Positions 1-64,000 of a stretch of DNA of 64,000 nucleotides are shown piece after piece (within the stretch, counting starts at the first letter, position 1; the number at the start of each line of letters is the position of its first letter). This stretch comes from Gracilinanus agilis (Eukaryota), in NCBI RefSeq assembly GCF_016433145.1, contig NC_058130.1:149651596-149715595 (forward strand), written 5' to 3'. The notes under the pieces are model-generated. The model saw only the letters and a list, made by a program, of their open reading frames with translations, had not been told where the DNA came from and did not search any database. A program made the position numbers and the translations under genes.

Positions 1-1076
1 AATTCATCCAGCTACCTGATTCATAAAGCACAGTTCTGCTCATGTCACTCCTCAGATGATGAAATATAAGTGGCTCCCTAAATGCCTTTAGGACAAAATA
101 TAAACACTTCTGTTTGGCACTTAATCTGACTTCAGTCTATCTTTTTCAGATCTATTACATATAACTCTCCTTTACACATCTACATTCCAGCCAAAGTGGC
201 TTACTTGACTGATGTTCCCATAGACACTATAATCAGTGATCCAATTCTGTGTTTCTATACCAAGTCATACTTCATAACTGAATATTCTACCCCTTTGCCT
301 CCTCTTTCTGGAATTCCTGGAATACCTCTATCTCAGTTTCAGTTTAAATACCATTTCCTTTTTAGAGGTCTTTTCTTTTTATCCTAACTGTTAATATTTA
401 TTAAAGCTTCCCCCCAAATGCTTTAACTATGTGGGTCTTATTAGAAGAAATAGATATTTCATAGCACAAACTATGCTGTGCTTCCTTAATCTTTTGATAG
501 TACTCTTTCCTCCCCATACTCTCTATAATATCTCTTGTATAAGGGCCCATGATCTGTGCATATGGTTTCTATAACACTGAAAAGACACATGGAGAAGACA
601 CCTTGGTTTCTCCATTCCAGGTATATTCTCTTCCCAATTAGATCATAAATCCTTTGAGGGCAAAGAGCTTATTTCATTCACTTCTAAAATCACTCCTTGC
701 CACCTATTCCTTGCATCATTGCCTAGCATAGTATTTTCCACACTGATGAGGACTGGTCCTCTTGATGTTATTGATCTATGTGACTTTATGGTGAAAAAAA
801 ACTCTCTCTAACAATGCAGGTTGACAAATTCTCTACAATTTATAGTTTTAGAGAGTTGTCTAGAGCAATGAGAAACAAAAGAAATTGTTAAAGGTAACAA
901 ATAATGGTCAAAAGTAGGACTTGAACTCTTGTCTTACTGGTTTTAAAGCCAACTTTCTCCATTATACTATGAGGCTTCTGACAGCTTAAGAAATATTTGT
1001 TTGATTTAACTGAACTTAAATAACTATGTTGTTTTCCTGAATTCAAACAAAATTATATTTGTTACACAATATAATG

Positions 1077-1195
1077 TAATAAGTTCCAAGTAATTGGGCC
1101 TCAGGGGCCCTGATCATGAAGTATAACAAAGTTTTCACTCTGTATATATCCAAGGCACAACTTTAAATTTCCTTAGAGACAAAGTAATCTCTAAG
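1077..1195 (+). promoter_or_regulatory. Candidate OR promoter module (paired homeodomain sites plus O/E-like sites) for the OR at 7742
   Basis: TAATAAGTT-ccaa-GTAATTGGGCCTCAGGGG, then 70 bp later CTTTAAATTTCCTTAGAGACAAAGTAATCTCTAAG. The same module with the same spacing lies upstream of all four intact ORs. Confidence 0.7.
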
Positions 1196-2355
1196 TACAG
1201 AAAGAGATTTAAATTGCTTTCTAGAATCTGTGACTGATTCTTTTGTGATTTGGAGGGCTGCTACTATGGGATCAGGACAGTGGTTCCCATTGTGTCTCTT
1301 GGCCAAATGAAATTTAGTTAAAAACAATCTACTTTCTTCCTTTATTTCCTATCCCTGAGCAACCTATACTTCCTTCAGTTCATTACAGTTGGAATAATTC
1401 TATTTTGGCACAATTTGAAAATTATTTCTAACAAAACTTAAAATTCAAATGTAAATAAGACCATAAAATTCTGAAGCAACATATTTTTCCATTAAAACTA
1501 ATTTTTGGTAACCCATCATCACTCTAAAGGAGCTTCCTTGTAGGAGGCAATCAGTTACTTGAGAAAGAAAATCAAGACAAAGCAATCTGCACTGTGTTGA
1601 AGTCTAAGAGGAAAGACAATCTCCCAACAAGAGGTAAATGGCTATAAAGACTAAAGACATAATCACTCAATATTCTGGTTCATAGAGATCAGTAAGGCTA
1701 AGCCTTTCTCTTTGTGTATGGACTTTTTCTTGATGCAAAGTGATTCTTGGACAAAATTGCAGATTCTTAGCTAGATCATCTAGACAGAGGGACAAGAGGG
1801 AGTGAGAAAATAAAAAAGTCAAAATTCTATAGAAAAAAGGAATGTACAAACTGAACAAAGATGAAGAACTAGGCCACTAATTTACACTTGCAGGAATTAA
1901 TACCCAAGTAAGGCCTGGAAATCCTGTTTTCACAGAGTATGGAGAGAATGATAAATATGGGAAAATTCATTAAATTATACAATATTTGTATTGCTCCCAT
2001 GTCAAGTATTATTTATGATCAAATAAAGTTGTTTGTTCTGTCTCCTAGAAGAGATAGTAGAGAAGGTGTAATAACATTTCTTATTTTTCTGGTTTTCAAA
2101 GACTGAAAAATGAATAAAAGAATGCATGAATAAAAAATCATTTCCTAAGTACTTGTTCTGTGCAGAACACTGTACTAAGCTCTGAGGATATAAATTGAAA
2201 GGATTGACAATCCCTTTCCCTAAGAAATTTAATTTCTAATATAAGGAAATGGTACAGGCTGGAGGTTTTAGGTACAAGTACAATAGAAAATCCACATGCT
2301 CCATAGGGTGCAGCAAACAAACAAACACATCTTCTTTAACTCTACTTCTGATAAC

Positions 2356-2359
<4 letters not shown>

Positions 2360-2396
<37 letters not shown>
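2360..2396 (+). repeat. (TG)n microsatellite
   Basis: Direct reading; the paralogous tract at ~20323-20372 is interrupted by TA units. Confidence 0.95.
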
Positions 2397-2400
<4 letters not shown>

Positions 2401-3615
2401 TGTGTTATTAAACTATTTGGTAGCACTAAGGACACTGGTGTTGAGAAATTTGTTTCTTTTTTCTTCAACGAATATTACTGCTGAAGGAGTAAGGGTTATA
2501 GCACCTGTAGAGGTAGTTTTCAAATGTCATCCCCACAAGTCTTGATTCCTTGGATGATGGTTTCAAGGGCTAGGCTAGAAGCAAGACCATCGGTCTGTTT
2601 CTTGAAGAGACGCCCCACCTAAGCAGCTAAAAAGCAAGATAATAGGCATGACGGATCCTAGTATCTATATTTCCAATGTAAAGTTAGTAATGATGAATAA
2701 TTCATAGATTATAGATATCTGAATGGAATAATTCTAAGACCCAGTGGTAGAGAACAGTGAATGAGGGGTCATAAATACACCTGAGACATCAAGATTAATT
2801 GTGTTTAGTGTAAAAGTAAGTAGATTTGTAATGCCCATGAAAACTTGAACTAAGTGATAAAATCCCTCCAAATCAAGAACGTGTAATTCTAAAGTAAGTT
2901 AACAACTGTTCCTTGTACTGGATATCAAAGTTTTGCCATACTGGGAACATTTGGTAGATGTAGAAAACAGAATATTTGAGGGCTCTGGTTCTGGTGACAA
3001 GACAGGCTAAAAGGTCAGATGGAAGATATGAGGTAATACTAACATCATTGTCTGTGCCCTAAGTATTGTCAGGATTCTTCTTAAAAATTTGATCTCTTTA
3101 TTCCTAGAAATAATATTTGTGGATACCAGGCATCTCCTACCTAATAGGTGGTATCAGTTGGTATATACAAAAATAACCTTTGCCCTAGGATCTGTACTTA
3201 TTAATTCTTCGTTTTTATATTCTTATGACTTCCTGCATCCTATACACTGCCTCTTTGCCAAGACCTGCCTTTGACTTATCTCTGTATTTGAATGCTTGCT
3301 TGACTGTAGTATGGTATCTGATTGCCTGAGTTCATACCATTGACATTCTTATCCCACCTTGAAGAAATGACTTGCTCAACAATAGACCTTCAACATAAAT
3401 CAAATTAGGGGCAAGACTGAAATGTACTTTGAGGCAAGGGAAGATAGTTCTGGGAGCAGTGTTCATTGAAAATAGATGCTTCTCTTCAATATAGCTAGGA
3501 TGGGCACAACAACTAGGAAAGTCATTAGTGTAACTGTGATAGAAAAGAGCAGAACGAAAAGAAAATTTTACACCTAGAACAGGTATTCCAGAATGTCACC
3601 GAAGACACTTTATAG

Positions 3616-3821
3616 CAGGGGTCGGCAACGTATGGCTCTCGAGCCATATCTGGCTCTTTTGAGGGCCAGATATGGTTCTTTCTGCAGGAGCCATAAAGTT
3701 AATTTTTTTCAGGCGCTGTTACAGGATCATGCACTGTGAGCACTGTATGACTCTCACAAAATTACCTTTTAAAAAATGTGGCATTTATGGCTCTCAAGGC
3801 CAAAAAGGTTGCCGACCCCTG
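3616..3821. mobile_element. Non-autonomous hAT (Charlie-like) MITE, 206 bp
   Basis: TIR CAGGGGTCGGCAAC...GTTGCCGACCCCTG; perfect 8-bp TSD CTTTATAG at 3608-3615 and 3822-3829. Confidence 0.93.
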
Positions 3822-4772
3822 CTTTATAGGAATGCATACGTATTCTCTTGTGAACAATAATATAACTTAAAAGCTCAATGTTTTTGACTAAAACTTGTTT
3901 TTATTTGTTTTATAGAACATTTCCCCCCCTCAGTTTTGAGGCTAAATAGTATATTCCTATATGCTAATTGAATTCTGATTGTGAATGAGGAAGACATGAA
4001 CTAATATTTCTAATAATCACTTAATAAATAATTGTTGATTTGTCTAGATAAGTGACTTTAATCATGTCCTTCTGCAATATTTGACACAGTTCTAAGAGAT
4101 CATTGAGTATTCTACTTCAGAGATGGCAGGTGTAAGGCTATACTACCAAGAATAATAGACTTTAGAGTATGTTGGAGTCTCTGGCCCTTTGTGAAAGAGT
4201 TCATTTCAAAAAGAAATTAAGTTTGTAGAGGACCGACTGAGAATATGTGGAAATAAGAAGAGCCATTATTAATATGGAAGCATCTAACTCTAAATCAGAA
4301 TGTGAGCCATTGCATGTAAGCATAGATATGTTCCAGGTATGGATCCCTGAACAATGCAAGGCTTTATTTTGAGCTACTACTCCAAATTGCAAGAGATTTT
4401 GGGTCACCTCTTGAGGAAAATCTCTGCTTAAAAATCGTATAGATAACTGAGAAATATTTCAATTCAAGGAATGGGTGACACTTAAGCCTTGTGCCTGGTA
4501 AGCAAGTTTAAGCACTTGGTTTGTCCTACAAAAAATGCCTCCTTAGAGATTCACCATAATAATGAAACTGGTAAGTGTATATATTTGACAGACAGAACTC
4601 CAACCCATTTCTACCCCGCTGGGTGCTCTTCACATAGCAAAAACAATACTTAGGCCAATGTGAAATGGTTCAAAGCCAAAGCATAGATGTGGGGAGAATA
4701 GGAGAGAGAGGAGAACAGTGGTGAAATGTCATTTTTACCGAAAATAATCCAGAGTTAAACTGATTAAGTGGG

Positions 4773-4905
4773 AAACCAGGTGGTGCAAGTGGATAGAATC
4801 CTGAGCCTGGAGTCAAGAAGACCTAAATAGAAATCTGGCCTTAGTCACTTATTAGCTATGTGACCATAAACAAGTTGCTTAATTATATTTATCTCAGTTT
4901 CCTCC
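4773..4905 (+). mobile_element. MAR1/MIR-type core SINE fragment (paralogue at ~22740-22872)
   Basis: ggtggtgcaagtggatagaatcctgagcctggagtcaagaagacct...gtgacc...ctcagtttcctc, the tRNA-derived core-SINE pattern. Confidence 0.7.
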
Positions 4906-5824
4906 TTCCAGATTTTTCCCCTTTCTGAAAGTAGATACAACAAACTGACTGATTCCTACTAGACTTATCTCCCATGATTGAGCTAATCAATCATATAACT
5001 ATAGATGCTACCAAAAGAGTCATCACAACTAGAAGGGGGTGGTAAGAGTATTAATGTGGTGACATAACTAGGGGGAGGGGGGTTGAAAGAAGATGTGTTT
5101 AATTAGAGAATAAAGAATATTTTAGGTTAACTCAAAAAGAGATGAGTATAAAACATTTAACCAAGGTTATCAATGGTATTTTTCTCTGTTTTTTAGCTTA
5201 GGGTGGTAGATAAAGTAGACTAGCAGTTCACAGGACAATATATGATCTATAATGCACTCCGTGCTCTCGATGTTGGTAAAGTGATCCCTAAAGGAATTCT
5301 ACACATTTACATTACTTTAGATTGTGATTATTAAAACAAGTTGATTTTTTCATAAACATGTGGCCAAGCCTGCTGAAACCACTTAACTAATACCATCTTG
5401 TCTTGGAGGCATCAGCAATCAAAGTGTCAGCATCCAAACTGAAGGTTCTGGTTTTGTAACTTGGCCATGAGGTAATTGCTGTCCATGGTGCTGATGTAGC
5501 TGGCCTAGAGGCATCTGACAGCTGACCAATGCAGAAAGATATAACATGCCAATGTCCAGCTATTACTTAAAGGACCCTTCAGCTGTTCCATCAGTCTGTG
5601 AAGCTGTCAGTGGTAGGTGCTAGACTTCAGGTCAGAAGAAAAAAAGTGGAATATTATCATTGTTAATTATCATCTATAGTATTTTCTATCAACTAGTTGA
5701 AGATTCTTCGGAGTGTTAAATTCTAGGTGTGTTGGTTAGACCTACCCCTTTGTAGCACACTTGTTACTAAACATGTGACCCTGAAGTGATTGGTGGTCAG
5801 AGTCTTTATTCATGGTGTTACGTG

Positions 5825-5826
<2 letters not shown>

Positions 5827-5872
<46 letters not shown>
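5827..5872 (+). repeat. (GT)23 microsatellite, same length as its paralogue at 23794-23839
   Basis: Counted 46 nt in both copies. Confidence 0.95.
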
Positions 5873-5873
<1 letters not shown>

Positions 5874-7741
5874 TGACTGTCTGGTTTTCCTGGGAAAGGT
5901 AGTTCTCATTCTCAGCTATAGGAATGATCCTCTTCTGGACCTAGTATACCTGAACTGATGATGTTCTATCTCAAAACACATCCTAATCAATGTGATAGAA
6001 AATCATTAGTTCAGGTACACTAGGTCCAGAAGAGAATCATTTACTTTCAAGAATGGGGATGCTCAATTTAAGCTATTCTCTGTGCACATATATAAGTTAA
6101 TCTCTAACTGCCATAGCTTCAATTAGGAAATGTAATGGTAGAAAGAAAATGATAGTAGGAATGAATTAAGGACCCTGAGAAATTCCTGAAAAAACTGTGG
6201 AAATGGAAATGCATTAGAAAACTATATGATCAAACACGTAGTACATTAGGGATATGATTGGGGTTTTGATGTTAAAGGGTTGTTCTACTTCAGATATGAA
6301 TAACATGGAAATAGGTTTTAAACAATGATACATTTATATCCCAGTGGAAACGCTTGTCAGATTCAGAAAAAGGGAGGAAAGCCTGGGGGGGGGGAAGGGA
6401 GAATCATGAATCTTGGGACCATGGAAAAATATTCTAAATAAAAAAGGGGGGAAATTCTTCCAGTATTCAGTTGAATTATTGGAGAAATTATGGGAGGAAT
6501 TGAATGAAGATTCGAGGATGGACTCACTGATTCATGGGTGAAAGGTATTTGTATTTAGGGTGTTTGTGTGTGAGTACATTTGCACCATACTGTCATATGA
6601 GTTAGGTCTAAAAGAAACATTGTAGATCATCTACTCCAGCCTCTCCTATTTTAAAGGTAAGGAAATTAAGGCATAGAGGCTACTGAATGGGTTAGAAATA
6701 TTTCTCATAAGATTCATTTCAGTGGCTCTAATCAAATAAACACATACACAAAGGTAAAGTAGGAAACCAATGATACTTTTTTTCCATTACCTTTTGTACT
6801 TTGTCCTTTTTTTCCAGCCCCAATTTTCATAATATCTTGCACAGACCTTTGGAAGCAAATGGATAATTTAATCTCTAAACATCAAATTTGACTAAATAAT
6901 TGTTCATAGATATTATAGTAAATGGAGAGTAATCAAAAAGTACTAGGAAGTACCTAAGGACAAATAAAAATGTTTGGTCTTGCCTCCTTTTCTCTTTTCC
7001 CTCACTAGATAAAGAAATTCTGTTTATCCACTCTGGTTGGAAGATATGTAAATTTTTCTCAGTCATATGAAGAGACTGGGGTACCAGTGTATCAAAGCAT
7101 ACCCAAGAGGGATTAGGATCCTATCAAACTAGATATAGAACCCTATGTTGGTCCATAACCCATTTTCATTCTAGTTAAAGGAATGTTTGTATGATCATAT
7201 TTATGGATAATGTAAATAATTTTATATTTGGTTAAAATGAGTTATTTACATGCACTTTCATGTTTATACTATATGAGGCATTAGTAAAAGTTTATGTGTT
7301 CATAAATATTCACTAAATATTTCCTAGTCTCATTCTGCCTTAATAGGAAATTGATGTATTTACTGGGAGGGTATTGAATATAACCCTGTATTGGGTCAGT
7401 CATTGTTTTACAAACCTTAATAATTCCTATGTCTAGAAAGCCTATTATGGGCTGCAATGTCATCACAGAGCTGTGTGTGTATGTGTGTGCATGTGTGCGT
7501 GTGCGTGTGTGAATATGTGTTTGTTTAATACTGCTGGGGTAAATATGAAAGCACTTTGACAGAGTTGGGAGAATGGGCACTGTACAAAATTTAGCTTGGA
7601 TATTGGAAATTTTTAATTAATGGGCATATGTCAAATACAGGATTCCCAAAAGTATAAGTGATATTTGAATTCATTATCATATGATAAATTTGATCCCTTG
7701 TCTCCTTATCTGAAATATTGTAGGTGGAAGAGAGAGAACAA

Positions 7742-8680
7742 ATGGAAAGACAAAATAAGACCACTGTGACTATATTCTTTCTTCATGGCCTTGATGGGTA
7801 TCCTGTATTTTACTTTATTTTTTTTCTGCTATGCCTTATCATGTACATTGTCATCCTATTGGGCAACAGTTTCCTCATTACAGTTAGCATCCTGGACTCT
7901 CACCTCCATACTCCCATGTACTTCTTTCTCAGTAATCTCTCTTTTCTGGACATCTGCTACACATCTTCTTCAATTCCCATGTTACTGGTGAACTTCCTTT
8001 CAGAGGAAAAATCTATTTCTTTCATTGGATGTGGGGTACAAATGTTCTTTTCATTTGCCATGGGAGCCACAGAGTGTGTGCTCTTGGCTATAATGGCATA
8101 TGACCGTTATTTGGCCATTTGCAAACCTCTGAGGTACCCTATCATCATGAACAAAGGACTCGGTGTGAAATTGGTGACAAGTTGCTGGATGGCAGGTGGA
8201 TTTACCTCAGTGATACAAACCACCTTAACTATGAAGTTGTCATTTTGTGGGAATATCATTGATTATCTTACATGTGAGATCCTGGCTGTGTTGAAATTGT
8301 CCTGTGATGATATTTCCCTCAATGTGACAGTAATGATGATATCAAACATCTTCATAATAGTTATTCCAGTAGTATTTATATTCATCTCCTACTTTTTCAT
8401 CCTCATTACCATCCTGAGAATCAATTCTGCTGAAGGGAGGAAAAAAACCTTTTCTACATGCTCATCCCATCTGACTGTAGTGATCATGTTTTATGGGACC
8501 ATCTTATTCATGTACATGAAGCCTGAATCCAAAGACTCCCATGCAACAGATGAGATGATTGCTCTCTTCTATGCTGTGGTCATTCCCATGCTGAACCCCA
8601 TCATTTATAGTCTAAGGAACAAAGATGTGAAAGCAGCTGTGAAAAAGCTCAGCAAAAATATCTTCTCACAGAGAATATGA
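7742..8680 (+). CDS. Olfactory receptor, class II family 13 (OR13C-like), 312 aa, intact
   Basis: Motifs [35 protein letters not shown] and [12 protein letters not shown]; N-K-T sequon at residue 5. The true start is the ATG at 7742; the ORF-track GTG at 7724 directly follows a splice acceptor (AG 7722-7723). Confidence 0.95.
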
Positions 8681-9665
8681 GATACTATATATATCAATTA
8701 TGCAAAATGAATAAATAATAAACTATCCACATTCAGAACCATTGTTTCAAAGTCTTATTATCTCCCTCTGCCACTGACACTCTTTAGCATAGCCACATAT
8801 AGTAAAGAATAGTCATGGAAATGACTAGAATGAAGGATATTAAATATAAACTTTTTTTATTCTGTTGGAAAATAAAGGATTTAAGACTCAAAGACGTGAG
8901 ACCCTGATGATGGAACCAGGAATAAAAATGTAGAAAGTGGAAACAATATCAGAAGAAAACTTGCTAACAATTAATGCTGCCATGAAATGAAATGTGTTAT
9001 CTTGAGAGGAAATGAGTTGCCCCTAATTGAAAACTTCCAAGCATACTTGAGTAACCACTTGTTGTGTGTATTATAATGGAGGTTTCTTTGGGGTCTGACT
9101 TGAACTAAATGGCTGCTATAATGATAATAATATTGATAGCTAGTATTTCTATATTTTTAAAATTTTTCAAAATGCTTTACACAATTTATATTTAACTCTT
9201 CACATTGTTCTTTGAAGTATGTCCATTTTTATAAATGAGGTTGAGAAGGTAAATTACTTGCCTCTGGTCATACAGTGAGTGTTTAAGGTTAGATTTAAAC
9301 TCAGGTCTTTTGTCTCCATCCACAATATGACCTAATTGCCTAGATTCACTACAGTTTCCATATTCTGGGATTTGTGAATCTCTTTAATTAGAGAAATTCT
9401 ATATCTTGACCACATTTGTCCAACTTTATTTTGCATGATTTAACAAGTTAGTTAACTGCAAACAAGCACCTGTCAGTTTAGTCTTATTATTTTTATATAC
9501 ATATGTATGTATGTATGTATGTGTATATATATAAATATATATATGTGTATATATAAATATATATATATATATCATGTTCAGAATTGATTTCCAATTCTGA
9601 AAAATTTTTCCTAAGGTTTCTTACCAAGAAGTTGTTTCTTTTTTCTTGTTCATAAATGCAAATTG

Positions 9666-9852
9666 TTTTTTAAACCCTTACCTTCCATCTTGGATCTAAT
9701 ACTATGTATTGGTTCCAAGGAAGAAGAGTGGTAAGGGCTAGGCAATGGGGATTAAGTGCTTGCCCAGGGTCACACATCTAGGAAGTGTCTGAGGCCAGAT
9801 TAGAATTTAGAACCTCCCATCTCTAGGTCTGGTTCTCAATCCACTGAGCCAC
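9666..9852 (-). mobile_element. SINE1_Mdo-type SINE (shared with duplicate copy B at 27597-27778)
   Basis: Reverse complement reads ...ctcagtggattgagaaccagacctagagatgggagg...gtgtgaccctgggcaag...ggaaggtaagggtttaaaaaa. Confidence 0.85.
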
Positions 9853-10849
9853 AAAACTTACCGCATAAATGCAAATTCTAATCCTTTTTCATGTTCAAAC
9901 TTGGGTCTCATTTTTGGGGGGTCAAAATTGCCTCTCCTCTGTAGGTCACAGAGATACCTTTATGGTTATGTGCTTTCCTGTGAAATCTTGGATAATTTCT
10001 TACATGTTAAATTTGTTTATCTGATTAGATCTTATTTTTCAGAGATCAGGTCTCATTTGATATTAATTATGTACCTTGTGTTCACTTCAGTATTTAAAAC
10101 ACAAATTCCACTTAATAAATATTTGTGTATTTATAGGAAAATTTTTAAATTTGTTTTCATGAATGGTGCAATACCCTGGGAAGATTACTTTGTGTGGCCA
10201 GGTACATCTTATTTCAAAATTTATTGTTGTCATTATGACAATCATTAAAAATAATAGTTTTTATAAAGATAACAGAAAATTATTTATATAAATTTTGACA
10301 TTTGGCAAAATAGTTTCAAATCACCATGATATGGGTTCAAATTTCCAGCTCAGTTATTACTCAAGTGACCTCACTCAAGGCTCTTATTCTATCTGAGCCC
10401 TCTCTTTTCTTCTTTATAGGTGGTTAATGACATAATTTTAGAATTCTCTTCCAGCTCTAAATCTATAGTCCTATAAAATTCGAGCTTCAGTTAAGCCTTC
10501 TAACCATCCTGCAAAGTAGTTTTTATTATACTTATTTTTATTATAAAATGTTTATTATATTTAGTCATTGTTTATTATACTTATTTTATAGAAAAGGAAA
10601 TTAATGTTTAGAGAGGTGACTTGTCCCAAAGTCAGATAGTACATGGGAAATTCACGACTACAAGTCAGCTCTTATAACTCTAAGTTAGTGAGAGATATGA
10701 CATTCTTGCAACCAGGTGTTCATGTTCACTGCATGAAGGTCCACACCTTCCCCAAACACACTTCTTACCTATATTTTAAATGAAAACTGATATTGCCTTT
10801 GCCATTCAAAAGACTTTGTGATGGGTACAATTTTTAACTACCATATCCT

Positions 10850-11392
10850 CAACTCTTTCTCTTCCAATCCTAATAATGAACCACCCCCAACTGCCTAAGC
10901 AAAAGTCACCCACTTTCCTTTCTAGCATGCTGTATTATCTTATAACTCATGTTTCCTAATCCTACCCAAACACAGTGAAAAATAGCCTATTCCTACCACT
11001 TTGCCTTTTGGGAAACCTATATTCTGTGGTTAACAAGTTTCCCTTCCTCTTTAGATCTCTTTCGAATTTCTTCTTCCTTCTTTTGGTAAACCAAAAAAAT
11101 TGTTTTCCCAAGCGAGACATTAAACTTACTTTATAGTATTGAACATATTTCATATCACCATTAAACAGAGGTCTGGGATAATAATCAGGCATACTCTTTA
11201 CTCTAAATGCCAATTCCTGATCCTTCACCTACTGTGATCACTCAGCAATATTTCTCTTTAGAGATTCGCTTGATAAAGATAGATCAGTCAACTTTTATAT
11301 TTCTGGTAATTATCTGCTAGTCCTCAGAACATTCTTCCTCCTTTAAAATTATAGTACTTGACTTAAAGTCTTCATTTCCCCCTCAATTAATT
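10850..11392 (+). mobile_element. Ancient L2-like LINE fragment (paralogue ~30700-32100, interrupted there by an LTR)
   Basis: Degenerate translation near 31560 (HFAFWETH...FPSSLDLFL) resembles the start of the L2 endonuclease domain; heavily decayed. Confidence 0.5.
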
Positions 11393-12263
11393 AATTAAAT
11401 TATTTAGCTAATCAGAAGGGCAATAATAGATAACAAAACTAAAGAGTATATAAATGATCATGGCTAAGATCAGACATGGAGAATAGCTGAGCATATACAT
11501 CTCCCTACTTTTTGACAGAAGTAGATGGTTATGGTTGTGGAATATTGCATATAATTTCAGAACCAGTTGATATGCTGTTCATTTTTACTGAATTGTTCTC
11601 TTTTAAAAGTAAATTCTTTATTATAAGGGATCTCTTAATGGGAGGGGACAGAGTGTAAAGCTATGCTCAGAAGTCAAAATGATGCAAAACCCAAAGAATC
11701 AATTAAAATGTTTTAAGTGTCAAAAGTTGGATTTGAACTAGGTATTCTTGACTCCAAAAGCAATAATCTATCCTTTTAATAAGACTAAAGAAGCAGAAAG
11801 CTGTAGTGAGAAAAGCTCTGGATTGAGAGATAGAATGCTAGTTATGCTATTTTCAGGCTTGGCAACCCAAAACAAGTAAAACTGTACTGCTTTTCACTGG
11901 CATTTCCCATATATGAAATTACCCAACTCAGTTTGGGAAAGGTTTTGAAACCTGTTAGAAATAAATTAATATTGTTTCTGATTTCCACTATATTAATTTT
12001 ATAATGTGATTATGCTAGACTGATTTTTAATAACTGCCTTAAAAATGCTCCCTGTACTAGTCTGAATGGGATGAGAGCGGTGATTAAAAGACAGTGGTGA
12101 CTTTGAACTAACTCCCCTCTTTCCCTCACACATTTGTTGCTAACCAGTTTAACCTGGGACCCTTGCTTTGCTTACCTATTAACAGAGAATTACCTTGATC
12201 GGGGCTTCTCCCCAAGGGACAGTTCTTTTATTCTTGCTTTTTCTTGTAAAAATTAAAGGTGAT

Positions 12264-15200
12264 GCTTTTCAGGGTTAAGATGGCAGCAGAGTAAAAAGCA
12301 GCTGCTTGACATCTCCTAACCCACACATATAGGACTCCTCAAGAAGACATAAAAACAAATCCAAAGAATGAAGGGACCCCACAACAGGGCGCAGCATTGA
12401 AGGTACATGGAATCAGGGCACTTCCATGCTATAAAGGGGTGAAATAGCTCTCACTAAAACACAAGCTGAGCAACACCCTCCCTCACAAAAACCACCTACA
12501 GTGCCAAAGCCAGGGCAAAATAGTTAGAGCAAGTTGAGAGCAGCAAGACTTAAGACCCCCAATAGGCTAAAGAATGCGCAGAATTTGAACACAGACCCTG
12601 AGCTCAGGCACAGACACAGATCCTGAACCCAAGCACAGACTCAGATCCTCATTGTAGGTGTGGATCTTGAGTGGGGACCCAGTGAAGAGGGTGGCACGAC
12701 TGTGGAATCAGTACCCTGAGACTGTTAAAGGAGCTTCAGGCAGAAGAACAAGAAAGGGGACCACCAGGAGGCTTGACCCTGAGAACAACTAGACCTGAGA
12801 CCTCAGGAGCCTAAAGAGCACAGATAGACCCTGGGCGTGAGGATAAAGCTGAGAGGGCACTGAGCTAACAATGGCAAGCCAGACTCAGGAACCCCAGAAG
12901 AGAAAGATGAAGAAGAAACCTTTAAAACTGAACAACTTTTACACAGAAAAATCCAGACAACAGAGCAAACAGATCTCTTCCATCTTTCTCATAATCTTAG
13001 ATTTGAACTCTTCAAGACTTTGCGACCCATTTTCATTTTTTTTGGGAAGGTTTGGCTTTGGTTACTTGTTTGTTCTCCTCTGCTGTTTGCTCTGTTGTCT
13101 ATCTGCTCTCTTTAGGCTCCTGAGCAACTAATCCCAATACTATACAAATTATTTGATATTATAAACAAAGAAGGAGCCCTACCAAATTCCTTTTATGACA
13201 AAAATATGATACTGTTTCCAAAGCCAGGTAGATCAAAAACAGAGAAAGAAAACTATAGACCAATCACGCTAGTGAACATAGATGCAAAAATCTTAAATAG
13301 AATACTAGCAAAGAGACTCCAGTAAGTGATCAAGAGGATCATCCACCATGATCAGGTGGGATTTATACCAGGAATACAAGGATGGTTCAACATTAGGAAA
13401 ACATCCGCATAATTGACCATATTAACAATCTAACTAACAAAAATCACATGATTATCTCAATAGATGCTGAAAAAGCCTTTGACAAAATATAGCACCCATT
13501 CCTATTGAAAACATGGAAAATTATAGGAATAGAAGGACCTTTCCTAAAAATAATAAACATTACATACCTAAAATCATCAATAAGCATCATATGCAATGGG
13601 GACAAATTAGAAGCCTTTCCAATAAGATCAGGAGTAAAACAAGGATGCCCATTATCACCTCTATTATTTAACATTGTACTAGAAACACTAGAAGTAGCAA
13701 TTAGAGAAGAAAAAGAAATTGAAGGTATTAAAATAGGCAATGAGGAGACTAAGCTATCACTCTTTGCAGATGATATGATGGTCTATTTAAAAAATCCTAG
13801 AGAATCAACTAAGAAGCTTGTAGAAGTAATTAACAACTTTAGCAAAGTTGCAGGATACAAAATAAATGCACATAAATCATCAGCATTTCTATATATTTCC
13901 AACACATCACAGCAATAAGAGTTAGAAGGAGAAACACCATTTAAAATCACCCTAGACAACATAAAATGCTTAGGAATCTATCTACCAAAACAAACACAGG
14001 AATTATATTAAAACAACCACAAAACACTTTCCAAACAATTAAAACTAGATCTAAACAATTGGAAAAACACTGATTGCTCATGGGTAGGATGAGCTAACAT
14101 AATAAAAATGACCATTCTACCCAAATTAATTTACCTATTTAGCACCATACCCATCAAACTACCAAAAAAACTTTTTTACTAAATTAGAAAAAACTATAAA
14201 AGTTCATTTGGAATAACAAAAGATCAAGAATATCAAGAGAAATAATGAAAAAAAATGTGAAGGAATGTGGTCTAGCAGTACCAGATATTAAACTATACTA
14301 TAAAGCCGTGGCCATCAAAATGGTATGGTACTGGCTAAGAGACAGAAGGGAGGATCAGTGGAATAGTCTGGTATAAGTGACGTCAGTAAGACACTGTGTG
14401 ATAAGCCCAAAGAGCCCAACTTTTGGGACAAGAATCCACTGTTTGACAAAACTGTTGGGAAATTTGGAAAACAATATGGGAGAGATTAGGTTTAGATCAA
14501 AATCTCACACTCTACACAGAGATAAATTCATAATGAATGAGTGACTTGAATATAAAGAGGGAAACTATAAGTTAAGTGAACACGGAATAGTATACTTGTC
14601 AGATCTCTGGGAAAGGAAAGATTTTAAAACCAAGCAAGAGTTAGAGAAAGTTACAAAATGTAAAATAAATGATTTTGATTATATGAAACTAAAAAGCTTT
14701 TGTACAAACAAAAACAATGCAGCCAAAATCAGAAGGGAAACAACAAATTGGAAAAAAATCTTTATTAAAAAAAACTCTGACAGAGGTCTAATTACTCAAA
14801 TATACAAGGAGTTAAATCAATTGTATAAAACATCAAGCCATTCCCCAATTGATAAATGGGCAAGAGACATGAATAGGCAATTTTCAGGTAACGAAATCAA
14901 AAGTATCAATAAGCACATGAGAAAGTGTTCCAAATCTCTAATAATTAGAGAAATGCAAATCAAAACAACCCTGAGGTATCACCTCACACCTAGCAGTTTG
15001 GCTAAAATGATAGAAGGTGAGAGTCATGAATATTGGAGGGGATGTGGCAAAATTGGGACATTAATGCATTGCTGGTGGAGCTGTGAACTGATCCAACCAT
15101 TCTGGAAGGCAATTTGGAACTATGCTCAAAGGGCTATAAAAGAATGCCTGCCCTTTGATTCAGTCATAGCATTTCTGGGTCTGTACCCCAAAGAGATAAT

Positions 15201-15831
15201 AGATAAAAAGACTTATACGAAAATATTTATAGCTTCGCTCTTTGTGGTGGCAAAAAACTGGAAAATGAGGGCGTGCCCTTCAATTGGGGAATGGCTGAAC
15301 AAATTGTGGTATATGCTGGTGATGGAATACTATTGAACTCAAAGGAATAATAAACTGGAGGAATTCCATGTGAACTGGAAAGACCTCCAGGAATTGATGC
15401 AGAATGAAAGGAGCAGAGCCAGAAGAATATTATACACAGAGACCAATACACTGTGTTAAAATAGAATATAATGGACTTCTGTACTAGTAGCAATGCAATG
15501 ACCCAGGACAATTCTGAGGGACTTATGGTAAAGAATTCTACCCACATTCAGAGGAAGAACTGCAGGAGTGGAAAGACAGAAGAAAACCAACTGCTTGAAC
15601 ACATGGGTTGATGCGGACATTATTGGGTATGTAGATTCGAAAATACCACACCAATGCAACTACCAACAATTTGGAAATAGGTCTTGATCAATGACACATG
15701 TTTAAACCAGTGGAAATGCGTGTTGGCTATGGGGGTGGGGTTAGATGGGGGAGGGGTGAAGGGGAAAGTAAGGGCATGAATCATGTAACCATGTTAACTT
15801 TTCTGAAAAATAAATGTTATTAAATGTTAAA
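12264..15831 (+). mobile_element. L1 LINE with intact 5' UTR and 3' end but an internal deletion and inversion; ORF2 disrupted
   Basis: 5' end agggttaagatggcagcagag; ORF1 start MASQTQEPQKRK at 12871; RT-domain ORF2 pieces ([12 protein letters not shown]) at 13505-13918; C-terminus at 14596-15336; A-tail. TSD AAAAATTAAAGGTGAT at 12248-12263 and 15832-15847. Confidence 0.93.
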
Positions 15832-15911
15832 AAAAATTAAAGGTGATTTGGTCTCTCCAAAGGGAAGGCAACCTGGGTGGTACTGATTAACATCCCTGAA
15901 TGGTCAGAGAA

Positions 15912-16150
15912 GGGAAGCTGGGTGGCACAGTGGAATGAGTGCTGCACTTGCAGTCAGAAAGACTCATCTTAAATTCAAATCTTGCCTCAGATACTTTTAG
16001 CTATGTGACCTTGAGCAATCCACCTAAAACTATTTGCCTCAATTCCTCATCTGTAAAATGAGCTGGAGGAGAAAATGGCAAACCACTCCAGTGACTTTCT
16101 CAAGGAAACCTCAAATGAGGTCAGGAAGAGTAAGAAATGAGTGAACAACA
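15912..16150 (+). mobile_element. MAR1-type SINE
   Basis: gggaagctgggtggcacagtgg...core...ggagaaaatggcaaaccactccagt...gtgaacaaca tail. Confidence 0.8.
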
Positions 16151-17003
16151 TTAAGGAGAGGGGCATTATCAGTCATATTTGAGGGCCAATCCTCTTTCCC
16201 AGTTACATCTGATCATGAGATTTACCAGCTTCCCATACACTACCCCTTCCTATTGGCTTTCATGATCTTTTCCATCCTATTGGAGTCCCTCATTTTATTG
16301 AGCTAGCCAGAGCAACACACCTTCTTACCAGCTATGCTCTTCACTTTTTATAAACTATTATTTTACCCAGAAAATTTGCCCCAATCGCCTTAATTGTAAT
16401 CACCACAAACATATTAAGTGTCATGTGTACTTAATCTACTGCTATTATCCTGCAATTCAGCAGTGACTTCAAAGATTCTTCTTTGTAGAACAATTTAAAT
16501 GAAAATCAGAATATAGCATTTTAAGAGTGGGAAAGGAACTGGAGGAAATGGAAATGAGTCTTAGGTGATATATTTGTGGGATTTATTAGCAACAGGAATC
16601 AGGAAATTTTGAACCCAGATAAATTGGTCAATAGAGTCAGGCATGAATTCTGTTGCTTTAAATATTGATCACACTTGTCTATACTTGAAAGAATGACAGG
16701 AATTTCTGAAGAGAAGAGATTATGTCCATAAGAAAAGGAGATGGGAGGGAATAGGAAAAAGCGAAATACAGAGAAGAGTTAGAAGGAAAGAAATATCTCC
16801 TTTGAGATTAAAGTAGAAAGATGTGACTATAATGATCTGTCGACATGAGATCAAAGGAATGAGTTCCAGTTGGAGGGTCACAACACTTCTCAAACAAACC
16901 AGGGGGTTCAACAATGACTCCTTTTTGCTTGTTACTCAAAATTAATTTATAACTTTAATACAGAGGCCTGAGAAGTATATCAGAGGTGAAAAAATCTTCA
17001 AAG

Positions 17004-17698
17004 TGTAAGGGGTTAAAATTGTTAAAAGGATTTTGACAAAATAATAGAACAGCTTTTAATAATTTATGTTTTTATGGAACTATAGTAGAGTTATAAATTA
17101 ATATTTTCCCTTTAAGTCAGAGAAAAGAAAACTTATAGCAGCTTTTAACAATTAGCAATTTAGTTTAATTAAAATAGAAATGGTAAAAGAATATAGTAAA
17201 CAAGTGAAAGATGAAAAAGAGGAAAGAGTGATTGTTAATCTAATACCCTATAAATATACTTAAACTTCCTAATGCTACCTAAAATTCCTAAGACTCTCTC
17301 TAACTGCCTTTTGAGGACAGCTTCTTCTTGCCTGGCAAATACCAGGCTTATCCAAACTACACTATCTATAAATGATTCACTAACTACCTAACTCCCTAAA
17401 ATAATAGACAGCTACCACTCACTCACTCATTCCTTCAATCAGTTTTCTAAAGCAACCCAAACTGTCAGTAGCCAACTCACAGCAGATCCTTGCCTCAGAG
17501 ACAGACCTCCTGCTCTCTAGAGATACTAGAGGGGAAAAGGTCAGCAACATCAGCCTACAACTGATGCTCCCTAAGCAGGAAACTCTCCAGTCCTACTTCA
17601 TGTCAATGTGGGAGCTTTAATCCATACATATCTCTATGGTAAGAGGACCTCCAGGTCCCTGATTAAATTAAAAAAGGAATAAAGAATTCCTTTTTACA
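17004..17698. mobile_element. Solo ERV LTR, 695 bp
   Basis: TGTAA...TTACA inverted termini; 4-bp TSD AAAG at 17000-17003 and 17699-17702. Confidence 0.8.
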
Positions 17699-19067
17699 AA
17701 AGGCAGAAACAAGAGATGTTGTGCAAGCAGATGTAGTGAAACTAGATAATTGATTGGATATGAGTAAGAGAAAATGAAAAGTTGATCATGACTTTTAGTT
17801 TTTGATCTGCATTATTAGAAGGCTGTTGATACTCTGTAGATTCGGGGAAATTAGAAAGAGGAGCTAATCTTTTTTGAAAAGTTACTGCCATAGTTCATAC
17901 CCTAATCATTTTACATTTAACTAATCTAGCTTTTACAATATGTTCCTAATTCAACTCCTTGCATCTAATTTGTCTCTCTGTTCTCCAATTCATCCAGCTA
18001 CCTGATTTATAAAGCACAGTTCTGCTCATGTCACTCCTCAGATGATGAAATATAAGTGGCTCCCTAAATGCCTTTAGGACAAAATACCTCTGTTTGGCCC
18101 TTAATCTGACTATAGTCTATCCTTTTCAGATTTATTATGTATTAATCCACTTTAATCATTCTACATTCCAGCCAGACTGGATTACTTGACTGATGTTCCC
18201 ATATACACTATAGTCAATGATCCAATTCTGTGCTTCTGCCCCAAGTCATATTTCATACCTGAATATTCTACGTCTTTTCCTCCTCTTCCTGGAATTCCTG
18301 GAATACCTATCTCTATTTCAGTTTCAGTTTAAATACCATTTCCTTTTAGAGGTCTTTTCTTTTTTATCCTAGCTGTTAGTATTTATTCAAGCTTCCCCCC
18401 AAATGCTTTAATTATGTGGGTCTTATTAGAAGAAATAGATATTTCATAGCACAAACTATGCTGTGCTTCCTTAATCTTTTGATAGTACTCTTTCCTCCCC
18501 ATACTCTCTATAATATTTCTTGTATAAAGGTTTAAGATGTGGGCATATGGTTTCTATAACACTGAGAAGACAAATGGAGAAGACACTTTGATTTCCATTC
18601 CAGGCACATTCTCTTCTCAATTGGATCATAAATCCCTTGAGGGCAAAGGAGCTTATTTCATTCATTTTTCAAATCATTCTTTGCCACCTATTCTTTGCAT
18701 CATTGCCTAGCATAGTATTTTTCACACTAATGAAGACTGGTCCTCTTGATGTTATTGATCTCGGTGACTTTATGGTGAGAAACTTCTCTCTAACAATGCA
18801 GGTTGACAAATTCTCTACAATTTATAGTTTTAGAGAATTGTCTAGAGCAATGAGAGGCAAAAGAAGTTGTTAAAGGTCACAAAGAAATAATCTGTCAAAG
18901 GTGGGACTTGAACTCTTATCTTTCTGCTTTTAAAGGCAACTTTCTATCACCATTATACTATGTGGCTTCTGAGAGCTTAAGAAATATTTGTTTGATTTAA
19001 TTGAACTTAAATATCTATGTTGTTGTCTTGAATTAAAACATAGTTATATTTGAAACATAGTATAATA

Positions 19068-19186
19068 TAATAAGTTCAAAGTAATTGGGCCTTAGGGGCC
19101 CTGATCATGAAGTATCATAAACTTTTCACTTTGTACATATCTAAGGCAGAACTTTAAATAACCTCAGAGACAAAGTAATCTCAAAG
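19068..19186 (+). promoter_or_regulatory. Candidate OR promoter module for the OR at 25714
   Basis: TAATAAGTT-caaa-GTAATTGGGCCTTAGGGG, then 70 bp later CTTTAAATAACCTCAGAGACAAAGTAATCTCAAAG. Confidence 0.7.
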
Positions 19187-21582
19187 TATAACAAGATCTT
19201 TAAACTGCCTTCTAGAACCCATGACTAATTCTATTGTGATTTGGAGGGCCTCTACTATGGGGTCAGGACAGTGGTTCCCATTGTGTCCCTTGGCCAAATG
19301 AAGTTTAGTAAAAAGCAAATTAATTTTCTTTTCTTCCAGTGTTTCCTATCCCTGAGGAAGCTAGGCTTCCTTCAGGTCATCACACAGTTGAAATAAGTCT
19401 ATATCTGCAAAATTTGAAAATTATTTCTAACAAAACATACAACTGAAATGCAAATAAGATCATAAAATTCTGAAGCAACATATTTTTCCATTAAAACTAA
19501 TTTTTGGAAAACCATCAAAACCTGAAGAAGCTTCCTTATAGGAAGCAATCAGTTACTTGAGAAAGAAAATCAAGACAAAGCAATCTGCACTGTGTTGAAG
19601 CCTAAGAGGAAAGACAATCTCCCAAATAGAGGTAAATGGCTATAAAGACTAAAGACATAATCACTCAATGCTCTGAAATATTCTGGTTCATAAGAATCAA
19701 TGAAGCTAAGCCATTCTCTTTGTGTATGGAATTTTTCTTGATGCAAAGGCATTCTTGGGACACAAATGCAGATTCTTATCTTGATCACTAGGCAGAGGGA
19801 ACAAGAGGGAATGAGATAATAAAAAAGTCAGAATTCTGTAGAAAAAAGGAATGTACAAACTGAACAAAGATGAAGAACTGGGTCAATAATTTACACCTGC
19901 AGGAATTAATACCCAGGTGAGGCCTGGAAATCCTGTTTTGACAGAGTATGGAGAGAATGATGAATATAGAAAATTAATTAAATTATACAATGTTTGTATT
20001 TCTCACATATCAAGTATTATTTATGATCAACTAAAGTTGTTTGTTCTGTCTCCTAGAAGAGATAGTAGAGAAGGTGGAATAACATTTCTTATTTTTCTGG
20101 TTTTCAGAGACTGAAAAATGAATAAATGAATGCATGAATAAAAAACATTTCTTAAGTACTTGTAAGGACTGACAATCCCTTTCCCTAAGAAATTTAATTT
20201 CTAATATAAGGAAATGATGTAGGCTGGAGGTTTTAGGTACAAGTACAATAGAAAATCCACCTGCTCCATAGGGTGCAGCAACCAAACAAACACATCTTCT
20301 TTAACTCTACTTCTGATAACACTGTGTGTGTGTGTATGTGTGTGTGTGTGTATGTGTGTGTATGTGTGTGTGTTATTAAACTATTTGGTAGCACTAAGGA
20401 CACTGGTGTTGAGAAATTTGTTTCTTTTTTCTTCAACAAATATTACTGCTGAAGGAGTAAGGGTTATAGCACCTGTAGAGGTAGTTTTCAAATCTCATCC
20501 CCACAAGTCTTGATTCCTTGGATGATGATTTCAAGGGCTAGGCTAGAAGTAAGACCATCAGTCTGTTTCTTGAAGAGACGCCCACCTAAGCAGCTAAAAA
20601 GCAAGATAATAGGCATGACGGATCCTAGTATCTATATTTCCAATGTAAAGTTAGTAATGATGAATAATTCATAAATTATAGATATCTGAATGGCATAATT
20701 CTAAGACCCAGTGGTAGAGAACAGTGAATGAGGGTTCATAAATACACCTGAGACTTCAAGATTAATTGTGTTTAGTGTAAAAGTAAGTAGATTTGTAATG
20801 CCCATGAAAACTTGAACTAAGTGATAAAATCCCTCCAAATCAAGAACGTGTAATTCTAAAGTAAGTTAACAACTGTTCCTTGTACTGGATATCAAAGTTT
20901 TGCCATACTGGGAACATTTGGTAGATGTAGAAAACAGAATATTTGAGGGCTCTGGTTCTGGTGACAAGACAGGCTAAAAGGTCAGATGGAAGATATGAGG
21001 TAATACTAACATCATTGTCTGTGCCCTAAGTATTGTCAGGATTCTTCTTAAAAATCTGATCTCTTTATTCCTAGAAATAATATTTGTGGATACCAGGCAT
21101 CTCCTACCTAATAGGTGGTATCAGTTGGTATATACAAAAATAACCTTTGCCCTAGGATCTGTACTTATTAATTCTTCGTTTTTATATTCTTATGACTTCC
21201 TGCATCCTATACACTGCCTCTTTGCCAAGACCTGCCTTTGACTTATCTCTGTATTTGAATGCTTGCTTGACTGTAGTATGGTATCTGATTGCCTGAGTTC
21301 ATACCATTGACATTCTTATCCCACCTTGAAGAAATGACTTGCTCAACAATAGACCTTCAACATAAATCAAATTAGGGGCAAGACTGAAATGTACTTTGAG
21401 GCAAGGGAAGATAGTTCTGGGAGCAGTGTTCATTGAAAATAGATGCTTCTCTTCAATATAGCTAGGATGGGCACAACAACTAGGAAAGTCATTAGTGTAA
21501 CTGTGATAGAAAAGAGCAGAACGAAAAGAAAATTTTACACCTAGAACAGGTATTCCAGAATGTCACCGAAGACACTTTATAG

Positions 21583-21788
21583 CAGGGGTCGGCAACGTAT
21601 GGCTCTCGAGCCATATCTGGCTCTTTTGAGGGCCAGATATGGTTCTTTCTGCAGGAGCCATAAAGTTAATTTTTTTCAGGCGCTGTTACAGGATCATGCA
21701 CTGTGAGCACTGTATGACTCTCACAAAATTACCTTTTAAAAAATGTGGCATTTATGGCTCTCAAGGCCAAAAAGGTTGCCGACCCCTG
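21583..21788. mobile_element. hAT MITE, identical paralogue of 3616-3821
   Basis: Same TIRs and the same CTTTATAG TSD. Confidence 0.93.
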
Positions 21789-23791
21789 CTTTATAGGAAT
21801 GCATACGTATTCTCTTGTGAACAATAATATAACTTAAAAGCTCAATGTTTTTGACTAAAACTTGTTTTTATTTGTTTTATAGAACATTTCCCCCCCTCAG
21901 TTTTGAGGCTAAATAGTATATTCCTATATGCTAATTGAATTCTGATTGTGAATGAGGAAGACATGAACTAATATTTCTAATAATCACTTAATAAATAATT
22001 GTTGATTTGTCTAGATAAGTGACTTTAATCATGTCCTTCTGCAATATTTGACACAGTTCTAAGAGATCATTGAGTATTCTACTTCAGAGATGGCAGGTGT
22101 AAGGCTATACTACCAAGAATAATAGACTTTAGAGTATGTTGGAGTCTCTGGCCCTTTGTGAAAGAGTTCATTTCAAAAAGAAATTAAGTTTGTAGAGGAC
22201 CGACTGAGAATATGTGGAAATAAGAAGAGCCATTATTAATATGGAAGCATCTAACTCTAAATCAGAATGTGAGCCATTGCATGTAAGCATAGATATGTTC
22301 CAGGTATGGATCCCTGAACAATGCAAGGCTTTATTTTGAGCTACTACTCCAAATTGCAAGAGATTTTGGGTCACCTCTTGAGGAAAATCTCTGCTTAAAA
22401 ATCGTATAGATAACTGAGAAATATTTCAATTCAAGGAATGGGTGACACTTAAGCCTTGTGCCTGGTAAGCAAGTTTAAGCACTTGGTTTGTCCTACAAAA
22501 AATGCCTCCTTAGAGATTCACCATAATAATGAAACTGGTAAGTGTATATATTTGACAGACAGAACTCCAACCCATTTCTACCCCGCTGGGTGCTCTTCAC
22601 ATAGCAAAAACAATACTTAGGCCAATGTGAAATGGTTCAAAGCCAAAGCATAGATGTGGGGAGAATAGGAGAGAGAGGAGAACAGTGGTGAAATGTCATT
22701 TTTACCGAAAATAATCCAGAGTTAAACTGATTAAGTGGGAAACCAGGTGGTGCAAGTGGATAGAATCCTGAGCCTGGAGTCAAGAAGACCTAAATAGAAA
22801 TCTGGCCTTAGTCACTTATTAGCTATGTGACCATAAACAAGTTGCTTAATTATATTTATCTCAGTTTCCTCCTTCCAGATTTTTCCCCTTTCTGAAAGTA
22901 GATACAACAAACTGACTGATTCCTACTAGACTTATCTCCCATGATTGAGCTAATCAATCATATAACTATAGATGCTACCAAAAGAGTCATCACAACTAGA
23001 AGGGGGTGGTAAGAGTATTAATGTGGTGACATAACTAGGGGGAGGGGGGTTGAAAGAAGATGTGTTTAATTAGAGAATAAAGAATATTTTAGGTTAACTC
23101 AAAAAGAGATGAGTATAAAACATTTAACCAAGGTTATCAATGGTATTTTTCTCTGTTTTTTAGCTTAGGGTGGTAGATAAAGTAGACTAGCAGTTCACAG
23201 GACAATATATGATCTATAATGCACTCCGTGCTCTCGATGTTGGTAAAGTGATCCCTAAAGGAATTCTACACATTTACATTACTTTAGATTGTGATTATTA
23301 AAACAAGTTGATTTTTTCATAAACATGTGGCCAAGCCTGCTGAAACCACTTAACTAATACCATCTTGTCTTGGAGGCATCAGCAATCAAAGTGTCAGCAT
23401 CCAAACTGAAGGTTCTGGTTTTGTAACTTGGCCATGAGGTAATTGCTGTCCATGGTGCTGATGTAGCTGGCCTAGAGGCATCTGACAGCTGACCAATGCA
23501 GAAAGATATAACATGCCAATGTCCAGCTATTACTTAAAGGACCCTTCAGCTGTTCCATCAGTCTGTGAAGCTGTCAGTGGTAGGTGCTAGACTTCAGGTC
23601 AGAAGAAAAAAAGTGGAATATTATCATTGTTAATTATCATCTATAGTATTTTCTATCAACTAGTTGAAGATTCTTCGGAGTGTTAAATTCTAGGTGTGTT
23701 GGTTAGACCTACCCCTTTGTAGCACACTTGTTACTAAACATGTGACCCTGAAGTGATTGGTGGTCAGAGTCTTTATTCATGGTGTTACGTG

Positions 23792-23840
<49 letters not shown>

Positions 23841-25713
23841 TGACTGTCTGGTTTTCCTGGGAAAGGTAGTTCTCATTCTCAGCTATAGGAATGATCCTCT
23901 TCTGGACCTAGTATACCTGAACTGATGATGTTCTATCTCAAAACACATCCTAATCAATGTGATAGAAAATCATTAGTTCAGGTACACTAGGTCCAGAAGA
24001 GAATCATTTACTTTCAAGAATGGGGATGCTCAATTTAAGCTATTCTCTGTGCACATATATAAGTTAATCTCTAACTGCCATAGCTTCAATTAGGAAATGT
24101 AATGGTAGAAAGAAAATGATAGTAGGAATGAATTAAGGACCCTGAGAAATTCCTGAAAAAACTGTGGAAATGGAAATGCATTAGAAAACTATATGATCAA
24201 ACACGTAGTACATTAGGGATATGATTGGGGTTTTGATGTTAAAGGGTTGTTCTACTTCAGATATGAATAACATGGAAATAGGTTTTAAACAATGATACAT
24301 TTATATCCCAGTGGAAACGCTTGTCAGATTCAGAAAAAGGGAGGAAAGCCTGGGGGGGGGGGGGGAAGGGAGAATCATGAATCTTGGGACCATGGAAAAA
24401 TATTCTAAATAAAAAAGGGGGGAAATTCTTCCAGTATTCAGTTGAATTATTGGAGAAATTATGGGAGGAATTGAATGAAGATTCGAGGATGGACTCACTG
24501 ATTCATGGGTGAAAGGTATTTGTATTTAGGGTGTTTGTGTGTGAGTACATTTGCACCATACTGTCATATGAGTTAGGTCTAAAAGAAACATTGTAGATCA
24601 TCTACTCCAGCCTCTCCTATTTTAAAGGTAAGGAAATTAAGGCATAGAGGCTACTGAATGGGTTAGAAATATTTCTCATAAGATTCATTTCAGTGGCTCT
24701 AATCAAATAAACACATACACAAAGGTAAAGTAGGAAACCAATGATACTTTTTTTCCATTACCTTTTGTACTTTGTCCTTTTTTTCCAGCCCCAATTTTCA
24801 TAATATCTTGCACAGACCTTTGGAAGCAAATGGATAATTTAATCTCTAAACATCAAATTTGACTAAATAATTGTTCATAGATATTATAGTAAATGGAGAG
24901 TAATCAAAAAGTACTAGGAAGTACCTAAGGACAAATAAAAATGTTTGGTCTTGCCTCCTTTTCTCTTTTCCCTCACTAGATAAAGAAATTCTGTTTATCC
25001 ACTCTGGTTGGAAGATATGTAAATTTTTCTCAGTCATATGAAGAGACTGGGGTACCAGTGTATCAAAGCATACCCAAGAGGGATTAGGATCCTATCAAAC
25101 TAGATATAGAACCCTATGTTGGTCCATAACCCATTTTCATTCTAGTTAAAGGAATGTTTGTATGATCATATTTATGGATAATGTAAATAATTTTATATTT
25201 GGTTAAAATGAGTTATTTACATGCACTTTCATGTTTATACTATATGAGGCATTAGTAAAAGTTTATGTGTTCATAAATATTCACTAAATATTTCCTAGTC
25301 TCATTCTGCCTTAATAGGAAATTGATGTATTTACTGGGAGGGTATTGAATATAACCCTGTATTGGGTCAGTCATTGTTTTACAAACCTTAATAATTCCTA
25401 TGTCTAGAAAGCCTATTATGGGCTGCAATGTCATCACAGAGCTGTGTGTGTATGTGTGTGCATGTGTGCGTGTGCGTGTGTGAATATGTGTTTGTTTAAT
25501 ACTGCTGGGGTAAATATGAAAGCACTTTGACAGAGTTGGGAGAAATGGGCACTGTACAAAATTTAGCTTGGATATTGGAAATTTTTAATTAATGGGCATA
25601 TGTCAAATACAGGATTCCCAAAAGTATAAGTGATATTTGAATTCATTATCATATGATAAATTTGATCCCTTGTCTCCTTATCTGAAATATTGTAGGTGGA
25701 AGAGAGAGAACAA

Positions 25714-26652
25714 ATGGAAAGACAAAATAAGACCACTGTGACTATATTCTTTCTTCATGGCCTTGATGGGTATCCTGTATTTTACTTTATTTTTTTTCTG
25801 CTATGCCTTATCATGTACATTGTCATCCTATTGGGCAACAGTTTCCTCATTACAGTTAGCATCCTGGACTCTCACCTCCATACTCCCATGTACTTCTTTC
25901 TCAGTAATCTCTCTTTTCTGGACATCTGCTACACATCTTCTTCAATTCCCATGTTACTGGTGAACTTCCTTTCAGAGGAAAAATCTATTTCTTTCATTGG
26001 ATGTGGGGTACAAATGTTCTTTTCATTTGCCATGGGAGCCACAGAGTGTGTGCTCTTGGCTATAATGGCATATGACCGTTATTTGGCCATTTGCAAACCT
26101 CTGAGGTACCCTATCATCATGAACAAAGGACTCGGTGTGAAATTGGTGACAAGTTGCTGGATGGCAGGTGGATTTACCTCAGTGATACAAACCACCTTAA
26201 CTATGAAGTTGTCATTTTGTGGGAATATCATTGATTATCTTACATGTGAGATCCTGGCTGTGTTGAAATTGTCCTGTGATGATATTTCCCTCAATGTGAC
26301 AGTAATGATGATATCAAACATCTTCATAATAGTTATTCCAGTAGTATTTATATTCATCTCCTACTTTTTCATCCTCATTACCATCCTGAGAATCAATTCT
26401 GCTGAAGGGAGGAAAAAAACCTTTTCTACATGCTCATCCCATCTGACTGTAGTGATCATGTTTTATGGGACCATCTTATTCATGTACATGAAGCCTGAAT
26501 CCAAAGACTCCCATGCAACAGATGAGATGATTGCTCTCTTCTATGCTGTGGTCATTCCCATGCTGAACCCCATCATTTATAGTCTAAGGAACAAAGATGT
26601 GAAAGCAGCTGTGAAAAAGCTCAGCAAAAATATCTTCTCACAGAGAATATGA
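25714..26652 (+). CDS. Olfactory receptor, class II family 13 (OR13C-like), 312 aa, protein identical to 7742-8680
   Basis: ORF-track translation is identical and no nucleotide difference was spotted in the CDS; acceptor AG at 25694-25695. Confidence 0.95.
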
Positions 26653-27596
26653 GATACTATATATATCAATTATGCAAAATGAATAAATAATAAACTATCC
26701 ACATTCAGAACCATTGTTTCAAAGTCTTATTGTCTCCCTCTGCCACTGACACTCTTTAGCATAGCCACATATAGTAAAGAATAGTCATGGAAATGACTAG
26801 AATGAAGGATATTAAATATAAACTTTTTTTATTCTGTTGGAAAATAAAGGATTTAAGACTCAAAGACGTGAGACCCTGATGATGGAACCAGGAATAAAAA
26901 TGTAGAAAGTGGAAACAATATCAGAAGAAAACTTGCTAACAATTAATGCTGCCATGAAATGAAATGTGTTATCTTGAGAGGAAATGAGTTGCCCCTAATT
27001 GAAAACTTCCAAGCATACTTGAGTAACCACTTGTTGTGTGTATTATAATGGAGGTTTCTTTGGGGTCTGACTTGAACTAAATGGCTGCTATAATGATAAT
27101 AATATTGATAGCTAGTATTTCTATATTTTTAAAATTTTTCAAAATGCTTTACACAATTTATATTTAACTCTTCACATTGTTCCTTTGAAGTATGCCCATT
27201 TTTATAAATGAGGTTGAGAAGGTAAATTACTTGCCTCTGGTCATACAATGAGAGTTAAAGGTTAGGTTTAAACTCAGGTCTTTTGTCTCCATCCCCAATA
27301 AGACCTAATTGTCTAGATTCACTACAGTTTCCATATTCTGGGATTTGTAAATCTCTTTAATTAGAGAAATTCTATATCTTGACCACATTCATCCAACTTT
27401 ATTCTGCATAATTTAAACAAGTTAGTCAACTACAAACAAGCATCTGTCAGTTTAGTCTCATCATTTGTATATATATATACATATACATATATGTATATGT
27501 ATATACATAATTTTGATTTCCAATTCTGGAATTTTTTTCTAAGGTTTCTTACCAAGAAGGTGTTTCTTTTTTTTCTTCTTCATAAATGCAAATTCA

Positions 27597-27778
27597 TTTT
27601 TTAAACCCTTACCTTCTGTCTTGGTATAAATACTATGTATTGGTTCTAAGGAAAAAGAGTGGTAAGGGATAGGCAATGGGATTAAGTGATTTTCCCAGGG
27701 TCACACATCTAAGAAGTGTCTGATGCCAGATTCAAACCATCTCTAGGCCTGGCTCTTAATCCACTGAGCCACCCAGCT
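27597..27778 (-). mobile_element. SINE1_Mdo-type SINE at the paralogous position to 9666-9852
   Basis: Same SINE sequence with a short internal deletion; same flanks. Confidence 0.85.
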
Positions 27779-28044
27779 TCTTCCATAAATGCAAATTCTA
27801 ATCTTTCATGTTCAAACTCATATCTCATTTTGGGGGGGTCAAAATTGCCTCGCCTCTATACTTCACAGAGAGATCATTTGGTTATGTGCTTTCTTGTGAA
27901 ATCTTGAACAATTTCATATGTGTTAATTTTGTTTCTCTGATTAGATCTTATTTTCCAGAGATCAGGACTCATTTAATATTAATTATGTACCTTTTGTTTG
28001 CTTCAGTATTTAAGACTTATAAATTCCACTCAATAAATATTTAT

Positions 28045-29994
28045 GTGCCATACTTATCAAACTACCAAGAAATGTTTTTTACAGTATCAGAAAAAAACTA
28101 TAACAAAGTTATAAAGAAAAAAAGATTAAGAATGTCTAGAGAAATAATGAAAAAAATTGTGAAGAAGGGTGGCCTATCAGTACCCGATCTTAAACTATGT
28201 TATAAAGCAGCAGTCGTCAAAACAATATGGTACTGGTGAAGAGACAAAAGGGAGGATCAGTGGAATAGACTTGGGGTAAGTGACATCAGTAAGGCCAGAG
28301 GTCGGCAACCTTTTTGGCCATAAGAGCCATAAATGCCACACTTTTTAAAATGTAATTTCATGAGAACCATACAGTGCTCACAGTGCGAGCTCCTGTAACA
28401 GAGCCTGAAAAAAAAATTGACATTATGGCTCCTGCAGAAAGAGCCATATCTTGCCCTCAAAAGAGTCAGATATGGCTTCGAGAGCCATACGTTGCAGACC
28501 CCTGAGCAAGACAGTCTATGATAAACCCTAGGAGCCCAACTTTTGGAACAAAAACCCACTATTTGACAAAAATTGCTGGGAAAATTGGAAAACAGTATGG
28601 GAGAGATTAGGTTTAGATCAACATCTCACACCCTACACCAAGAATAATTCAGAATGGGTAAATGTCTTGAATATAAAGATGGAAATTATAAGCAAATTAG
28701 GTGAGCACAGAATAGTATGCTTGTCAGATCCTTGGGAAAGGAAAGATTTTAAAAACAAGTAAGAATTAGAAAAAATTACAAAATGTAAAATAAATAATTT
28801 TGATTACATTAAATTTAAGAGATTTTGTACAAATAAAACCAATGCAACCAAATTTAGAAGGGAAGCAATAATTTTGGGGAAAAATCTTTATAACAATAAT
28901 TCTGGCAAAGGTCTAATTACTCAAATATATAAGGAGCTAAATCAATTATACAAAAAAAAGTCAAGCCATTCCACAACTGATAAATTGGCAAGGAACCTGA
29001 ATAGAAAATTTTCAGATAAAAAAATCAAAACTATCAACAAGCACATGAAAAAGTGTTCTAAATCTTTTATAAGTAGAGAATGCAAATCAAAACAACTCTG
29101 AGGTACAACCTCAAATATAGCAGATTAGCTAACATGACAGCAAAGGAAAGTAATAAATGTTGGAAGGGATGTGGCAAAATTGGTACATTAATGCATTGCT
29201 GGTGGAGTTGTGCATTAATCCAACCATTTTGAATGACAATTTGGAACTATGCCCAAAGGGCTATAAAAGAGTGACCTTTGATCCAGTCATACCCCACTCT
29301 GGTTATATATCCCAAAGAGATCATAGGGAAAAAGACTTGTACAAAAAAATTTATAGCCACGCTCTTCTTGGTGGCAAAAAATTGGAAAATGAGGGAATTT
29401 CCTTCAATTGGGGAAAGGCTGAATAAATTGTGGTATCTTTTGGTGATGGAATACTATTGTGCTCAAAGGAATAATGATCTGGAGGAATTCCATGTGAACT
29501 GAAATGACCTCCAGGAATTGATGCAGAGTGAAAGGAGCAGAACCAGGAGAACATTATACACAGACTGATACACTATGGCACAATCAAATGTAATGGACTT
29601 TTCTACTAGCAGCAATGCAATGATCCAGAACAATTCTGAGGGACTTATGAGAAAGAATGCTATCCACATTCAGAGAAAGAACTGTGGGAGTAGAAACACA
29701 GAAGAAAAACAACTGCTTGAACATATGGGTTGATGGTGATATTGTTGGGGATGTAGACACTAAACGATCACCCTAGTGCAACTATCAATAATAAGGAAAT
29801 AGGTCTTGATCAATGATACACGTAAAACCCAATGGCATTGTGTGTCGGCTATGGGGAGGAGCTTGGGGGAAAGGGAAAGAACATGAATCATGTAACCATG
29901 GAAAAATATTCTAAAAAGGAAAAAGGGAAAAAAGAAAAAAAAGGAAAAAATAAAATAAAATGAAGAGAAGACTTAAAAATAAACAAACAAAATA
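28045..29994 (+). mobile_element. 5'-truncated L1 (ORF2 3' part, 3' UTR, A-rich tail), specific to copy B
   Basis: ORF2 C-terminal fragments with stops. Degenerate TSD AATAAATRTTTRT at 28032-28044 and 29995-30007; empty site in copy A at ~10114. Confidence 0.9.
28296..28504. mobile_element. hAT MITE of the same family as 3616, in the opposite orientation, nested in L1
   Basis: TIR CAGAGGTCGGCAAC...GTTGCAGACCCCTG; 8-bp TSD AGTAAGGC / AGCAAGAC (6/8 match). Confidence 0.9.
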
Positions 29995-30823
29995 AATAAA
30001 TGTTTGTGGATTTATAATAACAAATTTTAATTTATTTTCATGAATGGTGCCATCCACTAGGAAGATTACTTTGTGTGACAGGTATGTCTTATTTCAAAAA
30101 TTATTGTTATCATCATGACAATCATTAATGATAATAATAATAGAGAATTTTTTATGATGAGAACAGAAAATAACCTGTATACATTTTTACATTTGACAAA
30201 ATAGTTTCAAATCACCATGATATGGGTTCAAATTTCCAGCTCAGTTACTACCTTGGTGACCTAGCTCAAGGCTCTTAATCTCTCTGAGCCCTCTCCTCTT
30301 CTCTTTAATGGTGGTTAATGAGATAATTTTAGAATTGTCTTCTAGCTCTAAACCTATAGTCCTATAAATTTCTGACTTCAATTAAGCCTTTTAACCATCC
30401 TGCACAGTAGGTGGGTCAGTGTTTATTAAACTTACTTTATAGAAAAGGAAATTAATGCTTAGAGAGGTGACTTGTCCCAATGTCACATAGTACATGGGAA
30501 ACTCACAACTAGAAGTCAGATCTTATAACTCTAAGTTAGTGAGAGATATCATATTCTTGCAACCAGGTCTTCATGTTCACTGCATGAAGGTCCACTCACA
30601 CATTGTCCAAACATACTTCTTACTTATATCTTAAATGAAAACTGATATTGCCTTTTGCCATTCATAAGACTTTGTGATAGGTACAATTTTGTAGCTACCA
30701 TAGCCTCAACTCTTTCTCTTCCAATCCTAATAATGAAACCCCCCTAACTGCCTGAGCAAAAGTCACCCACCTCCCTTTCTAGCACATCATATTATCTTAT
30801 AACTCATGTTTCCTAATCCTACC

Positions 30824-31532
30824 TGAAATAAAAAATAAATAGGTAGATAGTAAAATACTTGGTACTTTCTTGGTATAGTTCTTAGGGCCAGTTATCAGAA
30901 GTCCTCTGGCTTGGGAAGGGCTTTCAGAGAGAAACTAACAAGCTACCACACTGATGTAACACAGGCTTTTATTTAAACAAGGACAGGTAGGGAGAGAGGG
31001 GATTGGGATAATCTCATTAGATATAGAGACTAAGTCCTCCCACTAAAATCCAATACTTGTCTTAAACAGATGGTATCTACACTGATTTACTATCTAAAGA
31101 GCCCAGCTTCCTGTAATATCTCCCTAATCAATCCCCCTCCCCCTTTTGCTAGTTATTAGAATAAGGGAAGGCTGTAAGATAAACAGGTCCACAAGGTCAA
31201 AAGGGAGATATCTCACAGACTCTTGTCCTCTGGAGTTTGGCAAGAGTCCAAGTAGAAAGCACAAAAGTAATAGGAATGCACACAGCAACCAAACAGGAAC
31301 AAGAAGGGGAGTAATGGTTTAATTCACACAGTCCACCTGTGGAGTTTAGAAACCACTCTCAAGCACTTCCCAGAAGGTAAATCTACTTGTAGAAGAAGTC
31401 CACATACACTGTCTCACAAAAGAGAGCAAGTCCAACCAACTCTCCCTCCAGAGTCACTCTCTCTGCAGCCTTCTGGAATCTCTCTACCTCTGCTTTGGTA
31501 GTCCCTGTTTTCCCTATAATTTCCCTATAACA
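30824..31532 (-). mobile_element. Solo ERV LTR, 709 bp, specific to copy B
   Basis: TG...CA termini; 4-bp TSD TACC at 30820-30823 and 31533-31536; the minus strand carries AATAAAAGCCTG; empty site in copy A at ~10962. Confidence 0.82.
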
Positions 31533-32576
31533 TACCCCACCACAGTGAGAAAAACAACTGTTCCTTCCACTTTGCCTTTTGGGAAACCCATACTCTGTGG
31601 TTAACACGTTTCCCTTCATCTTTAGATCTCTTTCTAATTTCTTCTTCCATCTTCTGATAAACCAAGAAAATTGTTTTCTCAAGGAAGACATTTAACTTAC
31701 TTTATAGTTTTGGATATATCTTTCATATCACCCTTAAACAGAGGTCTAGGATAATAAGCAGGCATACTCCTTACTCTAATTGCCACTTCTTGATCCTTCA
31801 CCTACTGTGATCAATCAACAACATTTTTCTTTAGAGGTTAACTTCAAAAAGATAGATCAGTCTATCTTGTTATTTCTGGCAATTATCTGCCAGTCCTCAG
31901 ATCATTTTCCCTCCTTCTTTAAAATTATAGTACTTGACTTAAAGTCTTCTCCCCCTCAATTAATTATTCTTCTTATATGTGGGTACATCAATATTCATAG
32001 TGATGTTCCCTCAAACATCCTATTCACCCAGTTTATCAATATCTTCAACTATTCTTGACCTGAATCACAATTAAGAATGATCACATTCTTAAACTTAAAA
32101 TTTTCCATCACCCACACATATTATATAATTAATTATTTGGAAATCAAAGAGTGTAGAATATAGACAAGGACTTGACTGGCCTCTCTGAAATTCAAATCCT
32201 CTTCCAAACAACATTAAGATAACATCTCAAAACAAATTCTGGAGTGGAAGAATCAACAAAAGGATGAGGTGAAATAATTTATCATCAGATAACTTAGAAG
32301 GTAAGCATAAAAGGTCGATCTTACTGGATTAGAATAAGGTGTAGTCAAGCAGTAGACCTTGGGAAAAGAAATGAAAAGAGTCAAGAGTTTAATAAAGGAA
32401 GCACAAAAAAATGGAAAAAAGTAAGATCTTAAAAAACAGAATAGGTCAAATAGCAAAAGAGGCACAAAAATCCCCTCAACAGTAGAACTTTTTAAAAAAA
32501 AATTTGAATTGGCCAAATAGAGAAAAAGATATAGAAAAATTCACCGAATAGAAGTACTCTTTAAAAAGCAGAATTG

Positions 32577-33442
32577 AGGTATCACCTCACACCTAGCAAT
32601 TGGCTAAAATGATAAAAGGGGAGAGTAATGAATGTTGGAGGGGATGTGGCGAAATTGGGACATTAATGCATTGCTGGTGGAGTTGTGAACTGATCCAACC
32701 ATTCTGGATGGCAACTTGGAACTATGCCCAAAGAGCTCTAAAAGACTGCCTGCCCTTCGATCCAGCCATAGCATTGCTGGGTTTGTACCCCAAAGAGATC
32801 ATAGATAAAAAGACTTGTACAAAAATATTTATAGCCATGCTTTTCGTGGTGGCAAAAAACTGGGAAACAAAGGGATGCCCTTCAATTGGAGAATGGCTAA
32901 ACAAATTGTGGTATATGTTGGTGATGGAATACTATTGTGCTCAAAGGAATAATAAACTGGAGGAATTCCATGTGAACTGGAAAGACCTCCAAGAATTGAT
33001 GCAGAGTGAAAGAAGCAGAGCCAGAAGAACATTGTACACAGAGACTGATACACTGTGGTAAAATAGAATGTAATAGACTTCTGTACTGGCAGCAATGCAA
33101 TGACCCAGGACAGTTCTGAGGTATTTATGGAAAAGAACGCTACCCACATTCAGAGGAAGGACTGCAGGAGAGGAAACACAGAAGAAAAACAACTGCTTGA
33201 ACACATGGGTTGATGCAGACATGGTTGGGGATGTAGACACTAAACGACCATACCAATGCAACTATCACTAATAATGTAAATAAGTCTTGATTGATCACAC
33301 ATGTTTAAACCAGTGGGAATGCACATTGGATATGGGGGTGGGGGTTTTTTGAAGGGGGTGAAGGGGAAAGTAAAAACAAGAATCATGTAATCATGGAACA
33401 TTTTTCTAAAAAAATAAAATATTAAAATAAAAATAAATAAAT
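32577..33442 (+). mobile_element. 5'-truncated L1 inserted into an older L1-like segment
   Basis: Open ORF2 C-terminus at 32600-33061, then 3' UTR and A-tail; TSD AAAAAGYAGAATTG at 32563-32576 and 33443-33456. Confidence 0.9.
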
Positions 33443-34114
33443 AAAAAGTAGAATTGGTCAAATGGTAAAGTGTGGAGAGGACTGGCTCTCCACTAGTCCA
33501 GGGCATTGAGGGGGTGGGGTGACATTGGAGACTAATAACACAAATGAAAACAGCCAGAATTTCAATCAGATATCCCAGAGGCTGTTCTGATCTGCCTCAG
33601 GCTATGTTTATTATTTTATATCTTTTTTCTTAAGATTACATACAAGTTGGCATGGATTTTCATAATGAACATACTCCCAAGTGTCTTCCGCCCCTTCTCT
33701 TTCTGTTTCTATTTCTATCCTTCTCTATAATTGCAAGTTAGACTGGAAAGGGTCTCTCAGCAAGGTTAGATAATGGGGGATGGAGCCTAAGAGATTGCTC
33801 CCAAATGGAGTCCAAACACTTAAAAGACTCGTTGATTGAAGTCTTGCTTGATGAGAAGCGATGGAATCTTTGACCAGGGAATTGGGGTTTCACTGTCCAA
33901 AGAAAGATCCTCAGGAAGCCCTCAGGACTGGATTCAAGCTGGGATATCCTCCTCAGAACTTCTCCTTCCTTGAAGAACCTCTGCTGGAAGCCCTCCTCCT
34001 CCTCCTTCTTCCTCTGGAGAATTACCCAGAATTCCCTCTGGTCTCAACTGTCATCAACTGTTACCAACAGCCTTCTTCTGGCTCTTTTTGTCCCATCCCC
34101 CATTCTTAAAGCTA

Positions 34115-34600
34115 TAAGAAATAATGAGCAGAATGATTTCAGAAAAAAACTTGGAAAAGACTTACATAAACTGATACAGAGTAAAGTGAGCAGAACCAGG
34201 AGAACACTGTACATGGTAATGGCAATATTGTGTGATGATCAGTTGTGAATGATTTAACTTCTCAACAATACAATGACCCAAGATAACTTCAAAGGACTCA
34301 TGATGAAAAGTTCTATCCACCTCCAGAGAAAGAATTGTTGGAACCTGAATGTAGATCAAAGCATATTATTTTTCACTTTACTTTCTTTGTGGGATTTTTA
34401 TATGTGTCTTTTCCCACATCATGACTAATATGGAAATGTGTTTTGCATGATCACACTTATATAACCTATATCGAATTGAATACTGTCTCAGAAAGGGGCT
34501 GGCAAGAGGGGGAAGGAGAGAATTTGGAACTAAAATTTTTAGAAAACAAATGTTAAAAATTGTTTTTATATGTAAAATGAAATAGAAATATAATTATAAA
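34115..34600 (+). mobile_element. Old L1 3' fragment
   Basis: gtaaagtgagcagaaccaggagaacactgtac... 3' UTR pattern, decayed. Confidence 0.7.
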
Positions 34601-36061
34601 AAGAAATATATGGAAAATTCAAAGAAAGTTTGTTTGATTGTGTTGATATGCAGTTTTATTTTTTTTTAATTTTTTTTAAACCCTTAACTTCTGTGTATTG
34701 ACTTATAGGTGGAAGATTGGTAAGTCTAGGCAATGGGGTGCAGTTTTATTTTTAATAAAAATTTAATTTATTTTTAAGAGTATAGCCTTGGAATTGAGGA
34801 GCCATCACAGTAACAGCACCCTCCAGAACAAAAGTCTTATTTCCTGCTCAGCCCTCACAGTCTTTCATCTGGCGAAACAATTATTGGGGAGAGAAGTCAA
34901 TCATCCCTACTACTGTCTACTAACTGTCATTCATAAGGTGGACAAGCCAGTTTAATTGACTCAATTAGACATGTTGGGGAGAGGCAGAAGGCTGCATATT
35001 TCAGGCAAGCCATTGACCATCACCACTTAGATCATCATCTTCCCTCAGACCTCTGTTGAAACAACCCAGGTCCTTCTATCCAGAACCTTGGGAATTGCAA
35101 TGCTCTCAGCCAAGTTCTTTCCATCATCACCCTGAGAAGAACTGCTATCTGCATCCATTGAAGACACAGAAAAGAAAGTTCTTGTCCTGAAAGACTCTGG
35201 TACTGTCAACTAGATACTGTTATGATATTATCAGTAGAAGTGACATGAAAGAGGCATTGTCATCTGCTTTTACCATTAAACCCTAAGGATATGGGACTTT
35301 TACATCATTTTATCCATGTTTTGACTCCCTTATCAAAATGTAAGTTTCTTGAGATCAAGGACTCTTATTTTTTTGTTTCTTTTCCCACTGCTTCACATGT
35401 TGTAAAAACTTCAAAAATATGTTATTCATTCACTTATTTCTCTAGTTTGTAAGGATGTTTCTGTATCTCAGCTCTGTAATTCAGTAAATCATCTTTTCCT
35501 CTCAAGGTAATGTCATATATAAATAATATGATAAACTCACAAATCATCTATAAAAATGTTAAAAGCAACAGGGCCAAACACATATATTTGGATCAATCAT
35601 ATAGACACCTATTAGACCAATTTACTAGACTGGCATCAATATAGTATTCATCACCTAATGGATGCAGTCTTTCAATCAATTCTAAATTCATCTAACTATA
35701 TGCACACAGTATCCATCTTTCAATTTTGTTTATATGGAAACAATTTAACATGTGAGTATAGATAGTAAAAATCTATTCATGCCTGGAAGCTTGAACTCAT
35801 GCCACAATCTTATCATACATTCCCACTGTGTGCAAAAGGTTGGAGTTATTGGGAAGTAGTTCAATATATGAAGATAATGGTAAGTTAAACCAGGATGTTT
35901 CACAACTAACAACACTCAGAGATAAGAGAGATTTGGGAGATGTTGCTAAGTCATACACGTAATTAATTGCTCCATTCCCCCTATGTTTATATTGACATGG
36001 AGAAATGTAAAATTGTTTTCCTCTTCTCACTTTATTTGCTGCATCATCAATTAAAACTATC

Positions 36062-36181
36062 TAATAAGTTTGATGTAATTAGATGGTTACAATATCCCCA
36101 TAGCTTTGTAAATTGTTAACTTTCACACAGTTCCTATAAAAAAGATTTAAATGACTTTAGGGATTACAAAGATTCCCTGAG
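36062..36181 (+). promoter_or_regulatory. Candidate OR promoter module for the OR13D1-like gene
   Basis: TAATAAGTT-tgat-GTAATTAG, then 69 bp later ATTTAAATGACTTTAGGGATTACAAAGATTCCCTGAGG. Confidence 0.62.
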
Positions 36182-39100
36182 GAACAATTTTGGAAAGGTT
36201 GTGAGGATGGAGAGCTAAACTGACATCCATATGCAGTGGCTGATTATTTGGAATCACCCACAGTCCAGGGACTATCACAGGCATTTATGGTAGAAGTGGA
36301 AATATAGTGATGTTCTCTACTCAAAAAAATGACATGGCCTTAATGCAGAAAAGGGAACATTCTCTTGAGTTAGGCAACATTTCATAAATATTTCTGAATG
36401 TCATAAGAACAAAGGTAATAATATTAACTAGCTTGGGTAAAATGAATTTTAAGCCATAAAGAAGGCTACTAATAAGTAAGCCAGACAGATATAATAATTC
36501 ATTCGGTGCTTTCTCAAACTACCAAAACATGCTTGAAAAATGCTCTCGAAGTAGTTTGTGTTCAAAAACAGGAGGAGTACCAGCTAAGTGGAAAGGACAG
36601 GAGCAATCCTGCATCTGAAACTTACAGGTAAATGAGAATGTGAGAAGGGTTGTTTTCAGAGCTATCAATGGAATTGGAAACTGGGATGGGCATTTGGTAA
36701 GAAATAATAAAAATAAAAGTCATGTAAAATGAGAGGACTGAACTCAATTATCTCTAAAATCCCTCTCAACTCTGAATCTATGGTCCTAAAATCCTACGTT
36801 CTATATCCTAAGTAGAATAGATGGGACTTGCAATGGAAACCACGGGTAATTCCATAAAAGGAAGAGATAACAAATAGAAATATATGGTTGCTGGAGCAGA
36901 AAGGAATATTTTTCTGATTATTGGAATCTATCATCATATTGCTCATTGTCAGCCTCCCTCAAATTGTTGAGAGTTAGCTTTGAAGTCACTTTTAGATGTG
37001 TTTTCTTATCCACGAATCACATGAACCCTAAGTTTGCTTTCTGTTTTAATATCCTATATTTTAAAAGAGAAGTTATTAACATTTTTTATGTCATGAACAC
37101 ATTTAAGGAGTCAAGTAAAGGCTATGAATCTCTTCTTAAAATAACTTTCTCAAATGCACAAGATAAAAATCTAATTATATTGACATGCAGTTATGAGCTA
37201 TAATTTGCAAAAACAAATTCCTATTTCATGGTAAAGATGCCTTTCCTAACGTTTCTTAAAGTCCTGCTATTTTATCTCCTGTATTCTAAGTTATTTTCTA
37301 CCCTTCTGTTCTTTTTTAAGTTCTTTTTGTATTATCTTCTAATGTTTTGCCAGCTGTAACATGATTAATTCTGTTTCAAATTTATTCTAGCCCAAACATT
37401 CTATAGTTTTTATTCCAAATATACTACTCTTGGACAGGAATAACTAAAAAAAAGTTGTTGTACATATCTCAGAGAGAAGAAAGATTTGTATGCCCTATTT
37501 ATTTCTCTCTTCTTAGATTATTCAAGGATATGGTTGAATATATAAACCAATATATAAAATACATAAGTGTAAATTTAGAGTATATTACTTCATTCTTCGT
37601 CTTTATATATCTCAAAGACCAGTACAATGGTTGGTATACAGCAGGTGCTAAATAAAACTTTGTTATTTAATTGTGTATACTTTTATGATGCTCTTGCTAC
37701 CTATTTCTTTGAAATGCCCTCTCTATCTCATTTTCTGAATCCTCAATTTCTATTTACTGCTTATAGCTGAGGGTCCCTCAAGTTAAGACTTTTGATAAAA
37801 AAAACTCTCTTTACATTTTGTCATGGAAGGTGAAGTAGGTATTATTCTTCATAGATAAGTCTATTTAATGAGACTGCCTAAAAAGAGAGCATGACTAGTA
37901 CACCAGGATAAAGGGACTTGTAGTAACCAATGGGGCTTAGACGATTAAGAAATAACTGACCTCGAGGAATAATTTATAAAGCATTAGGCATATCACCTCA
38001 AAATGACAAAATTGTGCTGACTGGGTCCTCTATACATTTTTGCAATTGAACAACAAATAGACTCTTGGGAAATATTTTTAATTTTTTTGGTTTTATTCTT
38101 TTAATATTGCCATAAAAATGATGAATATGAAGAATTCAGATATACTATATTGTATTTTGAAGGAAGGTGAGAATTATGAAAGGAATCAAAAGAGGAATCT
38201 CAGATTTTTATCTTAGATATCCCACACCTGTCTCGTCCCATAAATAGAGCGGAAAGATAAATACACGGCTCTGCCGGTCTGTATTGATCTTTTGAGGGGG
38301 TCCAGATAAAAATATCTACTTGAGATTCTAATTTCTCTTAATAGCTCCCAACACTTAGGAAGATTTATATGGACTGATGTGTGAAGTAAGCAGAATTTTT
38401 AAAATGAAAGACAATCTTTGAGTGCATGTTCTTCAGCAAATAACCTAACATTTCTCTATTTTGTTTGATTTCAACTTTGCAGTCTTCACTTAGCAGACTT
38501 TAGATTTAGATTACTAGATCTAAAGCTAAAAGGAGCCTCAAAGGTCATCTTGTTTTAAAGTTGAGGAAACTGAGTTCCAGGGAAATTAAGCGAATTATAG
38601 TGCCGCAAAGATTGCAAGAATCAGAAGGAAGATTTGAATGCTGGTCCCTTGATGGCAGAGCTAGAGCACTTTCCATTATACCAAACTCTTTTCTATGTCC
38701 TTGCCTTTCCTACCTTATTAAGATTAATTTCTTCTGATATATACTGTTTCAAAGTCCTTTCTCTATCATGTGCCCTCAATTTTTTAAATCTATCTTCATC
38801 TACATTACCCTTTTCTATATGATTTTTGATGAATGTTTTGTTATATAACTTTTAAAAATAATACTTTCACTCTCTAATAAGCCCTTCACAGAAACCTGCT
38901 GTATAGCAAAGATGGAAAAGCAAAATAAACCAGCAATGTAGTACACATCCAACCACACATATCTCATTCCACTCCTATAGAAATTCACTAACCTGCCCCG
39001 AAGATGAAGATATGCTCTATTGTCAATATTCTGAGGTCAAAATTGGGCAATGCACTGCGCAGTTTTCTAATATTTTTTGCCTTGTTTTCCTTTTCATTAT

Positions 39101-39306
39101 TATGGTCCTTTGTTAATTTGTTTTCTTAATTGTTTACTTCATACAACATCAGTTTAATTGAAGTCTTCTCAAATTTCTCTATGTTCTTCATATTTATTAC
39201 ATTTTGTGGCAAAATAATATTTCTGCAGTGCAATTTATTTTATCTTTTCCCAATTGATGAGCACTAACTTTGTTGGTTTTATTCTCATGTGAAATTAAAA
39301 AAAAAA

Positions 39307-39495
39307 CTTACCTTCCATCTTAGGATCAATACAGTGCATTGGTTTGAAGGCAGAAGAGTGGTAAGGGCTAAGCAATGGGGGTCAAGTGACTTGTCCAGAG
39401 TCACACAGCCAGGAAGTATCTGAGACCAGGTTTGAACCCAGGACCTCCCATCTCTGGACCTGGCTTTCAATCCACTGAGCCACCCAGCTGTCCCC
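39307..39495 (-). mobile_element. SINE1_Mdo-type SINE in the OR13D1-like intron
   Basis: Full-length reverse complement ggggacagctgggtggctcagtggattg...gatggaaggtaag. Confidence 0.88.
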
Positions 39496-39733
39496 AAAAT
39501 AATTTTTAAAAAAATATTGTAGGTCAAACTTGTTTCAATTTGCATGCACATTTTTCACATTTTCCTTACTTTTTCTCTTATACATATATTTTAACAATGT
39601 AGCACTGAATGACTTAAAAATCAATATAGAAAAGGGAAAAAAGGATGAGGCTAATTTCAAGTGTTATTATTAATTCCAGTTGCTTTGAGATATGTCCTTT
39701 CCTAAGTTTTGCAGGTGCCACAGTCAATCTAAC

Positions 39734-40675
39734 ATGAATGAGGAGAATCATACAACCGTGACCGAGTTTTTTCTGGTAGGACTTTCCCATTACCCAGGCC
39801 TCTTGCTCTCTCTTTATGTTCTCTGCATGGTTATGTATCTAGTAATCCTGTTGGGAAACAGCATCCTCATTATCATCAGCATCCTGGATCCCCGCCTTCA
39901 TACACCTATGTATTTTTTCCTTGGGAATCTCTCTTTTCTGGACATCTGCTACACATCCTCCTCTATTCCTCAAATGCTGATAATTGTTATGTCTAAGAGA
40001 AAATCTATTTCCTTCACTGGGTGTGCCCTGCAGATGGTTATTTCTCTTGGATTAGGGTGCACAGAGTGCATTCTCCTGGCAGTGATGGCCTATGACAGGT
40101 ATGTTGCCATCTGCAATCCTCTCAGATACAGCATCATCATGAACAAGGGGCTCTGTACCCAGATGGCTGCTTGGACTTGGATACTAGGGTTTTTGGTCTC
40201 CCTGGTACAAACTGTACTTGCTCTCATAAAGCCTTTCTGTGGGAATGTCATTGATCACCTTACCTGTGAAATCCTGGCCCTTCTTAAGCTTCTCTGTGGA
40301 GACATCTCCCTCAATGTGTTTATCATGACAGTTGCAAGTATTGTTATTTTAATCATTCCTCTAACTCTCATTTTCTTCTCCTATATCTTCATCCTCTCTA
40401 CCATCCTGAGGATCAATTCTAGTGAAGGGAGGAAGAAAGCCTTTTCCACCTGCTCAGCCCACCTCACTGTGGTGGTCTTGTTCTATGGTTCAGCCCTTTT
40501 CATATACATGAAGCCCAAGTCCAAGTACACTAAGACATCTGATGAGCTTATTGGGCTCTCCTACGGAATCATCACTCCAATGATGAACCCCATTATCTAC
40601 AGCCTGAGGAACAAGGAAGTCAAAAATGCTGTGGAGAAATTCCTCATTAAGAATCTATACTTAAAGAAAATGTGA
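39734..40675 (+). CDS. OR13D1: Olfactory receptor OR13D1-like, 313 aa, intact
   Basis: Recalled human OR13D1 segments (ALQMVVSLGLG.TEC, DHITCEILALLKL, YGSALFMYMKPKSK..SDEIIGLSYG) match closely. ATG at 39734 (MNEENHT); acceptor TTTTGCAG ends at 39714. Orthology is inferred from memory, not from a tree. Confidence 0.9.
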   Translation: MNEENHTTVTEFFLVGLSHYPGLLLSLYVLCMVMYLVILLGNSILIIISILDPRLHTPMYFFLGNLSFLDICYTSSSIPQMLIIVMSKRKSISFTGCALQMVISLGLGCTECILLAVMAYDRYVAICNPLRYSIIMNKGLCTQMAAWTWILGFLVSLVQTVLALIKPFCGNVIDHLTCEILALLKLLCGDISLNVFIMTVASIVILIIPLTLIFFSYIFILSTILRINSSEGRKKAFSTCSAHLTVVVLFYGSALFIYMKPKSKYTKTSDELIGLSYGIITPMMNPIIYSLRNKEVKNAVEKFLIKNLYLKKM

Positions 40676-41361
40676 AATGCTTTGACCTTTATATTCGGTT
40701 TCCTTTTTGGCTTGGACATTGCCCGGGATATGCAAGGATTAACATTACTCTTCCTAGTGTCAAGTGTATTATTGGGGTTACAAAGCTTAATGTATGAACC
40801 TCCTCCTTTCCACACAGGGAATTCATGTATTATTTATTATATTTGAGGTTCAGTTCCTTTTCATTGGTCTCTTATATGTCCTTGTAGCTCTCTACCTCTT
40901 GGTCTTCTCTGTTTTACAACACCTTTTGTTAAAATAAATCATACACAAACAAAAAATGGATTGCTTAAAGGCTAAAAACTGAAAAAAATCACGTTTCCAC
41001 TTTGGTTAATGATAGCTTTAGCAAAATTATCAAAATATTTTGATAAAATGATATAGGAACTTTTGAGATAAGACTATAAACTGGATTAATATATTGATTC
41101 AAACATCTAATACACATGCATTAAGTATCAATGGTATATAAAACATTGTGGTAAGTGATAAGAGAAAGAAGGTTAAAAATATCCAATTTCCTCATCCTCC
41201 TAGAAATTACTATCTAATAGCAATTTTAAGAGGAGATTTAGAAAGGATTTTCTTAACCAACTCATATCTAACCAAAACCCCAATCTATATCATATCTTAC
41301 AAGTGTTCATGTAACCTCATGTGAAGGATAATGCATACCTCCAGTATCTAGCTAGTACATA

Positions 41362-41596
41362 GTAGGCACTTTAAAGTGGTGCAATGGATACAGTCCTGGC
41401 TCTGGAGCCAGTAAGATGTTGAGTTCCAATCCAGCATAAGACATTTACTAGCTCTCTGACCCAGGACAAGTCACTTAACTTTGCTTCAGTTTCCTCAACT
41501 ATAAAATGGGAACCACTCCATTACCTTTGCCAAGAAAATCCTATAAAAGTGGGATCACGAAAAGTCAGTCACAACTAAATAATTTAACAACAACAA
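41362..41596 (+). mobile_element. MAR1-type SINE
   Basis: Core SINE head plus ccactccattacctttgccaagaaaat...aacaacaa tail. Confidence 0.7.
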
Positions 41597-43518
41597 ATAA
41601 TGGGGAGACTGAGTTATTGAACTAGTTTTTTTTCAAGAACCAGAATAATTTTTATCTATTAGAAATGTGCAACACCAAAAAAAAACCTTTTGTTCCAGCA
41701 GCAATTTGTTTCTGAAAATTTAGGGAAACTTCTAATGATTTTCAAGCTAAATTTCAGATGTTAGAATCTTGATGTAGACTTTGGAAAGTTAGTTGTAATC
41801 ATCATGTTGAAATGCCAATTACTAAGTATATGTATATGAGGAATATGGCTTCTCCAGGGAAATGATTAATTTCATATTTTAGATAATAAGGATTTAATGG
41901 ATTTCAAGTTTTTACTGTAACAAAAAACAAATGTAAGCTAAATCTATATGGAACTGTTTGCTTAGTTCCTATTACCATCTATACATTGTCTTTCCTGACA
42001 CTACCAACTTGCTAGTACCCTCATTTACTAGCTCTATTAACCTATCTTTTATTTATTTTTATTTATTATGAATATATTTCTTCTTTACATGGGTACATTT
42101 GTACAAATTTCTCCAGTGGAATGAAAGCTCTTTTCCAAAAATATTGTTTCGATTTTGTCTTTATATTTTGGGTGCCTAATACAATACCTGGCAGGGTATG
42201 AATAAAGGAATTTAATAAATTTTGATTGTTTGATTGATTATTTGAACATGTGCTCAATTGATGAGGAAGAGAATGCAAAATTATTATCCAGTCCATCTTT
42301 GATCTTTGTTATAGATCATAATTGATAGATAATGTTACCACATCTTTTCAACTATGATGGTTTTTTTAGTGAAACCAACATGAAATACAAAAGTGGAGAA
42401 TTATAAATATAATGTTTCCTCTAGATAATTTAAATGAATTAATGTCATAAGATTTATACCAAGTTTTTGTCTTATGTAACATATTCACTCATTTATATTT
42501 TGTGTTTTGTGCAGCATATTCATAATCTTTTTGAATAATTCAGCCACTTTTGAAAATTTCATGAAGCTCTGTTATTAATGTTTGGAAAAATATTTCCAGT
42601 ATAATTGAGCCTTGGAAAGTGATGTATATACAATATTTGGGGTTGTCTTTCTCTGAGAATCTTCTTTAATAATTGGCTTATTATTTAGAGCAATATCATA
42701 GATTTTCACAAAATTACACACACAAACATTTAGAAATACAAACATTACAACTTATTTATGTTTTTCTTAAAATAAGGTGCTCCAAAATGAAAGCAATACT
42801 TTAGTTTTGGAGTGATTAGAAAAGAATATAAGGGGTAGATAATAAGTATGTTAGTCATAAACGCTATGTCTCCGTTTTATACCCCAAACTTTGCTTTTCA
42901 GGCTACTTCATTACATTGGTAACTCATATTGACATTAGCACCCAATAAAAATCTCCAACTAAAAAAAAGTGCTCCCTCACACTGTACTTATAAAGTTGAG
43001 TTTGTTTTTTAAACTCTACTTTAGAGCTTCTTTTATTTCTCCTTATTGGATTTCATCTTATTAGACTCAGTCCGGTGCTCTAGTTTGACATTGTCCTAGA
43101 ACCTTGCTCTATCATTTGTGTCAATCCCTCACAGCTTTGCAAATTTGGTGAATAGGCCAACTATGCCTTTATCTAAGTCATTGATAAAAGTGCATTAAAA
43201 AGAGATGGGAAAATGTCCCAGTTCCCTGGATATTTCTTGCCAGGTTAACTTTGAGCCATCACCAACTCATCTTGAATTTGGTTATTCTACTAGGCCTTCC
43301 TTCTACCTGGGAGTTATCACTTCATGCAATAACATCTCACAAGAACAGTGGGAAGTAATTTATAAAGTGTTTTGCTACAGCTTAGGTAAAAGATCCCCAC
43401 AGTATTCCTCTGATTAAAAAAAATGTTCTAGTAAAATAGAAACAAAGTTGGCCTGACATAACCTGTTTCTGATGAAATGATATCAGCACTTTATTATCAG
43501 TGATTATACCTAGATTTT

Positions 43519-44080
43519 TAAAATTTTTTTTGATTAAGAAAATTTTTCCATGGTTACAAGAGTCATGCTCTTTCCCTCCTCTCCCCTTATCCCCTTGCCA
43601 TAGCTGACACACAATTCCACTGGGTTTTACATGTGTCATTGATCAGGATCTATTTCCATATTATTGATATTTGCACTAGGGTGATCATTTAGAGTCAATA
43701 TCCCCAAACATAATCCCATCAAATTATGTGATCAAGCAGTTGTTTTTCTTCTATATTTCTACTCCCACAGTTCTTTCTCTGGATGTGGACAGCATTCTTT
43801 CTCATAAATCCCTCAGAATTGTCCTGGATCATTGCATTGTTGCTAGTACAGAAGTCCATTACATTCAATTTTACCACAGTGTATCAGTCTCTGGGTAGAA
43901 TATTCTCCTAGATCTTCTCCTTTCACTCTGCATCAGTTCCTGGAGGTCTTTCCAGTTTACATGGAATTCCTCCAGTTCATTATTCCTTTGAGCACAATCA
44001 TATTCCATCACCAACAGATACCATAATTTGTTCAGCCATTCTCCAATCAAGGGACCACCCCCTCATTTTCCATTTTTTTG
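43519..44080 (-). mobile_element. 5'-truncated L1 3' end
   Basis: Reverse-complement L1 3' UTR and ORF2 end; TSD CCTAGATTTT at 43509-43518 and 44083-44092. Confidence 0.85.
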
Positions 44081-44959
44081 TGCCTAGATTTTCACTAATG
44101 AATTCTAAATTTTTTTCACTGGCCTATAGGTTATGGATTCTCTTCTCTTTTTAAAAAGTCAGGACAATGTTTACCTTCTTACAATCCTTCTGTATTGCTT
44201 ACATTATCCATGATCTTTCCTATATCCCTGTTGTATGCGCAACTCTCCACTTTGGTTTGCCTATGAATGACATACTTCACATACAGGGCTTACCATGGCC
44301 TGTGAAATCCGAGCTGCCTATGAAAGAATTGGTTCTGGCATTCATTAAGGTCCACTCTTAAGATCAAGATTTCTAAGGTTTTCTAATAGTCCTTTGAAGA
44401 AGAACCTGAAATGGCAATTGCAATTGGCTTTACAATGAGAAAGGCCTAAAAGAAAAAGACAACAACTTCTTTCCCACTCACCTTGAATGAAGAGTGAAAT
44501 AAGAGGCAAGAGATAAATGGGGATGTAATCTTAACAAGGTCTAGTCAATAGAAAACAGATACTGATTTCTTTTTTAAAAACCCTTACCTTCCTTCTTAGA
44601 ATCAATACTGTGTATTACTGTAATACTGTTCCAAGGCAGAAAATTGGTAAGGGCAAAGGTCTAAGAATGCAATATTCATACTGCTCGTTTTAGTTTCCAT
44701 ATCCATAATGGACACAAAAATAAAGCACATATCAGTACTTCAGCACTCAACAAAAGATTTCTTAAAGCACTTTCTCTGCCTTGTAAAAAAAATATCAGAA
44801 AACTTGCTTTCTTATTTCAGCCTGAAGACCAATGGTGTTTTATCCCATAGAACTCCACTGAAAAGCATATAGGAGAGCTGCCCTTCAATTTAGGAATAGA
44901 ATAAGACCCCAATTACTACATAAAAACATGCTACACACGAGAGCTTTGACAATGTACAA

Positions 44960-45300
44960 AGTAATCAAAGCTATGCAGAGTGAAGAGAGAAAAGTCAAAA
45001 GAATGATAGACATATCTATGTGTGTGTGTATATATATATATGTATACATGTTTATAAATATTGATAACTGCCTGGCAAATAAAGCAATTATCAGCAGTGC
45101 AAAGATGCAAGACATTTTCAAGGGACACATGACAAAAAAGATTATCCACTGCCATAGATGGAACTGATGGAGTCTGAGTGCATATTGTAATATACTATTA
45201 TTTTTTGAATTTCTTCCATGAATTTTTCTCTATTGTAAGTTATGTGTCTTGCACAACATGAAGAACATGGAAATATGTATTGTATGATAACAGATATACA
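44960..45300 (+). mobile_element. Old L1-type 3' fragment
   Basis: gcaattatcagcagtgcaaagatgcaagac...gatggaactgatggagtctgagtgc; a similar copy lies at 46138-46490. Confidence 0.55.
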
Positions 45301-46137
45301 GCAACAAAATCATTTTATAAAGTTGATCTACCTATTTTGATCATGATATAATTGGTAAATAATAAAAGCGACAGATATGTATACGTTGTTATTTCTTAAG
45401 GTATTTGTTTTATGCTGTAGTTTGTCCTTTTAAATTCTACATTGGGAACTCTGATTTCTGGCCCAAAATCACTCCTATTTTTTATTGAATAAAAATGTTC
45501 TAAAATATATAAGTATATAAACATGTTTCTTTAAAAAATCACGGATAAGCTAAGAGTGATTTGGGGATTTTACAAAATTGAAGATTCCTTATAAAAGATC
45601 ACAAGATGATTTGGAAATAAATGTTTAATAAAGCAGAATGAGAAAGCACTAAAAGGTTGTGATGAATATCAGCACATGGAGCTTTTCCTATATGCCTTCT
45701 TATTCTTAATTGTTTTTGTTCATTTCTTTCCCCTCCCCACCATTAATCTTTCATGGCGAATTTATAGTAGAAGAAAGCTACAAAATGACTCCTTGTTCAT
45801 GCATAACTTAAAAAATAGAATTAGAGAACTTCACCATTATCTACTTTTAAATTGAGCCGGTATTGCTTGCTGTATGACCCTTGAGGTATGTCATGACTCT
45901 ATTTGGTTTTCATTTCTATTTCACTTGCATAATCAGAATTTTATTCCTTTGCCAAAGTATTATTTAGAATTTTGTGAACAACATTTTATGCAGCTATTAA
46001 TATGAACATATGATTTTCATTTTTATATTAATGTGATTAATTCCACCCAATTTATGCCTCAGGGTGGAAAGCAGTTAACACAAGGCTTTCAAAGGCAATG
46101 TTGAGAGTATAGACTTTATCAGGTTCTCCCATGACTT

Positions 46138-46490
46138 AGCAATTATCAGCAGTGCAAAGATGCAAGACATTTTCTAAGGACACGTGATGAAAAAAGTTAT
46201 CCACTGCCATAGATGGAACAGATAGAGTCTGAATGCATATTGCAACATGCTATTCTTTTTTATTTCTTCCCTGAATTTTTCTCTAGTGTAAATTATGTAT
46301 CTTGTACAACATGAAGAATATGAAAATACGTACTGTGGGATAATAGATGTACAATCTATATTATATTAGCTCCTGTCTAGAGTGATGGGAGGGAGAGAAC
46401 ATGCATAAGAAAACGTTAGAAAATGATTATTAAAAATTATATTGAAAAAAATGAAAAAAAATAAAATAAATTATATTGACATGTAATCAG
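46138..46490 (+). mobile_element. Old L1-type 3' fragment inserted in the 3' flank of the OR13F-like remnant
   Basis: Interrupts the homology with 56520-57038; ends in an A-rich tail. Confidence 0.6.
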
Positions 46491-46951
46491 GGAAAATGGA
46501 TAAATATAATCTAGAAAAAAAGACAGGGTCTTGCTTAAAATGATTCAGAACTCTGCATCTTTGTATTGGGTCACTGAGAGAGAAGACTGACCAAGAGAAG
46601 ACTGATTATTGCTAGCCGAATGAGTAAATTGGTTTTTCATACCCAGAAAAAGAGAGAGAGAGAAAGGTTTGGAGTATATCCGGTAACAAGTTTGATTGAA
46701 GACCATTGCAGGTACTGTGAATCTAGAGACTCACCACAAGCATCAGATTGAATGTCATATTTTTCTTAACAGAAACTCATGAAAAACCATATTAAGCCAT
46801 GTTGGATCTAAGCTTTTTTGGTAAGAGAGGAAATACCCAAACCAATGACATGAATCAAAACTTTACATCCTAAGAATCCAAATCCTCAGTACTTTCTGTA
46901 CTTTCTGAAGTCTCCATTTTCTTGCTAATGATAAATTCAATACCAAGTCTT

Positions 46952-47076
46952 TCAAAGTTTCTGTGAAAAGATGCTTCTGCTAAGAAGCTTTATCATAGCC
47001 CCTTTTGCTTATTTTTTTTTCAAGCTATAGATAATGTGGTTTAGCATGGGAGTCACAACCCATAAACCAAAGTAAT
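46952..47076 (-). pseudogene. 3' remnant of a second OR13F-like olfactory receptor (TM7 and C-terminus only, frameshifted)
   Basis: The minus strand reads ITLVY/VVTPMLNHIIYSLKKK/KGAMIKLLSRSIFSQKL*, aligning to the end of the OR13F1-like gene ([41 protein letters not shown]). The 3' flank ~46020-46950 aligns with ~56520-56912. Confidence 0.88.
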
Positions 47077-47077
47077 T

Positions 47078-47480
47078 TGTACAATGCTTTACAGTTTTAA
47101 AAGTACTTTATGGGGCAGCTGGGTAGCTCAGTGGATTGAGAGTCAGGCCTAGAGATGGGAGGTCCTAGGTTTAAATCTGGCCTCAGACACTTCCCAGCTG
47201 TGTGACCCTGGGCAAGTCACTTGACCCCCATTGCCCACCCATACCACTCTTCTACCAAGGAGCCAATACACAGAAGTTAAGGGTTTCAAAAAAATTAAAA
47301 GTACTTTATATCTATTATGCTTGATTTTCACAACAACTTTGGGAAGTAGGTGTTATTATTCCATCTTAAAAACAAGGAAATTAATATTTGGAGAGGTCAA
47401 GTGACTTGTCTGGGTACCTCCCTAGTAAATACCTGAGGCAGGATTTTATCACAGGTTTTCTTGAATCCAGGGCCAACACT
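47078..47480 (-). mobile_element. MIR-type SINE, interrupted by a SINE1
   Basis: tacaatgctttacag...cacaacaactttgggaagtaggtgttattattccatc...gaggtcaagtgacttg. Confidence 0.65.
47112..47294 (+). mobile_element. SINE1_Mdo-type SINE
   Basis: ggggcagctgggtagctcagtggattgagagtcaggcctagagatgggagg...; 15-bp TSD TTAAAAGTACTTTAT at 47097-47111 and 47295-47309. Confidence 0.92.
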
Positions 47481-48044
47481 CATTCCACTAAAAGCACTCA
47501 AAAGCTGCCTATCATACTCTGTCCTCTTTTACACAGGCAAATTTTTAGGGGAAAATGCCTTTATTCATTGCTTCTACTTTCTCACTCCCTTGCAATCTGA
47601 CTTCTGAACTCATTACCCTTTGAAGTTAGTTTCCAAAGTTACCAGGGATCTCTTTGTATTTTTAATATCTACTTATACATTTACATTTTGTTTTCCCTAA
47701 TGGAATGCTAGGTCTCTGTGAGCAGGGAATACTTAATTTTTCTCTTTGGTTTCCTACAATGCCTGGCACATAGTAGACCCTTAATAAATGTTTTATTGGT
47801 TGATCGATGTATTAGAAGATGAATAGATTAGCCCTATACTTTCACCTCTACCCAAGCCAATTAATGAACTAGCTTTTGTTTCCAGCTGAAATTCTTGAAA
47901 ACACTATTTGTGTAAGTCAATATTCCTGGGACCTAATGAGGACACTAACCAACAGTGTTCTATATTTTATACTAATTGGACATCAGAAAAGTTAAGAGAA
48001 CAATTAAAAATGCTATACAAAAAATATAAAAAGTACAACACCCA

Positions 48045-48246
48045 GGGGCAGCTGGGTAACTCAGTGGATTGAGAGTCAGGTCCAGAGATGGGAGGACTTG
48101 GGTTCAAATCTGACCTCAGACAGTTCCTAGTTGTGTGATCCTGGGCAAGTCACTTAACCCCCATTGCCTAGCCCTTACTACTCTTCTGCCTTCAAACCAA
48201 TACACAGTATCGATTCCAAGACGGAAGGTAAGGGTTAAAAAAAAAA
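48045..48246 (+). mobile_element. SINE1_Mdo-type SINE
   Basis: ggggcagctgggtaactcagtggattgagag...ccaagacggaaggtaagggttaaaaaaaaaa. Confidence 0.9.
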
Positions 48247-48627
48247 CAGTACCCAGAACTACCATAGTACATGGACCCCTAGAAATCTACATTCATTTTT
48301 AAACATCATGAAAGTATTAAAAATTGCTTAAAATCTTAATATAGGCCTGGCTGCAAGGTTTTATGAAGAGTATATATGAACAGGGCCTTAAAACAAGTTG
48401 GAAAAACAAAGTAACTTCTAATGAACACAATGACTACCCCTGATGCCAGAAAACTGATGAAGAAGAATGAAATGCACCTTCTCACAAAGCAGCAATAGAC
48501 TAAATATATAGAATGAAACACATTTATGACCAATGTGGGAATTTCATTTTGTTTGGTCTTACTATGTCATTTTTTCTTAATTTAAATTTATTTGTTTATT
48601 ACTTTTCCTTCCTTTCTCTTCATTAGA

Positions 48628-48765
48628 NNNNNNNNNNNNNNNNNNNNNNNNNNNNNNNNNNNNNNNNNNNNNNNNNNNNNNNNNNNNNNNNNNNNNNNNN
48701 NNNNNNNNNNNNNNNNNNNNNNNNNNNNNNNNNNNNNNNNNNNNNNNNNNNNNNNNNNNNNNNNN
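48628..48765. other. Assembly gap (138 N)
   Basis: Run of n. Confidence 1.
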
Positions 48766-48769
48766 TTCT

Positions 48770-50600
48770 ATATATCTGTTCTTTCCCTGGAAACGAACAT
48801 GCACGTCATTCTTTAAATTGTATTTCTATTGCTGTGTATAATATTCCTTTCTGTTTGTTTCACTCTTTATAATTGCATGTAGGGCTTTCCATACTTTCCC
48901 AAAATTAACCTGCTCATCATTTCTTATTGCATAGTACTATTCTGTCATAATCAAATGTCACAACTTGTTCAGCCATTCTCCCAATGATAGGCATTCCTAG
49001 CATTTTGTGATATGCAGAAATGGGCAGCCATTTTCTGTAGGTACAAAATAGCATTTTGCCACTTTGGAACACAGAACCTGGCAGAGCACCCCAGGGCATG
49101 TGCCAGGGTGACAGTTAAGATCAAGGTATAAATTAAGGTCCACAAACCCCTGGGACTTCATTTATTTTTCTCATCTCCTTGGGTTAGGGAGGTGGTACCA
49201 AATTGGGCCCCTGGAGGTTTGGGAATTAGAATAGGCAGGCAGGTAGGGACAACCTTCATTGCTAGCCAAATCAATACCTTATTGGCATAGCCAATAACTT
49301 TTTAATCAAACAAGAGTTAACTTCAAGAATACAACAGCATCTGACCCAGGGGCTTGACAGCCTCTGGGCTCAGCAACAAACAGCAACAGAGTTGGGGAGA
49401 GACCCCCAAGGTCATACTCTGCACCTTAGGGAACAACTTTTGTTTCAATATTTATGTAATCTTATTACTTAGGCAAGATCATTTAGGGTTCCATCACCCA
49501 CTTTCCTTCTCCCTCTTACCAACCCTCAGTTTGATGTCAATAAACCCAGTTTTATTTATTATTTTTTATTTATTTATTATTTATTTATTTATTATTTATT
49601 TATTATTTATTATTTAGTTTAAAGCCTAAATAATCTTTGAAAGTCAACTTCTTACCTTAGTAACATTAACTAATTTCAAGCAGTCAGATCCAGGTAACAT
49701 CTCTAACTGGCTATAGTCATTTCCAAGCCTGTGGTGATCCTTCATTTGAACCCAAGGTTTCAGGAACTTATGTTCTATTTCCTGGATACTCCTACCAACT
49801 GCCTGCCTGGATTGGTTTCTAAGGCTTGTAGTTTAGCAAAGACTCTTCAGCTTTGAAGGAGACTTAGCCCAGCTGGTATGGGGAATAAATCTTATACTCA
49901 CATCTAGCTGTGGTTAGGGTCTCTCTCCTATTTGAGCAACCATCACTAGCATCTTTTGCCCTTACTGCTCATAACAATTTCCAGTTCTTTGCCATCACAA
50001 AGAGAGTAGCTATAAATATTTTGGAATATATATGGCTTTTCCCTCTTTTCCCCTGATCACCTTAAGAAATAAACCTAATAGTACAATTGTTGGGTGGAAA
50101 GGTTTATATAGTTTTATAACTCTTTGGCTATAATTCCAGATTGCTTTCCAAAATGGTTGAATCAGTTTTTAGACCCACATTTACTGTATTAATGTCCTCA
50201 TTTTCCCATTTGTCAGTGTACCTTTTCATCATTTTCACTAATCTGATAGGTGTAAGATTATATTTTAGAATTGTTTTGAGTTGTACTTCTCTAATCAATA
50301 ATGATTTAGAACATTTTTTCATATAGTTCCATATAGCTTTGGTTTCGTTAGCCAAAAACTGTCAGTTCATATCTTTTAACAATTTGTGAATTTTTTACAA
50401 GGATTTTTCCAATGAGGGAGGATATTTTCAGGGAATGAGAATAAAAATATGTGAATTGAACAATGATACATGTATAACCCAGTGGAATTGCTTGTCAGCT
50501 CCAGGAAGGGGGAGGAAAGGGGATGAAAATCATGAATCATGTAACAATGGAAAAATATTCTAAATAAAATTAAAAAATAAGATATGTTAAAAAAATTTAA
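48770..50600 (-). mobile_element. Old L1 3' region split by a solo LTR
   Basis: ttgttcagccattctcccaatgataggcattcctagcattt | ccagttctttgccatcacaaag rejoins across the LTR; degenerate ORF2 motif KKCSKSLLIRE at 50128-50355. Confidence 0.75.
49006..49976. mobile_element. Solo ERV LTR, 971 bp, containing a (TTTA)n tract
   Basis: TGT...ACA termini; 4-bp TSD ATTT at 49002-49005 and 49977-49980; AATAAA near 49538. Confidence 0.8.
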
Positions 50601-50745
50601 ATCACTTTTAAAAAATTGCTCCTGGCACAAGAATTCCTATTTATTCCATTGCCAAGGATAAAAATACACACACACCAACAAAACAAACTCACCATGGAAA
50701 TAATTTGTATTTTAAAATTCTGTATGTATACAGAACAGTCAGGCA

Positions 50746-51262
50746 GTAATATTGAAATAGTATCTTATTAATTTCCTAAAACTAATCAAATGTTTTATTT
50801 GTTTTAATTATCTAGAAAATGATAAATTCTTTGATTTTTCCTTAGTCTCTGACCTCTAGCTCTGACAGTCTGTTAAAGTCAGAAGCAGTTTAGATTTAGA
50901 ATTTTTCACTATACAATATTTGTAGAGATCTCTCCAAAACTAAGCTTAGGACTACTCTGTCTTAGGCTATAAGGAACTGGAGAGAACCCTTCACACACAC
51001 ACACACACACACACACCTTCAACTTTCCTTCCTCTGAGAAAGAGAAACGCAGAAGGATTTTCTGGCTTGGTAATATTCAAAAAGATGAGAAATCTTCTCT
51101 AGGTCTACCAATAGCAGATACAGTCCTTTTAAAATTAGGGAACTTAGGGAACTTGTGAATTCTTGTGCAAATGAGTAACACAGAGGGCCCAAGAGAATAA
51201 TAAGAAAAGAGGGTGAGTTAAGGGAATAGACACTTTCTGAATACCAAAAGACATAGGTTACA
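50746..51262. mobile_element. Possible solo LTR (~517 bp) containing a (CA)n tract
   Basis: Ends GTTACA and is flanked by GGCA on both sides, but the left terminus reads GTAAT rather than TGTAAT. Confidence 0.4.
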
Positions 51263-51990
51263 GGCAGTGACAAAAATTGGGGGAGTTGAGAAAATCTTTT
51301 ACTGAGCCTCCAAATTCTCCTAAAGTGTTGCCTAGTTGTTTATATTATGTTTAATTATAACAAACTACCAAGTGGGCTATAATTGGATCTATGGAATATT
51401 ATTGCCAAAGCACAAGAACTTTTTAACTTTTTTTAACTTTTTAACTTTTCATCTTTAAATTGCATCTAAGAATTAAAAGGTCTCTAAAAGTACAAAAGTA
51501 TTTTCATTGTCTTTTGGATCCAGTGGATGATGGGATGCAGGATTGTTGACCACATTAATCGTATTTAAAAATAAAAATTTTAATCAAGATGCAATGCATC
51601 ATGTAATTACTAGTAAAAATTTTGCTTTTATATTCATTCTTTTGGCATCCTAATTTAACTTACATTGAGAGTGGTTCTGCCTCATATCAAGTGTAGGAGA
51701 GATGAATATTTCAGCATTAAAAATTGTATTTTAAATCTCTACCATTAGTGTTCACAACATGCAGAGAACTAATGTATCTCTAATATGGTGTATTACTTTA
51801 ACATGATTAGGAACTTGTGCAGGAGTTTTACACCATTTTTGTGACATAGCTCTTTGGCAATCTGGTGAATCCTATGAACCTTTTCTCAGAAAGAAAAAAA
51901 AGTAACAGAAGTCAATGCTAAATTTCATTTAGAAGTAATATGAGTGGTAATTCTAAGCAATAGCATTCTCATTTTAATCAGCATCTAGGA

Positions 51991-52472
51991 CAGTGATGGT
52001 GAACCTATGGCATGGGTGCCAAAGATGGCACACAGAGGGCTCTCTGTAGGCATGTGGACACCCTCCCTCCAACCAGAGTTAGTTACTAGAAAGGCAGAGG
52101 GACTTGGGTTGAGTTGCTCCCTTCCTCATCTCCACAGTGCCTGATGACATTTTTTCACATCATCTCCTCTGTGTAAGGGAATAAGGTAGGTGGCTCACAG
52201 ATGCCAGACCTGGAGGGAAGTGGAGTACTCAGGCCACTCACCTCCCCCTCTCTATACTTGCTGAGAATACTCTTTATTTTACCAGCCTCTCTGCCCAGCA
52301 GCCCAGTGGGAGTGCTTTCTCCTTCTCCTGTGTGAGGTAAGGGAGGGGGTAGGATGCCCAGCACTTGGTGTAGGGAAGGGGCATGGCATGCAGTTGGGGG
52401 GCACAATAGTTGGTCTTGGGGTGGGGTGGGGCAGGACCTGGCACTCTATCTCTAAAAGGTTTACCATCACTG
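51991..52472. mobile_element. Non-autonomous hAT element, 482 bp, from a second family
   Basis: 16-bp TIR CAGTGATGGTGAACCT / AGGTTTACCATCACTG; 8-bp TSD ATCTAGGA / ATTTAAGA (6/8 match). Confidence 0.88.
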
Positions 52473-53744
52473 ATTTAAGACATCTATCTGCACCTCTACT
52501 TGTACTTCTTCCCTTAGTAATTTCTTTCTTAGACATCTGCTGCATACCTCTATTCCTTCCATTCTGGTCAGCTTCTTACCTCAAAGAAAACCCATTTCAT
52601 TCTCTAAATATGTAATGCAGATATTTCTTGGCTTAGCTATGCAGACTATGGAGTGTGTCCTCTCTTGTAGGATGGAACTTGACTGCTCCGTGGTCATCTG
52701 CAGTCTTCAAGATACCTTAACATTGGGAGGAAGACTGCATATGTGCCAATGGCAGAGCTGTCTCTTAGGTAATAAGGGTGTTAATTCACCGGTACACACA
52801 GTTTTTTTTTCTGTTATTAGTTTTAAGTTAAAGTAAATCAAGTCCAAGCCCAAGGAATCACTTAATTTAAATAAACTTTAAACTACAGTTGAACACTTTT
52901 CCATGTTTTATGTAGTCATGATTCCTATGACAAATCCTTTAGTCTATAAAACTCAGGAACAACAATGAAGGCAATAAAATATCTGTTAAAAAGGAAGTTC
53001 TTTAGCAAACAAATATGAAAGATCTTGTGCTTTGGTCCAATTTATGATAGGAACCTAAAGAATAGAAACTTCAATAGATCACAACTATCCTTGTCTACCC
53101 ACCTTCTGTTGCTCTGTCCATGTACTACTATGTTCCGGGGGAATCCTCTCTGAGTTGCTCAACAGGACTTCCTTTAGATTTTTTGCTTTTGCTTGGATAT
53201 CATTGGAGTAGATGAGCCATCCATAAGTAATCTGTCAGGGTCACTTAATGATTAGTCCACCTCTTTTTCCAGTTATACATTTCTCTGATGAAGTATTTTC
53301 TGCCTTTTTTTTTCTTCAATTCTTCAATAGTCATGCATTATAGGCTATTCACAGCCACCATTCACCTCTCCACTGCCTTTTAACTGTCTAAATGTGTATT
53401 CTTCAGATGTTAGTATTGAAAAACAAGTACATACAATAGTTGAAGGGAGTGGGAATTTCTGATTATGATGAAACAGAGCAGAAATGAAAAGGTAAAAAAG
53501 GAACGGAAAAGAGGAGAAAAAAGGATAGAAAAGAACAAAACCAGAGTAAAGCAAAGATAAAAGAAAGAAAAGCTCTACTTGGGATGTGGTGTGATCTCAC
53601 CAAGAAGAATAGAGAATATAGCTTCAATATATGAACAACTGGAGGTGGTGAATACATAAGAGACTTGAAGATTTATCATGCTTCCATGTGAAATTGATTT
53701 TAATAATAACAATGATGATGATGATGATGATGATACATACCAGT

Positions 53745-53957
53745 CACTTTCCTACTTACTTTAAGAATATAGTTCATTTCTTACAACTCCATAAGGTAGG
53801 TGCTATTATTATCCCCATTTTACAACTGAGGAAAGTAAGGCAGAGGTTAAATGATGTGCTCAAGGTCACATAGTCAGTGAGTGTCTGAGGAAAGATTTGA
53901 ACCCAGGTCTTCTTGACTACAGTCCAGCACTCTATTCACTGTCCAACTTAGCTGCCT
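53745..53957 (-). mobile_element. MIR-type SINE
   Basis: ggtaggtgctattattatccccattttacaactgaggaaagtaaggcagaggttaaatga...tttgaacccaggtcttcttgac. Confidence 0.8.
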
Positions 53958-54594
53958 TCATTTTTGTCCTCCAAATACAAAAATGTACATTTATCCAGAA
54001 TAAATTTTATTTTCTTATATTCAGTCTAATTCTCATTTTTAAGGATTTGGATCTTGATTCTGTATTCACTGTGTTAACCATCTATTCTGGCTTATTGTCA
54101 TCTGCAAATTTCATCAGTATACCATCTATCCCTTTATCCAAGTCACAATGTTAAACAGGAGAAGACCAAATAATTCTGTAAAGAAGAAATATCAACTCAA
54201 TAATCACAGGAAAAATGCTCTACATTCTTTATAATCAGAAAAATACAAATTACATTAGCTACACAAATCTACCTGACTCCTACCCAATTGGGAGAGATAA
54301 TAAAAAACAACAAAGCCCAATGCTGGGTATATGTTGGGGCATTTTGGATAAGAAAAGTTTACTATTACATTGCTTTTACATTTGTGAATTGCTCTCATCT
54401 TTTTGAAAAGTGAGAAAGTATTATATAGAAAGAATTATAAAAAAAGGTGAATTAATAGACACTCTACTAAGACTATGCACCAAGAATATTATTTAAGGGG
54501 AAAATGTTGAAAATAAATAATATGTGTTTATTATATATCTATTATGTATCTACCTACATATATATGTATGATTACATTATATATTGTGCACAGG

Positions 54595-55121
54595 TATATG
54601 GATGTTCAAGGACAATTAACTCCTCTTTTGTGAGGGTTTGCCAAGATATTTTCAGGGCTGCTCATCCATCTTTAGTGTCCACCTTTCACCCAACTCTCAC
54701 CTGTGACTCCAAGAAGCTGTAGTATGAACATGTCCACACCATGGCAAACCATCTCAGCAGATGGTCTAAACCAAGTTGAGGGAAACTGATAAGGAGTATC
54801 TGATCCAAATACATAAAGTCTTCCTCTGTTGGAATATGGGCAGATGAAAACAACTTATTCCAACAGCCATGAAGGTGGCTGAAGCAGGTATGGAATGCTC
54901 AGAGCTTGATCAGACATCAAAGATGCCAAAATCATCCACTGCATCCAGAGTTATCTCTAATCATGCTGACTTTTGTCTTGGTACTAGATTTCCAAGACTC
55001 TGGAAGAGAGAACAAGCCTGTTGACTTTATGCAATTCTGACTCACTTAAATCCAATTTAAGCTTGAGTCAAAAGACATCACTCAGTGATGTCATTGGTCC
55101 TCTTCAAAAACAGACAACAAA
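54595..55121 (+). mobile_element. RTE-related marsupial retroposon fragment (family not assigned)
   Basis: The 3' end gatgtcattggtcctcttcaaaaacagacaacaa resembles marsupial RTE-derived elements from memory. Confidence 0.45.
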
Positions 55122-56133
55122 AACATTATAAGACACAGTGCATTTATATAACACACACATTAATAATGTGCCATAATAAACAAAGAAAATTAAGAAATAT
55201 TGGAGGATGTCTATGAGGTAATGCATAGTTAATAAAGCAGAATTAGTAGAATAAAATATTTGATAATGACTTGTAAAAGATAATTTTGAATACCAAAAGT
55301 TCATGTTACACACAAAGTAGAGAAATTTTAAAATGATCAGGAAAACAAGAATGGTGACCACTATGTTCCTCTATAATAATAAAGTCAACACATCTAATTT
55401 CTTTGGTTGGGAGTGGGAATAGTAACAATCAATGAATAATGGAAGCTTGAGACACATAATAATTTGTTTCTGGTTGCATCTCCTCTCATTATGTTCTTAT
55501 TTATATATTTGAATATTCGTACTTAACTTGTGAATTGAAAATAAAATTTATTAAAATAAATTAAATATTTTAACTACTCATATGTAATTTTAAAAAGTTA
55601 TTGTAATTTTGAATAGTTCTATAAATGAGTGTTGAGTTTTTAATTTTTAAAATGGGAGGAATGTAATAGAATCAAGGAATATTAAAACTAGAAGTGTCCA
55701 TAAAAGATCATCTAGTATAAGTCCATTTTATAAAAGAAGAAATTAAACCACAAAGAAGGGAAGTGACTTGTCCAATGTAACACAGCTACTAATGTTATTT
55801 TTATGTTTTCAAAGTACTGTGGATATATCTTCTTTCAATAAGATTCCCTTAATTTCTACTTTTAAAGGTGTTTTTAATCATGTGTGGAGTAAGCACCAAT
55901 TTTAGTTTTATAAAATTATAGATTCCTCATGGAAGATCATAAAGCATTGAGAAAAAATGTAATGAAAATCAAGAAGGTGTTGAAATGCTGTGATTATTAT
56001 TAAAACACAGAACTCCTTCTATAAGCCTTCTCATTCTGAATTATTCTTCGTTCCTCCCCATTAGTCATTTATGGCCACTCTACAGTTTAACAAAGCTACA
56101 AAATTATTAATAGTTCATACATGATTAAAAAAA

Positions 56134-56307
56134 CTAACTCTGTCTTGGAATCAATTCTCTGTATTGGTAGCAATGCAGAAGAGCAGTATATAGACTAGCC
56201 AATTGTGCCAGGGTTACCCAGTTAGAAAACTTCTGATGTCAGATTTGAAGCCAGGACTTCCCAATTCTAGTCCTAGTTCTCAATCCACTGAGCCACCTCA
56301 CTACCCC
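56134..56307 (-). mobile_element. Diverged SINE1_Mdo-type SINE
   Basis: Reverse complement ggggtagtgaggtggctcagtggattgagaactaggactagaattggg... Confidence 0.75.
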
Positions 56308-56912
56308 AATACCAAATTTAAAAAAAAGGAAAAAGAAACAGAGGACATTGTGATCTTCTTTGACATCAATAATCAACATTATTTTCCATGTGATTCTTGG
56401 TAAATCACACCTCTATTCAGTTCTCATTTTCCTCCCACTGATATATTTATAATTTTCTCCTGTTGTCAAAGCATTATTTAGAATTAAATGGAAAATATTT
56501 AACTCAACTATTGACACGAATGTATGTTTTTTTTTGGTAATTCTTCTACCCCTATTGCCTCAGAATGAAATGTAGTTAACACTAGGTTCTCAAAGACAAT
56601 GTTGAGAGTACAGACTGGAAGGTTTTCCCATGCTGGAAAGGTTTGGAGTGCACTTGGTGACAGACTTGTTTGAGGACCATCACAGTTACTGTAAGTCCAG
56701 AAACCCAATAGTACCAGGTTGACCGTCATATTTTTCTTGACAGAAACTCACAAAATCCCTTACTAAATCAAAGTAAGCCTAAGCTATATGTTAATAGAGG
56801 AAGCATCCAGAAAAGTGATATGAATGGAAACCTACATCTTCAGAATCCAAATCGATTTTCTATTAAAAGTCACCTGTTTTCTTGCCAATGATAAACCCCT
56901 GTACCAACTGTT

Positions 56913-57845
56913 TCAGAGTCTTTGTGAAAATACATTTCTTCTCAGAAGCTTTTTCACAGCCCCTTTCACTTCTTTATTTCTCAAGCTATAGATAATGGGG
57001 TTTAGCATGGGAGTCACCACTCCATAAAACAAAGTAATGAACTTATCAGTTTCTTGAGAATCTACAGATGATGGTTTCAGGTACATGGAAAGAGCAGTCC
57101 CGTAGTATAAGATCACCACAGTAAGGTGAGCTGAACAGGTGGAGAAAGCTTTGCTTCTTCCATCTGCTGAGTTGATTCTTAGGATGGTGAAGAGAATGAA
57201 GCTATATGAGATGCAAATTAAGAGCATTGGGATTGGAAGGAGAAGCACACTGACCACAAGCATTATCAAGTCCATGACCAATGAGCTTGTGCAAGCTAAT
57301 TTCAGAAGTGCTAGGATTTCACAAGTAAAGTGATTGATGGAACTCCCACAAAGAGGCAGTTGCAGGGCAGAACTGGTTTCTAGTAAGGCAGTGAGGCAAC
57401 CTGTTATCCATGACCCAGCTGCCATCTGCAGACAGACCCTCTTGTTCATGATGATAGGGTATCTAAGGGGGTGACATATTGCCACATACCGATCATATGC
57501 CATCACGGCAAGGAGCAAACACTCTGTGGACCCCATGGCAAGGGAGAGATACATTTGTAGGGCACAACCTATGAAAGGAACAGTATTTCTTTTGCCTATG
57601 AATTTCACCACCATAGGAGTTACAGAGGATGTCGTGTAACAGATGTCCATGAATGAGAGATTGCTGAGAAAGAAGTACATAGGAGTATGAAGATGGGTAT
57701 CTAGGATGCTGATTGTAATGAGAATGCTGTTTCCCAGTAGAGTTACCAAGTACATCAAGAGACACAAGATAAAGAGGATGATTTCAAGTTTGGGATATTG
57801 GGAAAACCCCTCCAGAGTGAATTCTGTCACTGTACTCCAGTTCAT
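56913..57845 (-). CDS. OR13F1: Olfactory receptor OR13F1-like, 310 aa from the first in-frame ATG after the uORF stop, intact
   Basis: Recalled human OR13F1 segments (QMYLSLAMGSTEC, AGSW.TGCLTA, LLLP.PMLLICISY, YGTALSM.LKPS.VDSQE.DKF) match closely. ATG at 57845 (MNWSTVTEF). Orthology is inferred from memory. Confidence 0.9.
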   Translation of the reverse strand: MNWSTVTEFTLEGFSQYPKLEIILFILCLLMYLVTLLGNSILITISILDTHLHTPMYFFLSNLSFMDICYTTSSVTPMVVKFIGKRNTVPFIGCALQMYLSLAMGSTECLLLAVMAYDRYVAICHPLRYPIIMNKRVCLQMAAGSWITGCLTALLETSSALQLPLCGSSINHFTCEILALLKLACTSSLVMDLIMLVVSVLLLPIPMLLICISYSFILFTILRINSADGRSKAFSTCSAHLTVVILYYGTALSMYLKPSSVDSQETDKFITLFYGVVTPMLNPIIYSLRNKEVKGAVKKLLRRNVFSQRL

Positions 57846-57854
57846 TTCAGTCAC

Positions 57855-57872
57855 TTATCCTCTGTCTTCCAT
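57855..57872 (-). other. 5-codon upstream ORF (MEDRG*) directly after the splice acceptor of the OR13F1-like coding exon
   Basis: Minus strand: ttccttcag|ATG GAA GAC AGA GGA TAA GTG ACT GAA ATG AAC TGG. Confidence 0.7.
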
Positions 57873-60100
57873 CTGAAGGAATATAGAGAAAATATTACCT
57901 AGGTAATATCATTAGTACATATAAAGAGTACATATAAAAATACATATATGTACACATAGTACATATAAAAACTTTATTTTCTCTACTTTGACATTTAATC
58001 TTCTAAGAAGATTATTCTAAAATGTACATTCTCCCATCAAAAAAGTATGGAATGATAAGTATGCATAAGAAATGAAGGGGCAGATTCAAAAATACTGGAT
58101 TGGATAACATCCTTAGGAAAAGTTCCTTCTATATCTGAGATTTTTTTTATTTTTCCTGCAAAGACAGGATATGTTGATAAATGATAAACATTAACACAAG
58201 GTAGCCTATCCAAAGCACCAATAGGATGAAATTAAGAGAATCAAGACTTATGATAGGAAAATATTTAAAAAACTATACTGATAAGCTTAGTATGCATGAA
58301 GTGGTGAGCAAAAAAAAAAAATAAAAAAGATTTCAAAGGAATTGGATATAAACTTTCATCTGAGTAGCCTTCTTTGCCTTGATAGTTTCCTATATCTGGC
58401 ATATACTCTCTTCTTTTCTCCACCTTTGAAAATCCCTTTCTTCCTGCAGAGTCCCCAAAAGATATCTCTTCTACCTTTCTAAACTCCCCCAGTTGCCAAG
58501 TGTTTCTTCCCTCTTGATATTACTTTTTTATCTTTTCTAAGTCTTTGTATTTACATATTTATTTGAGCAGAGTTTTATTGCAATAGCAGAATATAAATTC
58601 CATGGTTTTGATAATCATTTTTCTTTTGCTTCCCAAGAGCTTAGAATGGTGCTTTACACCAAATGTTAAGGACTTTAAAAATGCTATGCTGTGGCCCATA
58701 ATATTTTGGATATTATGATTTTGGAGATAAAAAGTGCTTTAACTAATTTTGGTAATTTAAAAATAATAATGATATTTTACTTTCCTGGTATGTGTCATAA
58801 TGAGTTATACTATTAGTAAAATGACATTTCCCTCTTACATATGAACACTAACCTTAAAATAGTTCAGACCACAAACTTGCAAAGAACTTTACTATAAATG
58901 ACTACTCTTATTTAAGGGATAATGTAAATGCCTGAACACTGTGCCATGAGTAAAAATACAAAAAAAGAACAAATTTAACAAGTTTTGAGATATGTAAATA
59001 ACAAATGTAAGAAAAAATTGTATAATGGAAAGAATGAATTTGGAGAATGAGAACATGGATTGAAATTCCAGCACTTATCCTTACTGCCTCTATAATGTTA
59101 GCCAAGTCACTTAATTATGAGCCTCAGTTTCTTCTCAAAAATTATGATGTTGGATTGAGATTCTATAGAATTTTCATATATTGACCTCTGAAGCACATGC
59201 TGTACCTTAAAATCTGAACTCCCTTGAATTTAGGAGAAGAGAGAGAAAAGGAATACTTAATAACTTAAACATTGTAGGGTAATTTGTTAAATTCCAATTA
59301 GTGTAGTGCAGAGGGGAGAGACTGGAAGTGAAGAAAGAGTTTAGGAAAGCATTGCCATAGGCAAAGAGAGAGGAAATGTGCAATAGCCATGTTCAAGAAG
59401 GGACAGATTTTCAAGATATTTCTCTGGAAAGAAGTAATTGACAAAACTTAGTTATTCTCATGTTGGGAAGAGAGAGAAAGAGAAATAGACAAAGAGAGAG
59501 AGACAGAGAAGGGAATGAAAATTGATTCCAATATAAGTTTGGGTAACTGAGACAAGTCTTGAAGTAAAAGCTCTTAAACCAGTCATCTTCAGGTATTAAA
59601 GTTCACTATCTTATTTGTTTTATTGTGTTAAAAGCAACATAGTTCTAATGAGTCATGTAGTAAAGTAGGTGAGACCTTAGAAAGTATCATAGGATCGAAG
59701 ATTTAGACATCAAGTCAAACCATCTCGTTTTATAAGTAAGGAAATTGAGGAGAATAGAGGTTAAATGACTTTCCTAGCATCATGTGTCTTGTAAGTTTAT
59801 GAGGCAGAATTTGAATTCGAGTCTTTCTGGCCCCAAACCCAATGTGTTCTCCCCTGAGTCTTTCTCCCAGCCATAAGAAAAATGCTCACTTACCTTATCT
59901 TTCAGGGTTTCAATTATGAGCACATGTAATATCAATAACTCTCCTTTTTATTCTTTTTAATTTGAGTTCTCCTCTTATTCACATTTTCCTGATAGCTCTG
60001 AAAATAAAATTTACTTGCTGAAGAACAACGCCAATCTTGGCCACTAGGAAATCAGTCTATGCTTACTGTCATCCACATTTTTCATCTATCTCTTGTTGCT

Positions 60101-60221
60101 TTTAGGGACTTTTAAGGTTCCCTGAGCAATTTAAAGCTATGACTCTCAAACATGAGGAGTCAGGAACTTCATAATGTTTTGGGAATAAGGTCCCAAAGAC
60201 CCAATTACAATCAGCTTCTTA
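60101..60221 (-). promoter_or_regulatory. Candidate OR promoter module for the OR13F1-like gene
   Basis: Minus strand: TAAGAAGCT-gatt-GTAATTGGGTCTTTGGGA, then 71 bp later CTTTAAATTGCTCAGGGAACCTTAAAAGTCCCTAAA. A perfect donor AAG|GTAAGT follows (intron starts at 59893). Confidence 0.7.
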
Positions 60222-60639
60222 GAATGTTTTTGGAATGTTGTTCATTTGTACTTTGGTCTGAAACATGTCTAACAACCAAAGGCAGGTAAGCGAGAGGCAA
60301 ATAGTTAAGTAATTTGCTCAAGGTCACACAGATAGCAAATGTCGGGTACAATTTGACCCCAATTCCTCTGACTTCAGAGCCAGAACTGTTCCCACCATAT
60401 CAAGCTACTTCACTTTCTTTCCTCATCATCTAACCTAACATGAGAGATTAGGACTAATTCTTTTATAGGAGGGTGACCAAAATAGGGGAAAAACAGGTTT
60501 TAAATATTATTCCAGAATGTTTTACCTCCTTGTTTTTTTCAGACTATAGGTGAAGAGATTGAGTATGAAAAGTAACCACAATAAAATAAGAACATAAATA
60601 CAACTAATGTCTGTAAACCTGAGAAAGGCTTTAAGTAGG

Positions 60640-60900
60640 CAGCCATGTGACACATTTAATGGAGCATTGGATCTGGAGTGAGGAAGATCTGAGTTCAAAC
60701 TAGGCTTCAAGTAATTAATAGCTGGGTTGCCTTAGGCAAATAACTCAACCTCTGTTTTTATCAAGTTCCTCAAATGCAAAAAAAAAAAGGGGGGAAATAA
60801 TAATAGCATCTACTTCCCAGAATTGTTGTATCAAATGAGATGTTTATTAAAGTACTTAGTACAGTGTCTGGCATATAGTAGGTGCTTAATAAATGTTTTT
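60640..60900 (+). mobile_element. MIR-type SINE
   Basis: ggatctggagtgaggaagatctgagttcaaac...ataataatagcatctacttccc...ctggcatatagtaggtgcttaataaatg. Confidence 0.75.
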
Positions 60901-61372
60901 AAAAGTACATGAAGAAATCCATCTCAAAGAATAAAGTCATCACTATCAAAGAGGCTTCATAGAGGAAAAAATGTTCTGCTTCTATGTTCAGTTGAGTTGA
61001 ACCTCTGGTGACTAGGGATGATATAAAAATAAAGGACACGGATGGGGAACATTGGAATGAGAAAGAAGGATGCTAACTATCATCACCATGAGAGACACCA
61101 TCATGCTGAGATTTTCACAATCCAGTTTGAATATCACCAGGATTTCACAGGAAAAATGATGAATAATTGTATGATCAAAAAAGAACAAGTGAGAGAATTA
61201 ATGGTAAGCATTTTGTATTGCACTTTAGTACTTTACAACTATTATTTTGTTTTATCCTCCCAACTCTGAGAAGTAGGCACTATTATTATGAGGCCTTTTT
61301 CAAGGATAAGACAGAGAGAGGTTTATTGACTCGCCAAGGTCACACAACCAAGAAGTGTAAGAGGTAGGAAAT

Positions 61373-62179
61373 TGTGAAGGTTAAATTTTGGGGGGCAGGA
61401 GTTTGAACAAAAGCCAGTGTGCAATTTATTAAATGCAAAAAACTTAGTTTATTATTAGGAAATATGGATAGGAAATAGGAAGGAGGAAAGTGAAAGTAAC
61501 CTTACAATAGCTTGTAACTATACCCCAGATCCCAATCCTAACTAAATTTCTCTAAAAAACTCCAAATCTATCTGCCTGAGAAGGCAGTATCTTCTGCTAG
61601 GCCAAAGCCCTCATCTCCTCTCCTACTCTTACTATCTAAGAATATAACCACTATCTATCTACCTGATCTACCCAGGTTATCAATAATCAATAAGGCTATT
61701 AAGGCCTTAATTCCATTCTCTGTCTCCAACCTGAGAGAGTGCTACCTGAACCTCTCCCCAGGACACCCAGAGACAAAAAGCCCTTTGCAGCTCTCTGCAA
61801 CTGCCTAACTCCCCTCGACCATCCCCTTCTAACTGTCACTAACTGACAAGAGGCACAGCAGAGGGTTTCTTAATGACAAATATTGTGGCTCCTTTTCCTC
61901 TGAAATATAAAAAAGAGAAAAATTAATAAAAACTCTCTTAACAAAATAAACTCAGATTTAGCTGCCCTCAAATCTAGCACTTTAACCGCCTTATCATCAA
62001 GTTGCCTGTAGTAAACAGAGAAGTTTATTATACCAGAATAATTAGGCACCACCCTGTCATCATAGATGTGGCTGTCATCCATTCACAGACCCTATTGCAG
62101 AGATATCCCTGCAAATGTTTAACAATCAGATATCCCTGCCATCCCCACCCAAAAAAACAGCCTTGTATTCAAGACATTC
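61373..62179 (-). mobile_element. ERV LTR-like segment; far end obscured by the L1 insertion
   Basis: Starts TGTGAAGGTTAAA, similar in layout to the 17004 LTR; tttatt tracts give a minus-strand poly(A) signal; interrupts a MIR. No right-hand TSD found. Confidence 0.5.
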
Positions 62180-64000
62180 TTTTAATTTTTTTAACATTTA
62201 TTAATATTCATTTTTAACATGGTTACATGATTCATGCTCCACCTTTCCCCTTCAACCCCACCCCCCGCACTGCCCCCCCCACCCATGGCCAATGCGCATT
62301 TCCACTAGTTTTGTCATGTGTCCTTGATCAAGACCAATTTCCAAATTGTTGGTAGTTGCATTGGTGTGGTAGTTTCGAGTCCACACCCTCAATCATGTCC
62401 ACCCCGACCCATGCGTTCAATCAGCTGTTTTTCTTATGTTTCCTCTCCTGCAGTCCTTCCTCTGAATGTGGGTAGCTTTCTTTACCATAAATCCCTCAGA
62501 ATTGCCCTGGGTCATTGTATTGCTGCTGGTACAGAGGTCCATTACATTCGATTTTACCACAGTATATCAGTCTCTGTGTATAGAGTTCTTTTGGCTCTGC
62601 TCCTTTCGCTCTGCATCAGATCCCGGAGGTCTCTCCAGTTCGCCTGGAACTTCTCCAGTTTATTATTCCTTTGAGCACAATAGTATTCCATCACCCGCAT
62701 ATACCACAGTTTGTTCAGCCATTCCCCAATTGAAGGACATTCCCTCCTTTTCCAATTTGTTGCCACCACAAAAAGCGCAGCTATGAATATTTTCGTACAA
62801 GTCTGTTTATGTATGATCTCTTTGGGGTACAAACCCAGCAATGGTATGACTGGATCAAAGGGAAGGCATTCTTTTATAGCCCTTTGAGCATGATTCCAAA
62901 TTGCCATCCAGAATGGTTGGATCAGTTCACAACTCCACCAGCAATGCATTAATGTCCCAATTTTGCCACATCCCCTCCAACATTCATTACTCTCCCCTTC
63001 TTTCATTTTAGCCAATCTGCTAGGTGTGAGGTGATACCTCAGAGTTGTTTTGATTTGCATTTCTCTAATTATTAGAGATTTAGAACACTTTCTCATGTGC
63101 TTATTGATACTTTTGATTTCTTTACCTGAAAATTGCCTATTCATGTCTTTTGCCCATTTATCAATTGGGGAATGGCTTGATGTTTTATACAATTGCTNNN
63201 NNNNNNNNNNNNNNNNNNNNNNNNNNNNNNNNNNNNNNNNNNNNNNNNNNNNNNNNNNNNNNNNNNNNNNNNNNNNNNNNNNNNNNNNNNNNNNNNNNNN
63301 NNNNNNNNNNNNNNNNNNNNNNNNNNNNNNNNNNNNNNNNNNNNNNNNNNNNNNNNNNNNNNNNNNNNNNNNNNNNNNNNNNNNNNNNNNNNNNNNNNNN
63401 NNNNNNNNNNNNNNNNNNNNNNNNNNNNNNNNNNNNNNNNNNNNNNNNNNNNNNNNNNNNNNNNNNNNNNNNNNNNNNNNNNNNNNNNNNNNNNNNNNNN
63501 NNNNNNNNNNNNNNNNNNNNNNNNNNNNNNNNNNNNNNNNNNNNNNNNNNNNNNNNNNNNNNNNNNNNNNNNNNNNNNNNNNNNNNNNNNNNNNNNCCTT
63601 TAATCAGGATGTAATGACCTTCCCTGTCTTTTTTAATCATATCTATTTTTACTTTGGCTTTGTCAGAAATCATAATAGCCACTCCTGCCTTCTTTTTCTC
63701 ATTTGACGCCCAAAAGATTTTGCTCAAACCCTGAACCTTAAACTTGTGTATGTCCACCCGCCTCATATGTGTTTCTTGTAGACAACATATGGTGGGATTT
63801 TGGTTTCTAATCCACTCTGCTATTTGCTTCCGTTTTATGAGCGAGTTCATCCCATTCACATTCAGAGTTATAATCATCAGTTGTGCATTTGCTGACATTT
63901 TCAAATCCTCCCCCATTCCTACCCCTTCTCCTTAAGCTATTTCCTGTAAAACCAGTGGTTTGCTATTAAGACCCTATCCCTTATCCCCTCCCTTGATTGA
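62180..64000 (-). mobile_element. Young L1 (3' UTR, ORF2 C-terminus, gap, ORF2 endonuclease N-terminus); continues beyond the window
   Basis: Open 212-aa ORF2 C-terminus at 62554-63192; endonuclease start MSANAQLMIITLNVNGMNS...CCLQETH from 63898. Confidence 0.93.
63198..63596. other. Assembly gap (399 N)
   Basis: Run of n. Confidence 1.

Follow-up and report, generated by a model that had tools for sequence, protein, structure and literature searches.

The window analysed here, a 64-kb stretch of Gracilinanus agilis DNA, holds four intact olfactory receptor (OR) open reading frames: A, B and C on the forward strand, and D on the reverse strand. From the splice signals in their sequence, these genes are predicted to have the usual OR two-exon structure: strong predicted donors lie 242-482 bp past the first TTTAAAT box of an upstream module that is described below (+242 in D, +472 to +482 in A, B and C), and predicted acceptors lie 10-40 bp before the likely true ATGs. 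The coding exons and the predicted exon 1 features are as follows:

7724..8680, + strand: coding exon of gene A, with a predicted acceptor AG at 7722-7723 and the true ATG probably at 7742
~1249 (from homology to mouse) to 1633, + strand: predicted exon 1 of gene A; donor GAG/GTAAAT, GT at 1634
25696..26652, + strand: coding exon of gene B, protein identical to that of A; acceptor AG at 25694-25695
GT at 19632, + strand: predicted exon 1 donor of gene B
39692..40675, + strand: coding exon of gene C, with a predicted acceptor whose AG ends at 39714 and the true ATG probably at 39734
GT at 36628, + strand: predicted exon 1 donor of gene C, CAG/GTAAAT, at a conserved position (+482 here, +479 in the Sminthopsis orthologue)
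56913..57854, - strand: coding exon of gene D, with a predicted acceptor whose AG ends at 57873 and the true ATG probably at 57845
G at 59893, - strand: predicted exon 1 donor of gene D, AAG/GTAAGT, its position conserved in Sarcophilus (+242 vs +245)

The program-made ORF starts at 7724, 39692 and 57854 precede the likely true start codons, and the leader of gene D contains a short upstream ORF (ATGGAAGACAGAGGATAA). In protein searches the best named homologue of gene C is OR13D1, and those of gene D are OR13F1/OR2K2. Genes A and B belong not to OR13C but to a marsupial-specific clade annotated as '13D1-like', sharing 88% identity with a wallaby protein, and only 64-67% with placental 13D1 or 13C. 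The best named homologues (OR13D1, OR13F1/OR2K2 and OR13C7) place the genes in OR family 13, or MOR262. Self-comparison of the window revealed that positions 1-10128, which include gene A, are duplicated at 17987-28046 with 95.3% identity. Within this duplication, identity is 98-100% from ~2.5 to 9.0 kb (the intron and the coding exon, the proteins being identical), 76-94% beyond 9 kb, and 85-89% in the module-bearing part; this pattern would fit gene conversion across the gene body, with promoters that are older and have diverged.

Upstream of each of the four genes, and always in the sense orientation, lies a copy of the same module. A first-pass annotation of this DNA had reported four copies, and its description of their places, sequence and orientation holds: when up to two mismatches are tolerated, the 21-bp pattern for the first part of the module, TAAKAAGYT-N4-GTAATTRG, matches the window at 1077-1097(+), 19068-19088(+), 36062-36082(+) and 60201-60221(-) alone. 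These four occurrences compare with 0.20 expected, and four or more were seen in 0/100 shuffles, for a pattern that was selected post hoc. The elements of each copy (HD1 and HD2, first and second homeodomain sites) are listed here, together with a further copy and its neighbour:

1065..1234, + strand: putative promoter module of gene A; HD1 TAATAAGTT at 1077, HD2 GTAATTGG at 1090-1097, then directly GGGCCTCAGGGG
1162-1168 and 1208-1214, + strand: first and second TTTAAAT boxes of module A (nhmmer E 1e-26 for the module)
19063..19225, + strand: putative promoter module of gene B, a duplicate of that of A; first TTTAAAT at 19153
36051..36216, + strand: putative promoter module of gene C (OR13D1-like); HD1 at 36062, HD2 GTAATTAG at 36075-36082
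36146, + strand: first TTTAAAT of module C, then ACTTTAGGGATT and TTCCCTGAGGA
60063..60233, - strand: putative promoter module of gene D (OR13F1/OR2K2-like); HD1 TAAGAAGCT from 60221, HD2 GTAATTGG, then GTCTTTGGGACC
from 60135, - strand: first TTTAAAT of module D, then GCTCAGGGAA and GTCCCTAAA
51359..51525, + strand: fifth, decayed module copy; ATAATTGG at 51379, TTTAAAT at 51454, spacing 74 bp, HD1 lost
52513..52824, + strand: decayed OR pseudogene remnant, matching residues 63-174 of the intact ORs at ~34% identity by tblastn

The distance from the start of the module to the start of the ORF is 6647 bp in A, 6628 bp in B, 3630 bp in C and 2367 bp in D. Counting from the T of TAATT, the first T of TTTAAAT is reached after 71, 71, 70 and 72 bp in copies A, B, C and D; the 70/70/69/71 given previously had been counted from a different reference point. 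An Olf/Ebf (O/E)-like GGGG/GGGA element directly follows the first part of the module in A, B and D, and not in C, just as had been claimed. The count of four needs to be qualified on two grounds: copies 1 and 2 lie within the one segmental duplication and have a recent origin in common, so that the independent copies are three, not four; and the fifth copy, ~1 kb upstream of the OR pseudogene at 52513-52824(+), had been missed (nhmmer E 1.4e-14 with a profile of ten copies, and E 9e-6 with a profile built from the window alone). In the Sarcophilus locus L005, a weak match (15837-15919(-), E 0.04) occupies the syntenic place and orientation, downstream of the gene D orthologue.

We compared ten OR13-family loci, each with 10-kb flanks, using a profile built solely from window copies A, C and D, i.e., the three independent copies. 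The matches to this window-only profile were:

Sarcophilus orthologue of gene D: E 8e-28
Sminthopsis A-like gene: E 3e-19
mouse Olfr155 (L007:7087-7203): E 1.6e-10
rabbit OR2K2: E 2e-8
lynx 13C7-like gene: E 4e-8
dog OR13D1: E 1e-6
two Sminthopsis 13D1-like genes: E about 1e-5 each
rabbit OR13F1: E 5e-3
Mus pahari OR13D1: E 7e-3

Each of these matches is a single sense-strand block upstream of an OR13-family ORF, at syntenic positions in seven other species; all 15 module copies are sense and lie 0.8-6.6 kb upstream of the ORF. No unrelated match with E<0.01 was found in the 273 kb that were scanned on both strands, the sole further match close to that threshold being the reverse strand of one of the modules itself (E 0.012), nor did that scan reveal dispersed copies unrelated to gene position or orientation, of the kind that an interspersed repeat or transposable element would leave. 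The ten-copy profile, applied to three loci outside its training set, gave E values of 5e-21, 2e-16 and 3e-14, and it also picks up the fifth window copy. In the Sminthopsis locus L001 there is a second module at 14713-14876, 3.8 kb downstream of the 13D1-like ORF, which is presumably the promoter of a tandem paralogue past the end of the locus.

Direct comparison of whole upstream regions also singled out the module, which was the top match for C vs dog, for D vs rabbit 13F1, for D vs rabbit 2K2 (E 4e-10), and for A vs a Sminthopsis paralogue (E 8e-12; the latter is a 75%-identical relative of gene A and not a direct orthologue). The sole match between the upstream regions of A and mouse that scored better than the module was a (TG)n microsatellite, which we rejected. 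Between marsupial orthologues, conservation extends beyond the module (277-292 bp at 74-80%). Among the window paralogues themselves, ordinary blastn aligned the coding exons of A, C and D alone; with sensitive settings the module was the third-best A-D match, and it fell outside the top 8 for A-C and C-D. Smith-Waterman alignment with permissive scores returned meaningless alignments as long as the window, and these were discarded. Pairwise similarity between the paralogues is weak, and our argument therefore rests upon the multi-copy pattern, the orthologues and the profile scans.

That same weak similarity, along with the AT-richness and the post hoc choice of the motifs, is what might be said for a chance likeness in AT-rich DNA or for a piece of an interspersed repeat. 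We assign this reading a negligible probability: the pattern occurs four times against 0.2 expected, the syntenic places in seven other species are where the profile picks up the block, at E values as low as about 1e-28, and nowhere else does it do so, and the block occurs once per gene and always in the sense direction, so that the profile scans and the upstream comparisons effectively refute it. The first-pass annotation had itself named AT-rich background and a repeat family as outcomes that would undo its proposal; the profile scan yielded neither, with exactly one copy for every OR13 gene and no further ones across the 273 kb. Its view that the module has been kept across OR13 subfamilies is also sustained, with copies in 13D1, 13F1, 2K2 and 13C genes of marsupials and placentals.

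The anatomy of the module was derived from an alignment of 15 copies (A4), in which the TAATT of the second homeodomain site and the CTTTAAAT box are near-invariant. The first homeodomain site, TAATAAGYT, is kept in marsupials and dog, whereas the mouse, Mus pahari, rabbit 13F1 and lynx copies have lost much of it. Four bases further on, the second site, (R)TAATT(R)G, is strongly conserved and is kept in placentals; it is likely to be an Lhx2 site. The 'tandem homeodomain' of the first-pass annotation thus survives in its second member and is poorly kept in its first, as far as placentals are concerned. TAATTRG is followed by GGGAC and, a few bases on, by ATCCC, which together form a pair of Olf/Ebf-like half-sites. 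The first TTTAAAT box, ~72 bp past TAATT, is followed by ACTTnnGGGA and then by TCCC. A second TTAAATTG box, ~48 bp past the first, is present in A, the Sminthopsis A-like gene, dog, Mus pahari and mouse; in window copies B and C it has degenerated, and D lacks it.

Another feature to emerge from this alignment is that the sequence between the conserved elements varies and its length is kept. In 14 copies the spacing from TAATT to the first box is 65, 66, 69, 70, 71, 71, 72, 72, 72, 72, 73, 73, 74 and 74 bp; a range of 65-74 bp describes a geometry that is constrained, and not 'rigid' as had been proposed. The 'two O/E-like sites' of that same proposal are recognizable as conserved GGGA/TCCC half-sites, and fare less well against the strict palindromic O/E consensus (TCCCNNGGGA, up to two mismatches), which yields 9 sites in the 15 copies vs 6 expected, i.e., no enrichment of canonical O/E sites in the module. 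The O/E-like sites of the module are mostly degenerate half-sites. The window modules have no GC peak around them.

The mouse homologue offers a mapped transcription start against which the module can be placed. The supplement of Young et al. 2011 (PMC3247239) gives the MOR262 ORFs and starts in mm9, with Hoppe 2003 as its source [17] for some of the starts; for Olfr155/mOR37A it lists a start 2746 bp upstream of the ORF (from cDNA) and another 2698 bp upstream (Hoppe 2003). In our Olfr155 locus (L007) these fall at 7255 and 7303, respectively, and the conserved elements are TAATT at 7096, the first TTTAAAT at 7168 and the second TTTAAAT at 7216: the start at 7255 lies 159 bp past TAATT, 87 bp past the first box and 39 bp past the second. 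Furthermore, exon 1 (7255-7430, donor AAG/GTAAGT) and exon 2 (acceptor at 9982, end 193 bp beyond the ORF) of this locus sum to 1348 nt, in exact agreement with the Ensembl transcript length of Olfr155 (Ibarra-Soria et al. 2014), and the Olfr155 donor was predicted exactly. The module thus occupies about -160 to -40 of the mapped Olfr155 start, which identifies it as a promoter; the proposal of the first-pass annotation that the module is a promoter is upheld by the homologous mouse block, with the published cDNA 5' end ~40 bp downstream of where it stops. These mouse 5' ends come from cDNA/RACE and not from cap-trapping, and so the true start could be further upstream.

This last point bears upon the notion that the block is a transcribed 5' untranslated exon, or an upstream alternative exon, that is kept for a reason at the RNA level. 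Such an exon would accommodate cDNA 5' ends that are lower bounds on the true start, and also the conservation between marsupial orthologues that runs past the module. We nevertheless regard it as very improbable, in that the cDNA and RACE 5' ends from mouse, which are independent of each other, are both found downstream of the block, and that conservation falls on classic DNA-binding motifs (TAATT, TTTAAAT, GGGA/TCCC) set in sequence of variable content and maintained length.

Our preferred interpretation is that the module is, very probably, the proximal or core promoter of OR family-13 genes (mouse MOR262, including the 'OR37' genes), an interpretation that rests upon homology, orientation, the presence of a single module for each gene, deep conservation and the start mapped in mouse. 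As is expected for a class II OR promoter, the module lies upstream of the transcription start, as seen through the mouse homologue only (the two starts being 39-87 bp past the last conserved box); its 15 copies are sense and upstream of a predicted non-coding exon 1 that would be spliced to the coding exon, the predicted splice sites being conserved in position in orthologues; and an Lhx2-type TAATT, near-invariant in A4, is situated within ~200 bp of the start. We hypothesize that the 13C, 13D, 13F and 2K2 subfamilies inherited the module from their shared ancestor, ahead of the marsupial-placental split. Transcription would begin ~40 bp past the second box, equivalent to ~87 bp past the first, and a short non-coding exon 1 would be made and spliced to the coding exon 2-6 kb downstream. 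By analogy with mouse, the G. agilis genes would use the same start, and one of the TTTAAAT boxes may act as a TATA element; OR promoters are known to contain homeodomain and O/E sites, and a subset has a TATA box at -60 to -10 (Young 2011).

Data on factor binding in mouse are pertinent here. Makronisos (mm10 chr4:43823778-43824191) is a Greek Island that is co-bound by Lhx2 and Ebf (Monahan et al. 2017, eLife 6:e28620), and its peak covers the start of Olfr156/mOR37B, the sister gene of Olfr155 (mm9 43836778 = mm10 43823906; the mm9 to mm10 offset of -12872 was verified on Olfr155 and Olfr275). The Olfr156 promoter, which on the strength of family membership we assume to carry the module, is among the approximately ten OR promoters with Lhx2 and Ebf binding in mature neurons assayed in bulk, and HOMER places an Lhx2 motif in 7/7 of the family-262 promoters that were looked up, with an Ebf motif too in 3/7 (Monahan et al. 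2017). We infer that Lhx2 and Ebf would bind the module. The composite-motif score of Makronisos is 1.02 (threshold 5-10) and 'No Ebf motif' was called for it, the Ebf ChIP signal being present; the Greek Island composite is also depleted in OR promoters (Monahan et al. 2017). With a score of 1.02 at Makronisos, the module lies outside the Greek Island composite motif class: no high-scoring composite was found, and the window copies have only a half-site beside TAATT.

It is conceivable that the module functions mainly as an enhancer-like docking element for Lhx2 and Ebf (a 'promoter Greek Island') with a supporting part in gene choice within the cluster, a reading that is compatible with the promoter interpretation. 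The listing of the Olfr156 promoter itself as Makronisos lends it some weight, as does the GGGA half-site that directly abuts HD2, where the module resembles the Greek Island composite (Monahan 2017) in having TAATT immediately beside such a half-site. As the main function we nonetheless consider it unlikely: just 1/7 of the family-262 genes looked up is flagged as a Greek Island, the low composite score and uncalled Ebf motif of Makronisos weigh against it, and one sense module per gene, adjoining the start site, is the pattern of a promoter. Unlike Greek Islands, the module is promoter-proximal and not intergenic. The analysis also links the OR13 promoter family to a Greek Island bound by Lhx2 and Ebf.

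A more speculative proposal, to which we give a small chance, elaborates upon the promoter interpretation: the OR13/MOR262 promoter might be a fixed, enhanceosome-like assembly of three units, each an AT-rich box (TAATT or TTTAAAT) with an everted GGGA...TCCC pair, whose spacing would have stayed near 72 and 48 bp from before the time when marsupials and placentals separated. Such an arrangement could let Lhx2 and Ebf co-occupy the promoter without a canonical Ebf site, as at Makronisos/Olfr156, and might underlie the 'patch' expression of the family. If true, it would exceed what was described for the mouse family.

Hoppe, Frank, Breer and Strotmann mapped, in 2003, the starts of mouse family 262 and reportedly found conserved motif blocks immediately upstream, along with EMSA binding and factors from yeast one-hybrid screening, and follow-ups from the same laboratory (Hoppe in 2006, Zhang in 2007) reportedly include a cross-species OR37 paper with opossum. 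The first-pass annotation treated this layout as not known to have been described: it was right in inferring a promoter, and probably wrong in taking the layout as undescribed. The MOR262/OR37 promoter of that study belongs to the same gene family as the window genes (HORDE family 13 = MOR262), and the block immediately upstream of the Olfr155/mOR37A start is a homologue of the window module (the E of 1.6e-10 above). In distinction to those mouse promoters, the window copies are marsupial, and include 13D1-like and 13F1/2K2-like members and a marsupial-specific clade; the statistics of the 65-74 bp spacing and the three-unit layout are described in the present analysis, without implying identity with the published motif blocks. 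What is new here, then, is the marsupial members, and conservation across 13C, 13D, 13F and 2K2 in both therian branches.

In common with the M71 and MOR23 minimal promoters (Vassalli 2002, 2011; Rothman 2005) and those in OR promoter surveys, the module is AT-rich with no CpG island, and has homeodomain and O/E-type sites (the latter mostly half-sites) within ~200 bp of the start; a subset has a TATA-like box, and the first exon is non-coding. The surveys (Michaloski 2006; Clowney 2011; Young 2011; Plessy 2012) found no fixed arrangement common to all ORs, whereas the module is a family-specific arrangement that is alignable over about 160 million years. The broader implication of our work is that the promoter has stayed alignable within one OR family for ~160 million years, and the tested profile can be used to annotate OR13 starts and 5' exons in marsupial genomes for which there are no olfactory RNA data. 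The mouse family-262 promoter has been studied since 2000-2007, and the conceptual gain is modest. What seem with high probability to be real OR promoters had been located, with their orientation and motif content, from raw sequence alone.

We also noted several minor features of the window. Assembly gaps occupy 48628-48765 and 63198-63596. LINE-1 ORF2-like fragments are present at 14596-15842, 28943-29966, 32575-33441, 43519-44080 and 62179-63916, and a SINE-like repeat of ~180 bp has at least five copies (e.g., 9663-9852, 39307-39494 and 47112-47273). The region 45.5-47.1 kb duplicates 55.9-57.0 kb. There are two further OR pseudogene fragments: one at 46955-47098(-), a 3' end similar to that of gene D, and the other at 60969-61179(-), a mid-gene piece just upstream of the putative gene D promoter.

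What the first reader, a model, noticed from the sequence alone, without database searches (positions are those of the whole stretch)
2791..9209. About 6.4 kb near-perfect homogenisation of an OR gene inside a roughly 10%-diverged duplication
Seen: only four differences were found between 2791-9209 and 20758-27181. Even the (GT)23 microsatellite has identical length, while the flanks on both sides are about 90% identical. Established: interlocus gene conversion homogenises tandem paralogues, but reported tracts are usually much shorter. Inference: a very recent long-tract conversion, or double unequal crossover, copied the whole intron, CDS and 3' end. An assembly artefact (one copy's reads used for both loci) is a real alternative.
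Basis: partly seen in the sequence, partly recalled or inferred. Interest (0 to 1): 0.72.

Follow-up and report, generated by a model that had tools for sequence, protein, structure and literature searches.

The report
Smell-receptor gene copies recently homogenised
Two neighbouring copies of an opossum smell-receptor gene are printed as almost identical over 6.4 kb while the DNA on both sides differs by 10-13%; this is most likely ordinary gene conversion between tandem duplicates, but the genome was assembled from 100-base reads, which cannot tell such copies apart, so the exact figure is unreliable.

Summary
Window 2789-9208 and 20756-27181 differ at four places: two transitions and two run-length indels. 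The left flank differs at 10.7% of sites and the right flank at 12-13%. Chance is excluded (P about 1e-294). The (GT)23 arrays are identical.

Identity falls in steps: about 3% divergence at 2002-2788 and about 6% at 9209-9491. This suggests repeated homogenisation centred on an intact 312-aa OR13-type receptor gene. I rate interlocus gene conversion (concerted evolution) at about 0.7.

- **Tract length is not unusual.** Human segmental duplications show a mean tract of 6.26 kbp and whole-gene conversions (PMC10172114).
- **The genome is almost certainly the Gracilinanus agilis assembly.** It was built from 2x100-bp co-barcoded reads with Supernova and GapCloser (PMC8390783).
- **The assembler could not separate the centre.** The tract has exact blocks of up to 3.3 kb. 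Both substitutions lie within 450 bp of its edges.
- **True divergence may be about 0.3% rather than 0.03%.** The central 5.7 kb may be one consensus printed twice.

The scan noted a similar conversion between OR genes elsewhere in this genome (s1-189290). This is a real but ordinary feature, and its precision is uncertain.

The parts
1..11393 (+). Copy A of the old tandem duplication. It is cut by the window start, so its left end is unknown.
   Evidence: Co-linear BLAST segments against 17987-31966 at 84-90% identity outside the tract.
17987..31966 (+). Copy B of the old tandem duplication. It carries extra sequence at about 28046-29995 (includes an L1 fragment) and about 30823-31520.
   Evidence: 28505-29856 matches other L1 pieces of the window at 82-84%.
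2789..9208 (+). Near-identical tract, copy A: most of intron 1, the CDS, the 3' UTR signals and about 290 bp beyond.
   Evidence: 2 substitutions and 2 run-length indels in 6,420 sites. Likelihood segmentation places the boundaries at 2788/2789 and 9221-9274.
20756..27181 (+). Near-identical tract, copy B.
   Evidence: 97.2% of the tract's 48-mers are shared between the copies, against 0-10% in the flanks.
2002..2788 (+). Left intermediate zone, matching B 20010-20755. It is 3.1% diverged and holds a 42-bp indel (2157-2198) and an imperfect (TG)n at 2360-2405.
   Evidence: For 2002-2788, segmentation gives 23 of 743 sites different. For 2199-2788, 18 of 589 sites differ: lower than the flank rate at P=4e-11 and higher than the tract rate at P=6e-30.
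9209..9491 (+). Right intermediate zone, matching B 27181-27465. It is 6.4% diverged and ends at a TA-rich simple repeat (9494-9572).
   Evidence: 18 of 283 sites differ. P=3e-4 against the right flank rate and 0.017 against the left flank rate. This zone is only suggestive.
7742..8680 (+). Intact olfactory receptor CDS, copy A: 312 aa, OR13-type, first ATG to stop. A probable splice acceptor (...ttgtag|G) lies at about 7722.
   Evidence: ORF. Pfam 7tm_4 E=4e-50. 94-97% identical to Monodelphis domestica 'olfactory receptor 13D1-like/13C3-like' proteins. Sequence read.
25714..26652 (+). Intact olfactory receptor CDS, copy B, encoding the identical protein.
   Evidence: One search gives identical translations. 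No difference falls in the CDS.
5827..5872 (+). (GT)23 microsatellite in copy A. Copy B has the same array at 23794-23839.
   Evidence: TRF finds 23.0 copies with 100% matches in both.
3089..3089 (+). Difference 1: T in A, C in B (21056). It lies 300 bp from the left edge of the tract.
6375..6384 (+). Difference 2: G-run of 10 in A against 14 in B (ending near 24355).
7571..7571 (+). Difference 3: AA in A against AAA in B (25543). It lies about 170 bp upstream of the ATG.
8760..8760 (+). Difference 4: A in A, G in B (26732). It lies 80 bp after the stop codon and 449 bp from the right edge of the tract.
1077..1195 (+). Upstream promoter module of copy A (B: 19068-19186). It lies outside the homogenised tract, in the roughly 10% diverged zone.
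Evidence: In the A/B alignment of 1050-1230, 151 of 181 positions are identical, with a conserved core.

Best explanation
An old tandem duplication of about 11 kb or more, period 18 kb, carries two copies of an OR13-type olfactory receptor gene. Its flanks are now 10-13% diverged.

The middle 6.4 kb of the two copies holds most of the intron, the single coding exon and the 3' end. It has been overwritten from one copy to the other by non-reciprocal homologous repair, that is, interlocus gene conversion. The template would be the misaligned paralogue on the sister chromatid or the homologue.

The stepped profile is 10-13%, then 3-6%, then about 0%. It suggests that this was not one isolated event. 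It looks like the latest of several, forming an island of concerted evolution whose edges have shrunk inward as the flanks diverged. The last event is very recent compared with the duplication: the tract has at most about 0.3-2% of the flank divergence.

The consequence is two identical receptor proteins, each behind its own promoter. The two promoters are about 10% diverged.

Shown here: the identity profile, the co-linearity, the intact and identical CDS, and the absence of assembly gaps nearby.

Inferred: the mechanism, the recurrence, and that both copies physically exist as printed. The printed 99.97% is probably an upper bound on the true identity, because the assembly method cannot separate the copies in the centre.
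For: **Sharp identity change on both sides.**
- There are 2 substitutions in 6,420 sites, against 10.7% on the left flank and 12% on the right, in one co-linear alignment (P about 1e-294).
- A patch bounded by diverged homologous sequence on both sides is the signature of conversion. It is not the signature of a single unequal crossover.

**Evidence for earlier events.**
- Intermediate zones of 3.1% (2002-2788; for 2199-2788, P=4e-11 against the flank rate and 6e-30 against the tract rate) and 6.4% (9209-9491) indicate earlier, wider events.
- The best BIC models have 4-5 segments.

**Selection cannot explain it.** The tract is mostly intron, includes microsatellites, and is uniformly identical.

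**No sign of insertion or RNA-mediated copying.**
- There is no extra sequence at the edges.
- The tract starts 1.6 kb inside the intron.
- It ends about 290 bp past the last poly(A) signal.

**The assembly is continuous here.**
- There are no N runs within 21 kb of either copy.
- No third copy of the tract's 48-mers occurs in the window.

**A de Bruijn assembler collapses only near-identical sequence.**
- It kept the 3% zone separate.
- So the interior must truly be far more similar than the flanks.

**Family pattern fits concerted or lineage-specific evolution.** The three Monodelphis paralogues differ from each other by 6-10 aa, but from the window protein by 10-18 aa.

**The tract size is typical of IGC.** The mean is 6.26 kbp, with whole genes converted (PMC10172114).

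**A similar case exists in this genome.** This is a lead only.
Against: **The assembly is short-read only.**
- It was made from 2x100-bp stLFR reads with Supernova and GapCloser.
- Exact blocks in the tract are 300, 3295, 1187, 1188 and 449 bp long.
- Neither reads nor short-insert pairs can assign the centre to a copy.
- The copies lie 18 kb apart, so co-barcoded long fragments usually cover both (inference).

**The differences sit where the method predicts.**
- Both substitutions lie within 300 and 449 bp of the tract edges (chance about 0.02).
- This is what one expects if only the edges could be resolved and the centre was printed from one consensus.
- The equal (GT)23 length is therefore not independent evidence.

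**Direction and ancestry are untested.**
- Donor and acceptor cannot be told apart.
- No orthologous DNA was available to show that the ancestral interiors were diverged.

**Conversion between 10% diverged sequences is inefficient.** This is general knowledge. A single new 6.4-kb event is unlikely unless the interior had been kept similar all along.
Confidence: 0.7

Rival explanations
1. Assembly artefact in the strong sense. The real genome does not hold two near-identical 6.4-kb tracts at these two loci.

For example, a scaffold gap inside one copy was filled by GapCloser with reads of the other copy. Or a graph loop was unrolled once too often. In either case one locus really has a diverged, rearranged or missing interior.
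For: - The assembly is short-read only, with a gap-closing step.
- It has 8.25% N and a contig N50 of 57 kb.
- The tract's centre cannot be resolved with these data.
- The only substitutions lie within read-pair reach of the edges.
- The other two differences are run-length indels, a typical kind of assembly or polishing noise.
Against: - A diverged interior would be unique sequence. A de Bruijn assembler would assemble it directly, so no gap would arise to be filled.
- The assembler did separate the 3% zone.
- All four junctions between flank and tract are printed. Each needs reads that join copy-specific bases to tract sequence (inference).
- No N run lies near either copy.
- Four differences exist, so the two copies were not simply pasted from one string.
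- The stepped profile, with a normal mix of transitions and transversions in the intermediate zones, looks evolutionary.
Confidence: 0.15
2. Two successive unequal crossovers rather than one non-reciprocal conversion. The first makes a triplication with a hybrid copy. The second deletes back to two copies, leaving an A-derived patch in B or the reverse.
For: The end product is the same as that of a conversion: a patch of identity bounded on both sides. Copy-number change by unequal exchange is common in OR clusters (general knowledge).
Against: - It needs two rare events, each in register.
- At least one breakpoint must lie at the edge of diverged sequence.
- It does not explain the nested intermediate zones any better.
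- The window shows no trace of a third copy.
Confidence: 0.08
3. The conversion is real but the printed identity is inflated. The true copies differ at roughly 0.3-1%, and the assembler printed one consensus for the unresolvable central 5.7 kb.

This is a variant of the best explanation, not exclusive of it. It is given apart because it changes the dating about tenfold.
For: - Paralogue differences in the resolvable edges number 2 in 749 bp, or 0.27% (95% interval 0.03-0.96%).
- The central 5,670 bp has 0 substitutions.
- 97% of the tract's 48-mers are shared.
- The animal was wild-caught and diploid. The near-absence of any printed variation between copies is therefore itself suspicious.
Against: With only two substitutions, their position near the edges may be chance (P about 0.02). 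It may also reflect patchy mismatch repair of heteroduplex DNA at the tract ends, or a nested, still younger event.
Confidence: 0.4

Closest known systems
Interlocus gene conversion in human segmental duplications, including whole-gene 'repositioning' (Vollger et al. 2023, PMC10172114)
   Same: Both are kilobase-scale non-reciprocal transfers between paralogous duplicates. The human mean tract is 6.26 kbp. Whole genes are copied into another copy's regulatory context.
   Different: The human events were called between duplicates more than 90% identical, from phased long-read assemblies of many haplotypes. Here the flanks are 87-90% identical, there is one short-read assembly of one animal, and no donor or acceptor can be assigned.
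Gene conversion and concerted evolution in mammalian olfactory receptor clusters. From my own memory: the primate chromosome-17 OR cluster (Sharon et al. 1999) and the mouse MOR28 cluster (Nagawa et al. 2002). I did not find either in the paper library.
   Same: Neighbouring OR paralogues have homogenised coding regions and diverged surroundings. This creates receptors with identical or near-identical proteins under separate promoters.
   Different: Here the tract reaches far beyond the coding exon, covering about 5 kb of intron, and is printed as almost free of differences.
Human fetal globin genes HBG1/HBG2 (Slightom et al. 1980; from my own memory)
   Same: It is a tandem duplication with a converted central block, a sharp boundary and older diverged flanks. 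Simple (TG)n sequence lies near the boundary.
   Different: The globin tract is about 1.5 kb and ends at the (TG)n. Here the (TG)n at 2360-2405 lies about 385 bp outside the sharp edge, and the (GT)23 lies mid-tract. No boundary role is shown.
Collapsed or mis-resolved repeats in short-read and linked-read assemblies
   Same: The repeat is longer than the read and pair span, the two copies fall within one long fragment, and a gap-closing step was used.
   Different: A typical collapse removes a copy or leaves N gaps. Here both copies are printed in a gap-free stretch of 48 kb, with copy-specific junctions and four differences.

Membership tests
Interlocus (non-allelic) gene conversion tract | A segment of paralogous sequence significantly more alike than the homologous sequence flanking it on both sides | tested here: met
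   0.03% divergence against 10.7% on the left and 12% on the right. P about 1e-294. Segmentation supports sharp boundaries.
Interlocus (non-allelic) gene conversion tract | Replacement in register: co-linear, with no added sequence, target-site duplication or new junction at the edges | tested here: met
   One co-linear alignment runs across both edges. The boundary sequences were read directly.
Interlocus (non-allelic) gene conversion tract | Tree conflict: the tract groups paralogues within the species, while the flanks group orthologues across species or date the duplication as older | tested here: inconclusive
   Only proteins of Monodelphis domestica were available. Its three paralogues are closer to each other (6-10 differences) than to the window protein (10-18). 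This fits but does not prove the conflict.
Interlocus (non-allelic) gene conversion tract | Both copies physically exist as printed (spanning reads, 2x depth) | not testable with these tools
Interlocus (non-allelic) gene conversion tract | Non-reciprocal transfer with an identifiable donor and acceptor | not testable with these tools
   This needs an outgroup or population haplotypes.
Assembly artefact (collapsed repeat printed twice, or gap filled from the paralogue) | The repeat cannot be resolved by the data type used | tested here: met
   The reads are 2x100 bp and the pipeline was Supernova plus GapCloser. Exact blocks reach 3,295 bp. 97% of 48-mers are shared. The link between genome and paper rests on the matching scaffold length of 801.37 Mb.
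Assembly artefact (collapsed repeat printed twice, or gap filled from the paralogue) | N gaps or seams next to the suspect stretch | tested here: not met
   The only N runs are at 48628-48765 and 63198-63596. Closed gaps leave no trace, so this test is weak.
Assembly artefact (collapsed repeat printed twice, or gap filled from the paralogue) | Differences between the copies only where read pairs can reach a copy-specific base | tested here: met
   Both substitutions lie 300 and 449 bp from the edges. The central 5.67 kb has only two run-length indels. There are only two data points.
Assembly artefact (collapsed repeat printed twice, or gap filled from the paralogue) | Read depth or long reads contradict the printed structure | not testable with these tools
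Olfactory receptor gene (class II, OR13-type) | An intact single-exon 7TM open reading frame that matches the OR profile and has OR motifs | tested here: met
   312 aa. Pfam 7tm_4 E=4e-50. The motifs [17 protein letters not shown] and [12 protein letters not shown] are present. It is 94-97% identical to M. domestica 'olfactory receptor 13D1-like/13C3-like'.

The most novel reading that the evidence does not exclude
The tract really is 99.9% or more identical, and the event happened within the last tens of thousands of generations. It may then still be polymorphic in wild Gracilinanus agilis.

That would give a natural experiment. One receptor protein would sit behind two promoters that are about 10% diverged, with about 1.6 kb of diverged proximal intron. 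The effect of cis context on olfactory receptor choice and neuron number could be measured with the protein held constant.

It would also document a self-maintaining conversion island between flanks already below 90% identity.
Probability: 0.3. Interest if true: 0.35.

Novelty: new member of a known kind. Interest (0 to 1): 0.2.

Why it matters
If real, this is a clean marsupial example of concerted evolution acting on a whole olfactory receptor gene. The profile has three layers, so successive events can be dated relative to one another. It also leaves two identical receptors under different promoters.

None of this is new in kind. Conversion in OR clusters and kilobase-scale tracts are both established.

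The practical lesson concerns method. In this genome, which was assembled from 100-base linked reads, any pair of paralogues printed as more than 99.9% identical over more than about 0.5 kb, and lying within one long fragment of each other, has an identity that the data could not measure. Counts of 'very recent' duplications or conversions drawn from this assembly should be treated as upper bounds on identity.

Tried and rejected
After that I sent no DNA of this stretch to any collection search. Read laying could therefore not be used.

**Readings rejected**
- Selection or ultraconservation as the cause. The tract is mostly intron with microsatellites and is uniformly identical.
- A young transposon inserted in both copies. 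The tract is co-linear with older homology, holds the OR gene and has no target-site duplications.
- RNA-templated copying of the transcript. The tract starts 1.6 kb inside the intron and runs about 290 bp past the last poly(A) signal.
- Haplotypes falsely placed in tandem. The flanks are 10-13% diverged, a 6.6-kb unique spacer lies between the copies, and there is no N between them.

**Steps that led nowhere or were skipped**
- Literature on OR-specific conversion (MOR28, OR37, marsupials) gave nothing usable in the held library.
- A bacterial promoter and terminator scan was irrelevant to a mammalian locus and is disregarded.
- My first count of CpG context was unreliable and is not used.
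- I did not run the large protein searches. The family was clear from Pfam and the exact look-up.

Full report
**1. The observation**

The window is AT-rich mammalian sequence. It has two N runs, at 48628-48765 and 63198-63596. A self-comparison shows a co-linear duplication: A 1-11393 against B 17987-31966, with a period of 17,986 bp. Its core, 2195-9534 against 20160-27510, is 99.18% identical. The rest is 84-90% identical.

In a global alignment, A 2789-9208 and B 20756-27181 differ at four places only:
- T/C at 3089/21056
- G10 against G14 after 6384
- AA against AAA at 7571
- A/G at 8760/26732

Both (GT)23 arrays are perfect and of equal length. With 2 substitutions in 6,420 sites against a flank rate of 10.2-10.7%, chance is excluded (P about 1e-294).

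**2. Anatomy**

A likelihood segmentation of the substitution pattern prefers four to five segments:
- left flank 1-2001, 10.7%
- an intermediate zone 2002-2788, 3.1%
- the tract 2789 to about 9221-9274, 0.03-0.05%
- right flank, about 12%

For 2199-2788, the left intermediate zone differs strongly from both neighbours (P=4e-11 and 6e-30). It holds a 42-bp indel (2157-2198) and an imperfect (TG)n. A right intermediate zone at 9209-9491 (6.4%) is only suggestive (P=3e-4 or 0.017, depending on the flank rate used). It ends at a TA-rich simple repeat. So the profile is stepped, not a single jump.

Each copy carries an intact 312-aa open reading frame, at 7742-8680 and 25714-26652, and the two proteins are identical. 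The protein matches the olfactory-receptor profile (7tm_4, E=4e-50). None of the four differences lies in the CDS.

A probable splice acceptor sits just upstream of the ATG. The family's promoter module, noted earlier by the scan at 1077-1195 (s1-170993), lies in the 10% zone. In the A/B alignment of 1050-1230, 151 of 181 positions are identical.

The tract therefore covers most of the intron but not its first 1.6 kb or so, the coding exon, all poly(A) signals (8710-8921), and about 290 bp more. Copy B has extra sequence at about 28046-29995, including an L1 fragment, and at about 30823-31520. Two further intact OR genes lie at 39692-40675 (+) and 56913-57854 (-).

**3. Whose genome, and how it was made**

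The exact protein is on record on a single contig of 801,374,265 bp. Its 90% cluster otherwise holds only Monodelphis domestica proteins named olfactory receptor 13D1-like or 13C3-like. A second OR of the window is closest to Monodelphis (10 differences) and further from Australasian marsupials (15-21 differences).

The paper on the Gracilinanus agilis genome gives a longest scaffold of 801.37 Mb (PMC8390783). I infer that the window comes from that assembly.

Its methods matter:
- one wild-caught male
- stLFR co-barcoded reads and short-insert reads, both 2x100 bp
- assembly with Supernova 2.1.1
- gaps closed with SOAPdenovo2 GapCloser
- scaffolding with Hi-C
- no long reads were used
- contig N50 is 57 kb and 8.25% of the assembly is N

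**4. What that means for the finding**

Inside the tract the exact blocks are 300, 3295, 1187, 1188 and 449 bp long. Of the tract's 48-mers, 97% are shared by both copies, against 0-10% in the flanks.

Reads of 100 bases and short-insert pairs cannot assign the centre to a copy. The copies lie 18 kb apart, so co-barcoded long fragments will usually hold both (inference).

Both substitutions lie within 300 and 449 bp of the tract edges, that is, within reach of a read pair anchored on a copy-specific base. The central 5,670 bp shows no substitution at all. Under a uniform spread the chance of that placement is about 0.02.

This is what one expects if only the edges could be resolved and the centre was printed from one consensus. 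The difference density in the resolvable edges is 2 in 749, or 0.27% (95% interval 0.03-0.96%). That may be a better estimate of true divergence than 0.03%. The equal (GT)23 length is therefore not independent evidence.

The same reasoning limits the artefact. A de Bruijn assembler merges only what is already near-identical. It kept the 3% zone apart. A 10% diverged interior would be unique sequence that assembles by itself, leaving no gap to fill. All four junctions between copy-specific sequence and the tract are printed. No N run lies within 21 kb. The two copies are not one pasted string, since four differences exist.

I conclude that a tract of strongly reduced divergence (about 1% or less) is very probably real. 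Its printed perfection is not established.

**5. Mechanism**

A patch of identity bounded by diverged homologous sequence on both sides, in register and without added sequence, is the signature of interlocus gene conversion. In this process a break in one copy is repaired from the misaligned paralogue. Two successive unequal crossovers would give the same product but need two rare events.

These alternatives are rejected on the anatomy (section 2):
- selection
- a shared young transposon
- RNA-templated copying
- tandemly misplaced haplotypes

Recombination between sequences 10% apart is inefficient (general knowledge). Given that and the stepped profile, the most economical model is recurrent conversion that has kept the interior similar since the duplication. 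The convertible island would shrink inward as its edges diverge.

Relative ages follow from Jukes-Cantor distances:
- flanks: 0.11-0.14
- left intermediate zone: 0.031
- right intermediate zone: 0.067
- tract: 0.0003

The last event thus falls in roughly the last 0.3% of the time since the duplication, or the last 2% if the 0.27% figure is nearer the truth. With a generic mammalian rate of 1-2.2e-9 per site per year (my assumption), that is roughly 0.07-0.16 Myr, or about 0.6-1.3 Myr on the 0.27% figure. The duplication itself would be tens of Myr old.

At the protein level, the three Monodelphis paralogues are closer to each other (6-10 differences) than to the window protein (10-18). That fits either concerted evolution or lineage-specific duplication and does not decide between them.

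**6. Comparison with what is known**

In 102 human haplotypes, putative IGC events average 6.26 kbp, the top tenth exceed 14.4 kbp, and 171 genes are converted whole into another copy's context (PMC10172114).

Conversion among clustered OR genes has long been described. I recall the primate chromosome-17 cluster and the mouse MOR28 cluster, but I could not retrieve those papers here. The scan itself noted OR exons homogenised by conversion elsewhere in this genome (s1-189290; unchecked by me).

The finding is a new instance of a known kind.

I neither retried it nor sent DNA of this stretch to any collection search afterwards. Read laying could not be used.
No independent assembly and no orthologous DNA could be compared.
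- I did not touch the N runs.
- The large protein searches were not needed and were not run.

**8. Verdict**

The most likely explanation is real, recurrent interlocus gene conversion (about 0.7). There is a substantial chance (about 0.4, not exclusive of the first) that the printed identity is inflated by the assembly method. A strong assembly artefact has a chance of about 0.15.

The phenomenon is ordinary and the interest is low. The main value is the caution about near-identical paralogues in this assembly.

Noticed in passing
window 1-107 (B: 17987-18087): The first roughly 100 bases of the window differ from copy B at a single site (1 of 101), inside a flank that is otherwise about 11% diverged. 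This could be a conserved element. It could also be the right end of another homogenised tract that runs off the window start. The left end of the duplication is also cut by the window edge.
   Followed up: partly
window 28046-29995 and 30823-31520: Copy B has about 1.9 kb of extra sequence, including an L1 fragment at 28505-29856, and about 0.7 kb more, relative to copy A. These are insertions after the duplication or deletions in A. Other L1 pieces 79-89% identical to one another lie at 14136-15853, 32575-33459, 43534-44080 and 62214-63195.
   Followed up: no
window 39692-40675 (+) and 56913-57854 (-): Two more intact OR genes of the same family lie here. They are about 60% identical in protein to the duplicated one. 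The second is exactly on record and is 90% or more identical to 'olfactory receptor 2K2-like' proteins of wombat, wallaby, bilby, possum and Monodelphis. That is unusually well conserved across marsupials for an OR.
   Followed up: partly
window 63198-63596: A 399-base N run sits inside an L1 element, with endonuclease-like ORF2 sequence on the minus strand on its far side.
   Followed up: no
window 3616-3821 and 21583-21788 against 28296-28504 (inverted): A roughly 200-bp dispersed repeat lies inside the tract. An 89% identical inverted copy sits next to the L1 insertion of copy B. It is probably a SINE-like element and was not classified.
   Followed up: no
about 11.5 kb before the window start (outside the window): An earlier first-stage note (s1-154079) reports an OR 'half-gene cassette' with an identical front and a diverged back just upstream of this window. 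If it is true, it would be another partial conversion or duplication in the same cluster. I could not read that sequence.
   Followed up: no
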